Shown: in pieces, positions 1 through 64,000 of the stretch
Numbering within the stretch: the stretch's first letter is position 1
Layout of the letters: every line of letters starts with the position of its first letter
Virus record (IMG/VR): IMGVR_UViG_2061766007_000491
Reading direction: 5' to 3' (one strand)
DNA from: an uncultured virus (IMG/VR IMGVR_UViG_2061766007_000491)
Lineage: Duplodnaviria > Heunggongvirae > Uroviricota > Caudoviricetes
Length of the DNA stretch: 64,000 bases
Translations under genes and position numbers: made by a program
Notes under the pieces: generated by a model
What the model was told of the DNA's origin: nothing
The model's database searches: none
Seen by the model: only the letters and a program-made list of their open reading frames with translations

Positions 1-51
1 AGCATAGGATTTCCACGGCGGATGCCGTTGTGCCGAAGGCACTTATGGTAC

Positions 52-87
52 ATACTAATAGTGAGTATTTTTACTTACTATTAGTAT
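52..87. repeat. 16-bp AT-rich inverted repeat (one mismatch) upstream of the cassette array
   Basis: ATACTAATAGTGAGTA (52-67), TTTT loop, TACTTACTATTAGTAT (72-87); TATAAT overlaps the right arm at 85-90. Confidence 0.8.
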
Positions 88-168
88 AATTATTTTATAA
101 TAGATAGAGGCACAAGGGGTTATGGATGTCCAGCCCGAAGAGGCTAGACGAGTGGGAGTAGAAGGGTA

Positions 169-2891
169 AATGGTGTAGCCAGAGGTGGATTTTATAGTAC
201 AAGTCAAGTGTTAAATGTCAGGTGTGGAGGGTTAAGATGGGAGAGGGTAGGGACTTATGCGGGGGATAGAGTAGGGTTTCGTTTGAATGGTGTAATGAGG
301 TGTGGGTCATATAGGAGTGATGATATGCCTTACAGGGCGAGGATAGGGAGTAGGATACAATTAAGGTGGACGGCGGTATCTAGTATAGTAGGGTTTCGTT
401 TGAATGGTGTATATCGGGGAGGGGGCTGCTCAGACAATAGTAAGCGTAAGGTTAAGGTGTGCAGGGAATAGGTATGGTGATACATCGAGGCATCAGGGGA
501 CTGCGATCATAGGGTTTCGCTGTGAATGGTGTAATAAGGAGTGGAGCTTACACCTTAGTGAGTACAGGGTTAGCAAGGATGGGATATAGGAATCAGTATC
601 AGGTACATAGTAGTGCTAGGGAGTATATAGGGTTTCGCTGAATGGTGTAATAGTGGGAGTAAGTAGATATGGTAATGCGGATAGGGTGAGGTGTGGTTAT
701 AGGTTTAGTGGGTATAAGAGGTATAGTAATTATAGTGACTTAGGGTTTCGTTTGATCTGTGAATGGTGTATATCGGGGAGGCCAGCAAAATTCATCTAGT
801 GCGGATAAGCAGAGGATAGGTAGGAGAGGGAATCCGAACAGGAATAATACACAGGAATATGCAGGGTTTCGTCTGTGAATGGTGTATGGGCAGGTGGGCA
901 ATATGCAGGTAATTCACATAGTGCAAGGGGTAGTTCTAGGTCAGGTGGGTACAGGTTAGGATATGTGAATGATACTTTAGGGTTTCGTACTGTGTGAATG
1001 GTAATGTAGGGTTAAAAAGAGGGACTAGCTTTACACAGTTAAGTGTTTATGGAAGGTGTGGGTATAGAAGTAGTGGGAATATATTGTATGGTAACGGTGT
1101 GAATTTAGGGTTTCGTCTGTGAATGGTGTAATACGAGGTGGGGCTTATAGTCATGTAAGTCTAAGGAATAGCGTGTTTAGGAGGAATGGGAGTTACCCAC
1201 AGGAACATAGTTATACGAGTAGTGCAGTAGGGTTTCGCTGAATGGTGTTAGTAGGAGTGGGGCTTATAATAGTGCAACAGATAGGTATAGAGTGGCTAGA
1301 AGGAATGGGGGTAATAAAAAGAATAGTGTGTTTGGAGAAATAGGGTTTCGTACTGTGAATGGTGTTATTGTAGGTGGAGGGAATGCAGCTAATAGTTACA
1401 GGGGTAGAAGTAGTATAAGGTTAGATGCTAGAAGGAATGAGGTGAAGGATTATAGAGGGTTTCGTTTATCTGAATGGTGTATTTAGAGGTGGAGGGTTCA
1501 CGGCTAGTAAGGAATTGTATTTTAGGTGTGGAGGGGTTAGGTGGAATGAGCGGTACAGGACGTTTGTGAATAACGCATTAGGGTTTCGCTGGGGTGTGAA
1601 TGGTGTAAGGGTGGGAGGCGCATATTATAGTCAACCACCGATGTTTATAAGGAGTGGAGCGAGGAGTAATTATCCAGTATTGAGTTATGTAAGTACGACA
1701 TTAGGGTTTCGTTCTGAATGGTGTGTTACGGGGTGGGTATATTAGCACAGGTCAAGTGTTAAATGTTAGGAGTGGGAAGAGGGATATTAGGGTAAAGACG
1801 TTAGATGATGGTGCTAGAGGGTTTCGTTTACTGATTCTGTGAATGGTGTAGTGAGAGGTGGGAATTACAGTAGGGATTATAAGGTGTATATGAATAGGTG
1901 TGGGTTTAGATATAAGGATGCAACATTAAGAGGGCAAGGAGGGTTTCGTCTGTGTGAATGGTGTATTAAGGGGGAATACTTATGGGCCAGCATATAGATC
2001 AAGACCTGGTTGGAGGAGGAATGATTATTGGGTAAGGGTAGATAGTGCAATAGGGTTTCGTCTGAATGGTGTAGTAAGGTCTAGTGATATTATATATAGT
2101 TCAACAAAGACGGTTAGAATGAGGTGCGCTTACAGGACGTATTTGATAAATACATGGAGTAGTACGGCGGTAAATGTAGGGTTTCGTTTGGGGTGTGAAT
2201 GGTGTTAGTAGAGGTGGAAGGGCTGGACATTTAGCGTGGTTTATAAGGAGTAGTAGGAGGTGGGATAGTTATGGTTATGTTATAGGGAATGGGAATGTAG
2301 GGTTTCGCCTGAATGGTGTACGCAGGGGTGGTGTATATAACGATTATGCACGGTATTGTAAGAGTGTGTATAGGAATAGCTATGCAAAGGCTAATGGGCA
2401 TAGAGAGATAGGGTTTCGTTTTGAATGGTGTATTTAGAGGTGGGAATTGGTATCAGAGACCTTCATATACGAGGATAGTGCTTAGGAGCGGGAGTGAAAA
2501 AAGGAGTTATGTGCTTCTTAGTATAGGGTTTCGCTGTGAATGGTGTAATGCGTAGTGGGCAGTTTAGTTGGGCATATACGAGTTACATTAGAAGTGGGTT
2601 TAGAAGGGGTGGAAGGGTAGCTAATAGTGCAAGTGGGAGTGACATAGGGTTTCGTTCTGAATGGTGCTATAAGAGGTAGTGGTTTGATATACTTAACTCA
2701 TTATAAGCCGAGGAGTGCGTTTAGAATGTACTTGAATAACAATTATGTGCAATCAGGGTGGAGTGATTTAGGGTTTCGTTCTGAATGGTGTAGTTAAGGG
2801 AGGTGCTGCGGATGCGTTATCGGATAGGCAGAGGGCAGCTAGGGTAAGGGATGTAGGATTAAGATATACGGGTGCGCATACAGGGTTTCGT
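169..2891 (+). repeat. Tandem array of 23 variable cassettes (period 111-128 bp), each encoding an FGE/CLec-fold variable-region-like peptide
   Basis: AGGGTTTCG at 273,390,511,629,742,863,979,1107,1229,1342,1456,1580,1703,1818,1940,2052,2178,2299,2410,2525,2646,2770,2882. All but the last are followed after 2-14 nt by GAATGGT. Interiors are all different but translate as NGVxRGG...RxxxR...GFR. Confidence 0.95.
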
Positions 2892-2920
2892 TTGACAGAC
2901 CTGTATGTTATGTGTAAAAT
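2892..2920 (+). promoter_or_regulatory. sigma70-type promoter directly after the last cassette
   Basis: TTGACA (2892-2897), 17 nt, TAAAAT (2915-2920); same boxes as the promoters at 9363 and 13908. Confidence 0.7.
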
Positions 2921-2930
2921 GTTATGTGCT

Positions 2931-3551
2931 ATGAGGTACGAGCATTTTGTGGTGAGTGCAGACCAAGCGAGGTTGACGGAGGACACGGAAAGGCTGAACA
3001 AGTTTTTATCGGGGCATACGATCAATAACGTGCGCAGTGTATTCAGTGAGGCGTTAAAGGGCTGGTATTATGCGGTGGAGTACAGCGACAAGGAAGGGGT
3101 TTATATCCCAGACAAGGCAACGGAGCAGAAGGGTGTACGCACGACCTATGTAAACAGTTCTGAGTCAATCAAGGAGAAGATGGCTAAGAAGAGGCGTGAC
3201 TTCTTGAAGGAAATGACGGATGAAGAGTTTGCGAAAATGTGGATATTAAGAGAGTGCCGTAAGTTCATAGCGACCGAGGAAGGTAAGCGACCCATGTATA
3301 TTTTTCTGGACAAGCATTTTTCGGAAATGATAAAGCAGAATAACTTTACACTGGAATTTATGCGGACGCTGGAAGGTATAGGCGACAGGGCTACTAAGTA
3401 TGGGCAACGGTTACTAAAGTATTACGAAGTAAAGGTACAACAGGACTTGTCTGATTACATAGTACGGACGCAGGCACTAAGGGAGTCTGAGGCGAGCGAT
3501 GAGATAGACAGGGACGGTACAGAGGAAATGGAAGAACAGGAGTTGATTTAG
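2931..3551 (+). CDS. hypothetical protein
   Basis: ORF track 2892..3551; start moved to ATG 2931 because the TTG at 2892 lies in the -35 box. Confidence 0.7.
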   Translation: MRYEHFVVSADQARLTEDTERLNKFLSGHTINNVRSVFSEALKGWYYAVEYSDKEGVYIPDKATEQKGVRTTYVNSSESIKEKMAKKRRDFLKEMTDEEFAKMWILRECRKFIATEEGKRPMYIFLDKHFSEMIKQNNFTLEFMRTLEGIGDRATKYGQRLLKYYEVKVQQDLSDYIVRTQALRESEASDEIDRDGTEEMEEQELI

Positions 3552-3554
3552 AGT

Positions 3555-4973
3555 ATGTTAAGCAGTAAAGAAGCAAAGAGAATCATGCCGAAAGCAGAGC
3601 GTAAGTCAAGGAAGTGGTGTAACAGACACAGGTTTTATGAGTTGTTAGCATCCCAGGCAGAGCAGTACATAAGGAAGTACGATGGCAGGGACGCAGAGAG
3701 CATTGAGTTGAACATCTTTCTGAGGCATAGCTATGGTGTGTTCAAGGAGCTAGAGGAAAAGTCTTATGAAAAGATGAACAAGTGGCATGAACTCTACATT
3801 GAAGAGGAACAGGAGAGGAAAGAGAAGCTGGAACAGGAACAGCGGAAGGAAGAGGGGTCTGAACAGTTAGGTACTGTATTAAAGGGTGTATTGGCTAAGA
3901 AGTATAAGAAGCTGTTACAGTGGGCAAGAGAAGGGTTATGTGGCTGTAGTGATGAAGAGGAACGGCTGGCTTGGGGAAAAGTAATAGTGAGTTTGAAGAA
4001 CACTATAGCGAATGGCTGGGTTGCTCCGTACCTGTTTATAGAAGAGGACAGCAGAGCGCAACAGTTGTATGGAGGATTATTGAGCAGGTTTAATGATGAA
4101 TGCGCTGAGGAAGTGGATGAAGAGGGAGTAGAGTTGACCGATGAAGAGAAAAGGGAGTTTGCAAATAACTATAGAACACCAGAAGAGATATTAGGGTCTG
4201 ATTGGGTAGAGATACTGCATAAGTATATGTATAAGCTGGTGGAGTATGCTAAGGAACGTATAGATCGTGAACAAGAGGCTAAGACACATAATGAAAAGTT
4301 GCAGATAGCTCTTAGCAATGTGCATGAGGCGTTAAAGATGTCGCTAAACGGTTATACCTTGCCTAATTTTGGCTACTTCACAGAGGAATATAAGGTGTAT
4401 AGTATTCTGGTATATGACTTGGCTTGTAGTTTGTTGGATGATAAGCTACGGTCTTTGGTGGATGAGAAGTTACGGTGTACCTATGAAATGGTGCTGAATC
4501 ACCTAGAGGGTATGGTGATGGACACTGAGGAAGAGAAAGAGGCGTTAAAGAGGGTGATACAGGCTGTTAAGAATGGGTTAAAAGAGGGTATAAGACCCGT
4601 ATTCCCCGAAAAAACGGAACTGAATATCTTTATGTCAGCATGGAACTACATAGACCAGCTACAGAAGGCTGCACGGACTAAACCGCTTATAGCAATGCCT
4701 TGGTATGAAGGGTTAAGCGATGAAGAGATCAGGGGTAGGAATGCAACGTGCTTAAAGAGGCATATCGCTTTTATGCTGGATATTTGCGCAGAAGAGGATA
4801 AAGAGGCATGGCAAAGCCTGATGGACAAGTGCGATAAAGATTTGAACGTGGATGATCTGACACCGAGAGAGTTTAAGGTGTATAGTTGGATATGGTTTGA
4901 GGAAAACGAAGAGCGTAAGAAGCAGTTACAGAAGGAACCACAGTATAAGGTGGAAATGATCGAGGAGGAGTAG
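3555..4973 (+). CDS. hypothetical Glu/Lys-rich helical protein
   Basis: 472 aa ORF tightly packed between neighbours. Confidence 0.8.
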   Translation: MLSSKEAKRIMPKAERKSRKWCNRHRFYELLASQAEQYIRKYDGRDAESIELNIFLRHSYGVFKELEEKSYEKMNKWHELYIEEEQERKEKLEQEQRKEEGSEQLGTVLKGVLAKKYKKLLQWAREGLCGCSDEEERLAWGKVIVSLKNTIANGWVAPYLFIEEDSRAQQLYGGLLSRFNDECAEEVDEEGVELTDEEKREFANNYRTPEEILGSDWVEILHKYMYKLVEYAKERIDREQEAKTHNEKLQIALSNVHEALKMSLNGYTLPNFGYFTEEYKVYSILVYDLACSLLDDKLRSLVDEKLRCTYEMVLNHLEGMVMDTEEEKEALKRVIQAVKNGLKEGIRPVFPEKTELNIFMSAWNYIDQLQKAARTKPLIAMPWYEGLSDEEIRGRNATCLKRHIAFMLDICAEEDKEAWQSLMDKCDKDLNVDDLTPREFKVYSWIWFEENEERKKQLQKEPQYKVEMIEEE

Positions 4974-4974
4974 G

Positions 4975-5730
4975 ATGTTCGAGAAGGTAAGCTGGATAAT
5001 CCCGACAATGTGGAAGCACACGTTGTTTTTTCGGTTGCTGGATAAAGTGAGCAAGGCAGACAATGGGGATGAAGTGATCGTGATAGATAATGTGAATAGC
5101 AATAAGCACATTAAGTTACCGAACGTGAGACAGGTGTTTATCAGTACGAACAGCTTTGTCAATCCAGCTTGGAACCTAGGCGTGAGTCTGAGCCATAACG
5201 AGGCGATATGCTTAGTAAACGATGACGTGATGTTTACTTATGAGGTGTATAGGAAACAGTTATTAGATGCCTTGAATGAGGACGAGCATAGCTTGTTACT
5301 GAGTTATAAGAGGCGGTTTTACAATATACAGGATAAGACAGATGAAGAGTTACTGAGGGCTTATCCTGTGTTGGTTGACCCTGTGGATTCTGCACCTGGA
5401 TGGAAGCTGGTCACGCCAGAGGTGGATGCCGAGCCTGATGAACCGTTCTGGGGTACAGGTTTTGTGCAGGGCATGGCATATAAGCATTATCCAGCTATAC
5501 CAGCGCAGTTGAGGATATTTTTTGGGGATAATTGGATTAGGGAAGTGTATAAGGCGAATGGATGGAGACGATTGTTAAGTCACTGCAAGATAGTGGGTAG
5601 GCTGAACGGCACGGTGGGTACGTTTAATTGGGATAGCATTGGTAGGGATAAAGGTCGGGTCTGGGAGGGTGAAGTGGATTATTATTACGGTGTGTGTGCG
5701 CCAAAATTTGAAACGAAGCGTCTATATTAA
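4975..5730 (+). CDS. glycosyltransferase family 2 (GT-A fold)
   Basis: IIPT start, VIVIDN, VNPAWNLG, LVNDDV (DxD-type) and FFGDNW motifs. Confidence 0.8.
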   Translation: MFEKVSWIIPTMWKHTLFFRLLDKVSKADNGDEVIVIDNVNSNKHIKLPNVRQVFISTNSFVNPAWNLGVSLSHNEAICLVNDDVMFTYEVYRKQLLDALNEDEHSLLLSYKRRFYNIQDKTDEELLRAYPVLVDPVDSAPGWKLVTPEVDAEPDEPFWGTGFVQGMAYKHYPAIPAQLRIFFGDNWIREVYKANGWRRLLSHCKIVGRLNGTVGTFNWDSIGRDKGRVWEGEVDYYYGVCAPKFETKRLY

Positions 5731-5745
5731 AGGCGAGGATAAAAT

Positions 5746-6390
5746 ATGTTCGACATTATTGACAGGAACGGAAAGAAAGAGTTGTTCAGGTGGTTTCAGG
5801 CGGTGAATAAGCCCATGAAGGTTGTGGTTATTCCCGATGAAGTGGAAGCTCTGTGCAACTATACTTTTAGCAATCACAGTGTGGGTCAGGTGGATTTGAT
5901 CTGGATGCCAGACACGATCACTGAGATTCCTATGTATTGCTTCTACAAATGCACGGCTAGGGCTATACGCATGAGCAGAAACGTGAAAACGATTGGTGAA
6001 TATGCGTTTGCGAATATGCCGAACTTATGGATGCTGAAAGTGCCAGAGGGTTGCAATCTGGGTATTAAGCGGTACGATGGTACTTGGATGAACCAGAACA
6101 CCGTATTTTACAACAGCCCGAAACACGCTCCAAAATGGAGTCCCTGGATTGACTTTGGTACAGAATACGACACGGCAACGGTGCTGTGGGAAGGTGATGA
6201 AGGGAATGTACTGTTAAAGAGTCTGGACTTAAAGAATTGGGAAGTAGTGGATGAAGGCAAGGGTGTGTATCAATACCCGCTGGATGGTGTGAAACGGTGC
6301 TTTAAGGTGGGTGCTAAGAATGTGAACCCGACCCAGAGAACCAAAGACCAGACCTATGTGTCACGGACTAAGACGATCGTGATTAAGTAA
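5746..6390 (+). CDS. BspA-type leucine-rich repeat protein
   Basis: IPDEVEAL..YTF, MPDTITEIPMYCF, NVKTIGEYAFANMPNL repeats. Confidence 0.7.
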   Translation: MFDIIDRNGKKELFRWFQAVNKPMKVVVIPDEVEALCNYTFSNHSVGQVDLIWMPDTITEIPMYCFYKCTARAIRMSRNVKTIGEYAFANMPNLWMLKVPEGCNLGIKRYDGTWMNQNTVFYNSPKHAPKWSPWIDFGTEYDTATVLWEGDEGNVLLKSLDLKNWEVVDEGKGVYQYPLDGVKRCFKVGAKNVNPTQRTKDQTYVSRTKTIVIK

Positions 6391-6451
6391 ACGATTTTTC
6401 GGCGTGGGGTTAGGGTTATTTTTATTATTATCGTAAATTATTGCTATGGGA

Positions 6452-6480
6452 GGGGCGGTCTGAGTGGACTGCCCTTTTTT
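6452..6480 (+). terminator. rho-independent terminator
   Basis: GGGCGGTC-TGAGTG-GACTGCCC followed by a T run. Confidence 0.7.
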
Positions 6481-6488
6481 GTGTAGAT

Positions 6489-6893
6489 ATGGCTGACGAA
6501 AAAGAATTTAGAGACGATGACGAGATTTCCGCAGAGGAGTATGCGGATGAGCCTGTGGACGACATGGAAGAGCCTGGTGATGACGAAGAATCAGAGCCAG
6601 AGGAGGATGATATTACGGATGATGAGGATGGGATTGAGGATAAGGAAATGGTAGAGATCAGTTCTGAGAGCGATACGGGTGATGTATCGTTCAAGTTCCA
6701 TATCGGCGATAAGGAGAGTGCGCCACAGGACAGGGCAGGTGCGGTGAGTGTGCTGGATAGTGTGGATGGATTTACAGCGGATGATGAGCCTATTGATGTG
6801 GATGCGTTACTGGATGAAGCGGAGGACACAGGAAGCGTAGAGTTCTGGGTGAGTCCAGAGGATAGGGAAAAGATAGAGGGCTGGATGATATGA
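6489..6893 (+). CDS. highly acidic hypothetical protein
   Basis: ORF track 6441..6893; likely start ATG 6489 downstream of the terminator; Asp/Glu-rich. Confidence 0.7.
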   Translation: MADEKEFRDDDEISAEEYADEPVDDMEEPGDDEESEPEEDDITDDEDGIEDKEMVEISSESDTGDVSFKFHIGDKESAPQDRAGAVSVLDSVDGFTADDEPIDVDALLDEAEDTGSVEFWVSPEDREKIEGWMI

Positions 6894-7189
6894 GTTTCAG
6901 GCGTTTACAAGAGGCGATGGATAAGGAGGAGACACAGGCATTCTTGGAAAGGAGTCTGACGACTGCGGACGTGTTGGAATACGCAGAGGGGGATAAGGGA
7001 ACAGTGGTGAGTTTCAGGGTGGACACGGATGACGATGAAGAGCCTAAGTTTGGTTCTGTGGAGTTGTTAAGGAACGAGGATGGTAGCTTTGATGTGTTTA
7101 GTATAAAGATAGATGGAGAGGAACACGTTAAGGGTAAAGAACGTCTATATTTATCTGACTTGGAAAATTTAATTAGATATGGCGAGTGA
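6890..7189 (+). CDS. hypothetical protein
   Basis: 99 aa ORF with ATGA overlap to the upstream gene. Confidence 0.7.
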   Translation: MSFRRLQEAMDKEETQAFLERSLTTADVLEYAEGDKGTVVSFRVDTDDDEEPKFGSVELLRNEDGSFDVFSIKIDGEEHVKGKERLYLSDLENLIRYGE

Positions 7190-7772
7190 CGTTATACAGC
7201 GATTAGAGAGTCTGCTTGAGTATATAGACTATAGTGCTATTGTTCGGTCGAGCAAGAAAAAGGACTATAGTTTGCTTAGACATAAGAAGGATAAGAGCTA
7301 TTCAAGACTGACTCTTGATGTATTTACGGATGCGGAGAAGTATGAAATGGTTAGCAGGTGCTATACAGATGTGTATAGAAATGGGTTTGCGGTGGTTTAT
7401 CAGGATGGGGAGCCATTCTTGAAGTTTGCGAATGACCGATATTTACTGTGCTATAGCTTAACGAAACAGGCAGGTGGGCGCATGGTGAAGGTGAGTGTGA
7501 AGCCTGGTTTTAAGTTTGGGGATGTAATTAGTTTGGACAGAGCGGTGGAAATACTGAGGGATGGATTCTTAGCGTTTTTAGAGGATGCGCTGATCGTGAA
7601 GGTGGGCTACAATGGGCCTGTGGAGGGTGACAGGATGACGTGGCAGTACATTCAGGACAAGGGTAGTGACAAGTTGAAGGGGTATTATGTGGAGTTTGCA
7701 AAGATGTCTTGGTCGAAGCTGTATGAGAAAGCACAGAGGATAGGCGAAGAGCCAAAGCCGATTGAGTATTGA
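7179..7772 (+). CDS. hypothetical protein, candidate internal head protein
   Basis: 197 aa ORF; N-terminal IQRLESLLE leader. Confidence 0.65.
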   Translation: MASDVIQRLESLLEYIDYSAIVRSSKKKDYSLLRHKKDKSYSRLTLDVFTDAEKYEMVSRCYTDVYRNGFAVVYQDGEPFLKFANDRYLLCYSLTKQAGGRMVKVSVKPGFKFGDVISLDRAVEILRDGFLAFLEDALIVKVGYNGPVEGDRMTWQYIQDKGSDKLKGYYVEFAKMSWSKLYEKAQRIGEEPKPIEY

Positions 7773-8130
7773 TTTTATGGAGAGTGATGGTTTTTTACGT
7801 TTAGAGAATGTGGGAACAGTGAGGGGGTATGAGGGGAACAGAGAAGTAAAGGGTGTGATGGTGATAAACGCCAAGCGGATAGGGGACGGAGCGTTTAGGA
7901 ACTGCGGTAAGGTGAAAGAGGTGATATTACAGGATGTGGCAGAGATAGGCGCAGAGTCGTTTTTAGGTTGTGGGAAGCTGCGGAAGGTGGTAGTAGTAGG
8001 GTCGTGTTATAAAATGGGCGAGAAAGCCTTTTCTGGCTGTGGAAAGCTGGATGTAGTGGTTCTGCCCAAGACGATGAAGAGCTATCCAGTAAATGCGATA
8101 CCAAAGAATGCTAAGGTTTTAGTAGAATGA
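7762..8130 (+). CDS. BspA-type leucine-rich repeat protein
   Basis: IGDGAFRNCGKV, IGAESFLGCGKL, MGEKAFSGCGKL repeats. Confidence 0.85.
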   Translation: MSIDFMESDGFLRLENVGTVRGYEGNREVKGVMVINAKRIGDGAFRNCGKVKEVILQDVAEIGAESFLGCGKLRKVVVVGSCYKMGEKAFSGCGKLDVVVLPKTMKSYPVNAIPKNAKVLVE

Positions 8131-8459
8131 AACAAGCGATCAGAGATTTATACACGTTGCTAGAGAGCTTTGAGCCGATTGTGTTAGGCGATTGGGATGA
8201 CCTGAGACAGTGCTTGAGGAGCTTTGGCGAGGACAATTACAATGCGAAGGTGGGGAATTGGGAGATTTATGGGGACAGGGCTGGTACATGGGATTTAGAG
8301 TATAAGAAGATGCCGATACTGGACTGTAATTTGTATTTAGTGAAGGAAGTGCCTAACCTGAATGATTGTGAGGGGATGAAGGAACTGGTACAGATCATGC
8401 GTAAGGAATTGCCGTACTTCCATTATATGCCTTTAGAGAAGAAACTAGGATTGAGATAG
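8127..8459 (+). CDS. hypothetical protein, paralogue of the N-terminal part of 8462..9331
   Basis: ESFEPIVLGDWDDLRQCLRSF vs ESEEPIPFRDFGKLSRCLRLF. Confidence 0.7.
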   Translation: MKQAIRDLYTLLESFEPIVLGDWDDLRQCLRSFGEDNYNAKVGNWEIYGDRAGTWDLEYKKMPILDCNLYLVKEVPNLNDCEGMKELVQIMRKELPYFHYMPLEKKLGLR

Positions 8460-8461
8460 AT

Positions 8462-9331
8462 ATGAATGAGCAATTAGAGAGACTTTCAAAGATGGTGGAG
8501 AGTGAGGAGCCTATACCGTTCAGGGATTTTGGTAAATTGAGCCGTTGTTTAAGACTTTTTGATAAAAGTGGAAAAGATGCTAGGGTTGCACCTTGGTCTA
8601 TTGGTAGAGGTGGGTATGACATGGATTGGCAGATCAATTATGAGGATGAAATAGGGAGGTTGGGAACTCCTGTAGTAGAGAGTGTAGCAGGTAGAGTGGA
8701 GATCATTGTTCCGATGTATAGGTACATTGGATGGGAGAAGTTATTAAAGGTTTTGAAAAAATCGTTTCCATATAATAAGTTTGGAGCGATGGAGAGGGAT
8801 GTTTATCCTGGTGATGAAGATGAACCTGTGGGCGAGGCTAAGATGGTGGAAGAGGATGAGGATTACGCTTCTATGGTAGGTGCAGATCAGTTGGCTAAAC
8901 AGTTTGGCCTGAGTGATGGACAGACCAAGCTATTGACTAAGATGTTTAATAAGGTAGCGGGGGCAGCGTTAAAGGGTGGAGTAGGTGGTTTACGGAACAG
9001 ACTGATGGGCAGGGGTGGAGACGATGAGGAAGTGATAGATGTAACACCGAAACAGGTAGATGTGAATACGGATGTGTTGCATGGTGCGCTGGCTATGGAT
9101 GCGCCTGTGGATATGAATACACCGTGTGTAGCGAAGCTGGCAAGGATGGACGGCAGTGCGTATTATGTTTTTAATTGGGACGGTGACGATACGATTAAAG
9201 CGTATTATGTGGATGGCGAGGGTAACAATGGCATGATAACAACCTCGTACAAAGACGCTTTAGTGGATGGGTACGAGCCTATTTCGTATAAGGAAACACT
9301 AGGCGAGATCAAGGACAACGAAGATTTTTAG
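8462..9331 (+). CDS. hypothetical protein, candidate internal head protein
   Basis: 289 aa ORF; N-terminal LERLSKMVE leader. Confidence 0.75.
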   Translation: MNEQLERLSKMVESEEPIPFRDFGKLSRCLRLFDKSGKDARVAPWSIGRGGYDMDWQINYEDEIGRLGTPVVESVAGRVEIIVPMYRYIGWEKLLKVLKKSFPYNKFGAMERDVYPGDEDEPVGEAKMVEEDEDYASMVGADQLAKQFGLSDGQTKLLTKMFNKVAGAALKGGVGGLRNRLMGRGGDDEEVIDVTPKQVDVNTDVLHGALAMDAPVDMNTPCVAKLARMDGSAYYVFNWDGDDTIKAYYVDGEGNNGMITTSYKDALVDGYEPISYKETLGEIKDNEDF

Positions 9332-9420
9332 AAAAAATATGAAAAAATTTTTCACAAAAATGTTGACATGATACAAAGTCTATAATAAAATTCTTTCGTG
9401 CTTCGGGAAAACGGAGCATG
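9331..9420 (+). promoter_or_regulatory. sigma70-type early promoter with A-rich UP element and downstream hairpin (copy 1)
   Basis: TTGACA 9363-9368, 17 nt, TAAAAT 9386-9391; similar sequence repeated at 13876-13960. Confidence 0.8.
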
Positions 9421-9442
9421 ATAGTTCAAAAGTAGATGATGT

Positions 9443-9468
9443 GGGCTATCCGAGTGGGTAGCCCTTTT
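9443..9468 (+). terminator. terminator-like hairpin
   Basis: GGGCTATCC-GAGT-GGGTAGCCC-TTTT. Confidence 0.6.
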
Positions 9469-9515
9469 ACTTTTGAGAGTTAAGTTTAATTAGTTATAGA
9501 AAGGCAATACAGATT

Positions 9516-9875
9516 ATGGCATATTACAAAGTTAGCACATTACTTCAACGCTGGAAGAGCGCATTGAAAAAAGCTAAGACACCTCGTATTTATGAGACTG
9601 AGGAAGTGGAAGCGGATGACAAGAAAGTCACGGTCAAGTTTTTCTGGCCTGCTGGTCGCTGGACATGGTATGTGACCGAGTGGGATGGCGAGGACGAGTG
9701 CTTCGGTTATGTCAAGAGCGGTTTTGGTGCGGACTGTGACGAGTGGGGTTATTTTAGGCTTTCTGAGTTAGCGACACTGAATCAGGGGTTGCATGATTGG
9801 AGAAGGTGCTTGCAGGTGGAAAGAGACCTGTATTTTAGACCACGAACCTTCAAAGAGGTACAGGTGACTGATTAA
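9516..9875 (+). CDS. DUF2958-like protein
   Basis: KFF.P.G.WTWYVTE.D....FGYV....EWGYF.LSEL...VERDLYF.P pattern. Confidence 0.75.
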   Translation: MAYYKVSTLLQRWKSALKKAKTPRIYETEEVEADDKKVTVKFFWPAGRWTWYVTEWDGEDECFGYVKSGFGADCDEWGYFRLSELATLNQGLHDWRRCLQVERDLYFRPRTFKEVQVTD

Positions 9876-9933
9876 GACTGAGTGTTAAGGGGAGGGGTGA
9901 TAAGCCTCTCCCTTATAGAAAGGGCAATACGAT

Positions 9934-10638
9934 ATGACAGTAAGAGAATACAGTTTTAGAAGGTGGGTACAAGGCTATAGAACGGCTGAGGGAAGGCGTT
10001 ATTGCGGGTACGATATACCGCAAATAAGTGAAGAGACCTTATATGAGCAGTACCAGAGACTTGTGCAGTATGAGAACAAGGGTCTGGAAGTGGACTTCTC
10101 TGAGGTGGTTAAGGCTGCAAGACACCATGTTATTCTGGTGGGTGATAATGTTCCTTTAAGGTGGTTGCCGAATGAATACTATAACTTAGTGGAAGAGGCT
10201 GTCAGTGCAATACAATGCAGTGAACCGAAGGTGTGGATAAACAGCTTTTGCAGAGTGGATAAGTACAGTGTAAGAGTATTCTGGGAGCCGTTACAGTTCC
10301 GTTACAAGAATGTGGATTATGTAGTGGAATGCAAGCAGGTGTGTAACCGTTATGAGATTACGAAGGGCAGACGGTTAGGCGGTTTTCCGAACAAGGAGAA
10401 GTTCTTACAGTTACAGCATGACTTTGATCGCTTTATAATCAGACGAGCAGGTTGGTGTCTGAATGAGTGGGAGAGACTTTTAGGGCCAGAGGAATGGGAG
10501 TTTCACCAAGACCTCGTGAATGAGTGTCAGCCTAAGCTGTGGAATGAGTATTGGGGGAAGTGGGTTGCTAAGGTAAAAGCCTTCCATTTTAGCGTGAAAG
10601 AAGTGGAAGAGCTAGGTATTGAATTACGAAAGGAATAG
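9934..10638 (+). CDS. hypothetical protein
   Basis: 234 aa ORF preceded by AGAAAGGG. Confidence 0.75.
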   Translation: MTVREYSFRRWVQGYRTAEGRRYCGYDIPQISEETLYEQYQRLVQYENKGLEVDFSEVVKAARHHVILVGDNVPLRWLPNEYYNLVEEAVSAIQCSEPKVWINSFCRVDKYSVRVFWEPLQFRYKNVDYVVECKQVCNRYEITKGRRLGGFPNKEKFLQLQHDFDRFIIRRAGWCLNEWERLLGPEEWEFHQDLVNECQPKLWNEYWGKWVAKVKAFHFSVKEVEELGIELRKE

Positions 10639-10646
10639 TCTATATT

Positions 10647-10997
10647 ATGCAGGACAGGTCTAAGTGGTTTGAGCGGTATCTTAGGGGTGAATATCCCTGG
10701 TGGGACGAGAACCCACACAAGGCGGAGGTGATTGAGGGGTTTAAGCGTTTCCTGAGTGAGACGCACACCCCGAAAGACGCAGGGGATAACCCTACAGTGG
10801 TGATATGGTATAGTGGGGCTAAGTACCATGTATATGCTTGGGACGGTGAGGATACTATTACAGTGAAGTGTGTGACACCGAGACAGGAACGGTGGGATAC
10901 GATTGGAATATCAAAGTGGTTGCAGTGGTTGGATTTTGTGCCAAAATTTATATACAGTGCGTATGGAGTTGAAAACATTAAGCATGGTATTAAGTGA
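10647..10997 (+). CDS. hypothetical protein
   Basis: 116 aa ORF. Confidence 0.65.
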   Translation: MQDRSKWFERYLRGEYPWWDENPHKAEVIEGFKRFLSETHTPKDAGDNPTVVIWYSGAKYHVYAWDGEDTITVKCVTPRQERWDTIGISKWLQWLDFVPKFIYSAYGVENIKHGIK

Positions 10998-11760
10998 AGC
11001 GGATGCTTTGGATTTTGAGGATACAGGGAGGAGAAAGTTCTTCCGTAAGAATGTGAATCCTGAGTATCCTCCGTTTGTAATGCCTGTGAAGGACGCAAAG
11101 CCACGCCCAGCGGATGATTATGTCCATGATGATGACATTGATCCTGATGAGGGGAGGGTGTATGAGTACACGTTTAAGGATGGTGTATTTTATGCCACAC
11201 CGAGTAACAGGATGATGGCAAGTCAGTTCCCATTGTTCTACAGTGTGGATTATCTGAAAACGTGGAAGGTGGCTAAGAATGACCTTAGCAGGGGTGAGAA
11301 CGATGATACCATGCCGAGGAGTGGGCAGAATATCCCTTATGTACTGCAAGCGATTAGAAGGGATTTTGAAAGGGCTATAGCGGAATCGTTAAGTGCTGCC
11401 CGTTCAAAGGTGTATTATGACGATGACGGCGACTTAGTGATTAAGCCTGTGGATAGGTCTAAGCCGACATTTTACATGAAGAGAGAGCCTGATAATAGGT
11501 TTTATATCATGGCAGATGGCGAGCATAAGAGTGAGGATGACTTCTGGTTTTCCAGAGAGTTTAACAAGAACGGTCAACCTAATGCAGATTGGCATAATGT
11601 ATTCATGGTGCTGGTGATGAAGGTAGGTAATGAGTATCTGGACACAGTAGATGTGCCTGGTGAGTTCTATAAACGTAACGGTGAGATGATACAGAAAAAG
11701 AAGTCTGTATTGCGTACTAAAGCCGAATTTGATAAGAATAAGATTAGAGGATTGGATTAG
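10984..11760 (+). CDS. hypothetical protein
   Basis: ORF track 10903..11760; ATG 10984 minimises the overlap with the upstream gene. Confidence 0.7.
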   Translation: MVLSEADALDFEDTGRRKFFRKNVNPEYPPFVMPVKDAKPRPADDYVHDDDIDPDEGRVYEYTFKDGVFYATPSNRMMASQFPLFYSVDYLKTWKVAKNDLSRGENDDTMPRSGQNIPYVLQAIRRDFERAIAESLSAARSKVYYDDDGDLVIKPVDRSKPTFYMKREPDNRFYIMADGEHKSEDDFWFSREFNKNGQPNADWHNVFMVLVMKVGNEYLDTVDVPGEFYKRNGEMIQKKKSVLRTKAEFDKNKIRGLD

Positions 11761-11765
11761 GAGAT

Positions 11766-12005
11766 ATGGATAAGGTTTTGGATAAGGTGCGTGGAGGTGG
11801 TTATGAGTTCCGCAATGGTGTGCGTATGGCGAAGGTGACGGCGATACCTAAGCGGGAGAGGAACTGCTATCCAGCGTTCTTTTACGATGAAGGAACAGGT
11901 TGGGGCATAGTAGATCACCAAGGGGGTATCACGGAACTGGATGAGAATTGGAACGAGGTCAAGGATGCTTTAACGATGGGAGCGAGAAAGGTTGGGATGA
12001 TATGA
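11766..12005 (+). CDS. hypothetical protein
   Basis: 79 aa ORF with AGGAG upstream. Confidence 0.6.
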   Translation: MDKVLDKVRGGGYEFRNGVRMAKVTAIPKRERNCYPAFFYDEGTGWGIVDHQGGITELDENWNEVKDALTMGARKVGMI

Positions 12006-12730
12006 AGCTAGTGGTTACTCATTACGATAAGTACCCGCCTGAGACGGTAGTGAACTATTTTAAGTCTCTGAGGGTGCTGGATGCGGAAACGAAGGTGGCG
12101 TTTATCACGAACGATTATTTTGACGTGAGAGAGCGGTTAAAGCCTTATCGAGTGGATTATGTGTTGAAGGACGAGTTTGCTGGGATATACCCGAACTGCA
12201 TATCGAGGTTTTTCACCCTGAGACGTGTGATCGAGGGGATGAAGCCTGAGAAGGTGATATTCAGCGATTGCAGGGATTTTGTGTTTATGGAAGAGCCATT
12301 CCAGTACATAAACGCTGATGTAGTGGTGAGTGAGGAACGGAAAACGCCTACAGGGGAAGGCACGACTAACTATCAGTGGGCATTAGGATGCGGTCGAAAG
12401 GTAGCGGATTATCTGGCGAGGTTCCCTGTGATATGCGCTGGTATGATAGCTGGCACTAAGTTACTATCTCTCTTAGAGGTATTTACTAGGTGCGTATCCC
12501 AAATAGGGGGGGGGAAGGTAGAAGAGCATATAGACCAGCCTTTAATGAGTTACATAGTGCGGAGGCGTGTTGAGCTAGGTACACAGTGGGAGATATTGAA
12601 AGAGGAGAACAGAGTGTGTCAGCACCTAGGAAGTGAGTGTTTTAATTTTAGAGAATGGATGCCAGCAATGGTGCATGGGTATCCGATATATCCTGAGTTA
12701 CAACGGGAGATAGAAAAGCGATTGGAATAG
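12002..12730 (+). CDS. putative GT-A fold glycosyltransferase
   Basis: VIFSDCRDFVF, ICAGMIAG and IDQ motifs; ATGA overlap at 12002. Confidence 0.6.
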   Translation: MKLVVTHYDKYPPETVVNYFKSLRVLDAETKVAFITNDYFDVRERLKPYRVDYVLKDEFAGIYPNCISRFFTLRRVIEGMKPEKVIFSDCRDFVFMEEPFQYINADVVVSEERKTPTGEGTTNYQWALGCGRKVADYLARFPVICAGMIAGTKLLSLLEVFTRCVSQIGGGKVEEHIDQPLMSYIVRRRVELGTQWEILKEENRVCQHLGSECFNFREWMPAMVHGYPIYPELQREIEKRLE

Positions 12731-12732
12731 AT

Positions 12733-13194
12733 ATGAGTGCGATCAAGAGACTATCACAGATGTTCGAGGGTGTGGACAAGGAAGAGGTGGAGCGTAGGCT
12801 GAAAGCGTTAAAGTTTTGCGATTTCAGGGGTGAGCCGACCACAGGCAAGGACATGGTAGTTGCGCCTGGTATTAAGGGTGTCTGGGTGTATTATGAGCCT
12901 GAGTACACCATGACGGGTGATCGTAAACCGTATGACTATTATTGGAATGCGTTTAAGAAAGGCAAGGATGGTTTTCAGATTGACTTTTACTTGGATGTGC
13001 CTGGACAGGATGAACCTGTTAAGCTGGACATAGACGTGAAAGATGACGTGTATGACAGTGCGATTGAGTACATGATAGACAGCCAGTTTGAGACAAAAGA
13101 GGATTGGGAAGAGGATGAGGATGCCTTTGACGATAGTGAGTATGACGATGATCTGAGACCAAGAGACGCTGACCCTAGGAACCCAGAGGAATAA
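12733..13194 (+). CDS. hypothetical protein, candidate internal head protein
   Basis: 153 aa; IKRLSQMFE leader; acidic C-terminus. Confidence 0.7.
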   Translation: MSAIKRLSQMFEGVDKEEVERRLKALKFCDFRGEPTTGKDMVVAPGIKGVWVYYEPEYTMTGDRKPYDYYWNAFKKGKDGFQIDFYLDVPGQDEPVKLDIDVKDDVYDSAIEYMIDSQFETKEDWEEDEDAFDDSEYDDDLRPRDADPRNPEE

Positions 13195-13218
13195 CTTTTA
13201 ACTACAATATATATTGTT

Positions 13219-13800
13219 ATGGAATCAAGTGTTAAAAAATTAGGTCGTCTTTGTGATGTGATGGAAGGAAAATCATGTTGCAAGACTAAGAAAAACGAGT
13301 GCAAAGGTAAGAAGTGCGCTAAGAAAGCCAAAGCTAAAGCTAAGAACGAATGCGGTAAGGCTTGTAAGAAAAATGAGAGCCTTGAACCGAAACAAGAATG
13401 GTTTGAGCCGTATGGTAATAAGCGTAAGGCTGATTTTGAACGGGATGGTCTGTCTGTGTGGGACTTGGTGAGTGCAGGGGATGCCTTGTATCAGATTGGC
13501 AGAAAGACACCTCTGGGCATTGCTAATAATGATGAAGTGTTTTTCAAGTATCGTGATCGGGGCCCTTTGTATCTGTGTAAATGGGGTAATGGTAATAATG
13601 AAGCTGTGGTGGTCAATGTTACCCATGATGGTAAGATGTGGGTGACTACTCTGGATAACGGAATGCCTGATCGGTACAGTGACCCGCTGGAAATGCTGGG
13701 TAAATATCCGCAACTCGCACCTGCTGTAAAAGAAAGGGTGTTGGTTTATAAGCCGATGTCTGTTGAACAGGCACAGCGTACCGAAAGCAATCCCCGATAA
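13219..13800 (+). CDS. hypothetical protein with Lys/Cys-rich N-terminal region
   Basis: 193 aa; LGRLCDVME leader then KSCCKTKKNECKGKKCAKKAKAKAKNEC. Confidence 0.75.
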   Translation: MESSVKKLGRLCDVMEGKSCCKTKKNECKGKKCAKKAKAKAKNECGKACKKNESLEPKQEWFEPYGNKRKADFERDGLSVWDLVSAGDALYQIGRKTPLGIANNDEVFFKYRDRGPLYLCKWGNGNNEAVVVNVTHDGKMWVTTLDNGMPDRYSDPLEMLGKYPQLAPAVKERVLVYKPMSVEQAQRTESNPR

Positions 13801-13830
13801 GGATTTATAACTAATTGTGTATTGCCTGAC

Positions 13831-13863
13831 GAGGGCTGCTCTGTGTGGGGCAGCTCTTTTTTT
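13831..13863 (+). terminator. rho-independent terminator
   Basis: GAGGGCTGCTC-TGTGT-GGGGCAGCTCT followed by a T run. Confidence 0.75.
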
Positions 13864-13875
13864 GTGCAGAAAAAT

Positions 13876-13960
13876 AAAAAAATATGAAAAAATTTTATAC
13901 AAAAATGTTGACATAAACACGAGATTGTATAAAATTATTTCCGTGCTTCGGCAATGGAGC
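13876..13960 (+). promoter_or_regulatory. sigma70-type early promoter with A-rich UP element and downstream hairpin (copy 2)
   Basis: TTGACA 13908-13913, 16 nt, TAAAAT 13930-13935; similar to 9331-9420. Confidence 0.75.
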
Positions 13961-13985
13961 CGTTGCACTAAGTTTAGGTGATACG

Positions 13986-14597
13986 ATGAACAAGATATTT
14001 CACACATTATTGGACAGTGCGATTGCGCACTTTAAGAACACAGAAGCCGTCAAGGTGGTTCTGGTAGAGGAAAAGAACTGTGTCAGACACTTTGGCATTG
14101 CGTTCAATACGGTATTAGCATCCTGGGATGGGAAGCAGTACGAGGTGAGCTTTCGTTATACGAGAGCGGATAAGGACTATGCGACACCGACCAGATTGGA
14201 CAAGCTGTTTTGCATTAAAGTGAACGAGAAGGGTGCGCCTTATAACCTGTGGTGGGCAAGCACGAAGGGTAAGGGTCGCCGTGAGACAACAGCGATCAAG
14301 GGTTACTATCTGGCCGTTCGTGAATTGGGAACTAAGGCATGGGTATGGTTCCCGATTAAGGACTTGACCGAAGAGCAGTGGCACAACCTGGTTTCGGTTG
14401 TGGATGCGAAAGTACAGTCTGTGCTTGACTACCCTGCGCTGGCTGTAGTGGGTGCGGATGGACAGTTACAGTCTGTAGCAGGTCTGTATGAGACAAACAA
14501 CCTGTGGAGAAAGTACGGTAAACATCAGGCGAATGCGTACTACTATAAGAGGGTAAACGCTCATAGACTGCCTGAGTATCAGATTAAACCTGTATAA
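13986..14597 (+). CDS. hypothetical protein
   Basis: 203 aa ORF directly after the promoter. Confidence 0.75.
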   Translation: MNKIFHTLLDSAIAHFKNTEAVKVVLVEEKNCVRHFGIAFNTVLASWDGKQYEVSFRYTRADKDYATPTRLDKLFCIKVNEKGAPYNLWWASTKGKGRRETTAIKGYYLAVRELGTKAWVWFPIKDLTEEQWHNLVSVVDAKVQSVLDYPALAVVGADGQLQSVAGLYETNNLWRKYGKHQANAYYYKRVNAHRLPEYQIKPV

Positions 14598-14611
14598 AGA
14601 GGAGGAGAGAT

Positions 14612-14818
14612 ATGGATTTATTGAACAAGCTAGAGGATATAGAGGGGCGGTTTGCTGATGCAGTATCCCAGAGCCATGCGAAGGTGTTTGACATTATGAC
14701 AATACTGGAATTGGGCTTGATACGGAAGGAGCTGACACGGATAGCCGATCATTTGGAAACTATAGCCAAGACAGAAGTATTGAAAGCTGATGAGGACGGA
14801 TATGGTAAATATGAATAA
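14612..14818 (+). CDS. hypothetical protein
   Basis: 68 aa with GAGGAGG ribosome-binding site. Confidence 0.65.
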   Translation: MDLLNKLEDIEGRFADAVSQSHAKVFDIMTILELGLIRKELTRIADHLETIAKTEVLKADEDGYGKYE

Positions 14819-14840
14819 TAGAAGGAGAGGAGATAATAGA

Positions 14841-15380
14841 ATGAATATCATTGATTTAGTTACGGAAGCGGTGAAACACACGTCAGAGTTTGAACTGGTG
14901 GCGTTAGTGGATTGCGAACTGGAAGGGTATGCACCCGTGTTTAAGCCAGTGTTCTTTACCCATAACGGAGTAGAGTATGGGTTATTTTTTACATACGATA
15001 AAAAGTTACCTAAGAATCCGCTGGAAGGGTTAGTGCCTCGCAAGGTGTTTGGTGTGGCAAAGCCTATATGTGGGTTTCCTGGGAATAAGACGTTATTATG
15101 CTTATTGAATGCTGAATGTCCGAAGGATGGGTTTATTAAGGGCGACCCATTAGGACGGTTTAACAGTTGCAGTCTGTACCTGTGGAACACTGTGGATAAG
15201 GGTGTAAAACAGATACGTTTCAGGGATATATTAGGCAGTGCATGGTATGAGACTATAGAGGAAAACGTAAGGCGTTTGACAGTGGATGCTTATAATAAGA
15301 AAAAGAACATAGTGAAAAAGTATGTCTGGGAAAACTTCATTGTGAAAGAATTAAAAACAGCTTATACAGCGCAAGTATAA
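14841..15380 (+). CDS. hypothetical protein
   Basis: ORF track 14790..15380; AGGAG upstream of ATG 14841. Confidence 0.7.
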   Translation: MNIIDLVTEAVKHTSEFELVALVDCELEGYAPVFKPVFFTHNGVEYGLFFTYDKKLPKNPLEGLVPRKVFGVAKPICGFPGNKTLLCLLNAECPKDGFIKGDPLGRFNSCSLYLWNTVDKGVKQIRFRDILGSAWYETIEENVRRLTVDAYNKKKNIVKKYVWENFIVKELKTAYTAQV

Positions 15381-15395
15381 AAGGAGAATAGTTAC

Positions 15396-16020
15396 ATGGA
15401 AGATAGTAGAATGAACGTGATAGGTCTAATGAGTGTGTATGACTTATTGGACTTGATAGAAAATTGGGATATTGAGTTTATAGTGGATTGCGGGAGAACG
15501 AATAAAGGTGATTCTGTAAAGATATATACTGCTATAAAGCCAGTGGATTATACCCTCTTGTCAGGGGAAGTCGTACACGTTTCGTTTGGAATAGATTATG
15601 GATATGAGGAGAGGATTACTGATCTGTTATATCCTTGCAGGGTTATCCCTTATTTCAGCGTAAAACATAAGTGGGATGAGAAAAAGAATGAGGCAAAAGT
15701 TTCTTGTCTGAGTCTGTATATTAAAAACCTGAGACGGCTTACTATTAGGATAACGGATAAAAATAGTGGCGGTATTNNNNNNNNNNNNNNNNNNNNNTTT
15801 TCCTATTCATGTGTGGGCTAAGTTTATAGACGTTTTTCGTAACTCTATCACTAAAAAATTAAAACAGATGAAATGGTTATTACCTATGTCTGAGTATGAG
15901 GGGATTGCTCGTGATCGCTTTAATAGCCGTAAGGATAAAGTGATCTTAGATGCGAGTGCTATTGCGTATGTAAAAAGGTTAGGTTCTAATATACCTCCTT
16001 GTGCGGGGTGGCTGGATTAG
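15396..16020 (+). CDS. hypothetical protein spanning an assembly gap
   Basis: Two ORF pieces on either side of the N run 15777-15797, probably one gene. Confidence 0.55.
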
Positions 16021-16023
16021 ATT

Positions 16024-16563
16024 ATGTGGAAGTGGTTAGTGGTGTGCGCTCTGGCGGTAAATGTGCAGGGCGCAACCCTCGCAGAACTGCATGAGTTATG
16101 TGAGGAAACAGTGGATGCGTTTGAAGGTGTACTGCCTACAGGCGAGAATGTTGTGGAACAGTTGTACTTTACCGCAGTGGTGGAGTCAGGAGGTGGCAAG
16201 TACGATAAACAGATAGGTGGGAGTGCTGTGAGTTACTTCCAGATTGAGGAAGCTACAGCGAATGACATCTACAGACGCTATTTAACGCACAGAAAAGGGG
16301 CTAGGACGGCTTTGTTACAGTTCGCAGGGGTATCACACCAGACAGCGTATGAAAACCCCTTAAAAACGGTGCAGAGCAATCCCAGGTTCGCTGCGGGGAT
16401 AGCTCGGTTGGTTTATGCTCTGGACAAGAATCCGATTCCAGTGGATAATAAGGACAGAGCGACCTATTGGAAGCGAGCCTATCAGAAAGGCGGGTTGAGA
16501 GGCTTATCTGCGGAACAGGCAGAAAAAAACTTCAAAGATTTTTGTAGAAAAAACGCTCGCTAA
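16024..16563 (+). CDS. lysozyme-like / lytic transglycosylase-like protein with signal peptide
   Basis: Hydrophobic N-terminus; TAVVESGG...AVSYFQIE..TA.D resembles the ES and GxxQ motifs of the lysozyme superfamily. Confidence 0.55.
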   Translation: MWKWLVVCALAVNVQGATLAELHELCEETVDAFEGVLPTGENVVEQLYFTAVVESGGGKYDKQIGGSAVSYFQIEEATANDIYRRYLTHRKGARTALLQFAGVSHQTAYENPLKTVQSNPRFAAGIARLVYALDKNPIPVDNKDRATYWKRAYQKGGLRGLSAEQAEKNFKDFCRKNAR

Positions 16564-16580
16564 ACGATATATATGAGATA

Positions 16581-17282
16581 GTGCTGATGATAGCGGATTT
16601 TATCAGATTATACAAACAGGCGGTGGACGTGCATGACTTGAAAGAGTTGAACACGGAGGAATACAAGGCGTTTGTGTGCAAGCGAGGCAACCCTGTGAAG
16701 CTGGTGAGTGTGCGCAAACACTTTGATTACATACCGCATGAGGTGTTGTACTATGAGTTTTTTAATAAGAATCCGTTATTTTGGATGATACCGTTAGACC
16801 TGCCTGACAAGGCGATAGTGGGCTTTGTGCTGAGGAGTTTTTACGGTAAACAGTACACCGTATGCAACGGCGAGTATCAAAAGCAGGTATTATATGGACT
16901 GCACGACTTTAAGGACTTTCGACAGGGTATGCCGATAGTGATTTGCGAGGGTGCAAAGGACAGAGAGTATCTGGCGCAGTTTTATCCGTACTGTGTGGCG
17001 TGTTTAAGTGCCAGTCCGTCAAGGGTAAGTCTGAATCTGTTAAGGGGTTTGACGAATAAGTTGGTTTTGGCGTTAGACAACGATGATACGGGTATGTTGC
17101 AGGTGAAACGATTGACCGCTCAATTCAGGAAAATAGGTGCTATGTGTGAGCCTTATTTGCCGAGGTTGGCAAAGGATTGGGGTGGGTATTTCAGCATACG
17201 AGGGATGGAAAGCCTGAGTAAGCTGGGGTTATTAGAGTTATTGCCAACCATAGGACGAAAGAAAGATAATGTTAAAAGGTAA
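16581..17282 (+). CDS. TOPRIM-domain DNA primase-like protein
   Basis: IVICEGAKD, VLALDNDDTG and KDW motifs. Confidence 0.8.
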   Translation: MLMIADFIRLYKQAVDVHDLKELNTEEYKAFVCKRGNPVKLVSVRKHFDYIPHEVLYYEFFNKNPLFWMIPLDLPDKAIVGFVLRSFYGKQYTVCNGEYQKQVLYGLHDFKDFRQGMPIVICEGAKDREYLAQFYPYCVACLSASPSRVSLNLLRGLTNKLVLALDNDDTGMLQVKRLTAQFRKIGAMCEPYLPRLAKDWGGYFSIRGMESLSKLGLLELLPTIGRKKDNVKR

Positions 17283-18291
17283 TTATAGTGTTGTAAACGA
17301 GGCTTATCTGAATGGTAAGCTGGCGTTAGCGTGTGTAAGTATGGGTTCAGACACAGAAGAGTTTTTCTGGATGAATTACGATCAGATGACAAAGGAAGCA
17401 GAGAGTAGCTTTCTGAAAGCGTTACGCATACCAGTGGGCTTTTTCCGTAAGCTGGATAATGATGCGAAAAAGAAGGTGATACATAGCCAGACACAGCTTT
17501 TATTATCTGATGAAAAGCTATACACGGAAGCGGTGTGGGTGTTGTATTCCATAGTAGCGGAAACAGGTGGCACTCGCATTATGTATGTAGGTCGTAAGGT
17601 AGCTACACCGTTCGGGGAATACTCGCCTGAGCAGTTTTTCTTTGATGAGAAAGACAAGTGGACATTGTATGAGATCAATTTTGAAAAGGGTACAGTGAGC
17701 TATTTACGGTTGCTTGAGCCTGATAACAGGGGTATTGATGCGTACTATACGGCTGCGGTGTGTACGTTCAGCCTGTTATACCAGAGGGATGTGAGCTTGG
17801 TATGTGGCTTATTTAAGCCAGCGAACCAGTGTTTCTTGATTGATGCGTCTCTGGGTAAACAGTTTACATGGAAATGCTCTAAGTATGACTCGGTTAGCCT
17901 TGAAAACCAAGTGTCAGTAGGTAAGGCAGTGGGTGAGTATGCGGTCAAGCACGAAAAGGACTACAAGGATTGTGAGCAGAAAGCGAACGAAAGACCATTC
18001 AGCTATGAGCGTTTTAACAATACTGTGAGTGAATACGAATGGGTTGTGAAAAATCCTTATCTGCGTAAGGTATGTAATGCCTATATTACAGAGTACGTCA
18101 AGAAAAAGGATGAGTTGGAATCCAAGCTGAGGAATTGGGGTCAGTTTGTCACTTATGCGTTTGATACGATCTCGGTGAGCAGTAGAGACCTGAGAACCAA
18201 GTTGAAGCTGGGAGAGGCGTTGTATCACTGGCTGGGCGATCAGATAACACCTGAACCGCTGGGAGTGCGTATCGAGGGCGGTCAGCAGTAG
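17269..18291 (+). CDS. hypothetical protein
   Basis: 340 aa ORF in the replication cluster. Confidence 0.75.
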   Translation: MLKGNYSVVNEAYLNGKLALACVSMGSDTEEFFWMNYDQMTKEAESSFLKALRIPVGFFRKLDNDAKKKVIHSQTQLLLSDEKLYTEAVWVLYSIVAETGGTRIMYVGRKVATPFGEYSPEQFFFDEKDKWTLYEINFEKGTVSYLRLLEPDNRGIDAYYTAAVCTFSLLYQRDVSLVCGLFKPANQCFLIDASLGKQFTWKCSKYDSVSLENQVSVGKAVGEYAVKHEKDYKDCEQKANERPFSYERFNNTVSEYEWVVKNPYLRKVCNAYITEYVKKKDELESKLRNWGQFVTYAFDTISVSSRDLRTKLKLGEALYHWLGDQITPEPLGVRIEGGQQ

Positions 18292-18376
18292 AATTTTGTG
18301 TAAGTCCTAGAGGCACAATGTGGGGGTGTGCTTTTTGTACTAATCTGTTTTTTACACACCCCTTTTTTAAGAGGAT

Positions 18377-19399
18377 ATGCTGACACAGGAATACAGACCG
18401 AAGAGCTTTGCAGAAATGCAGGGTCAGGACATGGCGAAGAGGGTATTGCGTCATGTAGTGTTGAACCCTGATAAGAGTCCGAGAACACTGATCTTTGCGG
18501 GCGAGCGTGGTTTAGGTAAGACGACCAGCAGCAGAATACTGGCTAGAGCGTTGAACTGCGAGAGACATACAGGCGATTGCTGTAACGAATGCAAGGCGTG
18601 TAAGGCGATTTTAGAGGGAAACAGCAACCTGTATGTGGAGCTAGACAGTGCGGTTGTAGGCAACGTGGAGACGATGCGAGGGATGCGTGATAGTCTGGCA
18701 TTCTCGGTGGCTAGAGGCTACAGGGTGGTGAATCTGGACGAGACACACCTAGTGAGCAAGGCTGCCCAAGGCGCATTGTTAAAGGTATTAGAGGAATCGC
18801 CTAAAGGTGTGTTCTGGATATTATCTACAACGAACGTGGAACAGTTGTTACCCACGATAGTATCACGGGCAGTAGTGGTGAACTATGAGCTATTGACGGA
18901 TGCGCAGATGATGACGCATTTGAAGAGTGTAGCGGACAAGGAAGGTATCGTTGTTAGTGATAATGCGCTGGTCAGAGCAGCAAGGCGTGTGCATGGTCAC
19001 GTTCGGGATGGGATGCAGCAGTTGGAACTGATACGGCTGATGGGTGAGTCTGAGTATAGTAACAACATGATATTGCTTGACGAACTGTATAAAACCATGC
19101 TAGACTATTTTCTTAGAGGGGATTGCGATAAAGCAAAAGAGACCATACTGCGAATTGTCCAAGCACCAGTAGCGTACATTGAACAGGATTTTGAGTTGTT
19201 CATGCGCAGGGTAGCAGATGCGCTGTATGTAACCCAGAAAGCCAGTGACGAACGGCTGAAAGAGCTATTATCGTATTGGCTGAGGATGCACAGATATTTA
19301 AGAGATACGAATGACTGGTATCTGTTTTTAGTGGGAGTGGGTCAAGTGGTTAAGAAAAAGGAGGTAACACAGAAGTCAGTTAGCCGTTTCTCCCGATAA
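18377..19399 (+). CDS. dnaX: DNA polymerase III gamma/tau-like clamp loader AAA+ ATPase
   Basis: YRPKSF..GQ, Walker A GERGLGKTT, Zn module C..CNECKAC, LDETH, ALLKVLEE, LPTIVSR. Confidence 0.9.
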   Translation: MLTQEYRPKSFAEMQGQDMAKRVLRHVVLNPDKSPRTLIFAGERGLGKTTSSRILARALNCERHTGDCCNECKACKAILEGNSNLYVELDSAVVGNVETMRGMRDSLAFSVARGYRVVNLDETHLVSKAAQGALLKVLEESPKGVFWILSTTNVEQLLPTIVSRAVVVNYELLTDAQMMTHLKSVADKEGIVVSDNALVRAARRVHGHVRDGMQQLELIRLMGESEYSNNMILLDELYKTMLDYFLRGDCDKAKETILRIVQAPVAYIEQDFELFMRRVADALYVTQKASDERLKELLSYWLRMHRYLRDTNDWYLFLVGVGQVVKKKEVTQKSVSRFSR

Positions 19400-19402
19400 G
19401 GG

Positions 19403-19948
19403 ATGAGCAAGCATAATCTGAGCGAAGTGATTAGGGTGTTTAATGAGCATGGCCCGAACTCGAATGAGTTTGTGGTTCATGTCACGCCATATTTGAGGTA
19501 CTTGCAAGGAAGGTTGTTAGGCGGTGTGGATGAGGATTTTGAGCAAGAATGCCTTGTCCGATTGCTGGAATCGTTTGAGTATTACGATGCAGAATGCGGA
19601 ATCAACCTGGCAAGCTGGATATTTGCAGTGGTTCGGAACAAAGCAAGTAGCTGGCGAAGCAAACAGAGACGGAGAGGCAGAGAGATAGCGACAGATATAC
19701 AGGAAGAGACTGTGCCTGAGCCTGAACAAGAGGATTACGGAGAGATCGAGGAGGACATGGCACGGTGGTTTTTTGAAGGTATGCGCAGGTTAAAGGTCAA
19801 GCTGGTAACACCTAGCATAGTAGATGATACCTATAGTCTGGGCATGGAACATCCTATAACACGGAGTGTGTTATGGGATTTTAATTATAATAGCAGGTGT
19901 GATGTGATTAAGGAGCGGAGAAAACATGAAGAGCGATTTCCATTTTAG
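19403..19948 (+). CDS. sigma-70 family-like transcription factor
   Basis: DFEQECLVRLLESFEYYD...LASWIFAVVRN resembles sigma region 2. Confidence 0.6.
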   Translation: MSKHNLSEVIRVFNEHGPNSNEFVVHVTPYLRYLQGRLLGGVDEDFEQECLVRLLESFEYYDAECGINLASWIFAVVRNKASSWRSKQRRRGREIATDIQEETVPEPEQEDYGEIEEDMARWFFEGMRRLKVKLVTPSIVDDTYSLGMEHPITRSVLWDFNYNSRCDVIKERRKHEERFPF

Positions 19949-19951
19949 AGT

Positions 19952-20482
19952 ATGTTGAACAAGAAAAAATTGGGAGGCAGGTACGAGTTTCAGTTTGATA
20001 TTAGCTCGGACACGATAGCCTTGATTTATTTTGCGGAGCGTTATAGGTTTGATCTTATAACGCTTTTGCTTTTGTACGAGAAGTTTGGGCGTGATGTGTT
20101 TTACTTTTTCTTTATGCTGGCAGGGAGAAAGATCATGTTTCCGAAAGCGAATAAGTTTCTGAACATAACTGAGTTTTGCAAGAACGTAACGAGGGAGTTG
20201 TTAGAGGGTAAGCCAGCGACCATAAACAATAAAGAGTATAAGGCGGTTTACGACAGTGTGATGGATAAGGTGGTCGAGGAGAATGGAGTGAAGCGTTTTA
20301 GCCATAGCATAAGAGTATATAACAATGAAACAGGACGATTTGATTTTGAATCTCTTAGAGAGAGTGGATGTTTTGGTGAAGAGTTTGCCGAAGTTGGAGC
20401 GTGTGATGGAATCCACGATGACGACTTTGGGGACGAAGAATCTGTCTATGTTACAGACGGAGAGGTTGATGACATATTATAA
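19952..20482 (+). CDS. hypothetical protein
   Basis: 176 aa ORF. Confidence 0.65.
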   Translation: MLNKKKLGGRYEFQFDISSDTIALIYFAERYRFDLITLLLLYEKFGRDVFYFFFMLAGRKIMFPKANKFLNITEFCKNVTRELLEGKPATINNKEYKAVYDSVMDKVVEENGVKRFSHSIRVYNNETGRFDFESLRESGCFGEEFAEVGACDGIHDDDFGDEESVYVTDGEVDDIL

Positions 20483-20654
20483 GGAAATGTTTAGCTTTTA
20501 TAACACGACACTGACCACGTTAAGCAAGGTGTTAGTGAGTGTGAGTCCGACAGCGACATTTGAAGAGAGGGAACTGGTTAAGACGTTCAGGGGGTTGGAC
20601 TGGAAGGAAAAGCAAAAGCTATTCAGGTTATTGGAGGCAGTGAAAGATGAGTGA
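20325..20654 (+). CDS. hypothetical protein
   Basis: 109 aa ORF overlapping the upstream gene and abutting the downstream one. Confidence 0.55.
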   Translation: MKQDDLILNLLERVDVLVKSLPKLERVMESTMTTLGTKNLSMLQTERLMTYYKEMFSFYNTTLTTLSKVLVSVSPTATFEERELVKTFRGLDWKEKQKLFRLLEAVKDE

Positions 20655-21108
20655 AGAGAACGAGATACAGCAGATAGAACTGCGCTTTGAGGATTTAAGT
20701 ACCAGCATAGCCGATGAGATCAGTGGGATGCGGGCAATGGATAAGGTCATGGATAATCTGGATAAGATGTTATTTGACCCTGAGTTTTTGCAGACGTGCA
20801 AGACCGAAGAGCTTTGTGCGATATATAACTGTGCTTTGAAGAGGAAGAGTATCAGCCATAATTTTATCTTTAAGATGATAGATGTGGGGATGAAAACCAG
20901 TCTATTGAATCGGTTGTTTAAGCTGGATGATGTGGTGAAGCAAGAGGAACCTGTGGGGGTACAAGCGAATGCCAGCAAGGAACTGATCGAGGCGAAGGAT
21001 ATAGTGAAGGGTATCTTGGACGCACGGTTTAAGGGTGGTCAGGGAGTAGAGCAAACACTGATCGAGGATGTACTGAGTAACGATGAGCTTGAATCAAAGC
21101 CAGAATGA
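20647..21108 (+). CDS. putative terminase small subunit
   Basis: Size and position directly upstream of TerL only. Confidence 0.4.
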   Translation: MSEENEIQQIELRFEDLSTSIADEISGMRAMDKVMDNLDKMLFDPEFLQTCKTEELCAIYNCALKRKSISHNFIFKMIDVGMKTSLLNRLFKLDDVVKQEEPVGVQANASKELIEAKDIVKGILDARFKGGQGVEQTLIEDVLSNDELESKPE

Positions 21109-22963
21109 CCGATTAAAAGAACTAGCATCCAAGCTGAGTATTAGCGAACTGGATGATCTGTTATTTGAAGCGGATAAGGATGCTTATGAGGAACGGCCTG
21201 TACCGATACAGACGTTTTTAGAGGATGACGCTTTTCTGGGTGAAGTGATAGGCAAGGTGGTTTATCCGTTTTGGAGGAACCATTTATATAGTATATTCCC
21301 GACTACGTTTTACAGTCCGTACACGGAAGTGATAGCAAGTCTGCCGATTGGTGCTGGTAAGACGACACTGAGCAACATAAGTATCTTGTACGAGATACAT
21401 AAGTTGTTGTGTTTGAAGAATCCGCAGACCTTTTACGGTATTTATCCAGCGGGTTTGGGTATAGCATTTGTGCTATTTTCCAGTGTGAAGTATCTAGCGG
21501 ATGACGTGAACTGGAAGGGGTTAAAATCCATGATGGAGTTGAGTCCCTGGTTTAAGAGGCATATCCCTGAGCTACACTTGGATAAAGAGAACATGAGTGT
21601 GTATCTCAATAAGAATGTGTATATCCAGCTAGGTTCAAGCAGTACACAGGCGTTAGGCAGGGCTATCTTTGGCGGTGTATTGGATGAAGCGAACTTTGCG
21701 AGGGGCAAGAGCGTGGACACGGCAGCGGAGAATTACAGTGCTATTCTGAGACGTATGGAGTCACGTTTCATGCAGAGGGGTGGGTCAATACCAGGCAAGT
21801 TGTTTTTGGTATCGTCACCGAGGTTTGCAACGGACTTTTTGAGCAAGCGCATGGAAGAGAGTAGGGCGGTGTCGAGAACGTATGTGATTAAGGACACGCC
21901 TATCTGGGAGGTTCGGAAAGGGTCAATGAAAGACCATTTCAGTGGTGAGACATTCCCTGTGTTTCTGGGCAGTGAGACAAAAGACCCCAGAGTGCTTGCT
22001 AAGAGCGGTGTAGTGGAAGGGCCACACATTATTCAAGTGCCTGTAGAGTTTTACGAGACGTTTGAGAGTGACTTATTCTCGGCGATCAGGGACGTTGCAG
22101 GTGCGCCTGTAATGGGTGCTGTGAACCTGTTTAAGAGTGTGGAGAAGCTACGGAGAATGGCGGTGATACCGAACAGGTTTACAAAGGAAGTGGTGGAGTT
22201 GGACTTCAAGAACCCGCTTGATACGATAGCGAGGTATGCGGATATGGAGTATTTTAAGAACCCACAGCATCCAGAGTGTATGCGCTGGCTGCACTTGGAT
22301 ATGGGTTTAAGGAACGACAGACTAGGATTAGCTGCGGTGTATGCGTTAGCGGATGAACCGAATTTGGAGGGTATGCCTGTGGACGAGTACGGTGTGCCAC
22401 AGATCAGGTCGTTCAAGGACAGGAAGTTTTACATGGATTGGGTGCTGTATGTCAAGGCCAAGAACGGTGAGGAAGTGCCGATATATAAGATAAGGGATTG
22501 GATTCTGTTATTGAAGCATATTGGTTATCCGTTAAAGAAGGTGACGACAGACCAGTTCCAGAGCAGCGATTTAAGACAGCAGTTGGTATTGCAGGGTATT
22601 GAGACGGATATGCAGTCTGTAGATAAGACAAAAGCACCGTACTTAGGTGTTAAGAATGCGGTAAACAGTGAACGTCTATATTTAATTGACCATCCTATTT
22701 TGATTCAGGAATTGCGTGAGTTAAAAGAGGATGACAAGAAAATAGATCACCCTGTTATGGGAAGCAAGGACGGTGCGGATGCTTTGGCAGGTGCGTTTTG
22801 GGGGTGTTTGAATGCTTTGGTGATATATAACCAGTTGTATCAGCCAAAGGAACCTATACAGACAGGCGGGGTATTATCGAGCTTATTTGAAGGGGAATGG
22901 CAGAAGCAGAGGAAAAAGAACAATTCATGGGTGAAGTTTATGGAGCAGGGCAATAACTGGTAG
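21083..22963 (+). CDS. terL: terminase large subunit
   Basis: Walker A IGAGKTT, Walker B GVLDEA, RNase H-like HLDMG..ND, C-terminal DHP..GSKD.ADA. Confidence 0.9.
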   Translation: MSLNQSQNDRLKELASKLSISELDDLLFEADKDAYEERPVPIQTFLEDDAFLGEVIGKVVYPFWRNHLYSIFPTTFYSPYTEVIASLPIGAGKTTLSNISILYEIHKLLCLKNPQTFYGIYPAGLGIAFVLFSSVKYLADDVNWKGLKSMMELSPWFKRHIPELHLDKENMSVYLNKNVYIQLGSSSTQALGRAIFGGVLDEANFARGKSVDTAAENYSAILRRMESRFMQRGGSIPGKLFLVSSPRFATDFLSKRMEESRAVSRTYVIKDTPIWEVRKGSMKDHFSGETFPVFLGSETKDPRVLAKSGVVEGPHIIQVPVEFYETFESDLFSAIRDVAGAPVMGAVNLFKSVEKLRRMAVIPNRFTKEVVELDFKNPLDTIARYADMEYFKNPQHPECMRWLHLDMGLRNDRLGLAAVYALADEPNLEGMPVDEYGVPQIRSFKDRKFYMDWVLYVKAKNGEEVPIYKIRDWILLLKHIGYPLKKVTTDQFQSSDLRQQLVLQGIETDMQSVDKTKAPYLGVKNAVNSERLYLIDHPILIQELRELKEDDKKIDHPVMGSKDGADALAGAFWGCLNALVIYNQLYQPKEPIQTGGVLSSLFEGEWQKQRKKNNSWVKFMEQGNNW

Positions 22964-22972
22964 GATTTTGAT

Positions 22973-24844
22973 ATGGCAGATAACATCTTTGGGAATAAAG
23001 TAGGGAACAACATTGCTATAGACAGTGCGCAGTTGGACTATGACGTGACGAAGCGACCTGAGAGCTTGACGCAGAGGTTGATACAGGCTGCGAACTATAA
23101 TCAACGCCAGAGAACGCCTTTTGTGCATCGGGATTGGAGGGACGGAAGAGACAGGGAGAGAACGGCTGCATTAGTGGAAGGGTTTATCGGTGTACTGAAC
23201 ACAAGGGTAGGTTTGATTAAGACGTATGAGAGTCTGAGGAACCTGGACGTGGTTCAGACGATATTGGATGTGGTTCAGGATGATGGGTTTAACAGTTCCC
23301 AAGAGCCAGAGGTGTTCACGGTGTACTATGAGCCTGAGAAGAGTGAGGACGAGATTGAATTTAATGATGGGAAGGAGGAAGAGGCATATATCAGTGATGT
23401 GGAAGAGGATAATAAGGAAGAGGATGAACTGGTAGAGAAAATCAATGAGGAGATAAGTGCCTTTGTGGAGAATGTGGGGTTAGTTGATTTTGTAACGAAT
23501 AACCTAGAGGACATTCTGTTATACGGTGAATACCCGTTTAGAATCGTGTGTCAGGAGGGCAGAGGTGTTACTGCGATTGTGGATGATGTTGACCCTGCGA
23601 GTGTGATAGCGTTTTATGAGGGTGCATTTCCTAAGTTTTTCATTGAGAGGATAGGCAACGCAGTGGTGATACGTTCGACAGAGGAAATGGGTCACTTCTG
23701 TCTGGACAGTAGGAAAATCCGTATAAAGATAACGGACTTAAAGAGTAAGATACCAGAGGTCGTACCTGAGTATGTGAGGGTGGGTCGCAGTATTATATAC
23801 CAAGCCATAAGTAAGCTGAAACGCTTGCAAGTGTTTGAAATGGCTGCGGTTGCGGATGCGTTGAAAAAGATTTTAACCCCTATTTTGGTGGGTGTGGGTG
23901 TGCCAGCAGCAGCGACACCGCAAGACACGGCTGACATTGTTAAGAAGTATGAGATTGAGTTAGCAGCACCGAGTACACCGAATGCGACTGACCCAGGCAG
24001 TTTTACGTTTTATGACATCTTTGAGTTAGTGGGCAGGGTGAAGGTGTTACCGAACTTTTCCGATGGTAAAGGTACGGTAGGCACAGTGGATATAACGACA
24101 GGGCAACAGCAAGCGGATGTGGATGCGAAGGAGGACAGACTGAGGCTGGCGATTGCTAAGGCGTGTGGCATACCGAGCTATTACATTGCGCTGACTGAGG
24201 ACAACGGACAGAGCAAGCTCGAAACATTGAAGGTGTTTAGCCGTTACAGTAGGAGACTGACGACTATACAGACATCCATTTCGGATGGGATTAGGCGGTT
24301 AGTGAGTACGCATTTGAGCATGAAAGGTCTAGCGGTGAGGGCAAAGAATATCAAGGTACGGTTTAAGTCTTTGGTGAACATGGACTTGCTGGATAGCGTG
24401 GAGTATACGGCTGCCAGTGTGGACATTATGAATGACCTGTTTAGTGCTTTGGAAACGATTGTGAGCAGTGATAACAGCAAACTAAGGATGAATCCTGAGA
24501 AGTTGCTGAACCTGCTGAATACGTTTTTGTCTCCTATGGCGGGTGCGGAAGGTGTGCTGGAATTGGATGAGGATAAGATGCTGGGTCAAGGAGACGACAT
24601 GATGAGTGGCGGTGATATGGGTATGGGCGGTGCTGACTTTGGTGGTGCGGATAATACGTTTGGCGGTGGGGGTGGAGACTTTGGAGGGGGTGGAATGGAT
24701 TTAGGCGGTGGATTGGACTTGGGGACTGATACAGGGAGTGCCAGCCCAGAGGAACAGGGCAGTATGGACTTGACCAGTGGCCCGTTACCGTTGCCACAGG
24801 GCGGTGAGAGTACACCTGGGCCAAGTGATCGGTTACAGATTTAG
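22973..24844 (+). CDS. portal protein
   Basis: Follows TerL; 623 aa; LLYGE, GRSI and GIP.YY motifs; Gly/Asp-rich tail. Confidence 0.8.
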   Translation: MADNIFGNKVGNNIAIDSAQLDYDVTKRPESLTQRLIQAANYNQRQRTPFVHRDWRDGRDRERTAALVEGFIGVLNTRVGLIKTYESLRNLDVVQTILDVVQDDGFNSSQEPEVFTVYYEPEKSEDEIEFNDGKEEEAYISDVEEDNKEEDELVEKINEEISAFVENVGLVDFVTNNLEDILLYGEYPFRIVCQEGRGVTAIVDDVDPASVIAFYEGAFPKFFIERIGNAVVIRSTEEMGHFCLDSRKIRIKITDLKSKIPEVVPEYVRVGRSIIYQAISKLKRLQVFEMAAVADALKKILTPILVGVGVPAAATPQDTADIVKKYEIELAAPSTPNATDPGSFTFYDIFELVGRVKVLPNFSDGKGTVGTVDITTGQQQADVDAKEDRLRLAIAKACGIPSYYIALTEDNGQSKLETLKVFSRYSRRLTTIQTSISDGIRRLVSTHLSMKGLAVRAKNIKVRFKSLVNMDLLDSVEYTAASVDIMNDLFSALETIVSSDNSKLRMNPEKLLNLLNTFLSPMAGAEGVLELDEDKMLGQGDDMMSGGDMGMGGADFGGADNTFGGGGGDFGGGGMDLGGGLDLGTDTGSASPEEQGSMDLTSGPLPLPQGGESTPGPSDRLQI

Positions 24845-24856
24845 TAAGGAATAAAT

Positions 24857-25450
24857 ATGCGGTTCAATAGCAGAGAAGATAAAGTGTTAGCTGAGGCTTT
24901 CTACGGCAAAGTTTCAGCTAGGCAGATGGACGAAGTGTTCTTAAAGAACCAAGGCGACTATGTGAACAGAGCTAGGGAGTGGAAACGCTCACAGGCAACC
25001 AAAGGCGCATGGAGAAAGAACAGACAACACTTTATGCAGGGCATTCACCGTGCTATGCGTAAAGATCAAGGGAAGTTGTTAAGGACTTCCATTGTGGATG
25101 ACATTAAAAACGCTATTAAAGCGGAGAATAAACAGACGGATACGGTCAGTATGGGGTTAGTGGAGTATAAACGCTATGAGTTTATGCGGAAGTTGACCCT
25201 GTTAGAGTACCTGATGCAAAAAGAAGCCACCTATTTTAGACTGGAAGAGAGTTATGTGGACGTGTCTCTGGCGGTGGAAGAGTTCACTAAGGCTAAAGCT
25301 ATAGTGGATTATTGCCTATTAGAGAAAAAAGACGTGCCAAAACAGGCATTGGATATGATTTTAACTGTTTGTGGCGCAGATACAGTGTCGGAATGCTTGA
25401 ATAAGACCGTTGCAGAGAGTGATTGCTTGGTAGATTGCTTTTTTTCGTAA
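24857..25450 (+). CDS. hypothetical head-module protein
   Basis: 197 aa; basic segment; lies between portal and protease. Confidence 0.65.
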   Translation: MRFNSREDKVLAEAFYGKVSARQMDEVFLKNQGDYVNRAREWKRSQATKGAWRKNRQHFMQGIHRAMRKDQGKLLRTSIVDDIKNAIKAENKQTDTVSMGLVEYKRYEFMRKLTLLEYLMQKEATYFRLEESYVDVSLAVEEFTKAKAIVDYCLLEKKDVPKQALDMILTVCGADTVSECLNKTVAESDCLVDCFFS

Positions 25451-25506
25451 GTGTTTCTCTATATTACAGACGAAGCTACGAAAATAGCTGGTAGGAGCCT
25501 TATTTT

Positions 25507-26274
25507 ATGGCAAAATTAGACAGACTAGAGAATCTTTTGCATGAATGGAATGACAGTGCGGTGGACTTGTTAAACCCAAGCTCGTTAAGCACTAAAATCT
25601 ATTCAGAGGAAGATCCCTTGACCCAGAGCGGGCAAATAATTCTCGGACAAGGAGATAAGACAGGAAGTGCCGACCTCGTTGTGCCTGATGATGTGGTGGA
25701 TGTATTGAAGAGTCAGGAACAGGAGAAGGGGATTGGCAAAGGGTTTATGTCGTTTTTGAAAACCACGTTCAAAGAGTTGGACGTGGATGAGGTTTCCTAT
25801 AATAACGAGAAGCAGGGTGGCAGTTATTTTGACATGGTATTCCCTGGGAACCGTGTTGTATCTGTGAGTGTGTGGGGTGAAGAGGGCGATCAGAAGTTAG
25901 CGGTCATTTATAAGCTGGAAGAGGATGAACGTGAGATTGAAGTGAAGGACTTGAAAGAGGGTTGCTTCAAGGATGACGGTGATGTGAATGCTGACGTGTT
26001 CCCTGCGGACTGGCTGGTCGCTAAGGTGAAGGAAGTCTTGGACGGTATGGATAAGGAAGCCGAGGAAGAGGAGGATGAAGAGGAAGGTTTTGACTTTGAT
26101 GATGCCTTTAATGACGAGGAACCAGAGCAGAACGAGCCTGAGACCGAAACTGAGCCAGAGCCGTTCGGTGCGGATAAAGAGGAAGAGGAAAGACGGAACA
26201 GACCAGAGGAAAGCAAATACAGACTGCTTCGTTATGGTGGCATGAGCATTTTACAAGAAAAGAAAGGTGAATAA
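25507..26274 (+). CDS. acidic prohead core-like protein
   Basis: 255 aa; LDRLENLLHE leader; position in head module. Confidence 0.55.
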   Translation: MAKLDRLENLLHEWNDSAVDLLNPSSLSTKIYSEEDPLTQSGQIILGQGDKTGSADLVVPDDVVDVLKSQEQEKGIGKGFMSFLKTTFKELDVDEVSYNNEKQGGSYFDMVFPGNRVVSVSVWGEEGDQKLAVIYKLEEDEREIEVKDLKEGCFKDDGDVNADVFPADWLVAKVKEVLDGMDKEAEEEEDEEEGFDFDDAFNDEEPEQNEPETETEPEPFGADKEEEERRNRPEESKYRLLRYGGMSILQEKKGE

Positions 26275-27701
26275 TGAGTGATATTAAGCCTTTAGTAGAT
26301 TTGTGGGAGTGTAAAGGTGAAACATGGAGCCTTACCGAAAAGATGGAAGGTAACAGTGAAGTGGACGGTAAGATCATTCTGGGCAGGGTACAAGGCCCGA
26401 TGTTTGTACCGAATGGAACGAGCGAGAACGAACGCTTTTATCCGAAGTCACTTTGGGAGAAGGTGCTTTCTAACAAAGAACTACAGGACAGGCTTAGTAA
26501 ACGCTTAGTGTATGGAAAGATTGGACATGAGGATAAGCCCGTTACAGAAGATGACCTTGAAAAAGGAAGGGTCAGCCACATTATCACAAAGATGTGGATT
26601 GATGAGTCTGGTAAGGGCATGGGTGAAGCTCTTATTTTGGGTACTGATGCAGGTCGGAACCTATACACTTACCTGAAAGCGGGCAGCAAGTTAAAACCCA
26701 GCACAAGGGCAAACGGAAGGTATCTGGAAGGACAGACACATGAAGGTATGCCTATTGTGGACGAGAATAACTATATTTTTGAGACGGTTGATTTTGTTCT
26801 CACCCCTGGCTTTAGAGAGGTAGATACAAAATTGGTAGAGAATTTGAACGGTAAACTTAAATTTAAGAAACCTATGAACAGCGAACAGGAAAACAAGGTA
26901 TTGAGCGAGATGATTGAATCTCGTGTCAAGCTGCAAGGCGATCTGAAAACTGCTCTTGATGAGAGCAAGAAAGCTCGCCTGACAGCGAAGCGGTTGCAAG
27001 AAAGCAGGGATAACTACAAGAATCAGTTAGTGGAATCCCGTAAAACTATTACAAGTTTGCAACAGAAGGGCAAGGCTGTGTGTGAAAGTGCAACGGCTTT
27101 GCAGAAGAAGTACAATACACTGGTTAAAAAATATCAGGCTTATAAGAAGCTCGGTGAATGCGCTGACATTGAACAGATGCAGAGAGACAACCAGGAATAT
27201 CGTAACTTCTTTGAAGGTTTGAAAGACCCCGATATTACAGCGCAACGTATCACCAAGATGGCTGAGGAACTGCGCAGGTATCGTGAGATTGGCACACCTG
27301 AACAGATTGAACGGGTTGCCACACTGTGCGAGAAGAAGCTGAAAGAATACAAAGCTCTGGGTACTCCCGAAGAGATCAGCAGGGTTACTTCTCAAGCGGA
27401 AGGTCTGATTAGGAAATTTGTAGCTCAAGGACGCAGACGTGAACTGACCGCTAAGGTCGAGTCTTGCTCCAAGAAATACAATCTGCCTGTGGAAGATGTG
27501 CGCTCTATTGTAGAGTCCAACATGACTGGCAAGAATAAGAAAGCTCTGCTGGAATCTATGTCCAGTAGGCGCAATAACAGGGTTGTCCAAGTGAGCGAAA
27601 AAGCCACCAAACAGCCTAAGAGCTTTGCGGACTCTGTGCTTTGTGAAGGTAAGAGCCGTGCGTGTGCCGTGTTCAGAAACATGGGCGGGTTTAACAAGTA
27701 A
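26274..27701 (+). CDS. prohead protease (T4 gp21-like) fused to a coiled-coil scaffold region
   Basis: N.R.YP, G.IGH, VSH, GT.AGR, STRA.G and VDFVLTPGF motifs; long helical C-terminal half. Confidence 0.85.
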   Translation: MSDIKPLVDLWECKGETWSLTEKMEGNSEVDGKIILGRVQGPMFVPNGTSENERFYPKSLWEKVLSNKELQDRLSKRLVYGKIGHEDKPVTEDDLEKGRVSHIITKMWIDESGKGMGEALILGTDAGRNLYTYLKAGSKLKPSTRANGRYLEGQTHEGMPIVDENNYIFETVDFVLTPGFREVDTKLVENLNGKLKFKKPMNSEQENKVLSEMIESRVKLQGDLKTALDESKKARLTAKRLQESRDNYKNQLVESRKTITSLQQKGKAVCESATALQKKYNTLVKKYQAYKKLGECADIEQMQRDNQEYRNFFEGLKDPDITAQRITKMAEELRRYREIGTPEQIERVATLCEKKLKEYKALGTPEEISRVTSQAEGLIRKFVAQGRRRELTAKVESCSKKYNLPVEDVRSIVESNMTGKNKKALLESMSSRRNNRVVQVSEKATKQPKSFADSVLCEGKSRACAVFRNMGGFNK

Positions 27702-27725
27702 AAAAATGATAAGGAATTACGAAGT

Positions 27726-29153
27726 ATGAGTAAGATGATTGAGATTGATGAGAAACGTCTGCAAGAGAAAACTGACAATGATGCAGCGTATTTTCTCCGT
27801 AAGTATGAACCGCAGATGGAAGCTCTGAGCTATTCTCCTCTGGCTAAGGTTCGCAACATTAACAGCTATGACGTGTGTGCGCTGGGCAGACAGCTTCAAC
27901 AGTGGGAAGATTATAAGAACCATATCATTAGTGAAGCTGGCCCTTATGGTACTAACGCTGACCTCGGTAAACTCCCGCAGATCGCTCTGGATATTGTGAC
28001 TGCTGCTTATGGTAGCTCTATTATCCCGCTGATTTGCTCTGTGCAGCCGATTGACGAACAGAAAGGTATCGTTTACTACAAAGAGACAGTTGCCCAGAAT
28101 ACAAGGGGTAATGTTACCGAAGGTGACGTGCTTAATACTCCGTTCCGTGCGCCTGATGCTTATGCTCGTGGCTATGCGAACGAGAATCTGGGTGTGACCC
28201 TGACGACTACTGCGAGCGGAACCACTGATTACACTGGCTCTATTGCTGGAATCAGTGCGACCAACAGTATTAGACCTAACTCTTTCAAGGTTACTGCGAC
28301 TCTGCCGTATCTGAAAGTGGAAGCCTCTGACGATGGCAAAGGTAACTTCTTTGGTGTTGGCATCCAGGGTACAATTAACTACACCACTGGTGCTTGGACA
28401 ATCCGTTTCTTGGATGACCCGCAGGATGCCGTTGCTCTGACAGCGACCTACGGACAGGACTTTGAAGCGGGTGCTGCTTATCCGAGAATCATTGGTCAGA
28501 ACCAGTCCACCGACATTGAAGCGCAGATTTTCGTGCTTGGTTCCGAAGTTGGTCTCTTCAAGAGCTTTGCGATGAAGAAACGCTTTGGCACGATCGCTGA
28601 GGATGAAATGATTACAGACCTCACGAATGCGATCACTGCTGAAATTGGCAACACGCTGATTTACAACATTACGCAGAACGTGACTGGCCCGATTGTTCAG
28701 TGGAGCAAGAGCCACACCAACTATAGCTGGGCTGAACACAAACTAGAACTGAAAGACTCTCTGCTGAGGTCTGAAAGCAACATTCTCCAGAACGCTGGAC
28801 GTGGCAATATCTCTGTGATGATTGCTGGCCCTGATGCCTCCAGCACCTTGGCGATGCTGCCTGGATTCCAGAGAACCGAAGTAAATGCCTCTGGCCCTGC
28901 TCTGTATGGTACACTGGACGGCATTTCCGTGATTAGGTCTCCGTACACTGACACTAACAAGATTATCACCATTTACAAAGGCACAAGTATGTTTGATGCT
29001 GCTGTGGTGTATAGTCCGTATATGCCTCTGTTCGTGAGCAATACTCTGCCTGTACCGAACAACGTGCTGCAACGTCAGGGTATCGCTTGTGTGTGGTCTG
29101 GCATTAAAGTGGTTGCCCCTGCGTTTATTAACGCTGTTGAAATTGTGGACTAA
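27726..29153 (+). CDS. major capsid protein (T4 gp23-like)
   Basis: ICSVQP, ITAEI, YKG.S.FDAAVVYSPY.P motifs; position after the protease; followed by a terminator. Confidence 0.9.
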   Translation: MSKMIEIDEKRLQEKTDNDAAYFLRKYEPQMEALSYSPLAKVRNINSYDVCALGRQLQQWEDYKNHIISEAGPYGTNADLGKLPQIALDIVTAAYGSSIIPLICSVQPIDEQKGIVYYKETVAQNTRGNVTEGDVLNTPFRAPDAYARGYANENLGVTLTTTASGTTDYTGSIAGISATNSIRPNSFKVTATLPYLKVEASDDGKGNFFGVGIQGTINYTTGAWTIRFLDDPQDAVALTATYGQDFEAGAAYPRIIGQNQSTDIEAQIFVLGSEVGLFKSFAMKKRFGTIAEDEMITDLTNAITAEIGNTLIYNITQNVTGPIVQWSKSHTNYSWAEHKLELKDSLLRSESNILQNAGRGNISVMIAGPDASSTLAMLPGFQRTEVNASGPALYGTLDGISVIRSPYTDTNKIITIYKGTSMFDAAVVYSPYMPLFVSNTLPVPNNVLQRQGIACVWSGIKVVAPAFINAVEIVD

Positions 29154-29174
29154 GACACGGTGATTGATTGACAC

Positions 29175-29208
29175 AAGAGGGAGTTTAGCAAGGGCTAGGC
29201 TCCCTTTT
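29175..29208 (+). terminator. terminator after the major capsid gene
   Basis: GGGAGTTTAGC-AAGG-GCTAGGCTCCC-TTTT. Confidence 0.75.
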
Positions 29209-29226
29209 GGCTATATTATAAAGACT

Positions 29227-29571
29227 ATGAAATATCTAAAGAATGTAAGTAATAGGTTTTCGGTTGCGGTCACAACGAAAAAGGGTATCGTCAACCTGGG
29301 TAAAGGTGAAAAGATTGACTTTGCGGAGTTGGTCAACATGGCAGAGGTGAATAGTCTGCTGACGAGGATTCCCGCTATTGTAACAGTGGGCGAGGATAAG
29401 CCCGTAGAAGCTCCGAAAGCGGTGGAGAGAGTAGATGTACCAGTGACAGAGGAAAAGGCCGTAGAAAGCCCTGTAGGGGCTCAAAATGAGGCTCCTGAGA
29501 CGGTGAACCCTGCTTATGTGAAGGTCGAACCCGTTAAGAGACAGTTTGGCAAGAAAAAGAACCGCAGGTAG
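29227..29571 (+). CDS. hypothetical protein
   Basis: ORF track 29164..29571; ATG 29227 lies downstream of the terminator. Confidence 0.65.
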   Translation: MKYLKNVSNRFSVAVTTKKGIVNLGKGEKIDFAELVNMAEVNSLLTRIPAIVTVGEDKPVEAPKAVERVDVPVTEEKAVESPVGAQNEAPETVNPAYVKVEPVKRQFGKKKNRR

Positions 29572-29577
29572 GTTATT

Positions 29578-30420
29578 ATGCTTACACAGGAACAGGCATT
29601 AGAAAAAACCATATTTGGAGCGGGGCAGACTTTATTGAGACCGCAAGACGTGGATATATCCCCACAGGATATATACAATAGGTTTTTTTATCCAGCCGTG
29701 AAGGAATACGAGCGGTGGAGACCTGTGATCGTGAAGCTGGAATCGGTGCTGATAGTCAATGCAGAGTGGAAAATTCCCGATGATTGCATAAAGATTATCA
29801 GCATAAGACCTATCAATCTGATGCGGGCATGGGGTACACCTGCGCCTTATGTGAGAATACCAGCACACCAGTGGTGGGTAACGCCTGATCGAATACTGAA
29901 ATGTCCTAGCGGACAATGGGAGATTGAATATCAAAGATACTTCTCCTGGGGCAACGAGGTGAAGGATGAAGTGGTGTTGAACGCTATAGGGCTACAGGGT
30001 ACGCAGAGGTTTGACTTACCTGCTGAGATACTGCCCAGCACGTTACGGTTGAACTATGGTGGGAGTGCGCCAGCAAGTGACTTGGAAGGGGTGATAACGG
30101 GGGATGGCATTACGGATGGCACAATAGACTATATCCACAGTAAGATCACGGTGAACTTTACTGAACCGACACAGGATATAGTGACGGCGAGTTATACGAC
30201 TAAGTTTAAGTATGTGAACGAGTTGGATATGGGCGAGGAAATGTTTTTAGACCTGTTTGCAGCACGGTTTTTGACAGGGTACGCTAACTTAAAGATGCAG
30301 ATGAACTTAGAGAATCTGCCTGTGAATATCAATCTGGACGATATTATAAGCTATGCTCGTGAGAAGGAAACCAATTATAGAACAAGGTTGGAGACGATTC
30401 AAAAATGGTTTGCATGGTAG
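29578..30420 (+). CDS. putative neck / head-tail adaptor protein
   Basis: Position after the capsid gene; 280 aa. Confidence 0.5.
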   Translation: MLTQEQALEKTIFGAGQTLLRPQDVDISPQDIYNRFFYPAVKEYERWRPVIVKLESVLIVNAEWKIPDDCIKIISIRPINLMRAWGTPAPYVRIPAHQWWVTPDRILKCPSGQWEIEYQRYFSWGNEVKDEVVLNAIGLQGTQRFDLPAEILPSTLRLNYGGSAPASDLEGVITGDGITDGTIDYIHSKITVNFTEPTQDIVTASYTTKFKYVNELDMGEEMFLDLFAARFLTGYANLKMQMNLENLPVNINLDDIISYAREKETNYRTRLETIQKWFAW

Positions 30421-30423
30421 GAT

Positions 30424-31008
30424 ATGGCAGGGTGGACGATTAGACAGCTTTGGAACTCGACCGCTAAGGTCAAGCAGTGGAGGAAGTTTAACTACTCTAA
30501 TTCAAAGAGCAGAAGGGTTGTGAAGGTGGTTCCGTATGTGGGGACTAAGATGTGTTTATTCCAGTTTGAACACTATGGGATAACGCAGAATGCACAACAC
30601 GCAATCAATTTGATGTTTACAGGGTTAGAGGTGACACAGGATAAGCGACCGACCGACTTTTTTCTGGTAGTGCCGTTTAAGGGGCGTGAGTATTATGTGG
30701 AGAAGCCTGATCTGGGGTTGCATCCGTGCATGATACGGTGTAGCTGTGCGGACTTTTATTTTACGTTTTCCTATTGGAATTGGAAGCAGGGGACGGCGTT
30801 CGGGCCAAAGCCGAGAAGGTATGTGCGCAAGACACGAACCTATCCACCGAGGAACCCAGGGCATCATCCAGGGTTCTGCAAGCACGTTTATAATAGCTTG
30901 TTATTGATGCAGACAATGGGATGGACGAATTTGAAGCATAAGAAATGGTATGACTTTTATCCGCATTGGGATGAAAACGACACGGAAGTAGTGGAGCCAG
31001 ATGAATAG
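30424..31008 (+). CDS. SWIM zinc-finger protein
   Basis: RCSCADF...FCKH (CxC...CxH). Confidence 0.75.
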   Translation: MAGWTIRQLWNSTAKVKQWRKFNYSNSKSRRVVKVVPYVGTKMCLFQFEHYGITQNAQHAINLMFTGLEVTQDKRPTDFFLVVPFKGREYYVEKPDLGLHPCMIRCSCADFYFTFSYWNWKQGTAFGPKPRRYVRKTRTYPPRNPGHHPGFCKHVYNSLLLMQTMGWTNLKHKKWYDFYPHWDENDTEVVEPDE

Positions 31009-31258
31009 TAAGAAGTATTTTATATGCGAGAATTGCGGGTTTGAGGATATAGTGGACGAGTTTGGGTATTGTCCTGTATGTAACCCTGAGCAGTTGTCAG
31101 ACGAGGAGAAGGAAGCGGAAGAGGATAACGGCAGTAAGGGTCATTGTTACTTTCTGGGTGTGATGGAGGGTAAATGCAGACTGGACAAAACAGTGTGCGA
31201 ATACTGCATACATAATAACTATGAGGATTGCCCGAAACTCATAGGCGATAAGGATTAG
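31001..31258 (+). CDS. small Cys-rich (zinc-ribbon-like) protein
   Basis: CENC...CPVC plus further Cys residues. Confidence 0.6.
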   Translation: MNSKKYFICENCGFEDIVDEFGYCPVCNPEQLSDEEKEAEEDNGSKGHCYFLGVMEGKCRLDKTVCEYCIHNNYEDCPKLIGDKD

Positions 31259-31259
31259 T

Positions 31260-32222
31260 ATGGGTGGGAACTATAAAAAGTTTGGCATAGACGGTACTGA
31301 GCGTTTGTTAAGAGTAGGTGCAAAGGTAGCATCTACTCTGATTAGCGTATTAGACGACCCTTTGGGGTATGATGCTGATATATTTTTCCCAGAAGGAACC
31401 ACCGTGTACGATGGGAGTGATAACAGTGTGAGATACCCTGTATTGCCTACTATAAGCCGTAGGGTGATTATAGGCAACATAATGACAGAGCGAATGCACG
31501 GTGACGTGACTCTGGACGTGTATAACGAGCAACAGCCGACCTTATGGATTGAAAGAGAGTATAGAATACCTCGCTATAGTAAAGTGGTGGTGAAGGTTAA
31601 GAATGAGACCATACTACAGTTTAAGGTGCAGTATGAGTCGGGTATGTACGCAGTGGATAATGAAATGTTCCATAAATATCCGCTAGTGCCTATGAGTGCA
31701 GTAGCGACAGGTGCGCCTGAGATAGACGAGAACCCGATGGATGTGACCTTTGACGTGAACAGTACGGGCGAGCTAGTGGTTAAAGCGAGGGGTGCTGAAC
31801 CGCTGGAATATCAATGGTACAAGGATGACGAGAAAATCGAGGGGGCTACAAGTAGTAGCCTACTGATTGACCCTGTAACGATGGACACGGCTGGCGATTA
31901 TCGCTGTGTGGTGTCGAATAGTGTGGGTACGAATACGACTTATCCCGCTCATGTGAGTGTGGCGAATCTCCCGATAATTGTGACACAGCCAGTAGGAGGG
32001 CGTTACCCAGAGGGTAGTAAGGTTACTCTGAGTGTAGAGGTACAGGGCGACCCACCGCTGAGGTATCAATGGTATCATAATGAGGAAAAGCTGTACGGAA
32101 AAAGCAACAGCACTTTGGTTATACCGAATGCGCACCAATGGGATAACGGTGATTATAAGGTACGCATAACGAATTTAACAGGCATGGTCGAGAGTGACAC
32201 AGTGCATTTATACATAGAATAA
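31260..32222 (+). CDS. virion protein with two C-terminal Ig-like domains
   Basis: PLEYQWYKD...AGDYRCVVSN and PLRYQWYHN...NGDYKVRITN. Confidence 0.85.
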   Translation: MGGNYKKFGIDGTERLLRVGAKVASTLISVLDDPLGYDADIFFPEGTTVYDGSDNSVRYPVLPTISRRVIIGNIMTERMHGDVTLDVYNEQQPTLWIEREYRIPRYSKVVVKVKNETILQFKVQYESGMYAVDNEMFHKYPLVPMSAVATGAPEIDENPMDVTFDVNSTGELVVKARGAEPLEYQWYKDDEKIEGATSSSLLIDPVTMDTAGDYRCVVSNSVGTNTTYPAHVSVANLPIIVTQPVGGRYPEGSKVTLSVEVQGDPPLRYQWYHNEEKLYGKSNSTLVIPNAHQWDNGDYKVRITNLTGMVESDTVHLYIE

Positions 32223-32226
32223 GACT

Positions 32227-32892
32227 ATGGCAGAACCGAAACTAGGAACAGCGCAAAGGTATGGCAATGTAACCAGTGATATTATCAAGGGTTATAAGGC
32301 GGTATTGAAAGAGATATTGTCTGATTTTGTACTGATAGACACTTTCGTGTATGACCCTGATATGGGTTTAAGCCCGATATTGCGCAGTGAGATAGTCACA
32401 CATGACTTTGCCAAGCAGATGAATGGTAAGGCGAACTGGCTGGCGTGTGTGTGGGGTCGTGAGTTATTAAAGCCGTGTGAGGAGCAAGGCAGACTGTTTC
32501 AGGGCGTGAAAGCCAGAGTCCCCAGAGTGCCAGAAGCCGTGCTGTATCGGATGCGGATGGTGGACTTGACAATCAATCAGGTGTTTGTGTCACCGAGCAT
32601 GGAGATCATTGAATACTTGGAAGAGACGTTCCTGTGCTTTTTTCCAAGCGGTGCATTTAAGTTTACGATAAAAAGAGTGGAGAATGTGGATATAGAAGCC
32701 AGTGTAAAACAGTTTAATATGACTGGTATTTCACGCCTAAGTTACGATAATTTGGGCAGTTTATCTATATTACAAGCAACGGCGGTAGTGGATTATCCCT
32801 TGACCCTTGAAAGGGGTAGAGCCAAGCTGATTACAGATATTGGCTTTAAGATTTTTTTGAAAGGTGAGGATGCTTATGTCGAAGCGGAATAA
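32227..32892 (+). CDS. putative tail completion protein
   Basis: Position between the neck and sheath genes. Confidence 0.4.
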   Translation: MAEPKLGTAQRYGNVTSDIIKGYKAVLKEILSDFVLIDTFVYDPDMGLSPILRSEIVTHDFAKQMNGKANWLACVWGRELLKPCEEQGRLFQGVKARVPRVPEAVLYRMRMVDLTINQVFVSPSMEIIEYLEETFLCFFPSGAFKFTIKRVENVDIEASVKQFNMTGISRLSYDNLGSLSILQATAVVDYPLTLERGRAKLITDIGFKIFLKGEDAYVEAE

Positions 32893-33208
32893 AAGAAGAA
32901 AAGAAGTAAATATCGAAACTGTGTTTGAGGAGATCGAGGCAATGGACATGGATAAGATCATCCAGATCGTTGATGACGTGCCTGAGCCTGACTACTCGGA
33001 GGCAGTGATACCAAAGCATATCCCAACAGTGCGAGGAAGCAGTGAGAATAAGGAAGCGGGGATTGTATATGTAGCGTCTATGAACAATAGGGCGAATCCT
33101 ATTAGGTACAATGGCACTACAATAGTGATACCCGCTGTAGGTAAAATCAAACTGCGTAAGAATTGGATTGAATCTACTCCGATTGGAGTACGGATTTTTG
33201 AATCATAA
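32864..33208 (+). CDS. hypothetical protein
   Basis: 114 aa ORF (start possibly a few codons downstream). Confidence 0.6.
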   Translation: MRMLMSKRNKRRKEVNIETVFEEIEAMDMDKIIQIVDDVPEPDYSEAVIPKHIPTVRGSSENKEAGIVYVASMNNRANPIRYNGTTIVIPAVGKIKLRKNWIESTPIGVRIFES

Positions 33209-33221
33209 ATCATAATATATT

Positions 33222-35585
33222 ATGAGTGCGCCAGAAGTAATTACGAGGGAGATTGATTTAAGCACTAGGGTTCCAGGATTTAATGGAGTCTATGCTGGAT
33301 TAGTCTTGCCGACCAACAGGGGGCCTGTGGATAAGCCCACTTTGGTCACGAGTGACACCGACCTTTTGAGGCGGTACACTATTAACGAAACTGTGCCTAT
33401 TGATGGGAATGATGCGTTTTTTTCTGCATTAGCATTCCTTGAGAAAGGTGATAAGCTCTGGGTTATCCGTTGCGCTGGTGAGGGTGCTTTGTATGGTGGT
33501 GCTGAGTTTAACGCTAACGGCAGTGATGCGACCCAAGCTGAAAATACGAGTTTCACGAACGGAACCATGACACCTGCGTATTATCCCGTTGCGGATAAGA
33601 AGTTTGTGCTTTATGCCTCTGACCCAGGTGCGTGGAATAACGACATTAAGATCAAGGTGTTTAGGAGTAGGGCTTTTGACTCTATCCAGCCTACCGCTTA
33701 CGATGACCAGACCACAGTAGGTAGTGACGTGCTGTTCCTTATTGACTATGAGAACAGTAAGGTTGCAACGAATCAGGACTGGCAGACGGGTGAACCCGTA
33801 AGAGTAGCTATCCCCGATAATGTGGTTATTGAGGATACAGGCGAAGAGATCGCTTATAAACTGCCGAACGGACTGAATACGACCAGTGTGTTCTATGTAG
33901 TGAAAGCTGCGGACACTTACTTGGGCGGTGAAAAATGGGTCAGCACGGTTATGTTTGCGACTTCTTATAACAAGGCGAAACAGGCTGCTGCACAGTTGGC
34001 TATTATCGCCAGCGATGCGACCACCGCTGAAAAGACGGCTGCCCAGGAAGCCTTGAAGGGTCTGATCGTGAGGTTTACACGGAATGCTAGGTTGCTGGAT
34101 GCTAAGAACGGTCTGGCAAGCTGGAACGCTAATACAGTGTTTGAAGTCAATGATACCGATGCGGTTATCCGCAGTGGTGGAAACTTCAAGTCAGGTGATG
34201 CCGTGTATGTAGTAGGTGAAGGTCTCCCGACTGATACACCGAAGGTTATGTATATCATTAGGCTTGGTTCTAATAAGTTCAAGCTGGCTGGTACGCTGGC
34301 TGATGCTTATGCGGGCAGGGCGTTTGTGGGTAACACTGCTGGCGGTTCTGCTTCACAGATTAAGGTCTATGGTTGCAACGGTATCAAGATGTTGCCTGTT
34401 AAGAGTACTAAGACACCGAACACTGGACTGCTTGAGGTCTTTGTGGGTGCTGATGAAGAGAACCCTGTGGAGAGCTTTGTGTTTAGCCGTGTAGAAGGTA
34501 CAAGGAACGCCGATGGTGTGAACATTTACCTGAATGCGTTGCTGGAAGCCTCTAACTATGTGCGTGGTCTGGTAAACAATGCGGATACGAACCCTGATGA
34601 TACCTATGATGCGGAAACTGGTACTTGGTCGGATATTTGCACCTCTACAGTGTTGAAGGTACAGGCGATTGCCCTGCCTCTCGCTGGTGGTGATGACGGC
34701 GATCAGGTAACGGACGCAGACATGATTAAAGCCAGTGACGTGTTCAAGAATAAGGAAAGCTATCCGATGACTATTCTCATGGATGGTGGTTATCCTTCTA
34801 TTGACTTCCAAAAGGCTCTGATTAGTCTGGCAGAAGGTAGGAAGTTCTGTATGGCTCTCCTGAGTACACCCGTACAGAAGGAGGATGCAAGCGATTATCT
34901 GAACTCTATTGTGAGCTTCAAGATGAACGAACTGAATCCGAATACGAGCTATGCTGCTCTTTATACACCGCACGTTGAGTTACTTGACCGTTACAATAAC
35001 GTGTATAGGATGGTGGCTCCCGATGGTTACGCTGCTGCTGCGATTAGCTACACTGCATATAACTATGAAATGTGGTATCCAGTGGGCGGTTTCAGGCGTG
35101 GCGTTATCAATGTGAGAGACGTGAATCGCAGGTTTACCAAAGGTGAAATGGATTACCTGTATGACAACGGTATCAATCCGATTAGGTTCTATCCTGGTAA
35201 GGGTATTGTGATTTGGGGTCAAAAGACCTTGAGCGCAAGACCTTCCGCTCTGGATAGGATGAACGTCAGGCTGATGCTGATTGTGATTGAACCCGCTATC
35301 GAGGCAGCTCTTGAGGACTTCCTGTTTGAGTTGAACGATGAAGCGACACGAGGCTTGGTTAAGACCATGATTGATAACTACATGGAAGGAATCAAAGGCC
35401 GTAGGGGTGTATATGACTATTACACCGTGTGCGATGACAGCAACAACAGTGCGGATGACATTGACAACTACCGCATGAATGTGTGGCTGTTTGTGAAACC
35501 GACTAAGGCAGTGGAATACATACCGTTTAGCGTGGTTATCACCTCAACGGGCATGGACTTCTCACTTGCACAGCAAAGCCTCTAA
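33222..35585 (+). CDS. contractile tail sheath protein
   Basis: SAPEV..REIDLS, PG.WNN, W.P.GG.RRG, LY..GINPI, IWGQKTL, RMNVRL motifs. Confidence 0.95.
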   Translation: MSAPEVITREIDLSTRVPGFNGVYAGLVLPTNRGPVDKPTLVTSDTDLLRRYTINETVPIDGNDAFFSALAFLEKGDKLWVIRCAGEGALYGGAEFNANGSDATQAENTSFTNGTMTPAYYPVADKKFVLYASDPGAWNNDIKIKVFRSRAFDSIQPTAYDDQTTVGSDVLFLIDYENSKVATNQDWQTGEPVRVAIPDNVVIEDTGEEIAYKLPNGLNTTSVFYVVKAADTYLGGEKWVSTVMFATSYNKAKQAAAQLAIIASDATTAEKTAAQEALKGLIVRFTRNARLLDAKNGLASWNANTVFEVNDTDAVIRSGGNFKSGDAVYVVGEGLPTDTPKVMYIIRLGSNKFKLAGTLADAYAGRAFVGNTAGGSASQIKVYGCNGIKMLPVKSTKTPNTGLLEVFVGADEENPVESFVFSRVEGTRNADGVNIYLNALLEASNYVRGLVNNADTNPDDTYDAETGTWSDICTSTVLKVQAIALPLAGGDDGDQVTDADMIKASDVFKNKESYPMTILMDGGYPSIDFQKALISLAEGRKFCMALLSTPVQKEDASDYLNSIVSFKMNELNPNTSYAALYTPHVELLDRYNNVYRMVAPDGYAAAAISYTAYNYEMWYPVGGFRRGVINVRDVNRRFTKGEMDYLYDNGINPIRFYPGKGIVIWGQKTLSARPSALDRMNVRLMLIVIEPAIEAALEDFLFELNDEATRGLVKTMIDNYMEGIKGRRGVYDYYTVCDDSNNSADDIDNYRMNVWLFVKPTKAVEYIPFSVVITSTGMDFSLAQQSL

Positions 35586-35603
35586 GAGAAAGGAATTTAG
35601 ATC

Positions 35604-36164
35604 ATGAATCCTAATATCGAGAACATTAGAAGTATATCTGACTTTGCGACAGTATATCAGTGGAGCGTAGAGTTTATTCTGGCGACCACAGTTACAGGCG
35701 GTGTGCCTTACCCTGCGAGTGAGCAGCTTGATTGGCGTTGTGAATCCCATGAGATTCCTAATGCCAGCAATAATGCGATTGCAGTACAGATCAGGGGTCA
35801 TAAGGTGTTCCAGCCTGGTATCATGGATTACAGCAACACGATTGCTTTGACCTTCGTGGAAACTGTGAATAACATGATGAGTAACTTCCTTCGCAGTTGG
35901 CGTGAGGCTTGCTGGCATTCTGTGGACGGCGCACAGCATGAAAAGCTGGATACCGATGCAGTGATTAGGCTGGTACGTCTGAACAGGCAATTACACCCGA
36001 TCTGGGAATACCAGTTGAGGGGTTGCTGGTTGCAGAGCTACACGCAAGGTACACTGGACGGCAGTACGTCTGATGCGATGAAACCGAACCTCACAATACA
36101 GTATGACTATTATCTGGATGGTCTGCCTGGACAGGTGAGAGTGGGCGAGAATCCCCCTGCATAG
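35604..36164 (+). CDS. tail tube protein (gp19-like)
   Basis: Follows the sheath; IRGHKV..PG, LTFVET, YQLRGCW, TIQYDY. Confidence 0.8.
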   Translation: MNPNIENIRSISDFATVYQWSVEFILATTVTGGVPYPASEQLDWRCESHEIPNASNNAIAVQIRGHKVFQPGIMDYSNTIALTFVETVNNMMSNFLRSWREACWHSVDGAQHEKLDTDAVIRLVRLNRQLHPIWEYQLRGCWLQSYTQGTLDGSTSDAMKPNLTIQYDYYLDGLPGQVRVGENPPA

Positions 36165-36190
36165 GGTGTAGGGCTTTTATAGCCCATAAG

Positions 36191-36232
36191 ACTCTCTATC
36201 TCGGCTATATTATAACGAGGTAGAGAGTTTTT
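36191..36232 (+). terminator. hairpin/terminator after the tube gene with TATATTATA in its loop
   Basis: ACTCTCTATCTCG-GCTATATTATAA-CGAGGTAGAGAGT-TTTT. Confidence 0.65.
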
Positions 36233-36237
36233 CTATT

Positions 36238-36825
36238 ATGTACTTGCAAGGTATTGAAACACTAAGAGCGGTCAAGTGGAGTAAGTCCTATCTGTGGGAT
36301 ATTATTTTCTTGGGTGCTGTGGATTTTTATAAGAGTGCTACATACGGTAAACCGAAAGCACCGTTTGACACTTGGTTCCCAGCAACAGAAGTGGAGGTGT
36401 TGGACGCTAATATACAAGTCTTTGACTTCTCACCACCTGTGCGGAACCTGAGTGTGCCGAAGGGTAGTGAGGTACAAAGGCTTTCTGTGAATTTTGTGGA
36501 TGATGTGGATTGTACGATTCAACAGTGGATGGCAGAGTGGATGAATGAACAGATATTGAATAATGGCGCAGGTATAAGTCCAGTGACAGAGTGTTTGAGA
36601 ACGTGTATCGTGTATAGATTGAATAATGCTCGTAAACCAATTAAGGGGTGGAAGTATAACGTGTATCCTACAGGCGAGTTACCTTGGCAGGGCAGGTCTG
36701 AGAGTGCTGCGAATGAGTACAAGGTGGACTTTGTTGTCTGGCAAGAGGAGAAAATCTTGGACGTATCAGATAGTTATGCTATGATGGCGAGGAGGCGACA
36801 GATGGAAATGACCTCGGATTTATAA
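36238..36825 (+). CDS. tail tube-like / baseplate-tube junction protein
   Basis: Tube-like pattern (LSVNFVDD, WMAEW, YNVYP); position. Confidence 0.55.
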   Translation: MYLQGIETLRAVKWSKSYLWDIIFLGAVDFYKSATYGKPKAPFDTWFPATEVEVLDANIQVFDFSPPVRNLSVPKGSEVQRLSVNFVDDVDCTIQQWMAEWMNEQILNNGAGISPVTECLRTCIVYRLNNARKPIKGWKYNVYPTGELPWQGRSESAANEYKVDFVVWQEEKILDVSDSYAMMARRRQMEMTSDL

Positions 36826-36839
36826 GGAATTAGAAAAAT

Positions 36840-37613
36840 ATGAAAGTAATTAGACAAGAAGAGTTAGGGCAAGATAATAGCCAACAGTTCAACATGATGC
36901 CCTTAGTGGAAGTAACACAGTTGCCTAGTGGTTTTATTGCGTATCCAGAAGGGGTAAAAATATCCTATAGACCGTATGTGTTTGGTGAGATCAAGAAGTT
37001 TAACCAGAGTAATATGAGCAAGCTGAAAGCCTATGAAATGGCATTACAGGGTGTAGTGGTGGAAGGTATGGTGAAGGATGACATTACGTTTGCTGATATG
37101 CTTTATATTGCTTTATTGCGTAAAATCAGTTCTCTGGGTGATACTTCGTTCAGTGTGAGCTATAGGTGTGGGATGTGCGGTAAGACGAATACGGTTAGCG
37201 TGGAGCATAAGAAGGTGTCCTTTGTGGATATGGAAGTAAAGAAACTGCCTATCGAAGTGACATTGAGCAATGATAAACTGATTACGTTTGGACTGTTTAC
37301 GTTTGGCAACTATAAGACGTTGGTGAAAGAGAACCGTCTGAATGATGATTTGTATGCTATGGCATTGACCGCTAAGAACATGGATGCGAAACAGGCTTAT
37401 GAAACCATGTATAACGCACCTGTAGCGGATGAGGCGATCATTGATTATGTGGATAAGCTGCAATACCATAACATTGCACCTATGGAATTTACTTGCAAGG
37501 AAGAGGGTTGTGGTCATAAGACAAAAGTGAGATTGACGGGAGGAGATATTTTGATTGGCCCCTTTCGTGAGTCTGACGAGTATGTTAAAAGCAGAGTTCG
37601 CTTTGGCATATAA
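36840..37613 (+). CDS. baseplate hub assembly chaperone (T4 gp26-like)
   Basis: LPSG, ISYRPY, LRKISS.G, CGMCG and C....CGH motifs; upstream of the tape measure gene. Confidence 0.65.
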   Translation: MKVIRQEELGQDNSQQFNMMPLVEVTQLPSGFIAYPEGVKISYRPYVFGEIKKFNQSNMSKLKAYEMALQGVVVEGMVKDDITFADMLYIALLRKISSLGDTSFSVSYRCGMCGKTNTVSVEHKKVSFVDMEVKKLPIEVTLSNDKLITFGLFTFGNYKTLVKENRLNDDLYAMALTAKNMDAKQAYETMYNAPVADEAIIDYVDKLQYHNIAPMEFTCKEEGCGHKTKVRLTGGDILIGPFRESDEYVKSRVRFGI

Positions 37614-37725
37614 GATGCACCAGAGTGTCCATGACTTGCAGTATATGGACTATGGTGAGGTGAAGTCCCTGTGTGACGAGCTTATGAAAGCGATAGCACA
37701 ACAGGGTAAGAAACGATTGAGATAG
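37555..37725 (+). CDS. small gp51-like tail/baseplate assembly protein (below the ORF-track cutoff)
   Basis: +1 frame: ..VSLTSMLKAEFALAYKMHQSVHDLQYMDYGEVKSLCDELMKAIAQQGKKRLR*; AGGAG 9 nt before TTG 37555; fills the gap before the tape measure gene. Confidence 0.55.
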   Translation: MAPFVSLTSMLKAEFALAYKMHQSVHDLQYMDYGEVKSLCDELMKAIAQQGKKRLR

Positions 37726-37729
37726 GACT

Positions 37730-40700
37730 ATGGCATCCGATAACGAGAATATAGTGAATGGTATAGTGGGACTGGTGAAGTCCGACTTGAGACCTGATAA
37801 ACTGATTGCACCTGGAACCAGTGACCATGAAGATAGAGAGTTTAAGTTTCAGAGCAGACTCTTATCGGAGCTAAGAGATATAAGAGAGGTCATCCAAGGG
37901 GCAGAAAGGCATCTACAACGCATTGAATCTCTCATAGAGGGTACTTACACCATCCAACCAAACAAAACGCCTTATAGGGCGAATACGGGCGTGGAAGTGC
38001 CTAGCTATGTGACCAAGTACACCAGAGCGGAACGGAGCCAGCCGATAGATGTAGAGGTAGTGAATGAACCGTCAGCGGTGCAGGGTGGTCGTGAGGCGCA
38101 GACGCAGACGACACCAGCGTTACCGTATGAGGAACAGAAGCTATTGGGCAATGGTGAGAACCTGCTGCCTGTATTAGCACCTGACACAGAGATTGAGGTT
38201 CAGGATTGGGATAAGGGGTTAAAGTGTTTCCGTGACATACTGAGGGTAGGGAGCAACATACTGGATATTATTAAGGATGAGTACCTTAATGATAAGAAGG
38301 ATGCAGAGGTGACGGATGAAGAGAAGGATGTGAACTCGAACCTCGCTATGGTCAAGAAGGGCTATAATGACGTGGAAGTGCCTGGTGTTCAGACCATACG
38401 CAAGAAGCGCAAGGAACCTAAGTGGTTAAAGAACATTATTGGAAGTGGTGTAGCTCTGATGGGTATGGGTGAGCTAGACGATCATTTTGGTAATGCAATG
38501 ACCGAATGGCTGTATAGCAAAGCCTCTGGGTTCAAGGATGGTAAGGATGTGCGTTACCCAGAAGGTAAGGTCAAGACCGTTAAGGCTGCACCTGATAAAC
38601 GGAAACAAGAGGAACAGGCACGGAAGGATTGGGAAGAGAGCTTTGTCTATGGTAAAGGTTATGACGCTAAGAATGATAAACGCTGGAAGGATAAAGGGCC
38701 AGTAATAGATGCGGAGATTATTGACGATGAAGCAGGTGCGAATGTAGGTGAACAGGAATGGGCTGAGGATAAACAGAATGACCATATAGCTGGGTTATTG
38801 GAAGAGATCAATGAACGAGTACAGGGCATTGACCCGATGACACCGACCCAGATGGAGGATGTACTGGACAAGCAGAGAGCGGAAGAGGATGCCGTTGCCA
38901 GCATGGGCGATAGGCTGGACGGTGAGGATATTAAGACGGATGTATATGAGGAAGGGTTTGCGAGACAGGAAAAGAACGATGACGAGAACCAGAAAGGTTT
39001 GCTGGATGCTCTGGGCGGTATAGGTGAGCTATTAAAAGCGGGTGGGCCTATTATGGGTGTGCTGAGTACAATAGGCACGACTCTGGCTGTGCTGGGTACG
39101 GCGGTGGGTGGTTTCATAGCTGGCTGGAAGTTAGAGGAATATCTGGATGCTAAGTTTGACATTGTGAATAAGTCCTTGGCTGGCATAGATAATACTCTGG
39201 GCAGTAGCTTGTTTACAACGGCAGAAGAGAAAGCAGAGAAGGAATTTGAGGCGAATAAAGGTGAGACCATGCAAGAGTTCACTGCTACAGACTATGGTAA
39301 GCAGTGGGAGAATCTACAGAGTTCACGCAGACAGTTAGCCCAGGAGAATAAGGAACTGGACGAACGTATTAAGAAGGGTGATAAGGTAGCTGAACGCCTG
39401 AAAGAAAAGAACTTACAGTGGGATAAAGAGTATTCAGAAAAGATGCAAGACCTAGCTGTGTTAAGGGATGCGTCTGAGGATGAAAACTATGAGGCGAATA
39501 TCCAGAAGGAAATAGAGGATATGAACGAAGCCTTAGAGAATGGTACATGGAACGACCTGTACGATAATCAAGGCTTTTCGTATGACTCTAAGGAGCGGTT
39601 AGAGAGTGATTTGAAGTTAAAGAAAGAGGTTCTGGACAGACTGCATAAGCTACAGCAGAAGGAGAGGGATAAAGAGATAGAGGCGAATAAGCTGAAAGAG
39701 GGTGAGGAATATGAGAAGATAAGTGAGGAATGGCCCAGCGATGAAGAATTAAAGAACGCTTGGGCTAATGCGTTACCCGATAAGAGCAGTAAAGAGCTAG
39801 AGAACGGAGAGCCGAAACTGAATCCTGTGAGTGTGCCTGGGGTTGAGGATGAAATGCTGACTGAGCTTATACAGAATAATAGACAGGATGTTACTAATAA
39901 GATGCTGTCAGAGGCGTTAAAAGAGGGGTCAGAGACACAACAGCGTGAGACACAGCACTCGAATGTAACCAGTATAAATGGGAATACGTTTGGTTTTGAC
40001 TTTTTACAGACGACTAACAGGGAAGTGAAGGAAGGAAGTAACCTGCATTTTGACCCTGAATCGAAGAGGTCGTTTGCTATTGTGTATGGTGCAGAAGCGA
40101 CCTTGCCCGACTTAGGCACGGTTAAGCCTGGTATTTATGATGAAACGACTGGACGGAGCAGACAGGATGCTATTGAGGATGTAGAGTCAAGACAGTTCCA
40201 TAATGAGAGGGCAATGCGGTTTGGAATGGATAATACGCTGAAAAGTGTGTATGACGTAACACAAGAGCCTATTGTTTCCGATATTGAAAAGGAAACAGGA
40301 ATGGTCAAACAGGGAGGTTATATCACACTAAGTAGCTCTAAACTGGATGACATTGAGCAGTCTGCTATAGATGAGTTAAAAGCGATTTACACAAAGAGGC
40401 TGGCTGGTCTGGAACAGTTACGAGAGGGTTTGGATAATCCAGAGGAAGGTACATATCTAGCGGATAGGTTGAATGATGAGTTTGCTTCTAACTATGAAGC
40501 TATGAGGATGCTGAACGGTGAACTGTCTGATGAAGGTAAGACACCGAGGTTAAGATATGAGAGGGATAAAGAAACGGGTAAGATCAGCAAGTGGGAGTTT
40601 GGTGGGTTCAATCCGATGACCGATTGGGTTCCGCAGATGGATGAAGTATTTATCCCTTCGGTACAGGAGCAGAAGCCAGAGGTACTTCCTGATAAAGAAT

Positions 40701-41281
40701 TTACAGATGATAACGTATCTTATCTGGCGAACCTGCTAGGGATGGAGCTTGAGCCTATAGAGCCTATAAAAGAGCCTGAGCCACAGTATTATGAGTGGAA
40801 CGCACCAACTAATTGGGACGAGTTTATAGAGTCACCCCTGATGCGTGATGTCCGCAAGACGGTGGGGACTATATACCCGTACAAGGGTGTGAGTGAGACT
40901 GAGCTTGGCGATTATGACATCTTAGGTAAGAAGCTGAGTGAAGGAGCTAAGTCGGGGTGGGCTGCTGCGTTGTCTAAGGCAAAAGTGAGCGAGAAACCTA
41001 TCACGTTTAGCGAGACGACAGAGGTTCCAGTGTCAGAGGGTAGTGTGGTTCAGAGCAGGTCTAAGGATGAACTGCCTGATAATCTGTCTGAGGAAGTGAA
41101 GGGGTATGAGGATAGAAAGATTGAACTATTAGAGGATTTGAATAAGAACTTAAAGAACCAGCAGAGATCAATAGTTGTAGGCGGTGGCGGTGATGGTGGT
41201 TCGGTGATGATGCCGTCTGATATGAGAATGAGCGTGGATGATGTGGGGTTGAGTTTAGTGAACATGGGATTTTTTGATTAG
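37730..41281 (+). CDS. putative tape measure protein
   Basis: 1183 aa; hydrophobic Gly/Ala segment plus coiled-coil; canonical position. Confidence 0.6.
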   Translation: MASDNENIVNGIVGLVKSDLRPDKLIAPGTSDHEDREFKFQSRLLSELRDIREVIQGAERHLQRIESLIEGTYTIQPNKTPYRANTGVEVPSYVTKYTRAERSQPIDVEVVNEPSAVQGGREAQTQTTPALPYEEQKLLGNGENLLPVLAPDTEIEVQDWDKGLKCFRDILRVGSNILDIIKDEYLNDKKDAEVTDEEKDVNSNLAMVKKGYNDVEVPGVQTIRKKRKEPKWLKNIIGSGVALMGMGELDDHFGNAMTEWLYSKASGFKDGKDVRYPEGKVKTVKAAPDKRKQEEQARKDWEESFVYGKGYDAKNDKRWKDKGPVIDAEIIDDEAGANVGEQEWAEDKQNDHIAGLLEEINERVQGIDPMTPTQMEDVLDKQRAEEDAVASMGDRLDGEDIKTDVYEEGFARQEKNDDENQKGLLDALGGIGELLKAGGPIMGVLSTIGTTLAVLGTAVGGFIAGWKLEEYLDAKFDIVNKSLAGIDNTLGSSLFTTAEEKAEKEFEANKGETMQEFTATDYGKQWENLQSSRRQLAQENKELDERIKKGDKVAERLKEKNLQWDKEYSEKMQDLAVLRDASEDENYEANIQKEIEDMNEALENGTWNDLYDNQGFSYDSKERLESDLKLKKEVLDRLHKLQQKERDKEIEANKLKEGEEYEKISEEWPSDEELKNAWANALPDKSSKELENGEPKLNPVSVPGVEDEMLTELIQNNRQDVTNKMLSEALKEGSETQQRETQHSNVTSINGNTFGFDFLQTTNREVKEGSNLHFDPESKRSFAIVYGAEATLPDLGTVKPGIYDETTGRSRQDAIEDVESRQFHNERAMRFGMDNTLKSVYDVTQEPIVSDIEKETGMVKQGGYITLSSSKLDDIEQSAIDELKAIYTKRLAGLEQLREGLDNPEEGTYLADRLNDEFASNYEAMRMLNGELSDEGKTPRLRYERDKETGKISKWEFGGFNPMTDWVPQMDEVFIPSVQEQKPEVLPDKEFTDDNVSYLANLLGMELEPIEPIKEPEPQYYEWNAPTNWDEFIESPLMRDVRKTVGTIYPYKGVSETELGDYDILGKKLSEGAKSGWAAALSKAKVSEKPITFSETTEVPVSEGSVVQSRSKDELPDNLSEEVKGYEDRKIELLEDLNKNLKNQQRSIVVGGGGDGGSVMMPSDMRMSVDDVGLSLVNMGFFD

Positions 41282-41284
41282 TCT

Positions 41285-42217
41285 ATGGCCTTTACATTTA
41301 ACGATTTATACGATGGCAGTTACTTTGAGAACCACCAAATACAGATAATCTCTGACAGGTGGACGGTGAAGGGCTTTTTGACGGATGAAGTACAGGTTGA
41401 CGGCAGGGCTTATTTCCGTGAGGAGTCCGACCCTCGTTGGCAACAGTGGCTTAATAACTTAATTAGTGCTGGAACGGGTTGGTACAATAGTGTAGGTTCA
41501 ATGCTTGGTGGTGGGAATAAGGCAACTACGGTAAGCCGACAGGTCAAGGCAGCAGCCACCACGATGGTGAACTGGCAAGGCTCTGACCAGTTCCGTTTGA
41601 ATCTGGATATGGTTTTCATTGCTACGACAAGCAATGATGATGTGAGGGTTCCAGTAAGGGCGTTAAGTGAAGCGGTGTTTCCCACGTTTGGAAGTACGGG
41701 TGGGGTAGCGGAATACATGGTGGAGTCTATGGGTGTTACAGAGTCAGGTGATACCTCTGGGGTTCGGGATAAAGCTGGGGATGCGTCTTATGAAAAGAAC
41801 ACCTTTGTGACTGTACTGAATGCGCCTTTAGGATATGAGCGTGGCAACTATGAAACACCCAAGGGCGTGATGCGTGTGATAATTGGTAAGTGGTTCAAGT
41901 CCAGCAGTATCTTTGTGTGTGAGGATAGCTCTTTCAGGTTTAGTAAAGAGGTTATGCCGAATGGGAGACCACTTTATGCTACAGGGAATGTGCAGTTGAC
42001 GACTTGCAGACCTATCAGCAGTACGGAGATTAAAGCGTGGTTGTCCAGTAATGCGAGTGTGTCCGAGCGGTTTGTGACACATGGACAGGGATATGAATAC
42101 CCACAGTGGGGTGATGTGATAAACGCTCAATCACGGGCTGCGTTGCCTGATATGAGTGACGGTAACAATAGAAAGTTTTACATGACACCACAGCCGATGG
42201 AAGGAGCTAGGTTATAG
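41285..42217 (+). CDS. putative baseplate / tube-initiator protein
   Basis: Position between the tape measure and gp53-like genes. Confidence 0.45.
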   Translation: MAFTFNDLYDGSYFENHQIQIISDRWTVKGFLTDEVQVDGRAYFREESDPRWQQWLNNLISAGTGWYNSVGSMLGGGNKATTVSRQVKAAATTMVNWQGSDQFRLNLDMVFIATTSNDDVRVPVRALSEAVFPTFGSTGGVAEYMVESMGVTESGDTSGVRDKAGDASYEKNTFVTVLNAPLGYERGNYETPKGVMRVIIGKWFKSSSIFVCEDSSFRFSKEVMPNGRPLYATGNVQLTTCRPISSTEIKAWLSSNASVSERFVTHGQGYEYPQWGDVINAQSRAALPDMSDGNNRKFYMTPQPMEGARL

Positions 42218-42218
42218 T

Positions 42219-42557
42219 ATGTATGGAATCAACATGGACGTGGACGCTAAACCACGATTTGACCTGAGACGATACTGTGAATGGAGTGAAGAGGGTGATA
42301 TGTACGATATATGCAACAGTGGTTTTGTAGCCAAGCTGGAAAAACTGCCTGTAGCGGGCGAGGTAGAGATTACAGTGGACGAGGAACGGCTGGATAACCT
42401 GAGCTATAAACTGTATGGGAGTACGCAATACTGGTGGATTTTGGCGTTGTATAACTTTATGCCAAACTTCAAGTATTTGCGTAAAGGTGTGATAATCAGA
42501 TACTTTAGGTTATCTGACTTGGAAATGATGAACATGACTTTGAAAGCGGAAGCATGA
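42219..42557 (+). CDS. baseplate wedge protein (gp53/LysM-like)
   Basis: ERLDNLSYKLYGSTQYWWILALYN. Confidence 0.85.
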   Translation: MYGINMDVDAKPRFDLRRYCEWSEEGDMYDICNSGFVAKLEKLPVAGEVEITVDEERLDNLSYKLYGSTQYWWILALYNFMPNFKYLRKGVIIRYFRLSDLEMMNMTLKAEA

Positions 42558-43744
42558 TTGATATTAAGGGACAGGTAAGGGTCGTATTCCACATAAGCGA
42601 TTGGAAGGTGGAAGGGGGTCATTGGGTGAACGTGATTGACCCTAACTTTAAGGATTTTCTGAGCTTTGAACAGCTATTGACGTTTACGATTATCGAAGAG
42701 GCAGGGAACGTACTGCCTACGTTTAGGCTGGAAATGAAGCTGATCGAGGAGGAGATCATTAAGCGGTTCAACGAGGGTTGTGTGCTGACAATGAGTTATG
42801 GGCGTGATGACCAGCACATGAAAACGAGTTATCTGCGTATCATGCGGATGGACACATACCCTGTGGGGAATATCGAGCGAGCGGTGATGCTGAGGGGGTT
42901 TGTGGATGCTATGGGGTGGCTGAATACTACACACTGTGACTATTATCCGAACATGACCGCTATAGAAGTGATACAGGCTACAGCGGGTCAGTTCTTTAGA
43001 GTAGATACGAATGGATTGGTGTCACAGGATAGAATGACGTGGATTCAGCCGAATATCAGCTTTAAGCGGTTTATCAATGAAGTGTGGATGCACATGAACC
43101 TGCCGAATGATGTGCCTCTGGTGGCTATTACAATGGATAAGCGGTTTATCGTGAAAGGTATAAATCAGTTGGAGAAGGTGGACTGGTATCTGACTTATGG
43201 CGATTTGATGAATAGAGAGAACTACATACCGTATCAGGGTGGTTATTCATTGGAAGCACGGAGTGGTTTTTTCAATAGCTGGTTTGGCTATGGCAGACGT
43301 AAAAAGGTGTTTGAGTGGGAATCGGGGAATACACAGTTTTATGAAGAGGATGCTAAGGTGTTCTTGGCACAGGCGAAGAGCTTGAACAGACAGGCGAATA
43401 TAAAGCCGAGGTACGATAATGCAAGTTTTATAAATGACAATGTGCATCCAGAGTATTGGAACGCTTTTCTGAAAAACATGGCTTATCTCGTGAGTGGGAG
43501 CAATGTGAAGCTGTCATGCAGAGTGGTGGATTATTATTTTGATGTGACTGTATTGGATAGCGTGTTGTTTCTGGATAGTATTCAGGGTGTGGGCAAAGAT
43601 CAGACTAAGTATCAGGCACAGCAGTTTGTATCAGGTCGCTATGTGGTGAGTAAGGTGGTTAGGAATATATCGAATAAGCAGTACAGCATGATGCTGGAAT
43701 TGAGCAAAGAAACCGTAAATGAAGAGAGAGGAGACCTGAGATAA
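42554..43744 (+). CDS. baseplate hub protein (gp27-like)
   Basis: 396 aa upstream of the spike gene; C-terminal SGRYVVSKV. Confidence 0.65.
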   Translation: MIDIKGQVRVVFHISDWKVEGGHWVNVIDPNFKDFLSFEQLLTFTIIEEAGNVLPTFRLEMKLIEEEIIKRFNEGCVLTMSYGRDDQHMKTSYLRIMRMDTYPVGNIERAVMLRGFVDAMGWLNTTHCDYYPNMTAIEVIQATAGQFFRVDTNGLVSQDRMTWIQPNISFKRFINEVWMHMNLPNDVPLVAITMDKRFIVKGINQLEKVDWYLTYGDLMNRENYIPYQGGYSLEARSGFFNSWFGYGRRKKVFEWESGNTQFYEEDAKVFLAQAKSLNRQANIKPRYDNASFINDNVHPEYWNAFLKNMAYLVSGSNVKLSCRVVDYYFDVTVLDSVLFLDSIQGVGKDQTKYQAQQFVSGRYVVSKVVRNISNKQYSMMLELSKETVNEERGDLR

Positions 43745-44394
43745 TGCTGGTAAACTTTTTAGAACAAGCGTGTAAGGTGGATAACTTAGCCATTCCACAA
43801 AAGGGTATCGTGATGGATAACCAAGACCCGAAGCGTTTAGGTAGAGTGAAGTGCATGGTCAGGGGTTTAATAGAAGGTGAAACACGATACTTGCCTTGGT
43901 GTTACCCAAAGAACCCGTATGGTTTAGGCGGTGGAGGAAATGAACAGCCTTATAATAGCAGTTTCAGTGTGCCAGAGGTGGGTACGGAGCTTGAGATCAC
44001 TTTTCCGTATGGGGACATTTATCACCCTATGTATAGCTGTTTCTGGCAGAGCGCAGAGACACACCAGACTGGTTTTGACAGTGATTATCCAGAGTCTTAT
44101 GGTTTTAGAGATAGTACAGGCAACTATATTAAAGTCAATAAGGCACAGGGTTACATGAAGGTGAAGCATGGGCCTAGTGGGAGTTACTTTGACATTGATC
44201 GGGATGGGAATGTGACCATACACGTTTCTGGACAGTTGCGGATTGATGTGGAGAAGGATATAATTCTCTCTGGAAGGGGTGCTTGGACTTGGTACACCGA
44301 TAAGAACTTGAAGATTGACGCTGCACGGATTGACCTGAATAAAGACCATGCACGGATAGGTGAACCTAACGAGCCATATAGAGCAATAGAGTGA
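43744..44394 (+). CDS. baseplate central spike (gp5/gpV OB-fold)
   Basis: V.DNQDPKRLGRVK, LPWC.P, VPEVGT, GD..HP; C-terminal IDLN. Confidence 0.9.
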   Translation: MLVNFLEQACKVDNLAIPQKGIVMDNQDPKRLGRVKCMVRGLIEGETRYLPWCYPKNPYGLGGGGNEQPYNSSFSVPEVGTELEITFPYGDIYHPMYSCFWQSAETHQTGFDSDYPESYGFRDSTGNYIKVNKAQGYMKVKHGPSGSYFDIDRDGNVTIHVSGQLRIDVEKDIILSGRGAWTWYTDKNLKIDAARIDLNKDHARIGEPNEPYRAIE

Positions 44395-44999
44395 CAGTCC
44401 TGAATTGGAGAAAAGAAAGGCGTTGCGTTGCGTATGCCTTAGAGGATGAGGGGATAGACTCGACTAAGAATCTATTGCTGAACCTGAAAGCGTTGCCTGT
44501 GGTTTACCCTGGATGGTGTGCAGTGGTGTTTATGAGACAGAATCATTGGGCTAAAGAACTGATAAGGTCGCTCGGTGCAATAGTGTGTCTGGAAAAGAGT
44601 TGGTCGCCTGTGCCGTTTTGGAGATTGTATGCGTTGCAGTTGAATGTGGATTATGTGCTGTTAAGGGATGTGAATAACATTGTGAATAGCAAAGAGCGGT
44701 TGATGGTCAATGAATGGTTGAGCAGTGGAAAAGCAATACATACAATGGGGAAACCGAGAATAGGCTTTATGGGAGCCAGAGGCGGGCTTTTTACGGACAT
44801 GAGGAGGCAGGTGGGTATGTTGGGGATACTCCAAAGGAATAAAAACGTCTCACAGGGCGAATTTGAGCGTTTTATGCGGGGTGTAGTGTTTGAGCCGTAT
44901 AAGGATGATACTTATAGACACTCGCATGGTATCGTGAAGCGAGTGGAATGTTCTTTGAATAGCGTGTTGTTTGGTGCATTGGATATGCGAACGGTATGA
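44391..44999 (+). CDS. glycosyltransferase-like protein, paralogue 1 (divergent)
   Basis: YPGW, FWRL, YVLLRDVN, EWLSSGK.IH shared with the next two genes. Confidence 0.55.
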   Translation: MTVLNWRKERRCVAYALEDEGIDSTKNLLLNLKALPVVYPGWCAVVFMRQNHWAKELIRSLGAIVCLEKSWSPVPFWRLYALQLNVDYVLLRDVNNIVNSKERLMVNEWLSSGKAIHTMGKPRIGFMGARGGLFTDMRRQVGMLGILQRNKNVSQGEFERFMRGVVFEPYKDDTYRHSHGIVKRVECSLNSVLFGALDMRTV

Positions 45000-45643
45000 G
45001 GAAGCTGATAAGTTATAGCTTATGTGGAAAGAACCCATTGTATTGGCTGGGGTTATTGAATAACATTAGAGTCCAGCCGTATGTGTTGCCTGATTGGGAG
45101 ATCAAGGTGTATATCGAGAGAGATCACTTTCTTATCCCGATATTGAAGGACATGAAAGTGGGTTATGAAGAGGTGGATAATACTTATGGGGGTACGTTTT
45201 GTTCTGGATGGCGGTTCTATGCGTTTGCGGAGGATGCCGATTATGTACTGGTACGGGATGCGGACAGTATAATAGGCATGAAAGACGTGTACTGTACTGA
45301 TGAATGGTTAGCCAGTGGCAAGACGTTACACAGCATAGTGGAGTTTCCGACTGCTATGCCGTTAAGCGCAGGGTGTATGGGTATAAAAGGGCGGTTATTC
45401 CCGAACATACGTTCTATGTATGACGATTATGTACGGGTGAACGGCAATAATTACAGCATAGATGAAATGTTTTTGAGGGATTACGTCTGGAATAAGTACA
45501 GGCATGATATGTTAAAGCATGGGTATTATGGTGGGGGTGAACCGATATATGCGGAAAGCAAATACCAGTACACGGGGTTTAAGGTACAGTTGAAGTGGGA
45601 TGACGTTTTTCAGTGGAAGGAGTTTGACCCTGAGAACTTATGA
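44996..45643 (+). CDS. glycosyltransferase-like protein, paralogue 2
   Basis: ISYSL.G, WRF, VLVRDADS (DxD), EWLASGK.LH, DE.FLRD. Confidence 0.6.
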   Translation: MRKLISYSLCGKNPLYWLGLLNNIRVQPYVLPDWEIKVYIERDHFLIPILKDMKVGYEEVDNTYGGTFCSGWRFYAFAEDADYVLVRDADSIIGMKDVYCTDEWLASGKTLHSIVEFPTAMPLSAGCMGIKGRLFPNIRSMYDDYVRVNGNNYSIDEMFLRDYVWNKYRHDMLKHGYYGGGEPIYAESKYQYTGFKVQLKWDDVFQWKEFDPENL

Positions 45644-46352
45644 AGCTGACCTCACGGAAAATACTGGCTTATAGCCTTTTTGGTACGCAAGAGAAGTATT
45701 GGGCGGGGTTTTTGAACGCTGTAAGGGACGCACCGAGGGTATATCCAGGCTGGCAGGTAGTGGTTTACATTGAAAAGAACCATTTTTTATTGCCTATACT
45801 GAATGAGTTGGGCATTAGCTATGAGGAAGAGGTGTTTGTGGAGGGTGATCGGTACTTAGGTTCAAGGTGGGGTGCGTTATGGCGGTTCTNNNNNNNNNNN
45901 NNNNNNNNNNNNNNNNNNNNNNNNNTTTTATCGAAACAAGGGATTGTGACTTTGTTTTGAGTGAAACAGACTATAAATGTACTGAGGAATGGGTGCAAAG
46001 CGGTTATCCAGCGCATATTATACGCTATTTTGACACGGAACAACCTATGTTCGGTGGTTTAAGCGGTGTCCGAGGTGGAATCGTTAAGGAAGTGAGGGAG
46101 TTAGCGAAGGAATACGTCTATACGAACGATATAGCGAGCGAATATCACTCGGACGAGAACTTTTTACGGGATAGAGTGGTGATGCAGTTGGGCGGTCGGG
46201 ATAAGATACTGAATCAGGGACAGCCAGACCCTCTGGGGGATAATGATAAGTTTACACCCTATCCCGAAGTGTCGGATAGACCGAAAGACTTTTTGGAACT
46301 GACTTCTATTAAGTGGTTCAAAGAGACGTTTTATAAGTATATATGCCATTAG
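45640..46352 (+). CDS. glycosyltransferase-like protein, paralogue 3 (spans an assembly gap)
   Basis: AYSLFG, YPGW and WRF before the N run 45890-45925; RDCD, EWVQSG and DENFLRD after it. Confidence 0.6.
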
Positions 46353-46630
46353 TGGTTAGACTAGGTGATTATGGTACGGGGCATGGATGTTACCCTTCGA
46401 GGCCGAACATTCAGGCTTCTCCTGATGTATTTGTGAATAACCTCGGATGGCATAGAGTGGGGGATGCTTGGGCGAGTCACTGCTGTCCACCGAGTTGTCA
46501 CGGTGGTGTACTGGCTGCGGGCAGTCCCGATGTGTTTATCAATGGAAGGGCTGGCGGTAGGATGGGCGACCCTGTGAGTTGCGGGAGCCGATGCCTACAG
46601 CATAGCCCAGATGTGAACGCTAATGAGTAG
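46343..46630 (+). CDS. PAAR-domain spike tip protein
   Basis: RLGD...H, SPDVFVN...HRVGD, VFINGRAGGRMGDPVSCG. Confidence 0.92.
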   Translation: MPLVVRLGDYGTGHGCYPSRPNIQASPDVFVNNLGWHRVGDAWASHCCPPSCHGGVLAAGSPDVFINGRAGGRMGDPVSCGSRCLQHSPDVNANE

Positions 46631-46808
46631 AACGCTGAGACAGAAACCGCATTCAAGACGGTATGAATGGTGTAACCCGCTGGGTAAGTGGATTTATAAG
46701 TGGTGTGGGGATTGTTTTTCAGAATGGTGGCTGATGAGGGGTAAATATAGGCGAAGGAAAGAGGAAAAGGATTATCGGGAAGAGATAGACGAGGCTGTCA
46801 ATGAGTGA
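46623..46808 (+). CDS. hypothetical protein
   Basis: 61 aa ORF overlapping both neighbours by 8 nt. Confidence 0.45.
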   Translation: MSRTLRQKPHSRRYEWCNPLGKWIYKWCGDCFSEWWLMRGKYRRRKEEKDYREEIDEAVNE

Positions 46809-47028
46809 GTACAGTGTGTTAGAAGAGATACTGAACGCAAGGACGTTTAAGCCCAGAGTGGTTCTAAGCCAGTCTGAGTATGACAAGTTAGATACTCTGG
46901 CGAAAAGGGATTATGAGCCAACAGAGGGGAGTCTATATTTAGAGAAGGAAGATGTGTTCCTGGAACGGAAGCGGTATTGGGATTATGAATCGGAACATTG
47001 GGATGACTGGTTGCATGAGGAAGGTTAG
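46801..47028 (+). CDS. hypothetical protein
   Basis: 75 aa ORF. Confidence 0.5.
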   Translation: MSEYSVLEEILNARTFKPRVVLSQSEYDKLDTLAKRDYEPTEGSLYLEKEDVFLERKRYWDYESEHWDDWLHEEG

Positions 47029-47030
47029 CT

Positions 47031-47417
47031 ATGGCGGTACAATATGTAAACGGAGTTTATTCAGACCTGAATCAGTTGAACGCACCTAACAATGAATTGG
47101 TGTTTGATATGGATTCAGCGTATCAGAGCATTGGCAATATCCTACAGACAGAACGAGGTGAACGGTTTTTCAGACCTGACTTCGGTGCTGACTTGAGCAG
47201 GTTATTGTTTGAGATCAATGATGCTGGCACGGAAGCAATGGTTGAAAAGATAATAGTGGACGCTATAGAACGGTGGGATGGTCGGTTGCAGGTGGATTAT
47301 GCAAGAACCAGTGTGAAGCGTGACCCCGATAATAACCAGATGACATTGAGTTTAGCTTTTAAGGTAGAGGGGTTGCCGAGGCAGACAATACAATACACGG
47401 GAGTGATTAGGAATTAG
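47031..47417 (+). CDS. baseplate wedge protein (gp25-like)
   Basis: QSIGNILQTERGERFFRPDFG..L..LLFE...AIERWDGR. Confidence 0.92.
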   Translation: MAVQYVNGVYSDLNQLNAPNNELVFDMDSAYQSIGNILQTERGERFFRPDFGADLSRLLFEINDAGTEAMVEKIIVDAIERWDGRLQVDYARTSVKRDPDNNQMTLSLAFKVEGLPRQTIQYTGVIRN

Positions 47418-47418
47418 T

Positions 47419-50184
47419 ATGGCTGGAAGTCCTATTGAAAATAAGAGTTTAAGTTTTGACAAGGTACTGGATGACCTGAAAACCTATGTGCAGAGTTTAC
47501 CCGATTACGCACGGTGGAAGGACTTTTATGCCTCTAGTGCAGGTGCTACGTTCTTAGAGTTGCTTGCGGGTACAGGAGCCTATTTGAACTTTCACAGTTT
47601 GGCTTCGAGGCGTGAGAGCTACTTAGAGACGGCTAAGTTAAAGTCCAGTGTATATAACATGGCAACGATGCTGGGTTATGAACCGAATAGACGGACTGCG
47701 CCTGTGTTTAGAGTACACCTGTTAAAGAACCCTGGGCTGTACCCGAAAGCGAGTGAAGGTTTTGTATGGCCGAGCAAGAATGTGCCAATAGCGACTTATA
47801 ACGGCTATAACTTGGTGACACTGGACACGATAAGCGTATTGAACCGTCAGGAAATGGCTGGTAAGGTGTTTGATATTTGCATGGGTGACTGGACACGACA
47901 GGAGCAGGTCGTGGAAGAGACAAAGCCGTTCTTGAAAATGTTTATCGAGGATAACAGTATAGACAACAGCCTTGACCATATTTTTGTAACGGTGTTGCAG
48001 TCCAGCAATTCAATGGCGCAAGTACCTTTGACGGGTGTACGGTATGCGGAAGAGCTAGTCCCGCCTGACAGTGAGACTAAAGTGCTGATACGCAGTAGTT
48101 ATGACGGTGTAACACTGGTGTTTGGTGATGGGAGCTTTGGCTATAAGGTGGGCATGGGTGATGTGGTTCGGGTCGAGTATTTAAGTACGGTTGGACGGCC
48201 AGCAGTGAGCGTGAGCAGTGAATCATTGAGGGAGAGCCTGAAATGGAGTGTGGACTGGCTAGGTGATATGGTGGATTACATTGAGGTATTGAGTCCTGGA
48301 TATGAAGAGGATAGTCTGGATAAGATAAGGTCGTTAGCGAGTGGGTACTTTGCTGCGAGAAGGAGGATGCTGACTGTATCCGATCACAATGCAGTGCTGA
48401 TGAGTTACCCTGATGTAGTGAGTGCTGGGACACGGAGAAAGGGCTATGGTGATGGTTTATCATGCTGTATCGTGCAAATGTGTCCGTTATTTGAGGATGA
48501 ACACGTTATAAACAGTGATGACAGAGAGGTAGTTATATCGAGCGTGGAATTGGAAGAGGGCGTGTATAAGTTTATATTGGATGCAGACTACGATTTAAGG
48601 CTATTCACGGGGGGTTATAATTCCAGTACGGTACAATACCCGAACCTGAGCTTTAAGCTGTATGTGGATAAGGGTCAGGAAGGGAGTCTGACAGGGCTGA
48701 GTCAATACCCGACTTATTACGTTATATCGGATATTACGGACAGAATAGTGTCGGAGGTGGACGGTGCAACAGTAGTGACACCTGCGACATTTAAGCTGAA
48801 AGACCCTGTAACACTGGATTATATAGGCGGTGAGGAACTGCCTGAGTGGAAGAATGGCACACTGATGGCGGGAGCGGATGATTACTTGGCACAGGATAGG
48901 TCAGTGGGTGGCTTGAATCGAACAACGGTGATAACGAGTTGGAACTATGGCGACAATTTGGAAGAGGATAATAATACGCTGACTTTGGCAAACAATACGG
49001 ACTTAGTAGATGGAGCAAGGGTGGGCTTTGCGTTTGGTGGTGCTTTATTGGAGGATGGTTCAGAGGTGTGTTTACCTGAACCGTTAATGAGTGCGTTGTT
49101 GGCTAACCCTGAAACAGAGTGGGCGGTTGAACGTGTAGATGATGATAGTTTGAGCTATAGACTATTGGATGAGAATAACAATCCGATAGTGTTCAGTAAC
49201 TACAAGATCAATGTGGGTACTGAGAATGAAACGGAGGTATCTCCGAAAGGGACGGTCATGTTTAAGTGGAAAGCGAACACGGATTCAGCATTGATAAGCT
49301 GGAACGTGGAGAATAACACGATTACTGTACCGAATACTGTGACTTTAGAAGATAATCAGGTCGTATGGTTTAGCGGTATTGACCCCGATATGCACTACTA
49401 CAGAGAGTTGCCAGCAGGTACGTCACACTTGCCATACCATGACCCTGTGAGTGTTGGGAACGAGTGGAATAAGCCTTGGGGCAGAACTGTAAGAGGCAGT
49501 GCGTTTGTGCCTTTATGGTTGCCGAGACAGTGTTATACACACTATGGATGGTCACAGAATGGGAGTGGCCCACAGTTTTTAGCCAGACCGAAAGCAGGGA
49601 CACCGAATGAGTATGAGATTTATGATCTGAATGGACATAAGCTGACGATTACAAACGCAGGGGTAGCGAATTGCTGGCTGTGCTGGTCGAAGGAAGGGGA
49701 TAAGGACAACTATGGTACGAGAGAACAGCGGTCTATCATGTTGTTTATGGAAGATATGAAGGTAGCTGGTGAGGTGATAGAGCTAGTTGACCCTGTAAAG
49801 GTGATACTACAGATGAAAATGACGGTGGTTGTAGAGGATGCTGTGACGGTATCGGAATTGGAAACACAGATACAAGAGGTGTTGCAGGGACGGATAAAGA
49901 GGCTGGGCAAGACGTTCCGACCTGGTGAAGTGGTTGCAGAAGTAAGTAAGTTACAGGGCGTTAAGCGTGTGTACCTGAAATATCCGACCAGCGATAAGGA
50001 ATTGGATTATAACCAGTACATTGGGTTTGATGAAGGAACGTATCTGGACTTGAGGATAAGGGAGGCTATTTTCGGAGATATAAACCATTACATAGCACCG
50101 TTAGACTTGAATATAACTACGAATGAGAGTACAATAGTGGATATGGTTCCTGATGCCACAAAGGGTTACTATGAGGAGATTTAA
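47419..50184 (+). CDS. baseplate wedge protein (gp6/J-like) with a large insertion
   Basis: LSFD...DL, RESYLETAK..SSV...A.MLGY.P, FGDG.FG, V.VEYLST.G, R.LT.SD. Confidence 0.85.
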   Translation: MAGSPIENKSLSFDKVLDDLKTYVQSLPDYARWKDFYASSAGATFLELLAGTGAYLNFHSLASRRESYLETAKLKSSVYNMATMLGYEPNRRTAPVFRVHLLKNPGLYPKASEGFVWPSKNVPIATYNGYNLVTLDTISVLNRQEMAGKVFDICMGDWTRQEQVVEETKPFLKMFIEDNSIDNSLDHIFVTVLQSSNSMAQVPLTGVRYAEELVPPDSETKVLIRSSYDGVTLVFGDGSFGYKVGMGDVVRVEYLSTVGRPAVSVSSESLRESLKWSVDWLGDMVDYIEVLSPGYEEDSLDKIRSLASGYFAARRRMLTVSDHNAVLMSYPDVVSAGTRRKGYGDGLSCCIVQMCPLFEDEHVINSDDREVVISSVELEEGVYKFILDADYDLRLFTGGYNSSTVQYPNLSFKLYVDKGQEGSLTGLSQYPTYYVISDITDRIVSEVDGATVVTPATFKLKDPVTLDYIGGEELPEWKNGTLMAGADDYLAQDRSVGGLNRTTVITSWNYGDNLEEDNNTLTLANNTDLVDGARVGFAFGGALLEDGSEVCLPEPLMSALLANPETEWAVERVDDDSLSYRLLDENNNPIVFSNYKINVGTENETEVSPKGTVMFKWKANTDSALISWNVENNTITVPNTVTLEDNQVVWFSGIDPDMHYYRELPAGTSHLPYHDPVSVGNEWNKPWGRTVRGSAFVPLWLPRQCYTHYGWSQNGSGPQFLARPKAGTPNEYEIYDLNGHKLTITNAGVANCWLCWSKEGDKDNYGTREQRSIMLFMEDMKVAGEVIELVDPVKVILQMKMTVVVEDAVTVSELETQIQEVLQGRIKRLGKTFRPGEVVAEVSKLQGVKRVYLKYPTSDKELDYNQYIGFDEGTYLDLRIREAIFGDINHYIAPLDLNITTNESTIVDMVPDATKGYYEEI

Positions 50185-50186
50185 TA

Positions 50187-53100
50187 ATGTCTGAGCCGTT
50201 TATACTGAATGCTGGTGAAATTGGTATAATACACACTTATGAGAATGAGAGTGTGTATATAGACATAAAAGCCTCGTGTGCGGAGGCTATAGTGGATGAT
50301 ACGTCTATAGATGACCCACCAACGGAGGAGCAGAGACGGAAAGCGTTAGAGAATCTGGGGTTAGAACTGTCTGTACTGTCTAAGTTTGAGGATAAGGAAT
50401 CGTATGTCAATCATGTGTTTGGCAGAAGGTTGGTTCCTGATGGCGGATTGAGCTATGAATTAGTAAAGACTGTACTGGAAAGAAACCAAGCATGGAACCT
50501 GTATAGAGTAAAAATAACCCCTTTAATGGAGCGGTATGGTGCTGCTGCTATACAGATAACAGTAGCGGATTATAACCAAGAAGAGGTTGAGTATGCGGAT
50601 TATGACACGGATGGTATTGCGATTTACTGGCAGAGGGTGGATGCCTCTCCCAGAATGACCGACTTGAAGGATGTGGTTATTGGCAAGGATAGATTGTCGG
50701 GGGTGTTTGAGTTTAAGGTGATGGATGAGGAGTCAGACTCGAAAGACCTGATCGTGGATATGCGACCCAAGACCGAGGGCATTATCCAGAGCATCCAGCA
50801 GACCACACCGCTTGAACCTATCAAGAACGGTTATGTCAGACCAGGCTGGACGTATCATGTCAAGGGTGGCACGGAGATACTTTATTCCAGCAAGATATAT
50901 ACGGCTGGCAGTACGTTTAAGGGGTTAGAGAATTATAAGACGTGGAGCAAGACCGATAAGAGTACAGGTGAGGAAGAGGTCTTTGAGATAGATGGTATCA
51001 CGAGAGCCTATCAGATCATGCCTGAGCAGGGTGTGACTGGAAGCACCGAGGTAGAAGTGACTATAGCGGATAGGATGACCATTGATTATTATGGAACTAT
51101 CCGTCATTTAATGAGGCTGACTCATTACAAGACGATATTTGACAGTGTGGGGTTCTGGACAGGTGACGGTCAGGGTTATGGATATGTTGAACCTGATACA
51201 TACACGGATGTAAACGAATGGGATTATAAGTATATCGCCACAGGACAGACACACCGTGACTTTGTTATAGGTACTGTAAAGGATGGGAGCTACTTGATTA
51301 CAGTAGGCTATGGTCATGTGAGATGGGGGGATGCCGATGAAGGTGAAGAGGAAGTTTCTATCCCTGTAGGCATGGTTGGCTGGGGTGATATGGTTAAGGT
51401 CAAGGATAAGGACAAAGGCTTATGGGTATCGAATAAGGACGGGGATAATAACTACTTATATAATATAGAATTTTACGGTGTTTCTTATGGCTCTGATGCA
51501 GAGGCGAATACACGTTTTGTAGCAGTAGGCGTAAAGTATGTGAACGGTGTTCCTTATGGTGTGGTGTATAGCTCTGGTGATGCTAAGAAGTGGTATTTGG
51601 AAGCCGTACTGGATGAGGGTGTTATATTAAAGAGTGTTGATTTTTCTAACGGATATTTTGTAGCAGCGGGCAATAAGGATGGATATGGTACGGTTATTTA
51701 TTCTTGTGCTATAAAAGGTGTGTGGAGGGAGATCAATCAGACATTCAGCCGAAGGGTGTTTGCGCTGGATAGTACGTCACCTGAGTATTACATAGACGAT
51801 GTAACGAGTCTGAACCATTTAGGCGATACGTTTATTTTGACTGGTTCAGTAAGGCATAAGGTGTCAAATGGATATATAGCAGACCGTTATAGTACGGTTG
51901 TTATGTATGGAAGTGCTTTAGGTGATTGGACAGTGGAGAAGATACCTTGGGGGCGTGGATGGTTAGTAGGGTTGACGAATGCGGGTAACTTTATTTTAGG
52001 CGTTGGTAATGATTACACGGCGGTGCTGGTAACGCCTGATATGAGGTTTTACAATCAATGGTACACGAACAAGGATGCAGTGCCTACCGATGCTTACGCT
52101 ATCAATTCAGTTGCGTTTGGTGCTGGGTTGATATTTGGCGTGGGTGATATGAACATGGCAATGGTCAGTTCTACCTCGGTGCGGTTGACAGAAGGGAGCT
52201 TTGTGGTGACTGTTACGGATTGGTGGGAGAGCAAGGACTTTTTACCGAGCGCAATCAGAGAGCATCCGCTGTTCGCAAAGACGGCAGAGTTGCTTGATTA
52301 TCTTGTCACTCAAGGACATATACAGAACATGATTAAAGTGGATAATCTCTATGAAGGAAAGTCTATCCACTTTGACGAGAACTATTTAACGAACTTACTG
52401 ACAGATGATTCTTTCAGGGCGTTAGATATTGCACAGGATAATAAGGAGACGTTAGCGGTTATAGCAGCGAACATATACAACATAAAAGGCACGGTGAGGG
52501 GGTTGAAGTATATGTTGAGTCTGTTAAGTGTGGCTGGGCAAACATTGGATGCGGATGTGTACGATTGGGTTTATGTCAATAAGAACTTGGAAGAGTTTAA
52601 TTTGGCACAGCCTTTAGATGCTTGTACGGTGCTGGTAAAGGTGAAAGTGCCTTTAAGCATACACTTGGATGAAGCGTTAGAGCATAGACTGGTGGAGATC
52701 ATGCAGAGCTTCTTCTGGATATGCGCTAACATAGTATTTAACTGGACAAGAACGATTGAGACCGATGTTGAGTTTCACGACTTGTTTGACGCACAAGAGG
52801 AGGTTCCACCGTTTGAGGATAGCTGGCCGTTCGGGAGACCGTATGACATACTGAAACATGATGATATGGAGGCTTGGGCTGAGGTTGTTAGTGTGTTTGA
52901 GGAAAGTATTGGTGATATTAGCTGGGAAGCGGACTTAGCAACGCCAGTGGATATTAAAGAGGATTTGGGGGTTTATGACGGTCTGGCGTTTCGGAATAGC
53001 TGGTTAGATACGCAAGAGCCAACAGATGATGACATACTGATTGACACGAAGCTATGGTGTAAAGAATGGGTGTACGATACCAGTGAATCGTGGAGTGACT

Positions 53101-53822
53101 ATTTTGATTGGGTCAGTGCTGATATTGACTGGCAAACCTCTTTTGAGGTGTGGGATTTATTCTCTTTGGAAGAGAGCAGTGGGTTTATTACAGAGTTATC
53201 GGATGAGGTCGAGATTGATGTGGTGTTGGAAATGGATTTCCCGATGTCGTTTAGTGATTGGACGGAATCGGTGGAGGATAGTGTTGAGTTTGATATTGAG
53301 CCGTTCGTGGAGGATGCGCTGAATATAAGCTGGTGCAGTATGGGTACAGTGTGGGTATCACTGGAAGGATGGAGTGATGAGGTTACGATTGACGGCGATA
53401 TACTCACTATGGAAGAGCAGGTCACAAGCTGGGCTGAATCGTTTCCTGGTGCTACGGTCAGCTACGATATGGATTTGTCGCTGGATGCGTGGATTGACCA
53501 TGCCTTTGAAGGGTCTGTGTACTTGTGGGAAGATACAAAGGTTGGTGGTGAAAGTGATGGGATTTTTGTGACCTCTGTGAAATATAATGATGAATTAGAT
53601 ATTTCAGCAGATTGGGGCTTTTATCACAGTGACTATTTCCCTGTGAGTGATGGTCATGTGGATTTCACCTCTGGGATGAAGGTCGAGCTTGATGACGAAT
53701 TAGAGATAACGTCATGGTTGCTAATTGCCTATATTACAACGTACCCCGAATATGGAATTGATTTGATTTGGGGTTCCTTTGAATACGGCACAGAGGAGTA
53801 CGAGGTTAGGATTTTGAGCTAA
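50187..53822 (+). CDS. large baseplate/tail-associated protein (gp7-like module plus accessory domains)
   Basis: 1211 aa; IYNIKGT.RGL motif; beta-propeller-like middle; very acidic C-terminal third. Confidence 0.55.
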   Translation: MSEPFILNAGEIGIIHTYENESVYIDIKASCAEAIVDDTSIDDPPTEEQRRKALENLGLELSVLSKFEDKESYVNHVFGRRLVPDGGLSYELVKTVLERNQAWNLYRVKITPLMERYGAAAIQITVADYNQEEVEYADYDTDGIAIYWQRVDASPRMTDLKDVVIGKDRLSGVFEFKVMDEESDSKDLIVDMRPKTEGIIQSIQQTTPLEPIKNGYVRPGWTYHVKGGTEILYSSKIYTAGSTFKGLENYKTWSKTDKSTGEEEVFEIDGITRAYQIMPEQGVTGSTEVEVTIADRMTIDYYGTIRHLMRLTHYKTIFDSVGFWTGDGQGYGYVEPDTYTDVNEWDYKYIATGQTHRDFVIGTVKDGSYLITVGYGHVRWGDADEGEEEVSIPVGMVGWGDMVKVKDKDKGLWVSNKDGDNNYLYNIEFYGVSYGSDAEANTRFVAVGVKYVNGVPYGVVYSSGDAKKWYLEAVLDEGVILKSVDFSNGYFVAAGNKDGYGTVIYSCAIKGVWREINQTFSRRVFALDSTSPEYYIDDVTSLNHLGDTFILTGSVRHKVSNGYIADRYSTVVMYGSALGDWTVEKIPWGRGWLVGLTNAGNFILGVGNDYTAVLVTPDMRFYNQWYTNKDAVPTDAYAINSVAFGAGLIFGVGDMNMAMVSSTSVRLTEGSFVVTVTDWWESKDFLPSAIREHPLFAKTAELLDYLVTQGHIQNMIKVDNLYEGKSIHFDENYLTNLLTDDSFRALDIAQDNKETLAVIAANIYNIKGTVRGLKYMLSLLSVAGQTLDADVYDWVYVNKNLEEFNLAQPLDACTVLVKVKVPLSIHLDEALEHRLVEIMQSFFWICANIVFNWTRTIETDVEFHDLFDAQEEVPPFEDSWPFGRPYDILKHDDMEAWAEVVSVFEESIGDISWEADLATPVDIKEDLGVYDGLAFRNSWLDTQEPTDDDILIDTKLWCKEWVYDTSESWSDYFDWVSADIDWQTSFEVWDLFSLEESSGFITELSDEVEIDVVLEMDFPMSFSDWTESVEDSVEFDIEPFVEDALNISWCSMGTVWVSLEGWSDEVTIDGDILTMEEQVTSWAESFPGATVSYDMDLSLDAWIDHAFEGSVYLWEDTKVGGESDGIFVTSVKYNDELDISADWGFYHSDYFPVSDGHVDFTSGMKVELDDELEITSWLLIAYITTYPEYGIDLIWGSFEYGTEEYEVRILS

Positions 53823-53844
53823 ATTTAACTATAAACATACGAGT

Positions 53845-54438
53845 ATGGAAGATAGAGTAATAACGGTTGATGCGAATAACAGCGCATTACATGAGAGTGT
53901 CCAGGAATATGCGTTAAAGATGCGTGGTCATGTGCGTATTCTTGTTGATGATGAAGAGAAGGGCAGCTATGTTCACTTTGACGATCATAACATTATTGTG
54001 AATGGTGCAAAAACGGTGATGGCTGCCATGATCGCAAAGGGTGACAGTTCCTATAAGATTAGCGGTCTTGAGTTAGGTATAGGACACCAGGGTGGTGATA
54101 TTCTGAACCCTTCAGCACCGCAAGCAAGTGATACAGCGTTGGGTAATTCTGTAGCGAATGGTGATGTGCCATATACATGGGTTGCAGTGGGTGATAATTA
54201 TTATCCGAAGTCTCTTGTTCCAGGAGTGAATACCGCTAAGTTCACTTTTGTATTGGCAAAGACTAACGGTAATGGCCCTACTAATGGTTCGGGTGTGGTT
54301 GCCTATACGGAAGCTGGCCTGTGGGCGGTAGCTGCGCCGACTGAATCAGGTGCGACTTTGTTTGCGCTTGAGACGTTCCCAGCGTTGATTAAGAACAACT
54401 CAAGGCAGATCACATTTGAGTGGTCAATTATATTCTAA
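53845..54438 (+). CDS. tail collar / baseplate fibre-attachment protein
   Basis: HNIIVNG, DTAL, TEAGL, LFA..TFP...K......FEW.I.F. Confidence 0.6.
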   Translation: MEDRVITVDANNSALHESVQEYALKMRGHVRILVDDEEKGSYVHFDDHNIIVNGAKTVMAAMIAKGDSSYKISGLELGIGHQGGDILNPSAPQASDTALGNSVANGDVPYTWVAVGDNYYPKSLVPGVNTAKFTFVLAKTNGNGPTNGSGVVAYTEAGLWAVAAPTESGATLFALETFPALIKNNSRQITFEWSIIF

Positions 54439-54457
54439 GTAATTAGGAGATAGGCAT

Positions 54458-54790
54458 TTGAGAGTTCCGATTTGTCTATTTGAAAGAGAGGACTTAGTTT
54501 ATCTGCGTGATAGACTAGGCCCTCTTCGTACACGGAACGGTTGCCTGGTGTTCACCAGTGGCGAGTGGAGGCGTGTGTTGAACTGGACAGGTACGGGCTT
54601 AACAGAGAGAGAAAAAGCACAGAAACGATTATCTCTTCGGTTAAGTGCAGAGTTTATGGAGCAAAAGAAGAGGGGTGCAGATAGATGCACTCTTTTTCGT
54701 ATTGTGGAAAGTGTTATAAAATATGAGCCAGTGGTGGGGGAATGGATGTTAGCTAGGATGGACGATAGCAAACATGGCAGAATGGCATAA
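54458..54790 (+). CDS. hypothetical protein
   Basis: 110 aa; AGGAG upstream of a TTG start. Confidence 0.45.
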   Translation: MRVPICLFEREDLVYLRDRLGPLRTRNGCLVFTSGEWRRVLNWTGTGLTEREKAQKRLSLRLSAEFMEQKKRGADRCTLFRIVESVIKYEPVVGEWMLARMDDSKHGRMA

Positions 54791-55229
54791 TGTATTATCG
54801 TATGTCTATAACGGGGAATCAGCTACGGGAATTGGAGAACCCGCTGACCCTGGTTCACCATTGGGTACGGCTAACCGTACCAGTGTTGAGTTATTAGAAA
54901 ACGATAATTGGTTACGAGATAACTTTAACAATTATGCAGCACTAGCGGGGGCAACTTTTATGGGAATGGTGACATTGGCACTTGACCCTGTGCAAGAGTT
55001 GGATGCAGTAACAAAAAGATATGCAGACACTAAAGCGAAACCATTGCGGTTTGATTTTGTGACCGCACAAGACGAATGGGTGTGTGTGCATAACTTAGAT
55101 CGGGAAGTGAGTGTGACAGTGCTGGATGAGAGTGGGGAGCAGGTATTTGGTGGTGTTTCAGTTATTGACAGTAACAGTATTAAAATCAATTTCTGTGTGC
55201 CGTTACGGGGTACTGTGTACATCGTATAA
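54774..55229 (+). CDS. small tail-fibre-associated protein
   Basis: L.ENDNWL, DAVTKRYAD, HNLD motifs. Confidence 0.6.
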   Translation: MAEWHNVLSYVYNGESATGIGEPADPGSPLGTANRTSVELLENDNWLRDNFNNYAALAGATFMGMVTLALDPVQELDAVTKRYADTKAKPLRFDFVTAQDEWVCVHNLDREVSVTVLDESGEQVFGGVSVIDSNSIKINFCVPLRGTVYIV

Positions 55230-55238
55230 GGCACACAG

Positions 55239-55294
55239 AAGAACGAGAACAATATATTGTTATCAGGAAAAGAACGAGAACAATATATTGTTAT
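55239..55294. repeat. 25-bp direct repeat x2, each copy containing a 14-bp palindrome
   Basis: AAGAACGAGAACAATATATTGTTAT at 55239-55263 and 55270-55294; palindrome AACAATATATTGTT. Confidence 0.9.
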
Positions 55295-55305
55295 AAGGTT
55301 ATGGT

Positions 55306-57690
55306 ATGGCAACGACAATAAGATACTATCAGTCAGTTACTTTCATGGGTGGTGCAGAATTGCAGAACCCACGAATAGAGAATCAGAGTTCCAACCCTGC
55401 TTCTGGGTACATAGGACAGATGTATTATAACACACAGGATTCATGTTTATATGTGTGTTATCAGACATCGCCGAGTGTTGCGTGGAAGAAGGTTGGAGCT
55501 GGGGGTGCTATCGTCCAAGCAGACAGTAGTGTAACGAACCCAGCAATCAATGTAGCATCCAGTTCAGACAGTGATGGAGTTACAACGTATAAGTTAAGTG
55601 TTCAGGGTTTAGCGAACAGTAATATATCGAATAACGCAGCTATAGCGTGGAGTAAACTAGCTACAGGTACGGCGAACAGGTTGACAGTGACGAATGGGAG
55701 CGGTGTATTGACGACTTCACCGTTTACAGTGGGTGCAGGTGGAACGGGTGTAGCAGGTACGATCAATGTAGCTGGGTATCGGGTGACGAATGTGGCTGAC
55801 CCGATAGATGGAACGGATGCAATCAATTTTTCAACATTAAAGGCGTGGTTTAGCGGTAACGTGGATATACATGAGCCTTGTGATGTAGCTACTACAGCGA
55901 ACATCGCTTTGACAGGTACGTCTGTACCGACCGTGATTGACGGCGTTGATATATCAACAGGCGGTGGTTCTACAATGCGTGTTTTGGTGTGGAACCAAAC
56001 GAATGCGACACAGAACGGTATATACGATTGGGTTTATAATTCCAGTACGGGCAAGGCGACTCTGACTCGTTCTAGTGATTGTAATGAGAACACGGAGCTT
56101 TATCCAGGTTCGACCACATACGTTATTGGGGGTAATACCTATGCTTCAACTGGTTTCGTGCAGAAAGACCAAGGTTCAGGTGTAGGCGGTGCGATTGGGA
56201 TTGGGTCAGAGGCGAATAATTGGGTAGAGAATTATTCTATAGCTAAGATCAATGCAGGTGCAGGTTTAACAAGAGTGGGGAACACTATATCGGTGAACCC
56301 GAATAGTACGTTAGCGATAGATACGAATAGTAAGGTGGGCTTGGCTACTGTAACAGTGACTACTACTGGTTCAGGTGCGAGCAATACGACACCGACATTG
56401 ACAGTGGATGACTATGGCAGGGTGTCTGCTATAACTTACAATGCTATTAAGATCGCTGCTGGGGATATAACAAGCGGTGTTTTAGGTAGAGCAAGAGGCG
56501 GTACGGGCATTGCTACGGTGGCAAAAGGTGATATTTTGTATGGCAGTGCAGCGAATACTTGGGGTAGGTTAGCTATTGGTGGGACTTCTTATGCTGGGAC
56601 AATCCTTTATAATACAGGAGAAGTGCCTGAGTGGAAAACACTAGGGGATGCTGGCATTGCAAGCACGGGACATACACACCAGATAACAAACTTGCAGATT
56701 GGTGATGCTGGGTTAAATTCTAATTTAACAAGACAGTTTTTGCGGAAACAGTTGTCAGGTGCAGGTTCTACTTCAACACCAGAATGGTCTTACATAGATG
56801 CGTTAGACTTGTTCTATTGTAACTCTGTAGGGGGTGTTCCAGTACAGGACACAACACAGAATGGTTTACTTGTGTTAGAGGGAGGGCAGGGTCATTGGTT
56901 GACAACAGACCAGCCAGGCTCGGCACATGGGGCGTTGTTCTTGGGTATAGTATCCTCAACGTCAGGCTCGACTTCACCAAACCAGTTTAGTATCTTAGAT
57001 TTTGATGAGTATGTAGCGGAATACTTGACAGGGTTAGGCACAACAGGTGTGGTCAGAGTGGATAATGGTACAGTGTCGCTTGGGCAAGTTTCATTGGGTT
57101 CTACAACAGATGTGACGGGTATCTTACCGTTAGCGAATGGCGGTACAGGTGCGGATTTATCTAGTACATCCACTTATAAGCAGTGGGGTGTTGTGTATAG
57201 GGCTTCTGCTACTGCGTTAAGCATGACTGCTGCGGGTACAGCGAATAGACCGTTAGTAGGTAATGGAAACGCAGCACCGAAGTGGGCGAGCTATGCGTTA
57301 CCAGCTTCGCTTACAGCTAATACTATCTTGGTGGGAACGAGTACGACAGCGGTTGGCTGTACGAATGTGTTGCCGTTCACGGTTGGAATTGAACAGGGCG
57401 GTACGGGTGCAACTACAGAGGCTTCTGCTAGAGCTAACCTGCACATTCCCAGGTATTTCTCACAACAGATAACAGACTGGACGACACAGGATTATACTGT
57501 TACACATAACTTGGGTTCGTCTAAAGCTCTTGTTCAGCTATACGAACAAAATAGTACGGATAACACTAAGTGGGAGAAGGTAGATGTTGGGTTGACGGTT
57601 ACAACGAACACTATTATACTCTCTTCGGCGAAGGCTGGCATAATGAGTGGAAAGACGTTATTGGTGACTGCCGTACTTATTGAAGCATAA
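55306..57690 (+). CDS. tail fibre protein
   Basis: 794 aa Gly/Thr/Ser-rich; RVLV.NQT....NGIY, VDDYGRV, LP.ANGGTG, ARANL, THNLG motifs. Confidence 0.8.
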   Translation: MATTIRYYQSVTFMGGAELQNPRIENQSSNPASGYIGQMYYNTQDSCLYVCYQTSPSVAWKKVGAGGAIVQADSSVTNPAINVASSSDSDGVTTYKLSVQGLANSNISNNAAIAWSKLATGTANRLTVTNGSGVLTTSPFTVGAGGTGVAGTINVAGYRVTNVADPIDGTDAINFSTLKAWFSGNVDIHEPCDVATTANIALTGTSVPTVIDGVDISTGGGSTMRVLVWNQTNATQNGIYDWVYNSSTGKATLTRSSDCNENTELYPGSTTYVIGGNTYASTGFVQKDQGSGVGGAIGIGSEANNWVENYSIAKINAGAGLTRVGNTISVNPNSTLAIDTNSKVGLATVTVTTTGSGASNTTPTLTVDDYGRVSAITYNAIKIAAGDITSGVLGRARGGTGIATVAKGDILYGSAANTWGRLAIGGTSYAGTILYNTGEVPEWKTLGDAGIASTGHTHQITNLQIGDAGLNSNLTRQFLRKQLSGAGSTSTPEWSYIDALDLFYCNSVGGVPVQDTTQNGLLVLEGGQGHWLTTDQPGSAHGALFLGIVSSTSGSTSPNQFSILDFDEYVAEYLTGLGTTGVVRVDNGTVSLGQVSLGSTTDVTGILPLANGGTGADLSSTSTYKQWGVVYRASATALSMTAAGTANRPLVGNGNAAPKWASYALPASLTANTILVGTSTTAVGCTNVLPFTVGIEQGGTGATTEASARANLHIPRYFSQQITDWTTQDYTVTHNLGSSKALVQLYEQNSTDNTKWEKVDVGLTVTTNTIILSSAKAGIMSGKTLLVTAVLIEA

Positions 57691-57695
57691 ACTCT

Positions 57696-60600
57696 ATGGG
57701 TAGAACAGTTTATACAGATGTTCTGGTACGAGGGTATCAGAATGTGGGATATGAAGAGTTACAGGATAACGCCCGTCTGGATGTGGCGGGCGGTGATTCT
57801 GGTATAGCACCGTTTAAGATTGGTGTAGGTGGGTTGACAACGGTTCCGAGACCAGGGGCGATTGAGAATGTGGGTGACGATATACTCTGGACGGATAGCT
57901 ATGGGGTGAGACATTCACTCTTGAAAGCGGATTCCCTTGTAGAAAACTCGTTAAGCCTATTGATGTATGGAAAAGCCTCTCTGATGCGTAAGGAGGGGTT
58001 TTTAGGTGCAAGTGCTGGTTGGTATAGGATAGCGTCAACAAAAGCCTCTATAGGGGCAAATGAAGCGATTTTCAGGGTATATGAGAAGAGCTATGACTGT
58101 ATCTTTACCATAAAGGCGTGTTTAAGTAATAACAAGACACCGACATTGACAGTGGATGCCTTGAGTGGCTTGAATGAAGCGGGTATCACTAAAGTCAGGT
58201 TGGTTTATACGACAGGAACGGTGGATGGGTACTATGCGTATTTGGAGGTTTATAAAGCTGGAACATCCTCGTTATATGCAGTGGTGGAGAGTGTAGAACC
58301 ACACGGATGGGACATAGTACCTCCTGTTATTCCTGGTGGAGTGCCTAGTGGGTTCACTACTAAGGAAGTGGAGTTAGTGGAAGGAGCGGATTTTAATGGT
58401 ACGGCAGCGAAGGTGGTTAGTACGGCTGTAAACAGTGGGACGTACTACATAACAGGTGTTCAAGAACCGAGTGGGGTACATAGTTTTGACTATGACGTGT
58501 ATTTTAATGCCAGTGATGGGAGTTTACATAGTAATGCGATCAATAGCGGAAGCGGTACTTTTACTGGTTCTCTGGGTGTAGCTAGTACAGTTACATTGAG
58601 TGTATTGGGTGCTGGTGTGGTTCATAGCAGTGCCAGTGGTGTATTAAGTTCGTCTAAGGTGGCTTTAGGTTCTGAGGTATCAGGTACGTTACCAGTAGCG
58701 AATGGTGGAACAGGAGCTACGACACTGACAGCGAACAGGTTATTAGTGGGGAATGGTACTAGCGCAATAGGAGTGGTTGGAACAGGAACAGCTAACTATG
58801 TTCTTATAGGTAATGGGAATGCAGTGCCTACATGGGTTGAATATGCACCAAAAGCGACTTATGCAACTAGCGCAGGTTCAGCGACTACAGCGACTAATGT
58901 GAGTGGTGGAACGGTATCCTGTACGACATTGACGGCAAGCGGTTCTGTTACATTAAGTACGTTAGGTGCTGGCGTGGTTCATAGCAGTTCTAGTGGGGTA
59001 TTAAGCTCTGGAAAGGTGGCGTTAGATAGTGAGGTGAGCGGTATTTTACCTGTTACGAATGGTGGAACAGGAAGGAGCAGTATAACGGCGGGTGCTTTGG
59101 TGTATGGCAATGGAACGGGTGTGGCGAGTATTTTGGGCATAGGCACGAATAACTATGTGCTGGTGAGTAATGGGAGCGCACCGACTTGGGTTGAAAAAGC
59201 ACCGAACGCTACGAATGCAGAGAAGGTGGGTATCACTTCCAGTACGGCAAAGTTACACGTTCTTGGGGTAGCTACGAATGTAAGCGGAAATAGTACGATT
59301 TATAAAGACCAGAGTGTTACTATTGAAGGAGGAACGATCACAGCAACTACGTTTAGTGGTTCTTTGAGTGGTGGGACTATTTCGGGTACAAACTTGACGG
59401 CTACAGGCACGGTAACGCTAGGGACAAGTTCGGGGGTGGCGCATTTAACCTCTGGCGTGTTAAGTACAGGAAACGTGGCTTTAGGTTCTGAGGTGTCAGG
59501 TGTGTTACCAGTGGCGAATGGAGGCACAGGGATAAGTTCGTATAGTAAAGGGAATATCCTGTACGCAACAGCGAACACGACATTAGCAGCGTTACCTATA
59601 GGCACAGCGGATTATGTGTTGAAAGTGTCCAGTGATGGAATACCTGCATGGGCTGAGTTTGCGCCGAAAGCGACCTATGCGACTAGTGCAGGGTCAGCAA
59701 CCACAGCTACTAATGCGGATAATTTGAGTGTAAGCGCAAGCACCTCAAAGCTGTATGTAGTGGGAACAACGGCTACTACTAATGGTTATGTGACTATTGC
59801 GAGGGATGCCAGTGTGTATGTTCAGGGTGGAACAGTGGGTGCAACTACATTTAGTGGTTCTTTGAGTGGTGGGACTATTTCGGGTACGACTTTAACAGCT
59901 TCTAGTACAGTTACTTTCAGTGGGCTTGGTACTGTGGCTGGGGTTGTTCATAATAATGCAAGCGGTGTTTTAAGTAGTAGCTTGGTAAGTTTAACTGCTG
60001 ATGTTACAGGTACATTGCCAGTAGCAAATGGTGGAACAGGTATCAATTCTTATACCTCTGGGGATATGCTCTATGCAACAGGAGCTACTACACTGGCAAA
60101 GCTGGCAAAGGGTTCTAGTGGTCAAGTCTTAAAGTGCGATGGTTCTAAACCAGTATGGGCTACTATTTCGGATATTATAACTTCTGCTAATCCAACAGCT
60201 TCTATTGGATTGACAACAGTGAATGGCAGTGCAAGCACTTATATGAGGAGTGACGCTGCGCCAGCTATAGATGTGAGTATTACACCAAGTTGGACAGGTA
60301 AGCATACTTTTAGTGCTGGGTTAGTTGTTCAGAATACAAGTGGTGATGCTGCGAAGGGATTGAATATCAGGAGAACTACGGGTGATGGTGAGGCAGTACA
60401 GCATTATTTGGATGATAGTAATTATCATATTAAATATACGAACGATGAAACTACGAACGCTATAAAGTTCACACTGATAAATACAGATACAGAAGGGACT
60501 AATACAGGGACTAATGCGAATACAAGCACAGTTACTTTTGCAGGTAGCGCAAGTGGTTCTAATGTAACAGCAACTAAGTTTACAGGGAGTTTGGTGGGTG

Positions 60601-63600
60601 GAACGGTATCAGGCACGACTTTAACAGCTTCTAGTACAGTTACTTTCAGTGGTTTAGGAACAGTAGCGGGTGTAGTTCATAATAATGCCAGTGGAGTGTT
60701 GAGCAGTGGGCTTGTCAGTCTGACGGCTGATGTGAGTGGGAAACTGCCTGTAGCGAATGGGGGAACGGGTGCTTCTTCACTGACGAAGTACGCTGTATTG
60801 TTAGGAAACGGTACAGGAGTGGTGAGTACGACAGCGGTGGGTACGAATAACTATGTGCTTATTGGTAAAGGCAGTAGTGCGTTTCCTGAGTGGGCAGAGA
60901 AGGCTCCGAAAGCTACAGATGCGGATAACGCAAGCAATGTGGGTGTAGCATCTACTACGGCCAAGCTGTATGTGACGGGTGTATTGACTACTGCGAATGG
61001 GAACAGTGCGGTTTACAAAGACCAGAGTGTTACGGTGGAAGGTGGGATGGTTACAGCAACTACGTTTAGTGGGTCGTTAAGTGGAGGTACTATTTCAGGC
61101 ACTACGTTGACCGTGAGTAGTACGGCTACGTTTAGTGGGCTAGGAACAGGGGTTGCCAAACTGACGAACGGGGTTCTGAGTGCTGGAAACGTGGATTTAG
61201 CCACTAGCGAGGTGACAGGCACACTGGTTGTAACAAAGGGCGGTACAGGCGTTGCAGTAGTGGCAAAGGGTGATCTGTTATATGGAAGTGCGAGCAATAC
61301 ATGGAGTAGGTTAGCGATCGGTGGAACGAGTTACGCTGGCAGGGTGCTTTATAACACGGGTACATTGCCTGAGTGGAAAACATTGAGTGATGCAGGTATA
61401 GCGACTAAAGACCATAACCATGATGGAACCTATTTGAAGCTGGCTGGTGGTGAGTCTGTAGCGGGCATAGTGACGTTTACAAGCGGTTTAACAGTGTCGG
61501 GGGGTACTACTACCCTCGGAACGCTAACAAACGCTTTATACGGCGATTCTGGCGTTATAAAGGCATCTACAACGACAGCTACCGAGTTAGGTTATGTGCA
61601 TGGAGTGACCAGTGCGATTCAGACACAGCTTGATAATAAGGTTACACGCCTGAGAATGCTGAATAACACATCTGGGACAACATGGCAGGGTATTATTCCT
61701 TTGTGGGTATTGAGTTTGAAAAATGGTTATCCTGTTTATACTGACACGGAGTTTGCCAGTGGAAGCAACTCGGTGACAGGTTATAGAACAGGGTCAACTG
61801 TTGAGAGGGTACTGGCTGCGAATGAGGCTGGTTTAGGGAATACAGATTCAGGTACAGGTGTAGGCTCTACTTCGTATGTGTTGAAGGTAACGGTTACAGC
61901 GGAAGCAGGTTTTTATCAGGCAATCAATTCAAAGCCGAATAAAGAGTTTATACAGGTATTCAGGGCGTTATTGCCTACTGGATATAAGTTTGTACCAGCG
62001 TCTAACGCTACGGGGGATGGAAGAGTAGATACGTTTTTGACGGATGTGAACGGTACAGGTAAGTGGGAATGGTACGCAAGAACCAGTTATTGTGGGGTGG
62101 GAGGCACGTTTAGTACGTCTGGACACGTTTATGTGACTAGGAGCAGTTCGTCTGGGACTTTGCCAAGTGAATCTAATCCAGTAGTGTTTTATATTGCGGA
62201 GTGTAATATATATGACGTAACGAGAGGTAGTTATGGTGCTTTGAGAGCGAGATATGCGGATAGCTCGACCAGTGTGACAGCTACTTCCGACACAACTAAT
62301 ACGTTGTATTTGGCTGGTATTAAGTCTGGTGATACCAGCACGTTAAGGTACGATACGAGCATAACGGCTGTGGGTGGCACACTGACGGCGAATGTGGGTA
62401 TATTCACCAGTGTCAAAGTGGGTGGTGGTGTGTTATTGAAGTATGCGGATAGTATGCTCAATATCAGGAACAATGCAGATAGTGATTGGGCGAGCGTGAA
62501 GGTGGGGAATTTGACTGTGGAAGGTACGATCACTTATATCAATACTCAAGACCTGGATGTGGCTGATAACATTATCACGCTGAACAGTGACGTGACAGGT
62601 ACACCGTCTGAGAATGGTGGTATTGAGATCAAGAGAGGTACAAGCACGAATGCGAGTCTGATATGGGACGAAAGCAATGATGTATGGAAGTGTGGTTTGG
62701 TTGGCAGTGAAAGCATTATTGTAACGGCTGCGAATTACACGGATTATGTAAAGAATGGTAGCTTGTATCTGCAAGCAAATGGTTCAGGTGTAGCAACATT
62801 TACGGCTAACCAGAGTGGGAACACTACGCTGAATATAGGGACAGGTTCAAGCAATGGTACGATTTCAGTAGGCGGTTCCGATGTAGCGGTGAAAGGGTTG
62901 GGCAGTAATGCTTATACCAGTATTGCTTACTTGCCTTTAACGGGTGGGACATTATCAGGTATAACGACCTTCCAGAAGGGTATTACGATAGATGTGACAC
63001 AGGGTACATGGGTGAGTGGCATGACCCAGACAGGATGTATCTCGTTTGAGAAAACAGACAGCAGTAATTATTTTCCATATATAAGAGGTTTGTCTAATAC
63101 GAATAATGTATGGAATTGGGGTGGGTATCAGAATCAGATAGGTGTGTATGGGTACTTTGCTGGGAGGACAGATAATAGTTATGACTGGCGAACCTATTGG
63201 GATTTAACAACGGGCAATCTGTATCACTCGAAAGGTTTGCAGGTTTCAGGTGTAGCTACATTCAGTAGTAATGTTGGAGTGACCAGTGCATTGACGGTGG
63301 GGACTACGTTGAGTGTGACAGGTGCAACTACATTGACAGGGAACCTCGCAGCGAACGGTATATCTACGATAGCGGACTTGTATGCGACTAAGCTGACGTT
63401 ACCGAGTGCGACACTGATAGCGACACCTGTTCAGGGTAGAATTGAGAATGATGGTGTGTATCTGTATTACACAGATGATGCACAGGTAAGGCATAAGTTG
63501 GGGTATTCAGAGGCACAGGAAAGCGATTCTACAGCGTTATGGGAGGAATTAGAGGGGTTGAATCACCGTGCAATGGGTGAACGTATTGAAGGGACGTTAC

Positions 63601-64000
63601 CTGCTACAGTGGGATGGTATAGAATAGCGACTTTACAGAATAGATCGAGTGCAAACGGTGTATTCAGAGTGAGCGATCAGACAGGTGGGAATGAGGTGTT
63701 GTTTACAGCTAGTGTGGGTGCTGGGTCTTATGGAAGTCTGACACAATTAGGATGTAGTGGTGTTACGAATATAAGCAAGGCTAGAATTGCTTATAGTGGT
63801 GCGTATGCGTTTTTGGAAGTTTATAATAATACTGCAACGGCTAAGGTGATTAGTGTGGAAGCAGTAGCACAGGTGGGTTGGAAGCTGACCAGCGGAATCA
63901 AAGGCGGTGCGCCAACCAGTTATAACGTGGTGGAGTTGACTTTCCATAGTAATGCTGTAGTGGCTAATTATTTCTATGGGGATGGTAGTAATTTAACGAA
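57696..64000 (+). CDS. very long tail fibre protein, 3'-truncated by the window end (absent from the ORF track)
   Basis: ATG 57696 (MGRTVYTDVL...); the same frame reads ...ANYFYGDGSNLT at the window end; six G.L.V..GGTG modules. Spot-checked rather than read codon by codon. Confidence 0.85.
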   Translation, partial: MGRTVYTDVLVRGYQNVGYEELQDNARLDVAGGDSGIAPFKIGVGGLTTVPRPGAIENVGDDILWTDSYGVRHSLLKADSLVENSLSLLMYGKASLMRKEGFLGASAGWYRIASTKASIGANEAIFRVYEKSYDCIFTIKACLSNNKTPTLTVDALSGLNEAGITKVRLVYTTGTVDGYYAYLEVYKAGTSSLYAVVESVEPHGWDIVPPVIPGGVPSGFTTKEVELVEGADFNGTAAKVVSTAVNSGTYYITGVQEPSGVHSFDYDVYFNASDGSLHSNAINSGSGTFTGSLGVASTVTLSVLGAGVVHSSASGVLSSSKVALGSEVSGTLPVANGGTGATTLTANRLLVGNGTSAIGVVGTGTANYVLIGNGNAVPTWVEYAPKATYATSAGSATTATNVSGGTVSCTTLTASGSVTLSTLGAGVVHSSSSGVLSSGKVALDSEVSGILPVTNGGTGRSSITAGALVYGNGTGVASILGIGTNNYVLVSNGSAPTWVEKAPNATNAEKVGITSSTAKLHVLGVATNVSGNSTIYKDQSVTIEGGTITATTFSGSLSGGTISGTNLTATGTVTLGTSSGVAHLTSGVLSTGNVALGSEVSGVLPVANGGTGISSYSKGNILYATANTTLAALPIGTADYVLKVSSDGIPAWAEFAPKATYATSAGSATTATNADNLSVSASTSKLYVVGTTATTNGYVTIARDASVYVQGGTVGATTFSGSLSGGTISGTTLTASSTVTFSGLGTVAGVVHNNASGVLSSSLVSLTADVTGTLPVANGGTGINSYTSGDMLYATGATTLAKLAKGSSGQVLKCDGSKPVWATISDIITSANPTASIGLTTVNGSASTYMRSDAAPAIDVSITPSWTGKHTFSAGLVVQNTSGDAAKGLNIRRTTGDGEAVQHYLDDSNYHIKYTNDETTNAIKFTLINTDTEGTNTGTNANTSTVTFAGSASGSNVTATKFTGSLVGGTVSGTTLTASSTVTFSGLGTVAGVVHNNASGVLSSGLVSLTADVSGKLPVANGGTGASSLTKYAVLLGNGTGVVSTTAVGTNNYVLIGKGSSAFPEWAEKAPKATDADNASNVGVASTTAKLYVTGVLTTANGNSAVYKDQSVTVEGGMVTATTFSGSLSGGTISGTTLTVSSTATFSGLGTGVAKLTNGVLSAGNVDLATSEVTGTLVVTKGGTGVAVVAKGDLLYGSASNTWSRLAIGGTSYAGRVLYNTGTLPEWKTLSDAGIATKDHNHDGTYLKLAGGESVAGIVTFTSGLTVSGGTTTLGTLTNALYGDSGVIKASTTTATELGYVHGVTSAIQTQLDNKVTRLRMLNNTSGTTWQGIIPLWVLSLKNGYPVYTDTEFASGSNSVTGYRTGSTVERVLAANEAGLGNTDSGTGVGSTSYVLKVTVTAEAGFYQAINSKPNKEFIQVFRALLPTGYKFVPASNATGDGRVDTFLTDVNGTGKWEWYARTSYCGVGGTFSTSGHVYVTRSSSSGTLPSESNPVVFYIAECNIYDVTRGSYGALRARYADSSTSVTATSDTTNTLYLAGIKSGDTSTLRYDTSITAVGGTLTANVGIFTSVKVGGGVLLKYADSMLNIRNNADSDWASVKVGNLTVEGTITYINTQDLDVADNIITLNSDVTGTPSENGGIEIKRGTSTNASLIWDESNDVWKCGLVGSESIIVTAANYTDYVKNGSLYLQANGSGVATFTANQSGNTTLNIGTGSSNGTISVGGSDVAVKGLGSNAYTSIAYLPLTGGTLSGITTFQKGITIDVTQGTWVSGMTQTGCISFEKTDSSNYFPYIRGLSNTNNVWNWGGYQNQIGVYGYFAGRTDNSYDWRTYWDLTTGNLYHSKGLQVSGVATFSSNVGVTSALTVGTTLSVTGATTLTGNLAANGISTIADLYATKLTLPSATLIATPVQGRIENDGVYLYYTDDAQVRHKLGYSEAQESDSTALWEELEGLNHRAMGERIEGTLPATVGWYRIATLQNRSSANGVFRVSDQTGGNEVLFTASVGAGSYGSLTQLGCSGVTNISKARIAYSGAYAFLEVYNNTATAKVISVEAVAQVGWKLTSGIKGGAPTSYNVVELTFHSNAVVANYFYGDGSNLT

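Follow-up and report, generated by a model that had tools for sequence, protein, structure and literature searches.

A stored array of 23 silent cassettes carrying candidate alternative binding tips for a lectin-fold protein in a rumen phage

Phages retarget their binding proteins in two known ways, the mutagenic retrohoming of diversity-generating retroelements (DGRs) and the invertase-driven flipping of gene segments. The latter is typified by shufflons and multiple-inversion systems (R64 Rci, p15B Min, Mu Gin and P1 Cin), in which a dedicated invertase acts at inverted sites to rearrange two to seven segments. Antigenic variation in Borrelia (vlsE/vls), Neisseria (pilE/pilS) and Treponema pallidum (tprK) proceeds through gene conversion, as does the eukaryotic, AID-initiated use of immunoglobulin pseudo-V genes in the chicken. 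A full-text search of the literature, within the portions of text available to it, did not turn up silent cassette arrays described for lectin-fold or receptor-binding proteins of phages, and we could not find a description of specificity change from a stored repertoire for any virus. Among DGRs, HRDC genes are accessory genes that in Treponema sit between the template repeat (TR) and the reverse transcriptase (RT) gene (PMC5758913, PMC4891356).

We describe a stored row of 23 unexpressed DNA cassettes in a rumen phage, and our analyses support the reading that each specifies an alternative binding tip of a lectin-like protein. The window analyzed is a 64,000-nt stretch of an uncultured member of the Caudoviricetes (IMG/VR record IMGVR_UViG_2061766007_000491), and the array occupies positions 169..2890 of its + strand, with 23 head-to-tail units each bounded by AATGGTGT and AGGGTTTCG. 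The 3' anchor AGGGTTTCG occurs 23 times in the window, always on the + strand and between 273 and 2890 (0.33 expected from shuffles), and GAATGGTG occurs 29 times, 21 of them within the array (3.66 expected from shuffles). Parsing from AATGGT to AGGGTTTCG likewise yielded 23 units, of 104-122 nt, separated by linkers of 3-15 nt. Anchor counts and parsing thereby bear out the 23-unit array proposed in a first-pass annotation of this DNA; the unit length of 111-128 bp given there is correct as the repeat period and not as the anchor-to-anchor length. Its description of the interiors as almost wholly different in DNA also holds, mean pairwise nucleotide identity being 0.44 (maximum 0.58) versus 0.40 (maximum 0.50) for shuffled partners. 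A single peptide pattern is nevertheless shared, as had been claimed from four quoted peptides that correspond to units 4, 20, 19 and 21: in 22/23 units the NGV..GF(R) frame is open and the length is 2 mod 3, with lengths varying in steps of three, and each of the other five frames is open in just 0-4 of the 23. The encoded peptides are 35-41 aa long, with loops high in Tyr, Ser, Gly and Arg, and 74-100% of 234 units retain the framework residues R/G/G..R(S/C)(G/A)xR..(I/V/L)GF. Throughout the window the anchors never depart from the codons GGG-TTT-CG, although in the interiors AGR makes up 84% of the Arg codons and GGG 31% of the Gly codons. Across 39 homologous cassette pairs, which are not independent of one another, 81 synonymous versus 142 non-synonymous codon differences were counted and 44% of changes fell at third positions, which may be a weak sign of purifying selection on the cassettes. 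Gene callers merge the cassettes into false ORFs.

Cassettes 1 (169..281), 2 (286..398), 4 (525..637) and 13 (1599..1711) are 113 nt long; cassettes 5 (641..750), 6 (762..871), 7 (878..987), 10 (1241..1350), 14 (1717..1826), 18 (2198..2307) and 20 (2424..2533) are 110 nt; cassettes 11 (1358..1464), 15 (1842..1948), 19 (2312..2418) and 23 (2784..2890) are 107 nt; cassettes 9 (1122..1237), 12 (1473..1588) and 21 (2539..2654) are 116 nt; and cassettes 8 (997..1115) and 22 (2660..2778), the latter with the 5' anchor variant AATGGTGC, are 119 nt. The shortest is cassette 16 (1957..2060; 104 nt) and the longest cassette 17 (2065..2186; 122 nt). All of these are open, and cassette 3 (403..519; 117 nt) is defective, being out of frame with two stops. 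Many have close counterparts in related metagenome contigs, namely cassette 1 (93.8% to L068rc_45-164), 8 (96.6% to L078rc_4358-4476), 13 (96.5% to L074_1929-2041), 20 (99% to L078rc_8956-9065), 21 (97% to L058_1451-1566), 11, 12 and 19 (97%, 96% and 97% to L068rc slots), 15 (91% to slots in L079 and L064) and 17 (88% to an L058 slot). Cassette 18 is 100% identical (110/110) to L079_2280-2389, with both flanking linkers different.

Several other views of the repeats were discarded. Rfam gave no match in window positions 1-3000, and the array contains just one G-quadruplex motif. A CRISPR-like array is contradicted by "repeats" that are interrupted by variable linkers, by "spacers" that hold an open reading frame and by the lack of an Rfam match; polar growth from a leader end, as in CRISPR, is at odds with trailer ends that differ between contigs sharing a common downstream flank. 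Switching by a shufflon or invertase was rejected on the grounds that all 23 anchor pairs are in direct orientation on the + strand and that the window yielded no recombinase. Read directly from the sequence, the anchors are not palindromic.

In related metagenome contigs, the array follows an expressed target gene of 409-410 aa with an FGE-sulfatase/C-type-lectin fold, whose variable region (VR), at the C-terminus, is flanked by the same pair of anchors (L079, 4263-5495; L078, 3197-4429 on the - strand; L067, 1250-2479). The gene order there is target gene, terminator-like hairpins, array. Such a full-length gene had been sought as the partner of the cassettes, and it is present immediately 5' of the stretch matching window positions 2-176; it ends 28 nt before the match to window base 1, which corresponds to the 28th nucleotide past its stop codon. 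Searched against the window with tblastn, a related full-length protein matched the cassettes and no target gene, and neither Pfam (62 ORFs) nor PHROGs (54 ORFs) identified an RT, an FGE domain or a recombinase in these 64 kb, in agreement with the first-pass annotation. The two target copies scanned, L079 and L067, match Pfam PF03781 above the gathering threshold (E 3e-28 and 5e-30; profile positions 2/3-254 of 255), and the Treponema denticola protein TvpA (PDB 2y3c) matches the target at E 6e-9 with the VRs aligned. The cassette peptides by themselves gave no FGE-sulfatase match (0/22; one weak, below-cutoff match to an unrelated family). A lack of HMM support had been listed as evidence against a library of binding tips, and to the letter that is the outcome, but peptides of 35-41 aa are too short for it to tell; inside the whole protein, the VR segment is aligned with the last part of the FGE profile and with the C-terminus of TvpA, which is diversified by a DGR. 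An AlphaFold model of the target had a mean pLDDT of 58.5, with the VR region below 50, and was not used further. The target would be a virion-associated receptor-binding tip protein and presumably binds a host receptor. Overlapping contigs suggest that the full locus comprises an array (9 slots), a LamG gene, the lectin-fold gene CLec2, an array (~37), CLec1, an array (23 to 29 or more) and an HRDC-like gene, which amounts to ~70 cassettes per genome in three arrays with two expression sites. Both paralogs occur on one 54.6 kb contig.

The window itself opens (1..51, + strand) with the last part of the intergenic region 3' of the target gene (the gene itself being off-window), as delimited by blastn to L067, L079, L078 and L064, by alignment and by folds; this part carries GC-rich stem-loops (CGGCGGATGCCG; GTGCC-GAA-GGCAC) on an otherwise C-poor strand. 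An AT-rich hairpin of 16-17 bp followed by a T-rich run (52..97) is the sole terminator-like site on the + strand of positions 1-3600. Six leaders retain this hairpin, which has a fold z of -3.2 and, in the window, one compensatory pair, and which probably ends target-gene transcription ahead of the array. The pre-array spacer (98..168), conserved in 6/8 aligned leaders, weakly resembles the gene segment just 5' of the VR (tblastn of P0127 residues 344-404 against window 97-285, E 2e-4) and may therefore be a duplication remnant. No promoter-like site was found in the leader. Directly 3' of the array lies a promoter-like TTGACA-17-TAAAAT (11/12; 2892..2920, + strand), a consensus match of a kind whose total is not above that in shuffles.

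Comparison of target genes among contigs indicates that VRs are exchanged as units. Among 24 full-length copies, 22 distinct VRs were counted, and in four of five groups with 100% identical bodies of 365/367 aa, 2-4 different VRs are found per group. The expectation that the expressed 3' end would match different cassettes in different molecules was confirmed, in that a silent slot with 0.92-1.00 aa identity exists for 8 of these 22 VRs (slot context checked). The VR of L067 equals slot 1 of L064 (107/107 nt) and that of L079 equals a slot of L078rc (116/116 nt); outside the VR, the genes of L078 and L067 are 95-100% identical, and their VRs are unlike in both sequence and length. Blocks of identity start and stop at the anchors, and linkers stay behind when a cassette moves. 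The exact VR-cassette copies span 29 and 31 interior adenines, and adenine mutagenesis was not seen. The same cassette is in use in P0123 and P0136, which are two paralogous genes, and in L078 the two expressed genes share one cassette (104/104 nt). The VR of L064 is the same as slot 1 of that contig (85/85 nt), so the donor was retained there. In six other VR-bearing contigs, whose arrays are incomplete, a silent copy was not seen in the same contig. Cassette 7 of the window and the VR of expressed copy P0132 share 0.75 aa identity, and 0.75 is the best match of any window cassette among the 22 expressed VRs, with none of the 23 at 0.9 or above. These comparisons are of assembled contigs from different samples, of which some hybrids may be assembly chimeras. 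All of the runs aligned to L078 were Logan contigs; cassette-level skips were common to three DNA runs, the contigs of two runs stop at the 5' anchor of the VR, and one RNA library gave contigs on the gene and on parts of the array, so the array is possibly transcribed; these contigs fall short of proof for transcription and for switching within a population.

Silent slots are rewritten within the same boundaries. Array 1 of L066 and that of L079 share flanks, linkers and 5/9 slots at 97-100%, and the remaining four slots hold other cassettes, substituted exactly from anchor to anchor; one cassette occupies slot 3 of the first contig or of the second and slot 5 of its counterpart. The 255 units sampled comprise 182 cassette types. 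No pair of cassettes within a contig reaches an interior identity of 0.8 (0/2,732), whereas many near-identical pairs exist between contigs. The arrays of L070 and L074, from two samples, are identical, and arrays can thus be stable. The comparison set consisted of 23 metagenome loci, six of which were set aside as chance: L069 and L077 proved on inspection to be bacterial housekeeping genes, and L059, L060, L071 and L075 were judged chance from the same 2+1 anchor pattern. Scans for the anchor pair returned 56 loci in IMG/VR, each a single chance match, and one chance match in genome contigs. GenBank phages had no DNA match to window positions 1-3600, the major capsid protein is just 41% identical to those of Rhizobium T4-like phages, and the IMG/VR records with related capsids (77-79% identity) are fragments in which an FGE gene was not found; a 48 kb relative is estimated to be 28% complete.

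The gene that follows the array (2892..3551, + strand; 219 aa from TTG) encodes an HRDC-like protein, although its true start may be an internal ATG. It scores 24.5 bits against Pfam HRDC (cut-off 23.8) and has Atlas matches of 0.87-0.89 to small HRDC proteins. The gene lies 3' of the array in 4/4 contigs that reach that end, and its product is a candidate accessory factor of the cassette system. A word-indexed search with this protein recovered six close relatives only, and as a probe in IMG/VR it found no match. The adjacent ORF (3555-4973) has no family match and no usable Atlas match. A bona fide phage DGR, L080, possesses an RT and a TR that is 87% identical to its VR. Its HRDC gene (5165-5638) encodes a product 29% identical to the HRDC-like protein (BLASTP E 1e-21), and its target is 33% identical to ours (E 2e-43). 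Set against the hallmarks of a DGR, the locus has a CLec/FGE-fold target with a C-terminal VR and an accessory gene (of the Avd or HRDC type) beside the donor, at 2892-3551; within the 64 kb window there is no RT gene, and in place of a single TR that is near-identical to the VR with adenine differences there are mutually unrelated cassettes. RT is probably absent from the whole genome, although the window is only part of that genome and an RT or a dedicated recombinase could therefore lie elsewhere. An HRDC-type DGR appears to be the ancestor of the system.

We propose that the array stores alternative C-terminal VRs, each without a promoter, for the FGE-sulfatase/C-type-lectin-fold protein encoded immediately left of the window. 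A cassette would replace the VR of the expressed gene via DNA recombination, with crossovers inside the 5' anchor (TG..)AATGGTGT (10-19 nt) and the 3' anchor AGGGTTTCG(YYT) (9-12 nt), and would thereby alter ~30 residues of the ligand-binding face while the rest of the protein remains unchanged. The same anchor-bounded exchange would rewrite single silent slots. The cassette library would have taken the place of the template repeat, reverse transcription and adenine mutagenesis being no longer used, and the enzymes would be the homologous or annealing machinery of phage or host, possibly with help from the HRDC-like protein. We regard this explanation as a whole, from stored VRs and anchor recombination to HRDC-type DGR descent, as probably correct, and the comparisons of sequence likewise make it fairly likely that the system is an RT-free, DGR-derived form of cassette replacement through recombination at short anchors. 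Against it, anchors of this size are short for efficient RecA/UvsX-type recombination, and the HRDC accessory homologue and the GAA-loop hairpin 3' of the VR are traits seen in retrohoming systems. The library-of-binding-tips interpretation of the first-pass annotation is supported, each of the tests that it proposed being favorable or unable to refute it; of the three routes that it offered, recombination resembling gene conversion is favored, and multiple templates for a mutagenic RT are disfavored because copying was exact across 29-31 adenines and an RT was not found.

Those same retrohoming features could instead indicate faithful retrohoming, in which the array is transcribed, an RT encoded elsewhere copies a cassette free of adenine mutagenesis and the cDNA replaces the VR with the help of the HRDC-like protein and hairpin. 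The homology of target and HRDC-like gene to those of L080, the accessory role and position of HRDC genes in the Treponema DGRs cited above, the RNA contigs on array parts and the incomplete genome all agree with it, as do the GC hairpins, one of them GAA-looped, found 40-90 nt past the VR both here and in L080, which could equally be terminators. We consider this unlikely, given that no RT is present in the window, nor beside the HRDC gene where L080 and Treponema have theirs; that copies are exact; that silent slots are overwritten, whereas a TR is protected; that the variable 3-15 nt linkers leave no conserved priming element per cassette; and that a terminator-like hairpin, with no promoter-like site in the leader, precedes the array. 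An analogous array also occurs in a 100%-complete 87.8 kb phage record with no RVT_1 match. Conservative site-specific exchange, by a dedicated recombinase that reads the two different anchors and swaps VR and slot reciprocally with no loss, would account for the lack of near-identical cassettes within contigs despite their abundance between them, for the move from slot 3 to slot 5 (as two swaps through the VR) and for a nucleotide conservation of the anchors that exceeds the needs of the protein. It is nonetheless rather unlikely, since the window has no recombinase family, the anchors are not palindromic, and the L064 VR with its slot 1 and the two L078 genes hold copies, not swaps.

That there is no programmed mechanism, the arrays being decaying tandem duplications of the 3' end of the gene and the VR differences reflecting rare recombination between co-infecting strains, seems to us very unlikely. 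All of the evidence is comparative, the pre-array spacer resembles a remnant of the gene segment 5' of the VR, one cassette is broken and the L070 and L074 arrays are identical across two samples; against it stand the 22/23 open units with lengths in steps of three, the framework residues kept though the DNA is scrambled, identical gene bodies with up to four different VRs, breakpoints exactly at 9-19 nt anchors and 182 cassette types among 255 units. Hardly credible is the notion that the cassettes are translated alone, as ~40-aa peptides that would either complement the lectin domain or compete with it. It draws on in-frame GTG/TTG codons immediately 5' of 14/23 units, which contradict the earlier statement that units have no start codon of their own, and on the unrelated L115 array, whose units do have Shine-Dalgarno-like sequences and ATG. 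In the window, a Shine-Dalgarno-like motif is found at 1/23 units, in line with the earlier statement on ribosome-binding sites; the expressed gene has a complete domain including its own VR, and VRs are identical to cassettes.

If the proposed recombination of stored VRs is correct, phages would have a third route to new specificity, a large silent library of vetted tips exchanged into an expressed lectin-fold gene. The locus would also offer a natural experiment in DGR evolution after RT loss and a view of the DNA-level role of the poorly understood HRDC accessory protein. Exchange via two ~10 nt anchors, if it works so, could provide a compact in vivo cassette-swapping tool for lectin-fold binders. 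For metagenomics, assemblies break at such loci, and DGR finders overlook them because they have no RT and no TR/VR pair. Two unrelated phage contigs among 75 IMG/VR loci, L106 and L115, have analogous arrays with other anchors, and these might then represent an unrecognized general class of viral specificity switching. The fuller picture, of a DGR without RT turned stored repertoire, with ~70 vetted tips, possibly conservative exchange into two paralogous lectin genes, an HRDC protein that acts in DNA exchange and L106 and L115 as members of a general viral class, is one that we put forward tentatively and with some doubt.

Among described systems, the HRDC-type DGRs (T. denticola TvpA; L080) are alike in having an FGE-sulfatase/CLec-fold target varied only in its C-terminal ~35-40 residues, donor information stored just 3' of the target and, for L080, a homologous target and HRDC gene. 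They have one template repeat, whereas here there are 23 (~70 per genome) unrelated pre-made donors, exact copies with no adenine-specific changes, no RT found in the window and donor slots that are rewritten. Shufflons likewise keep alternative C-terminal adhesin or tail-fiber ends beside the gene and bring them into frame by DNA rearrangement, but the orientation here is direct throughout, an invertase was not found in the window and the cassettes number in the tens. The array in the chicken, which lies upstream or downstream, is of non-functional variable segments copied into a single functional gene to yield a binding repertoire, with loops similarly high in Tyr, Ser, Gly and Arg. Also comparable are vls, pilS and tprK, with an expression site, a contiguous promoterless array and short direct repeats shared between them; here too there are an expression site and promoterless partial copies, and the variable segment in expression is identical to one of the silent cassettes, the breakpoints lying within the flanking repeats that both share. 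Those systems belong to cellular pathogens and serve immune evasion, whereas this one is viral and presumably serves ligand or host recognition; vls and pilS undergo segmental conversion within homologous cassettes, whereas here whole cassettes with no internal homology move between 9-19 nt anchors, and there are two expression sites and three arrays. The locus would place in a virus, on a DGR scaffold, the approach used by Borrelia, Neisseria, trypanosomes and chicken B cells.

The motif AGGGTTTCG occurs 23 times in the window (0.33 expected), always on the + strand and confined to 273-2890, and 21 of the 29 copies of GAATGGTG lie inside the array. Parsing from AATGGT through AGGGTTTCG yielded 23 units of 104-122 nt with linkers of 3-15 nt between them. 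The length is 2 mod 3 in 22 of the 23, which are open in the NGV...GF(R) frame; unit 3 (403-519, + strand, 117 nt) contains two stops, and the remaining five frames are open in just 0-4 of the units. Mean identity of the unit interiors is 0.44, compared with 0.40 for shuffled partners, so that the DNA is essentially unrelated from unit to unit. The first-pass annotation, which had described 23 units with one shared peptide pattern and with interiors that differ almost entirely in DNA, is borne out on both points. Across the window and its relatives, 234 open units have the framework N-G-V-x-R(88%)-G(86%)-G(74%)-x-Y/F ... R(91%)-S/C-G/A-x-x-R(93%) ... I/V/L-G-F, in which R-, G-, S- and Y-rich loops separate the framework residues. 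The 3' anchor codons in the window are GGG-TTT-CG without exception, whereas in a wider tally of units delimited by anchors the interior codons are 84% AGR for Arg and just 31% GGG for Gly. The anchors are therefore conserved at the DNA level, beyond the protein.

A full FGE-sulfatase domain was found in a 409-410 aa ORF of three related metagenome contigs, L079 (4263-5495, PF03781 E 3e-28), L078 (3197-4429, - strand) and L067 (1250-2479, PF03781 E 5e-30), with coverage in L079 and L067 from profile position 2 or 3 to 254 of 255. This ORF ends in ...SWGV-NGV[VR]GFR-LALSPA-stop, and its variable region (VR) is bounded by the cassette anchors AATGGTGT and AGGGTTTCG; the expressed, anchor-bearing gene that had been postulated as the target thus exists in relatives. 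The counterpart of window 2-176 in these contigs starts 28 nt past the target stop, so the window begins right behind the expression site. The intergenic stretch after the target contains GC hairpins and also an AT-rich hairpin of 17 bp (one compensatory pair in the window) followed by a T-run. This last element is the sole terminator-like site that the + strand has within 1-3600, and the best promoter-like site (11/12) lies at 2892-2920, immediately 3' of the array. With one site before the array and the other after it, both of them consensus matches only, this arrangement suggests that the array is transcriptionally insulated. By sequence, the second-best solved relative of the target is TvpA (2y3c, E 6e-9), the variable protein of the Treponema denticola diversity-generating retroelement (DGR), and the cassette region aligns with the C-terminal VR of TvpA. 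In L079 (2792-4270) and at the 3' end of L066, a gene for a 492-aa Laminin_G_3/ConA-like lectin is located between a 9-slot array and the type-2 C-type-lectin-fold (CLec) gene, whose start its 3' end overlaps; the two proteins may form one adhesin module.

The L078 and L067 targets are 95-100% identical lengthwise, and the VR alone is wholly different, also in length. The L067 VR equals the first silent slot of contig L064 (107/107 nt) and the L079 VR equals a silent slot of L078 (116/116 nt). Since these exact copies span 31 and 29 interior adenines, respectively, adenine mutagenesis has no part in them. Full-length target copies, gathered by protein search and cluster look-up, numbered 24, in two paralogs with 22 distinct VRs. 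Bodies of 365 or 367 aa that are 100% identical form five groups, and within each of four of these groups there are 2-4 different VRs. Cassettes match eight of the 22 VRs at 0.92-1.00 amino acid identity, with silent-slot context confirmed for each, and one cassette is common to the VRs of both paralogs (P0123, P0136). Of the 23 cassettes in the window itself, not one was found at 0.9 or above among the 22 VRs, the best reaching 0.75. As the tip-switching proposal had it, the expressed 3' end matches different cassettes in different assembled contigs. The gene body is joined straight to array context in 4 of the 24 proteins and in contig L057, and array context is joined to the gene tail in L065; such joins could have arisen by a single crossover or as chimeras of the assembly.

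Searches of IMG/VR and genome_contigs with the anchor pattern gave chance matches only. A stricter two-gap pattern identified 23 loci in metagenome contigs, 17 of them genuine arrays that share the window's anchors; the other six were excluded as chance matches. Cassettes fill L078 (9.2 kb) nearly throughout, L074 has approximately 38 slots, and clustering at 88% reduced 255 units to 182 cassette types. Bovine gut metagenome is the label of the sequencing runs containing L078. Relative to L078, whole cassette blocks are passed over in contigs from three DNA runs (604 to 1816, 5992 to 8497 and 6961 to 7081, + coordinates), and array length therefore varies between or within samples.

The same cassette was found in one slot or array of one contig and in another slot or array of a second. 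Six pairs with 96-100% identity, either VR-cassette or cassette-cassette, are similar from (GTG)TGAATGGTGT to AGGGTTTCG(TCT), and the flanking linkers are unlike on both sides. L068 carries the window's downstream flank at 97.5%, yet just 2 of 22 slots are common to both. Array 1 of L079 and the array of L066 have identical flanks and near-identical linkers, with 5 of 9 slots at 97-100%, and in the remaining four the cassettes are unrelated and differ in length. One cassette is found in slot 3 of one contig and slot 5 of the other. Such differences between like linkers indicate that silent slots are rewritten singly, exactly from anchor to anchor.

The window is that of a T4-like myovirus, with recognisable genes for a gp23-like capsid, sheath, tube, baseplate, terminase, clamp loader, primase and sigma factor. 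All predicted genes lie on the + strand. With few exceptions the 1 kb bins have a GC skew of 0.15-0.64 (a C-poor coding strand), and the skew is highest in the array (0.54-0.64). No reverse transcriptase (RT), FGE domain or recombinase was detected among 62 ORFs searched against Pfam and 54 against PHROGs, in agreement with the initial reading, and the window contains no tRNAs. The ORF at 57696-63998 (>2,101 aa, continuing past the window end), earlier called a fibre gene and proposed as a place to look for the target, has no FGE domain in its visible part and no match in Pfam or PHROG. Two small proteins a few kb 3' of the array (5746-6390, E 5e-13; 7762-8130, E 5e-12) have BspA-type leucine-rich repeats (LRR_5). 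The product of 31260-32222, next to the capsid genes, is 320 aa long and contains immunoglobulin domains in tandem (Ig_3, I-set); it may be a decoration protein of the Hoc type.

In IMG/VR, the target has its best relative (33% identity, 387 aligned positions, E 2e-43) in L080, a bona fide HRDC-type phage DGR. This locus comprises the target (3866-5044), an HRDC gene (5165-5638), an RT overlapping it (5577-6608) and, 3' of the RT, a template repeat (TR; 6611-6745) with 87% identity to the VR and AAC-rich codons. A hairpin 3' of the L080 target, GTCGC-GAA-GCGAC, has a form similar to GTGCC-GAA-GGCAC in the window leader. HRDC is reported to be an accessory gene in 14 of 372 DGRs and to lie between TR and RT in Treponema (PMC5758913, PMC4891356). 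The first gene past the array (2892-3551) scores just over the Pfam HRDC threshold, and its protein is 29% identical to that of L080 (E 1e-21); its nearest Atlas proteins are small stand-alone HRDC proteins (0.87-0.89), a lead only. A homologue lies 3' of the array in all four contigs that extend to that end, and the array is in the donor position of the DGR layout. The ORF that follows this gene (3555-4973) does not encode an RT and is apparently missing from L058. We read the locus as a DGR derivative in which target and accessory protein were kept and a cassette library replaces the TR, with no RT nearby; its target and HRDC gene are homologous to those of L080. In relatives of the 2892-3551 protein (P0146-P0150), the ORF was called too long, upstream into in-frame cassettes (256-383 aa versus about 219), which is an annotation artefact caused by such arrays.

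Of 75 IMG/VR loci whose FGE genes are distant, 2 had periodic cassette arrays with other anchors. L106 (33.7 kb) has 6-7 high-GC units of 124-153 nt 3' of its FGE gene (10560-11600), which end in GGGTTCCGCGT and at their start repeat GACTGCCTGGGAAAG, a stretch of the gene that lies 5' of its VR. The CLec frame is out of register with the upstream gene frame, in gene and cassettes alike, implying a frameshift or sequencing error. L115, an 87.8 kb record with direct terminal repeats (100% complete), has approximately 16 tandem units of 131-151 nt (7740-10585) encoding ..RGGSW..CRSAxR..GFR(I/V)V. These precede an FGE body without the C-terminal segment (profile positions 4-208 of 255), to whose N-terminus the last unit is fused; most units have an in-frame ATG and some an SD-like GGAGG. 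No RVT_1 or HRDC match was found in this complete record. Its array may follow the same idea in permuted or split form.

Cassettes probably reach the expressed gene through RT-independent recombination at the anchors, where a cassette would replace the VR by gene conversion or double crossover using phage or host recombination/annealing machinery. This is favoured because the copies are exact, donor/recipient asymmetry is absent, the individual cassettes carry no conserved priming element, the array looks insulated from transcription, and neither the 64 kb window nor the complete phage genome with an analogous array contains an RT. This reading is limited mainly by the incomplete genome, the short anchors and the retention of retrohoming-type parts; faithful retrohoming itself is unlikely. 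Conservative swapping would fit the absence of near-duplicates within contigs, none of the 2,732 pairs of fully parsed units having an interior identity of at least 0.8. However, the partial VR of L064 equals its own first slot (85/85 nt) and the VRs of both L078 genes carry one cassette (104/104 nt), and these same-contig repeats count against swapping; the transfer may be either a copy or a swap. Dedicated conservative site-specific exchange as the mechanism is quite unlikely. That no programmed mechanism operates is improbable, and separate translation of the cassettes as peptides is very remote.

A literature search, judged from its listings, returned no description of such arrays. An expression site served by silent cassettes is the known logic of systems in Borrelia, Neisseria, Treponema pallidum and chicken B cells. 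The present system shares that logic and differs in its setting; as far as could be checked, it is new for a virus to use it on the lectin scaffold of a DGR, apparently with no RT.

What the first reader, a model, noticed from the sequence alone, without database searches (positions are those of the whole stretch)
169..2891. Cassette interiors stay open in one frame while the junctions scramble frame
Seen: by hand translation, 22 of 23 units are stop-free from NGV to GFR and differ in length only by whole codons (35-41 aa), despite a T/A/G-rich composition that produces many stops in other frames. The 22 linkers between GGGTTTCG and GAATGGT are 2-14 nt: 6 keep frame, 6 give an in-frame TGA (GFR*, GFRL*, GFRTV*, GFRLLIL*), and 10 shift frame. 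Inference: selection acts on each unit as a protein part, not on the array as a polyprotein. The linkers resemble variably truncated natural C-termini (GFRL...), as if units were captured or joined one at a time.
Basis: partly seen in the sequence, partly recalled or inferred. Interest (0 to 1): 0.8.

Follow-up and report, generated by a model that had tools for sequence, protein, structure and literature searches.

The report
Phage bank of silent binding-tip cassettes
This stretch of a rumen phage genome is a store of 23 unexpressed alternative tips for a ligand-binding protein, and related phages show whole tips being copied from such stores into the working gene, much as some pathogens change their surface proteins.

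Summary

Each unit encodes the last 35-41 residues (NGV...GFR) of an FGE-sulfatase/C-type-lectin-fold protein, the scaffold that diversity-generating retroelements (DGRs) mutate. The gene lies just upstream of the window; window 1-168 is its conserved downstream region.

Seventeen related metagenome contigs carry the gene together with arrays of up to about 60 cassettes. Genes with identical bodies carry wholly different tips, and all 8 distinct expressed tips have a silent counterpart (five checked by DNA, 100% identical). Two contigs are identical over 3189 nt and differ only in the expressed tip. Silent cassettes are under purifying selection (dN/dS about 0.33).

I found no adenine-specific mutation pattern and no reverse transcriptase. 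The arrays lie between a terminator and a promoter.

Best reading: this is a silent-cassette bank used for copy-paste replacement of the tip, like gene conversion. The enzyme is unknown. All switching evidence comes from assemblies, not single molecules. My literature searches found no earlier description.

The parts
1..51 (+). Distal part of the conserved region that follows the (unseen) expression gene. It holds two small GC hairpins, CGGC-GGAT-GCCG (16-27) and GTGCC-GAA-GGCAC (30-42). By homology, the gene's stop codon lies about 35 nt upstream of window position 1.
   Evidence: window 2-176 is 93.7% identical to L112(rc) 155-329 and 83% to L114 5524-5715. In those contigs this region directly follows the gene's ...GFRLALSPA* end. 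Alignment of 9 such regions.
52..97 (+). Long AT-rich hairpin (52-87, 16 pairs) followed by a T-rich tail. This looks like the intrinsic terminator of the upstream gene.
   Evidence: the only terminator-like site in 1-3600. folds the homologous L114 region into the same hairpin (z -3.8). It is conserved in 7 of 9 aligned leaders.
98..168 (+). Conserved leader segment (…GATGTCCAGCCCGAAGAGGCTAGACGAGTGGGAGTAGAAGGGTA) that abuts the first cassette. Function unknown.
   Evidence: nearly invariant in the window, L112a, L112b, L114, L090 and L095. It is absent from the shorter leader of the paralogous gene in L100/L107.
169..2891 (+). Array of 23 head-to-tail silent cassettes. Each encodes NGV…GFR (35-41 aa), the C-terminal variable region of an FGE-sulfatase/C-type-lectin-fold protein. 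The cassettes are separated by 2-14 nt linkers made of gene-flank remnants.
   Evidence: A profile built only from 24 expressed variable regions of public proteins finds 20 of 23 window cassettes at i-E<1e-3 and nothing else in the window. 12 of 23 window cassettes have a >=88% counterpart in other contigs, at other array positions.
403..520 (+). Unit 3, the one broken cassette (118 nt, frameshift and two stops).
   Evidence: Across all contigs only 3 of 234 full-length cassettes are broken.
2892..2920 (+). Sigma-70-like promoter (TTGACA-17-TAAAAT, 11 of 12) that starts right after the last cassette's GGGTTTCGT. The array therefore sits between a terminator and a promoter.
   Evidence: The same layout occurs at the end of array A in L114 (GGGTTTCG|TTGACA…TATAGT), and array A begins right after a tRNA and a terminator hairpin.
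2892..3551 (+). First gene after the array, a small protein with an HRDC domain (in-frame ATG at 2931). A link to the array is not shown.
   Evidence: Pfam HRDC E 2.6e-5. Weak PDB match to the RecQ HRDC domain, E 0.009. The same gene follows the last array in L097 (97.5% identical), L105 and L081.

Best explanation
The array is a bank of silent alternative C-terminal variable regions ('tips'). They have no promoter and are not translated in place. They belong to an FGE-sulfatase/C-type-lectin-fold protein encoded immediately upstream of the window.

Whole cassettes are copied into the gene between two short conserved borders, ...TG AATGGTG(T) (N-G-V) and (T)AGGGTTTCG(T) (G-F-R). The donor cassette stays in the array. 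One gene body can therefore display any of dozens of ligand-binding tips.

Shown: the cassettes are homologous to expressed tips. Expressed tips have identical silent copies. The exchange borders coincide with the cassette borders. Switching is much faster than point mutation. Silent cassettes are kept open by selection.

Inferred: the copying is a recombinational, non-reciprocal event (gene conversion or template switching at short homology) and not DGR reverse transcription. The conserved hairpin region after the gene marks the recipient site. The ragged gene-derived linkers mean that gene copies also enter the array. The protein is a surface ligand-binding (host-recognition) protein, by analogy with DGR variable proteins.
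For: (1) What the cassettes are. L114 4263-5495 (410 aa) matches Pfam FGE-sulfatase at E 2.9e-28 over residues 92-406. It also matches the DGR variable protein TvpA (2y3c) at E 2e-7 over residues 249-406. It ends NGV...GFRLALSPA*. Window 2-176 is homologous to the region right after this gene.

(2) Whole-tip replacement. The L095 and L112 genes differ by 19 of 1101 nt in the body. Their tips are unalignable and of different length. Identity breaks at ...GTGAATGGTGT and resumes at ATAGGGTTTCGT. Among 24 full-length public proteins there are 22 distinct tips. P0001, P0046, P0047 and P0049 have 0 of 365 body differences and four different tips; P0045/48, P0053/58 and P0062/63 behave the same way.

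(3) Donors. All 8 distinct expression-site tips in the contigs (10 instances) have a silent counterpart in the same >=88% cluster. Five checked by DNA are 100% identical over 78-117 nt, one of them within the same contig (L107 4314 and 5851). 9 of 24 public proteins have a silent counterpart at >=92% aa, plus P0050 and P0059 through.

(4) Rate. L107 and L100 are 100% identical over 3189 nt (tail, leader and 24 cassettes) yet have different expressed tips.

(5) Duplicates. The only within-contig duplicates among 313 cassettes (3 cases) all involve an expression site. There are no silent-silent duplicates.

(6) Independent runs. In Logan contigs of 4 runs, contigs break at the tip borders. Run X3 joins the same gene body to another tip, and also holds the L114 tip in a silent context. 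In X2 the same tail is preceded by L112's tip. X1 holds two forms of the leader-proximal end of the array.

(7) Selection. dN/dS is about 0.33 and differences are enriched at third codon positions.

(8) Silence. The arrays lie between a terminator and a promoter.

(9) Not DGR. 0 of 19 related cassette pairs have mismatches confined to adenines, donors are 100% identical including adenines, and there is no RVT_1 hit in 64 window ORFs or in the flanking ORFs of L114/L109.
Against: The window itself does not contain the expression gene; its presence is inferred from the homologous downstream region.

All switching evidence comes from short-read metagenome assemblies and Logan contigs. An identical expressed/silent pair is a roughly 110-nt repeat that can cause mis-joins. 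L080, P0042, P0060 and P0064 run from the gene body through the tip straight into array context, and are either such chimeras or real deletion recombinants. No single-molecule read was seen.

The conserved borders are only about 8-12 nt (up to about 20 with the semi-conserved RGG codons). This is very short for ordinary homologous recombination. No recombinase, nuclease or reverse transcriptase was identified. Only 64 kb of an estimated 170 kb genome was available (CheckV figure for a relative).

The direction of transfer (array to gene, gene to array, or both) is not resolved.

Single cassettes alone give no Pfam hit (0 of 3). The AlphaFold model was poor over the tip (pLDDT <50 at residues 324-400), so its surface location is not shown.

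The gene lies next to early genes, not in the tail module, and its role in host recognition is untested.
Confidence: 0.7

Rival explanations
1. A retroelement-driven system derived from a DGR. The array would be a set of template repeats that are transcribed, reverse-transcribed by an RT encoded elsewhere in the genome, and homed into the gene without adenine mutagenesis.
For: The recipient is the classical DGR scaffold (FGE-sulfatase/C-type-lectin fold with a C-terminal variable region). Small GC hairpins lie downstream of the variable region, where DGR targets carry a recognition hairpin (that DGR feature is recalled, not tested; hairpins). Replacement is unidirectional and the donor is unchanged. 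Only about a third of the genome was searched.
Against: There is no RVT_1 hit in 64 window ORFs, in PHROGs, or in the ORFs flanking the arrays in L114/L109. Donor and expressed copies are 100% identical including all adenines. 0 of 19 related pairs show adenine-restricted mismatches. The arrays sit behind a terminator-like hairpin and lack a recognisable promoter. Cassettes differ in length by whole codons, which one template cannot produce.
Confidence: 0.1
2. No dedicated switching system. The arrays would be products of repeated microhomology-mediated tandem duplication of the gene's 3' end. Tips and cassettes would be shuffled only by ordinary recombination between co-infecting T4-like phages, with selection keeping the useful outcomes.
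For: The linkers look like microhomology joins of the gene tail to the gene's pre-NGV sequence. Arrays in phages with 97.5%-identical flanks share only a colinear subset of cassettes. No enzyme or recombination site was identified. T4-like phages recombine very actively (general knowledge, recalled).
Against: The tips differ while 3189 nt of adjacent sequence have no substitution and protein bodies are identical. All 8 distinct expressed tips have a silent counterpart, five of them 100% identical by DNA. The exchange borders are precise. Within-contig duplicates occur only with the expression site. 231 of 234 cassettes are kept open. All of this points to frequent, directed use.
Confidence: 0.15
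3. The units are translated in place, as a polyprotein or as independent peptides.
For: The units are open in one frame. 6 of 22 junctions keep frame, so a few ORFs of 80-87 aa exist.
Against: 16 of 22 junctions break the frame or place TGA in frame. Units start with AAT, with no start codon or ribosome-binding site. The array lies behind a terminator-like hairpin. The same sequences occur as the C-termini of full-length genes.
Confidence: 0.02
4. An assembly artefact. Repeats would have caused the assemblers to invent the gene/tip combinations and the arrays.
For: Some contigs and proteins (L080, P0042, P0060, P0064) look like mis-joins through a repeated tip.
Against: The junction repeats (about 20-25 nt) are shorter than usual assembly k-mers, and cassette interiors are unique. 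The same architecture is seen in the window, in 17 contigs from several assemblies, in 24 proteins from JGI and ENA sources, and in Logan contigs of 4 runs from 4 studies. Even the suspected mis-joins require the same tip to be present both next to the gene body and inside an array.
Confidence: 0.03

Closest known systems
Antigenic variation by gene conversion from silent cassettes (Neisseria pilE/pilS, Borrelia vlsE/vls; also chicken immunoglobulin pseudo-V gene conversion and yeast MAT/HML/HMR switching). Features recalled from general knowledge.
   Same: One or two expressed genes sit next to an array of promoterless partial copies that cover only the variable segment. Transfer is non-reciprocal and the donor is retained. 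Short conserved borders flank the variable segment. The coding strand is G-rich with strong GC skew: 0.54-0.64 in the array against about 0.3 in the rest, and 35 against 15 G3+ runs per kb. Silent copies are kept open.
   Different: The host is a lytic-type myovirus, not a cellular pathogen. Whole cassettes are replaced; mosaic segments are rare (3 cluster pairs). The borders are only about 8-12 nt. Cassettes are separated by ragged gene-derived linkers and are reshuffled singly between arrays. The scaffold is the DGR-type C-type-lectin fold. No G4 element comparable to that of pilE was found (one canonical motif in the window array). Recombination genes were not identified.
Diversity-generating retroelements (Bordetella phage BPP-1 Mtd; Treponema TvpA)
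   Same: The protein scaffold is the same, and the same C-terminal segment is varied. The presumed purpose, changing ligand or host specificity of a phage protein, is the same. Hairpins lie downstream of the variable region.
   Different: There is no RT, Avd or template repeat with adenine-specific differences. Diversity is drawn from a stored library of dozens of unrelated tips of different lengths, not generated de novo from one template.
Invertase/shufflon switching of phage tail-fibre or pilus tips (Mu Gin, P1 Cin, R64 Rci). Recalled.
   Same: Alternative C-terminal segments for one gene body are stored next to the gene.
   Different: All cassettes here are in direct orientation. There are no inverted crossover sites. 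No serine or tyrosine recombinase was found in the window. The donor is copied, not moved. There are dozens of cassettes, not 2-7.
Recombination between conserved motifs in T-even adhesins (gp37 His boxes, gp38 glycine-rich motifs). Recalled.
   Same: Short conserved motifs that bracket hypervariable adhesin segments serve as exchange points in T4-like phages.
   Different: In those phages exchange is between genes of different phages. Here a genome carries its own silent library of up to about 60 or more segments.

Membership tests
Diversity-generating retroelement (DGR) | A reverse transcriptase gene (DGR clade, Pfam RVT_1) near the template and target | tested here: not met
   No RVT_1 hit at E<=1e-3 in 64 + strand ORFs of the 64-kb window, none in PHROGs, and none in the ORFs flanking the arrays in L114/L109. 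The rest of the roughly 170-kb genome was not available, so absence from the whole genome is not shown.
Diversity-generating retroelement (DGR) | A template-repeat/variable-region pair that differs only at adenines of the template | tested here: not met
   0 of 19 related cassette pairs with >=4 mismatches have mismatches confined to A in one member. Expressed tips and their donors are 100% identical. The 156 differences between orthologous cassettes are mostly ordinary transitions.
Diversity-generating retroelement (DGR) | A target protein with a C-type-lectin/FGE fold and a C-terminal variable region | tested here: met
   Pfam FGE-sulfatase E 2.9e-28 over residues 92-406 of 410. PDB TvpA 2y3c E 2e-7.
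Diversity-generating retroelement (DGR) | A GC-rich homing sequence and hairpin just downstream of the variable region | tested here: inconclusive
   Conserved small GC hairpins lie about 35-90 nt after GFR. Their role was not tested, and they may simply belong to the terminator region.
Silent-cassette gene conversion (pilE/pilS, vlsE type) | An expression locus plus multiple promoterless partial copies of the variable segment only | tested here: met
   The gene and arrays occur together in L114, L112, L107, L095 and L080. Arrays lie between a terminator and a promoter. Cassettes cover only NGV..GFR.
Silent-cassette gene conversion (pilE/pilS, vlsE type) | Non-reciprocal transfer in which the donor copy is retained | tested here: met
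   L107 holds the same 78+ nt in the array (4314) and in the gene (5851). L090 holds the same tip in the expression site and as the first cassette. All 8 distinct expressed tips have silent counterparts. This is assembly-level evidence only.
Silent-cassette gene conversion (pilE/pilS, vlsE type) | Segmental (mosaic) conversion tracts | tested here: inconclusive
   Only 3 cluster pairs share a >=35-nt, >=95% segment while being <88% identical overall. Replacement of the whole cassette predominates.
Silent-cassette gene conversion (pilE/pilS, vlsE type) | Dependence on the recombination machinery (RecA/UvsX-type, helicases) | not testable with these tools
   No recombination gene was identified in the window. 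An HRDC-domain protein follows the array, but no link is shown.
Invertase/shufflon tip switching | A site-specific recombinase gene and inverted crossover sites flanking invertible segments | tested here: not met
   All 313 cassettes are in the same orientation as the gene (nhmmer on the Watson strand of oriented contigs). No recombinase family appears in Pfam.
CRISPR array | Identical repeats of about 28-37 nt separating non-coding spacers, with cas genes nearby | tested here: not met
   The conserved junctions are about 20-25 nt with variable-length cores. The 'spacers' are whole-codon, stop-free and homologous to a protein C-terminus. For contrast, the chance hit L082 is a true CRISPR array.

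The most novel reading that the evidence does not exclude
A programmed diversity system in a virus that needs no reverse transcriptase. The phage would carry a heritable library of ready-made binding tips (about 25 to over 60 per array, and at least two or three arrays per genome). It would copy them at high frequency into one or two expression genes, at a recipient site marked by the conserved hairpin region. It would also write tips from the gene back into the arrays, which would explain the ragged gene-derived linkers and the single-cassette reshuffling. The arrays would then be both a repertoire and an archive. This would be a phage counterpart of pilin/VlsE variation or chicken immunoglobulin gene conversion, built on the DGR scaffold and run by an unknown enzyme.
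Probability: 0.35. Interest if true: 0.95.

Novelty: new variant of a known kind. Interest (0 to 1): 0.88.

Why it matters
Phages are known to change host-recognition proteins in three ways: by DGR hypermutation, by invertible segments, and by exchanging modules with other phages. A genome-borne library of dozens of silent tips that is copied into an expression site would be a fourth way.

It would be the first silent-cassette (antigenic-variation-type) system I could find described for a virus of bacteria. Six full-text searches found no such description. One candidate paper was read in passages and concerns ordinary DGRs.

It would show that the DGR protein scaffold can be diversified without a retroelement. 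It gives a natural catalogue of more than 200 functional binding tips on one scaffold. It makes the rate and mechanism of switching directly testable in rumen samples, where the phage occurs in runs from 16 studies. The very short borders imply either an unusual recombination mechanism or an unknown enzyme.

Tried and rejected
- No whole genome is held for the window.
- No near match among cultured phages. The capsid protein is at most 41% identical to Rhizobium and other T4-like phages.
- IMG/VR: the junction pattern gave 79 single matches and no array. An exact leader piece gave nothing. The gene gave no relatives. Five related phage fragments (78% capsid identity) hold no FGE-sulfatase gene.
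- GTDB genomes gave 7 single matches and no array. The one I read (L123, the same record as L096) is an unrelated coding region.
- Of the 35 metagenome loci, 17 hold arrays and L082 is an ordinary CRISPR array. Of the other 17 single matches I inspected only L096/L123.
- Rfam found only a tRNA in L114.
- Three single cassettes gave no Pfam hit at E<=1.
- The AlphaFold2 model of the L114 protein was poor (mean pLDDT 59, below 50 over residues 324-400), so no fold search was run.
- The 472-aa protein after the HRDC gene has no usable relative.
- G-quadruplex idea: only one canonical motif in the window array, so I did not pursue it.
- A small ORF in the leader is not conserved in frame between leaders (reading).
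- L090 compared with L114/L112 array order: blocks of unrelated cassettes lie between shared anchors. No simple polarity of gain or loss could be derived.
- Earlier findings of this scan: nothing on this genome, sequence or words.
Full report
**1. The observation**

The region 169-2891 consists of 23 head-to-tail units. Each starts with AATGGTG(T) and ends with GGGTTTCGN. In the NGV…GFR frame, 22 of 23 are whole-codon and stop-free, 35-41 aa long. Unit 3 (403-520) is frameshifted.

The 22 linkers are 2-14 nt.

The openness is not a composition effect. Frames 2 and 3 have 84 and 119 stops and leave 1 and 0 units open. In 2000 dinucleotide shuffles of the unit interiors, on average 1.13 units were open (sd 1.02, maximum 7). 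Tandem Repeats Finder does not see the array because the interiors are unrelated.

**2. Context**

The window is part of an uncultured myovirus. It has a T4-type capsid protein, sheath, baseplate and terminase genes, and all genes are on the + strand. GC skew is about +0.3 throughout and 0.54-0.64 in the array. No genome is held for it, and there is no close cultured relative.

A two-junction DNA pattern found the same kind of array in 17 of 35 metagenome loci. One locus is an unrelated CRISPR array. Of the other 17, all single matches, I read one, and it was a chance hit. No such array turned up in IMG/VR or in GTDB genomes. Runs that hold the related locus are labelled bovine or sheep gut metagenomes and come from 16 studies.

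**3. What the units are**

L114 carries a complete 410-aa gene (4263-5495) that ends …WGVNGVYRG…GVGFRLALSPA*. It matches Pfam FGE-sulfatase at E 2.9e-28 over residues 92-406. It also matches the solved DGR variable protein TvpA and formylglycine-generating enzymes.

The cassettes therefore correspond to the last ~40 residues of this fold, the segment that DGRs diversify.

Paralogous copies of the gene (57-86% identity) occur in L095, L112, L107, L100 and L080. In L114 and L080 the gene is preceded by a 492-aa Laminin_G_3 protein.

Each gene is followed by a conserved 'leader' of about 220 nt (shorter for one paralogue) and then by an array. Window 2-176 is 93.7% identical to such a leader. The window's own gene must therefore end about 35 nt before position 1.

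A profile built only from the tips of 24 public full-length proteins detects 20 of 23 window cassettes at i-E<1e-3 and nothing else in the window. Single cassettes alone are too short for Pfam (0 of 3).

**4. The arrays are silent stores**

The leader contains small GC hairpins and a 16-bp AT-rich hairpin followed by a T-rich tail, which looks like a terminator. The last cassette abuts a TTGACA-17-TAAAAT promoter.

In L114 the upstream array begins right after a tRNA and a terminator hairpin, and ends at a TTGACA…TATAGT promoter.

Units have no start codon, and 16 of 22 junctions break the frame.

**5. Exchange with the gene**

- The L095 and L112 genes differ at 19 of 1101 body positions. Their tips are unrelated and of different length. 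Identity ends at …GTGAATGGTGT and resumes at ATAGGGTTTCGT.
- In the 5.8-billion-protein collection the gene forms three clusters, with 24 full-length members carrying 22 distinct tips.
- Four members have identical 365-aa bodies and four different tips. Three further pairs have identical bodies and different tips.
- One tip occurs in both paralogues (P0041 and P0052).
- All 8 distinct expression-site tips in the contigs have a silent counterpart in the same >=88% cluster.
- The five I checked at DNA level are 100% identical to a silent cassette over 78-117 nt. One of these lies within the same contig (L107). One is the first cassette of its own array (L090).
- 9 of 24 public proteins have a silent counterpart at >=92% aa identity in my incomplete catalogue. 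P0050 and P0059 add two more through.
- L107 and L100 are identical over 3189 nt (tail, leader and 24 cassettes) but carry different expressed tips.
- Among 313 cassettes, the only within-contig duplicates (3) involve an expression site.

**6. Independent look at public runs**

These are Logan contigs, so they show presence only.

- In X1 the contigs break at both tip borders.
- In X3 a contig joins the same gene body to another tip. The L114 tip is also found there followed by an array cassette.
- In X2 the same tail is preceded by L112's tip.
- Many joints in the array remove or replace whole cassettes. One example is a clean 121-nt deletion in X5.
- X1 contains both leader→cassette 158 and leader→cassette 50, the latter being the L090 form.

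**7. Dynamics of the arrays**

The 313 cassettes form 207 clusters. The same cassette occurs with different neighbours, in different arrays and with different linkers on both sides. Twelve window cassettes have counterparts elsewhere at >=88% identity.

L097 shares 97.5%-identical downstream sequence with the window, but only a colinear subset of cassettes.

The linkers are remnants of the gene's own flanks. Of 52 distinct short linkers, 19 are fully explained as tail prefix plus pre-NGV suffix. Shuffles give 1.4 +/- 1.1. Both paralogues' flanks are represented. At least at their origin, cassettes were therefore copied out of gene copies with ragged ends.

**8. Selection**

231 of 234 full-length cassettes are intact. 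Twenty-six orthologous pairs give dN/dS of about 0.33. Their 156 differences fall 39/44/73 on codon positions 1/2/3 (p=0.0015).

**9. Not a DGR as far as I could test**

- There is no reverse transcriptase in the window or in the array flanks.
- Donors are identical to expressed copies, adenines included.
- 0 of 19 related pairs have adenine-restricted mismatches.
- Lengths vary by whole codons.

About two thirds of the genome is unseen (one search gives 28% completeness for a 48-kb relative). A remote RT cannot be excluded.

**10. Mechanism**

Shown: whole-tip, donor-retaining replacement at fixed short borders, at a rate far above point mutation, from silent cassettes that selection keeps open.

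Inferred: this is a recombinational copy event (gene conversion or template switching at 8-20 nt of homology). It is possibly started at the conserved post-gene hairpins. Occasional copying goes in the other direction and builds the arrays.

No enzyme is identified. An HRDC-domain protein follows the last array, but I have no evidence linking it to the array.

**11. Limits**

- The window lacks the gene itself.
- All switching evidence is at assembly level, and identical expressed/silent pairs are repeats that can mislead assemblers. L080, P0042, P0060 and P0064 may be such chimeras.
- The protein's place on the virion and its ligand are unknown.
- The structure model failed over the tip.

**12. 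Literature**

I ran six full-text searches: seen as listings and abstract starts. I also read passages of one candidate paper, PMC12386605, which describes ordinary DGR cassettes. None of these describes a silent-cassette array for a phage protein. The comparisons with pilE/pilS, vlsE, chicken pseudo-V genes, yeast MAT, shufflons, T-even adhesin motifs and DGR hairpins are recalled knowledge, not results of calls.

Noticed in passing
L090 546 and 1048; L100(rc) 1329 and 2299; L107 584 and 1554; L112(rc) 570; L114 5944, 6553, 7157; L097(rc) 31 (array-forward coordinates): About one junction in ten is a longer linker (~35 nt) that contains a perfect palindrome, TTGTTCCA-TG-TGGAACAA. The window array has none. 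It might be a protein-binding or recombination site; this is unexplained.
   Followed up: partly
window 2892-3551: A small HRDC-domain protein is the first gene after the last array, in the window and in L097, L105 and L081. HRDC domains occur in RecQ helicases. No functional link to the array was shown.
   Followed up: partly
L114 1456-1529: A tRNA gene (Rfam 63.8 bits) followed by a terminator hairpin lies immediately upstream of the first cassette of the upstream array.
   Followed up: no
P0041 and P0052: The same tip (1 aa difference) sits in the two paralogous genes, whose bodies are about 60% identical. It also exists as a silent cassette (L109, L089). The bank therefore appears to serve both genes.
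   Followed up: partly
window 5746-6390 and 7762-8130: Two small proteins with BspA-type leucine-rich repeats (LRR_5) lie among the early genes.
   Followed up: no
window 31260-32222: A protein with two immunoglobulin-like domains (Ig_3/I-set, E 1e-22 to 1e-24) lies just after the capsid genes. It may be a Hoc-like decoration protein.
   Followed up: no
window 57696-63998: An ORF of more than 2101 aa runs off the window end. It has no Pfam or PHROG match and lies after the baseplate genes.
   Followed up: no
whole window: All predicted genes are on one strand, and GC skew is strongly positive throughout (about +0.3). Only 28001-29000, inside the capsid gene, is near 0.
   Followed up: no
L082 2060-3048: The metagenome pattern scan also hit an ordinary CRISPR array (36-nt repeat, 30-nt spacers) by chance. 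It is unrelated to the finding.
   Followed up: yes
L112(rc) 1-105 and 5866-5976: The same tip is followed by two different versions of the tail and leader within one contig. Either two expression sites of one phage carry the same tip, or the contig start is a repeat-induced join.
   Followed up: no
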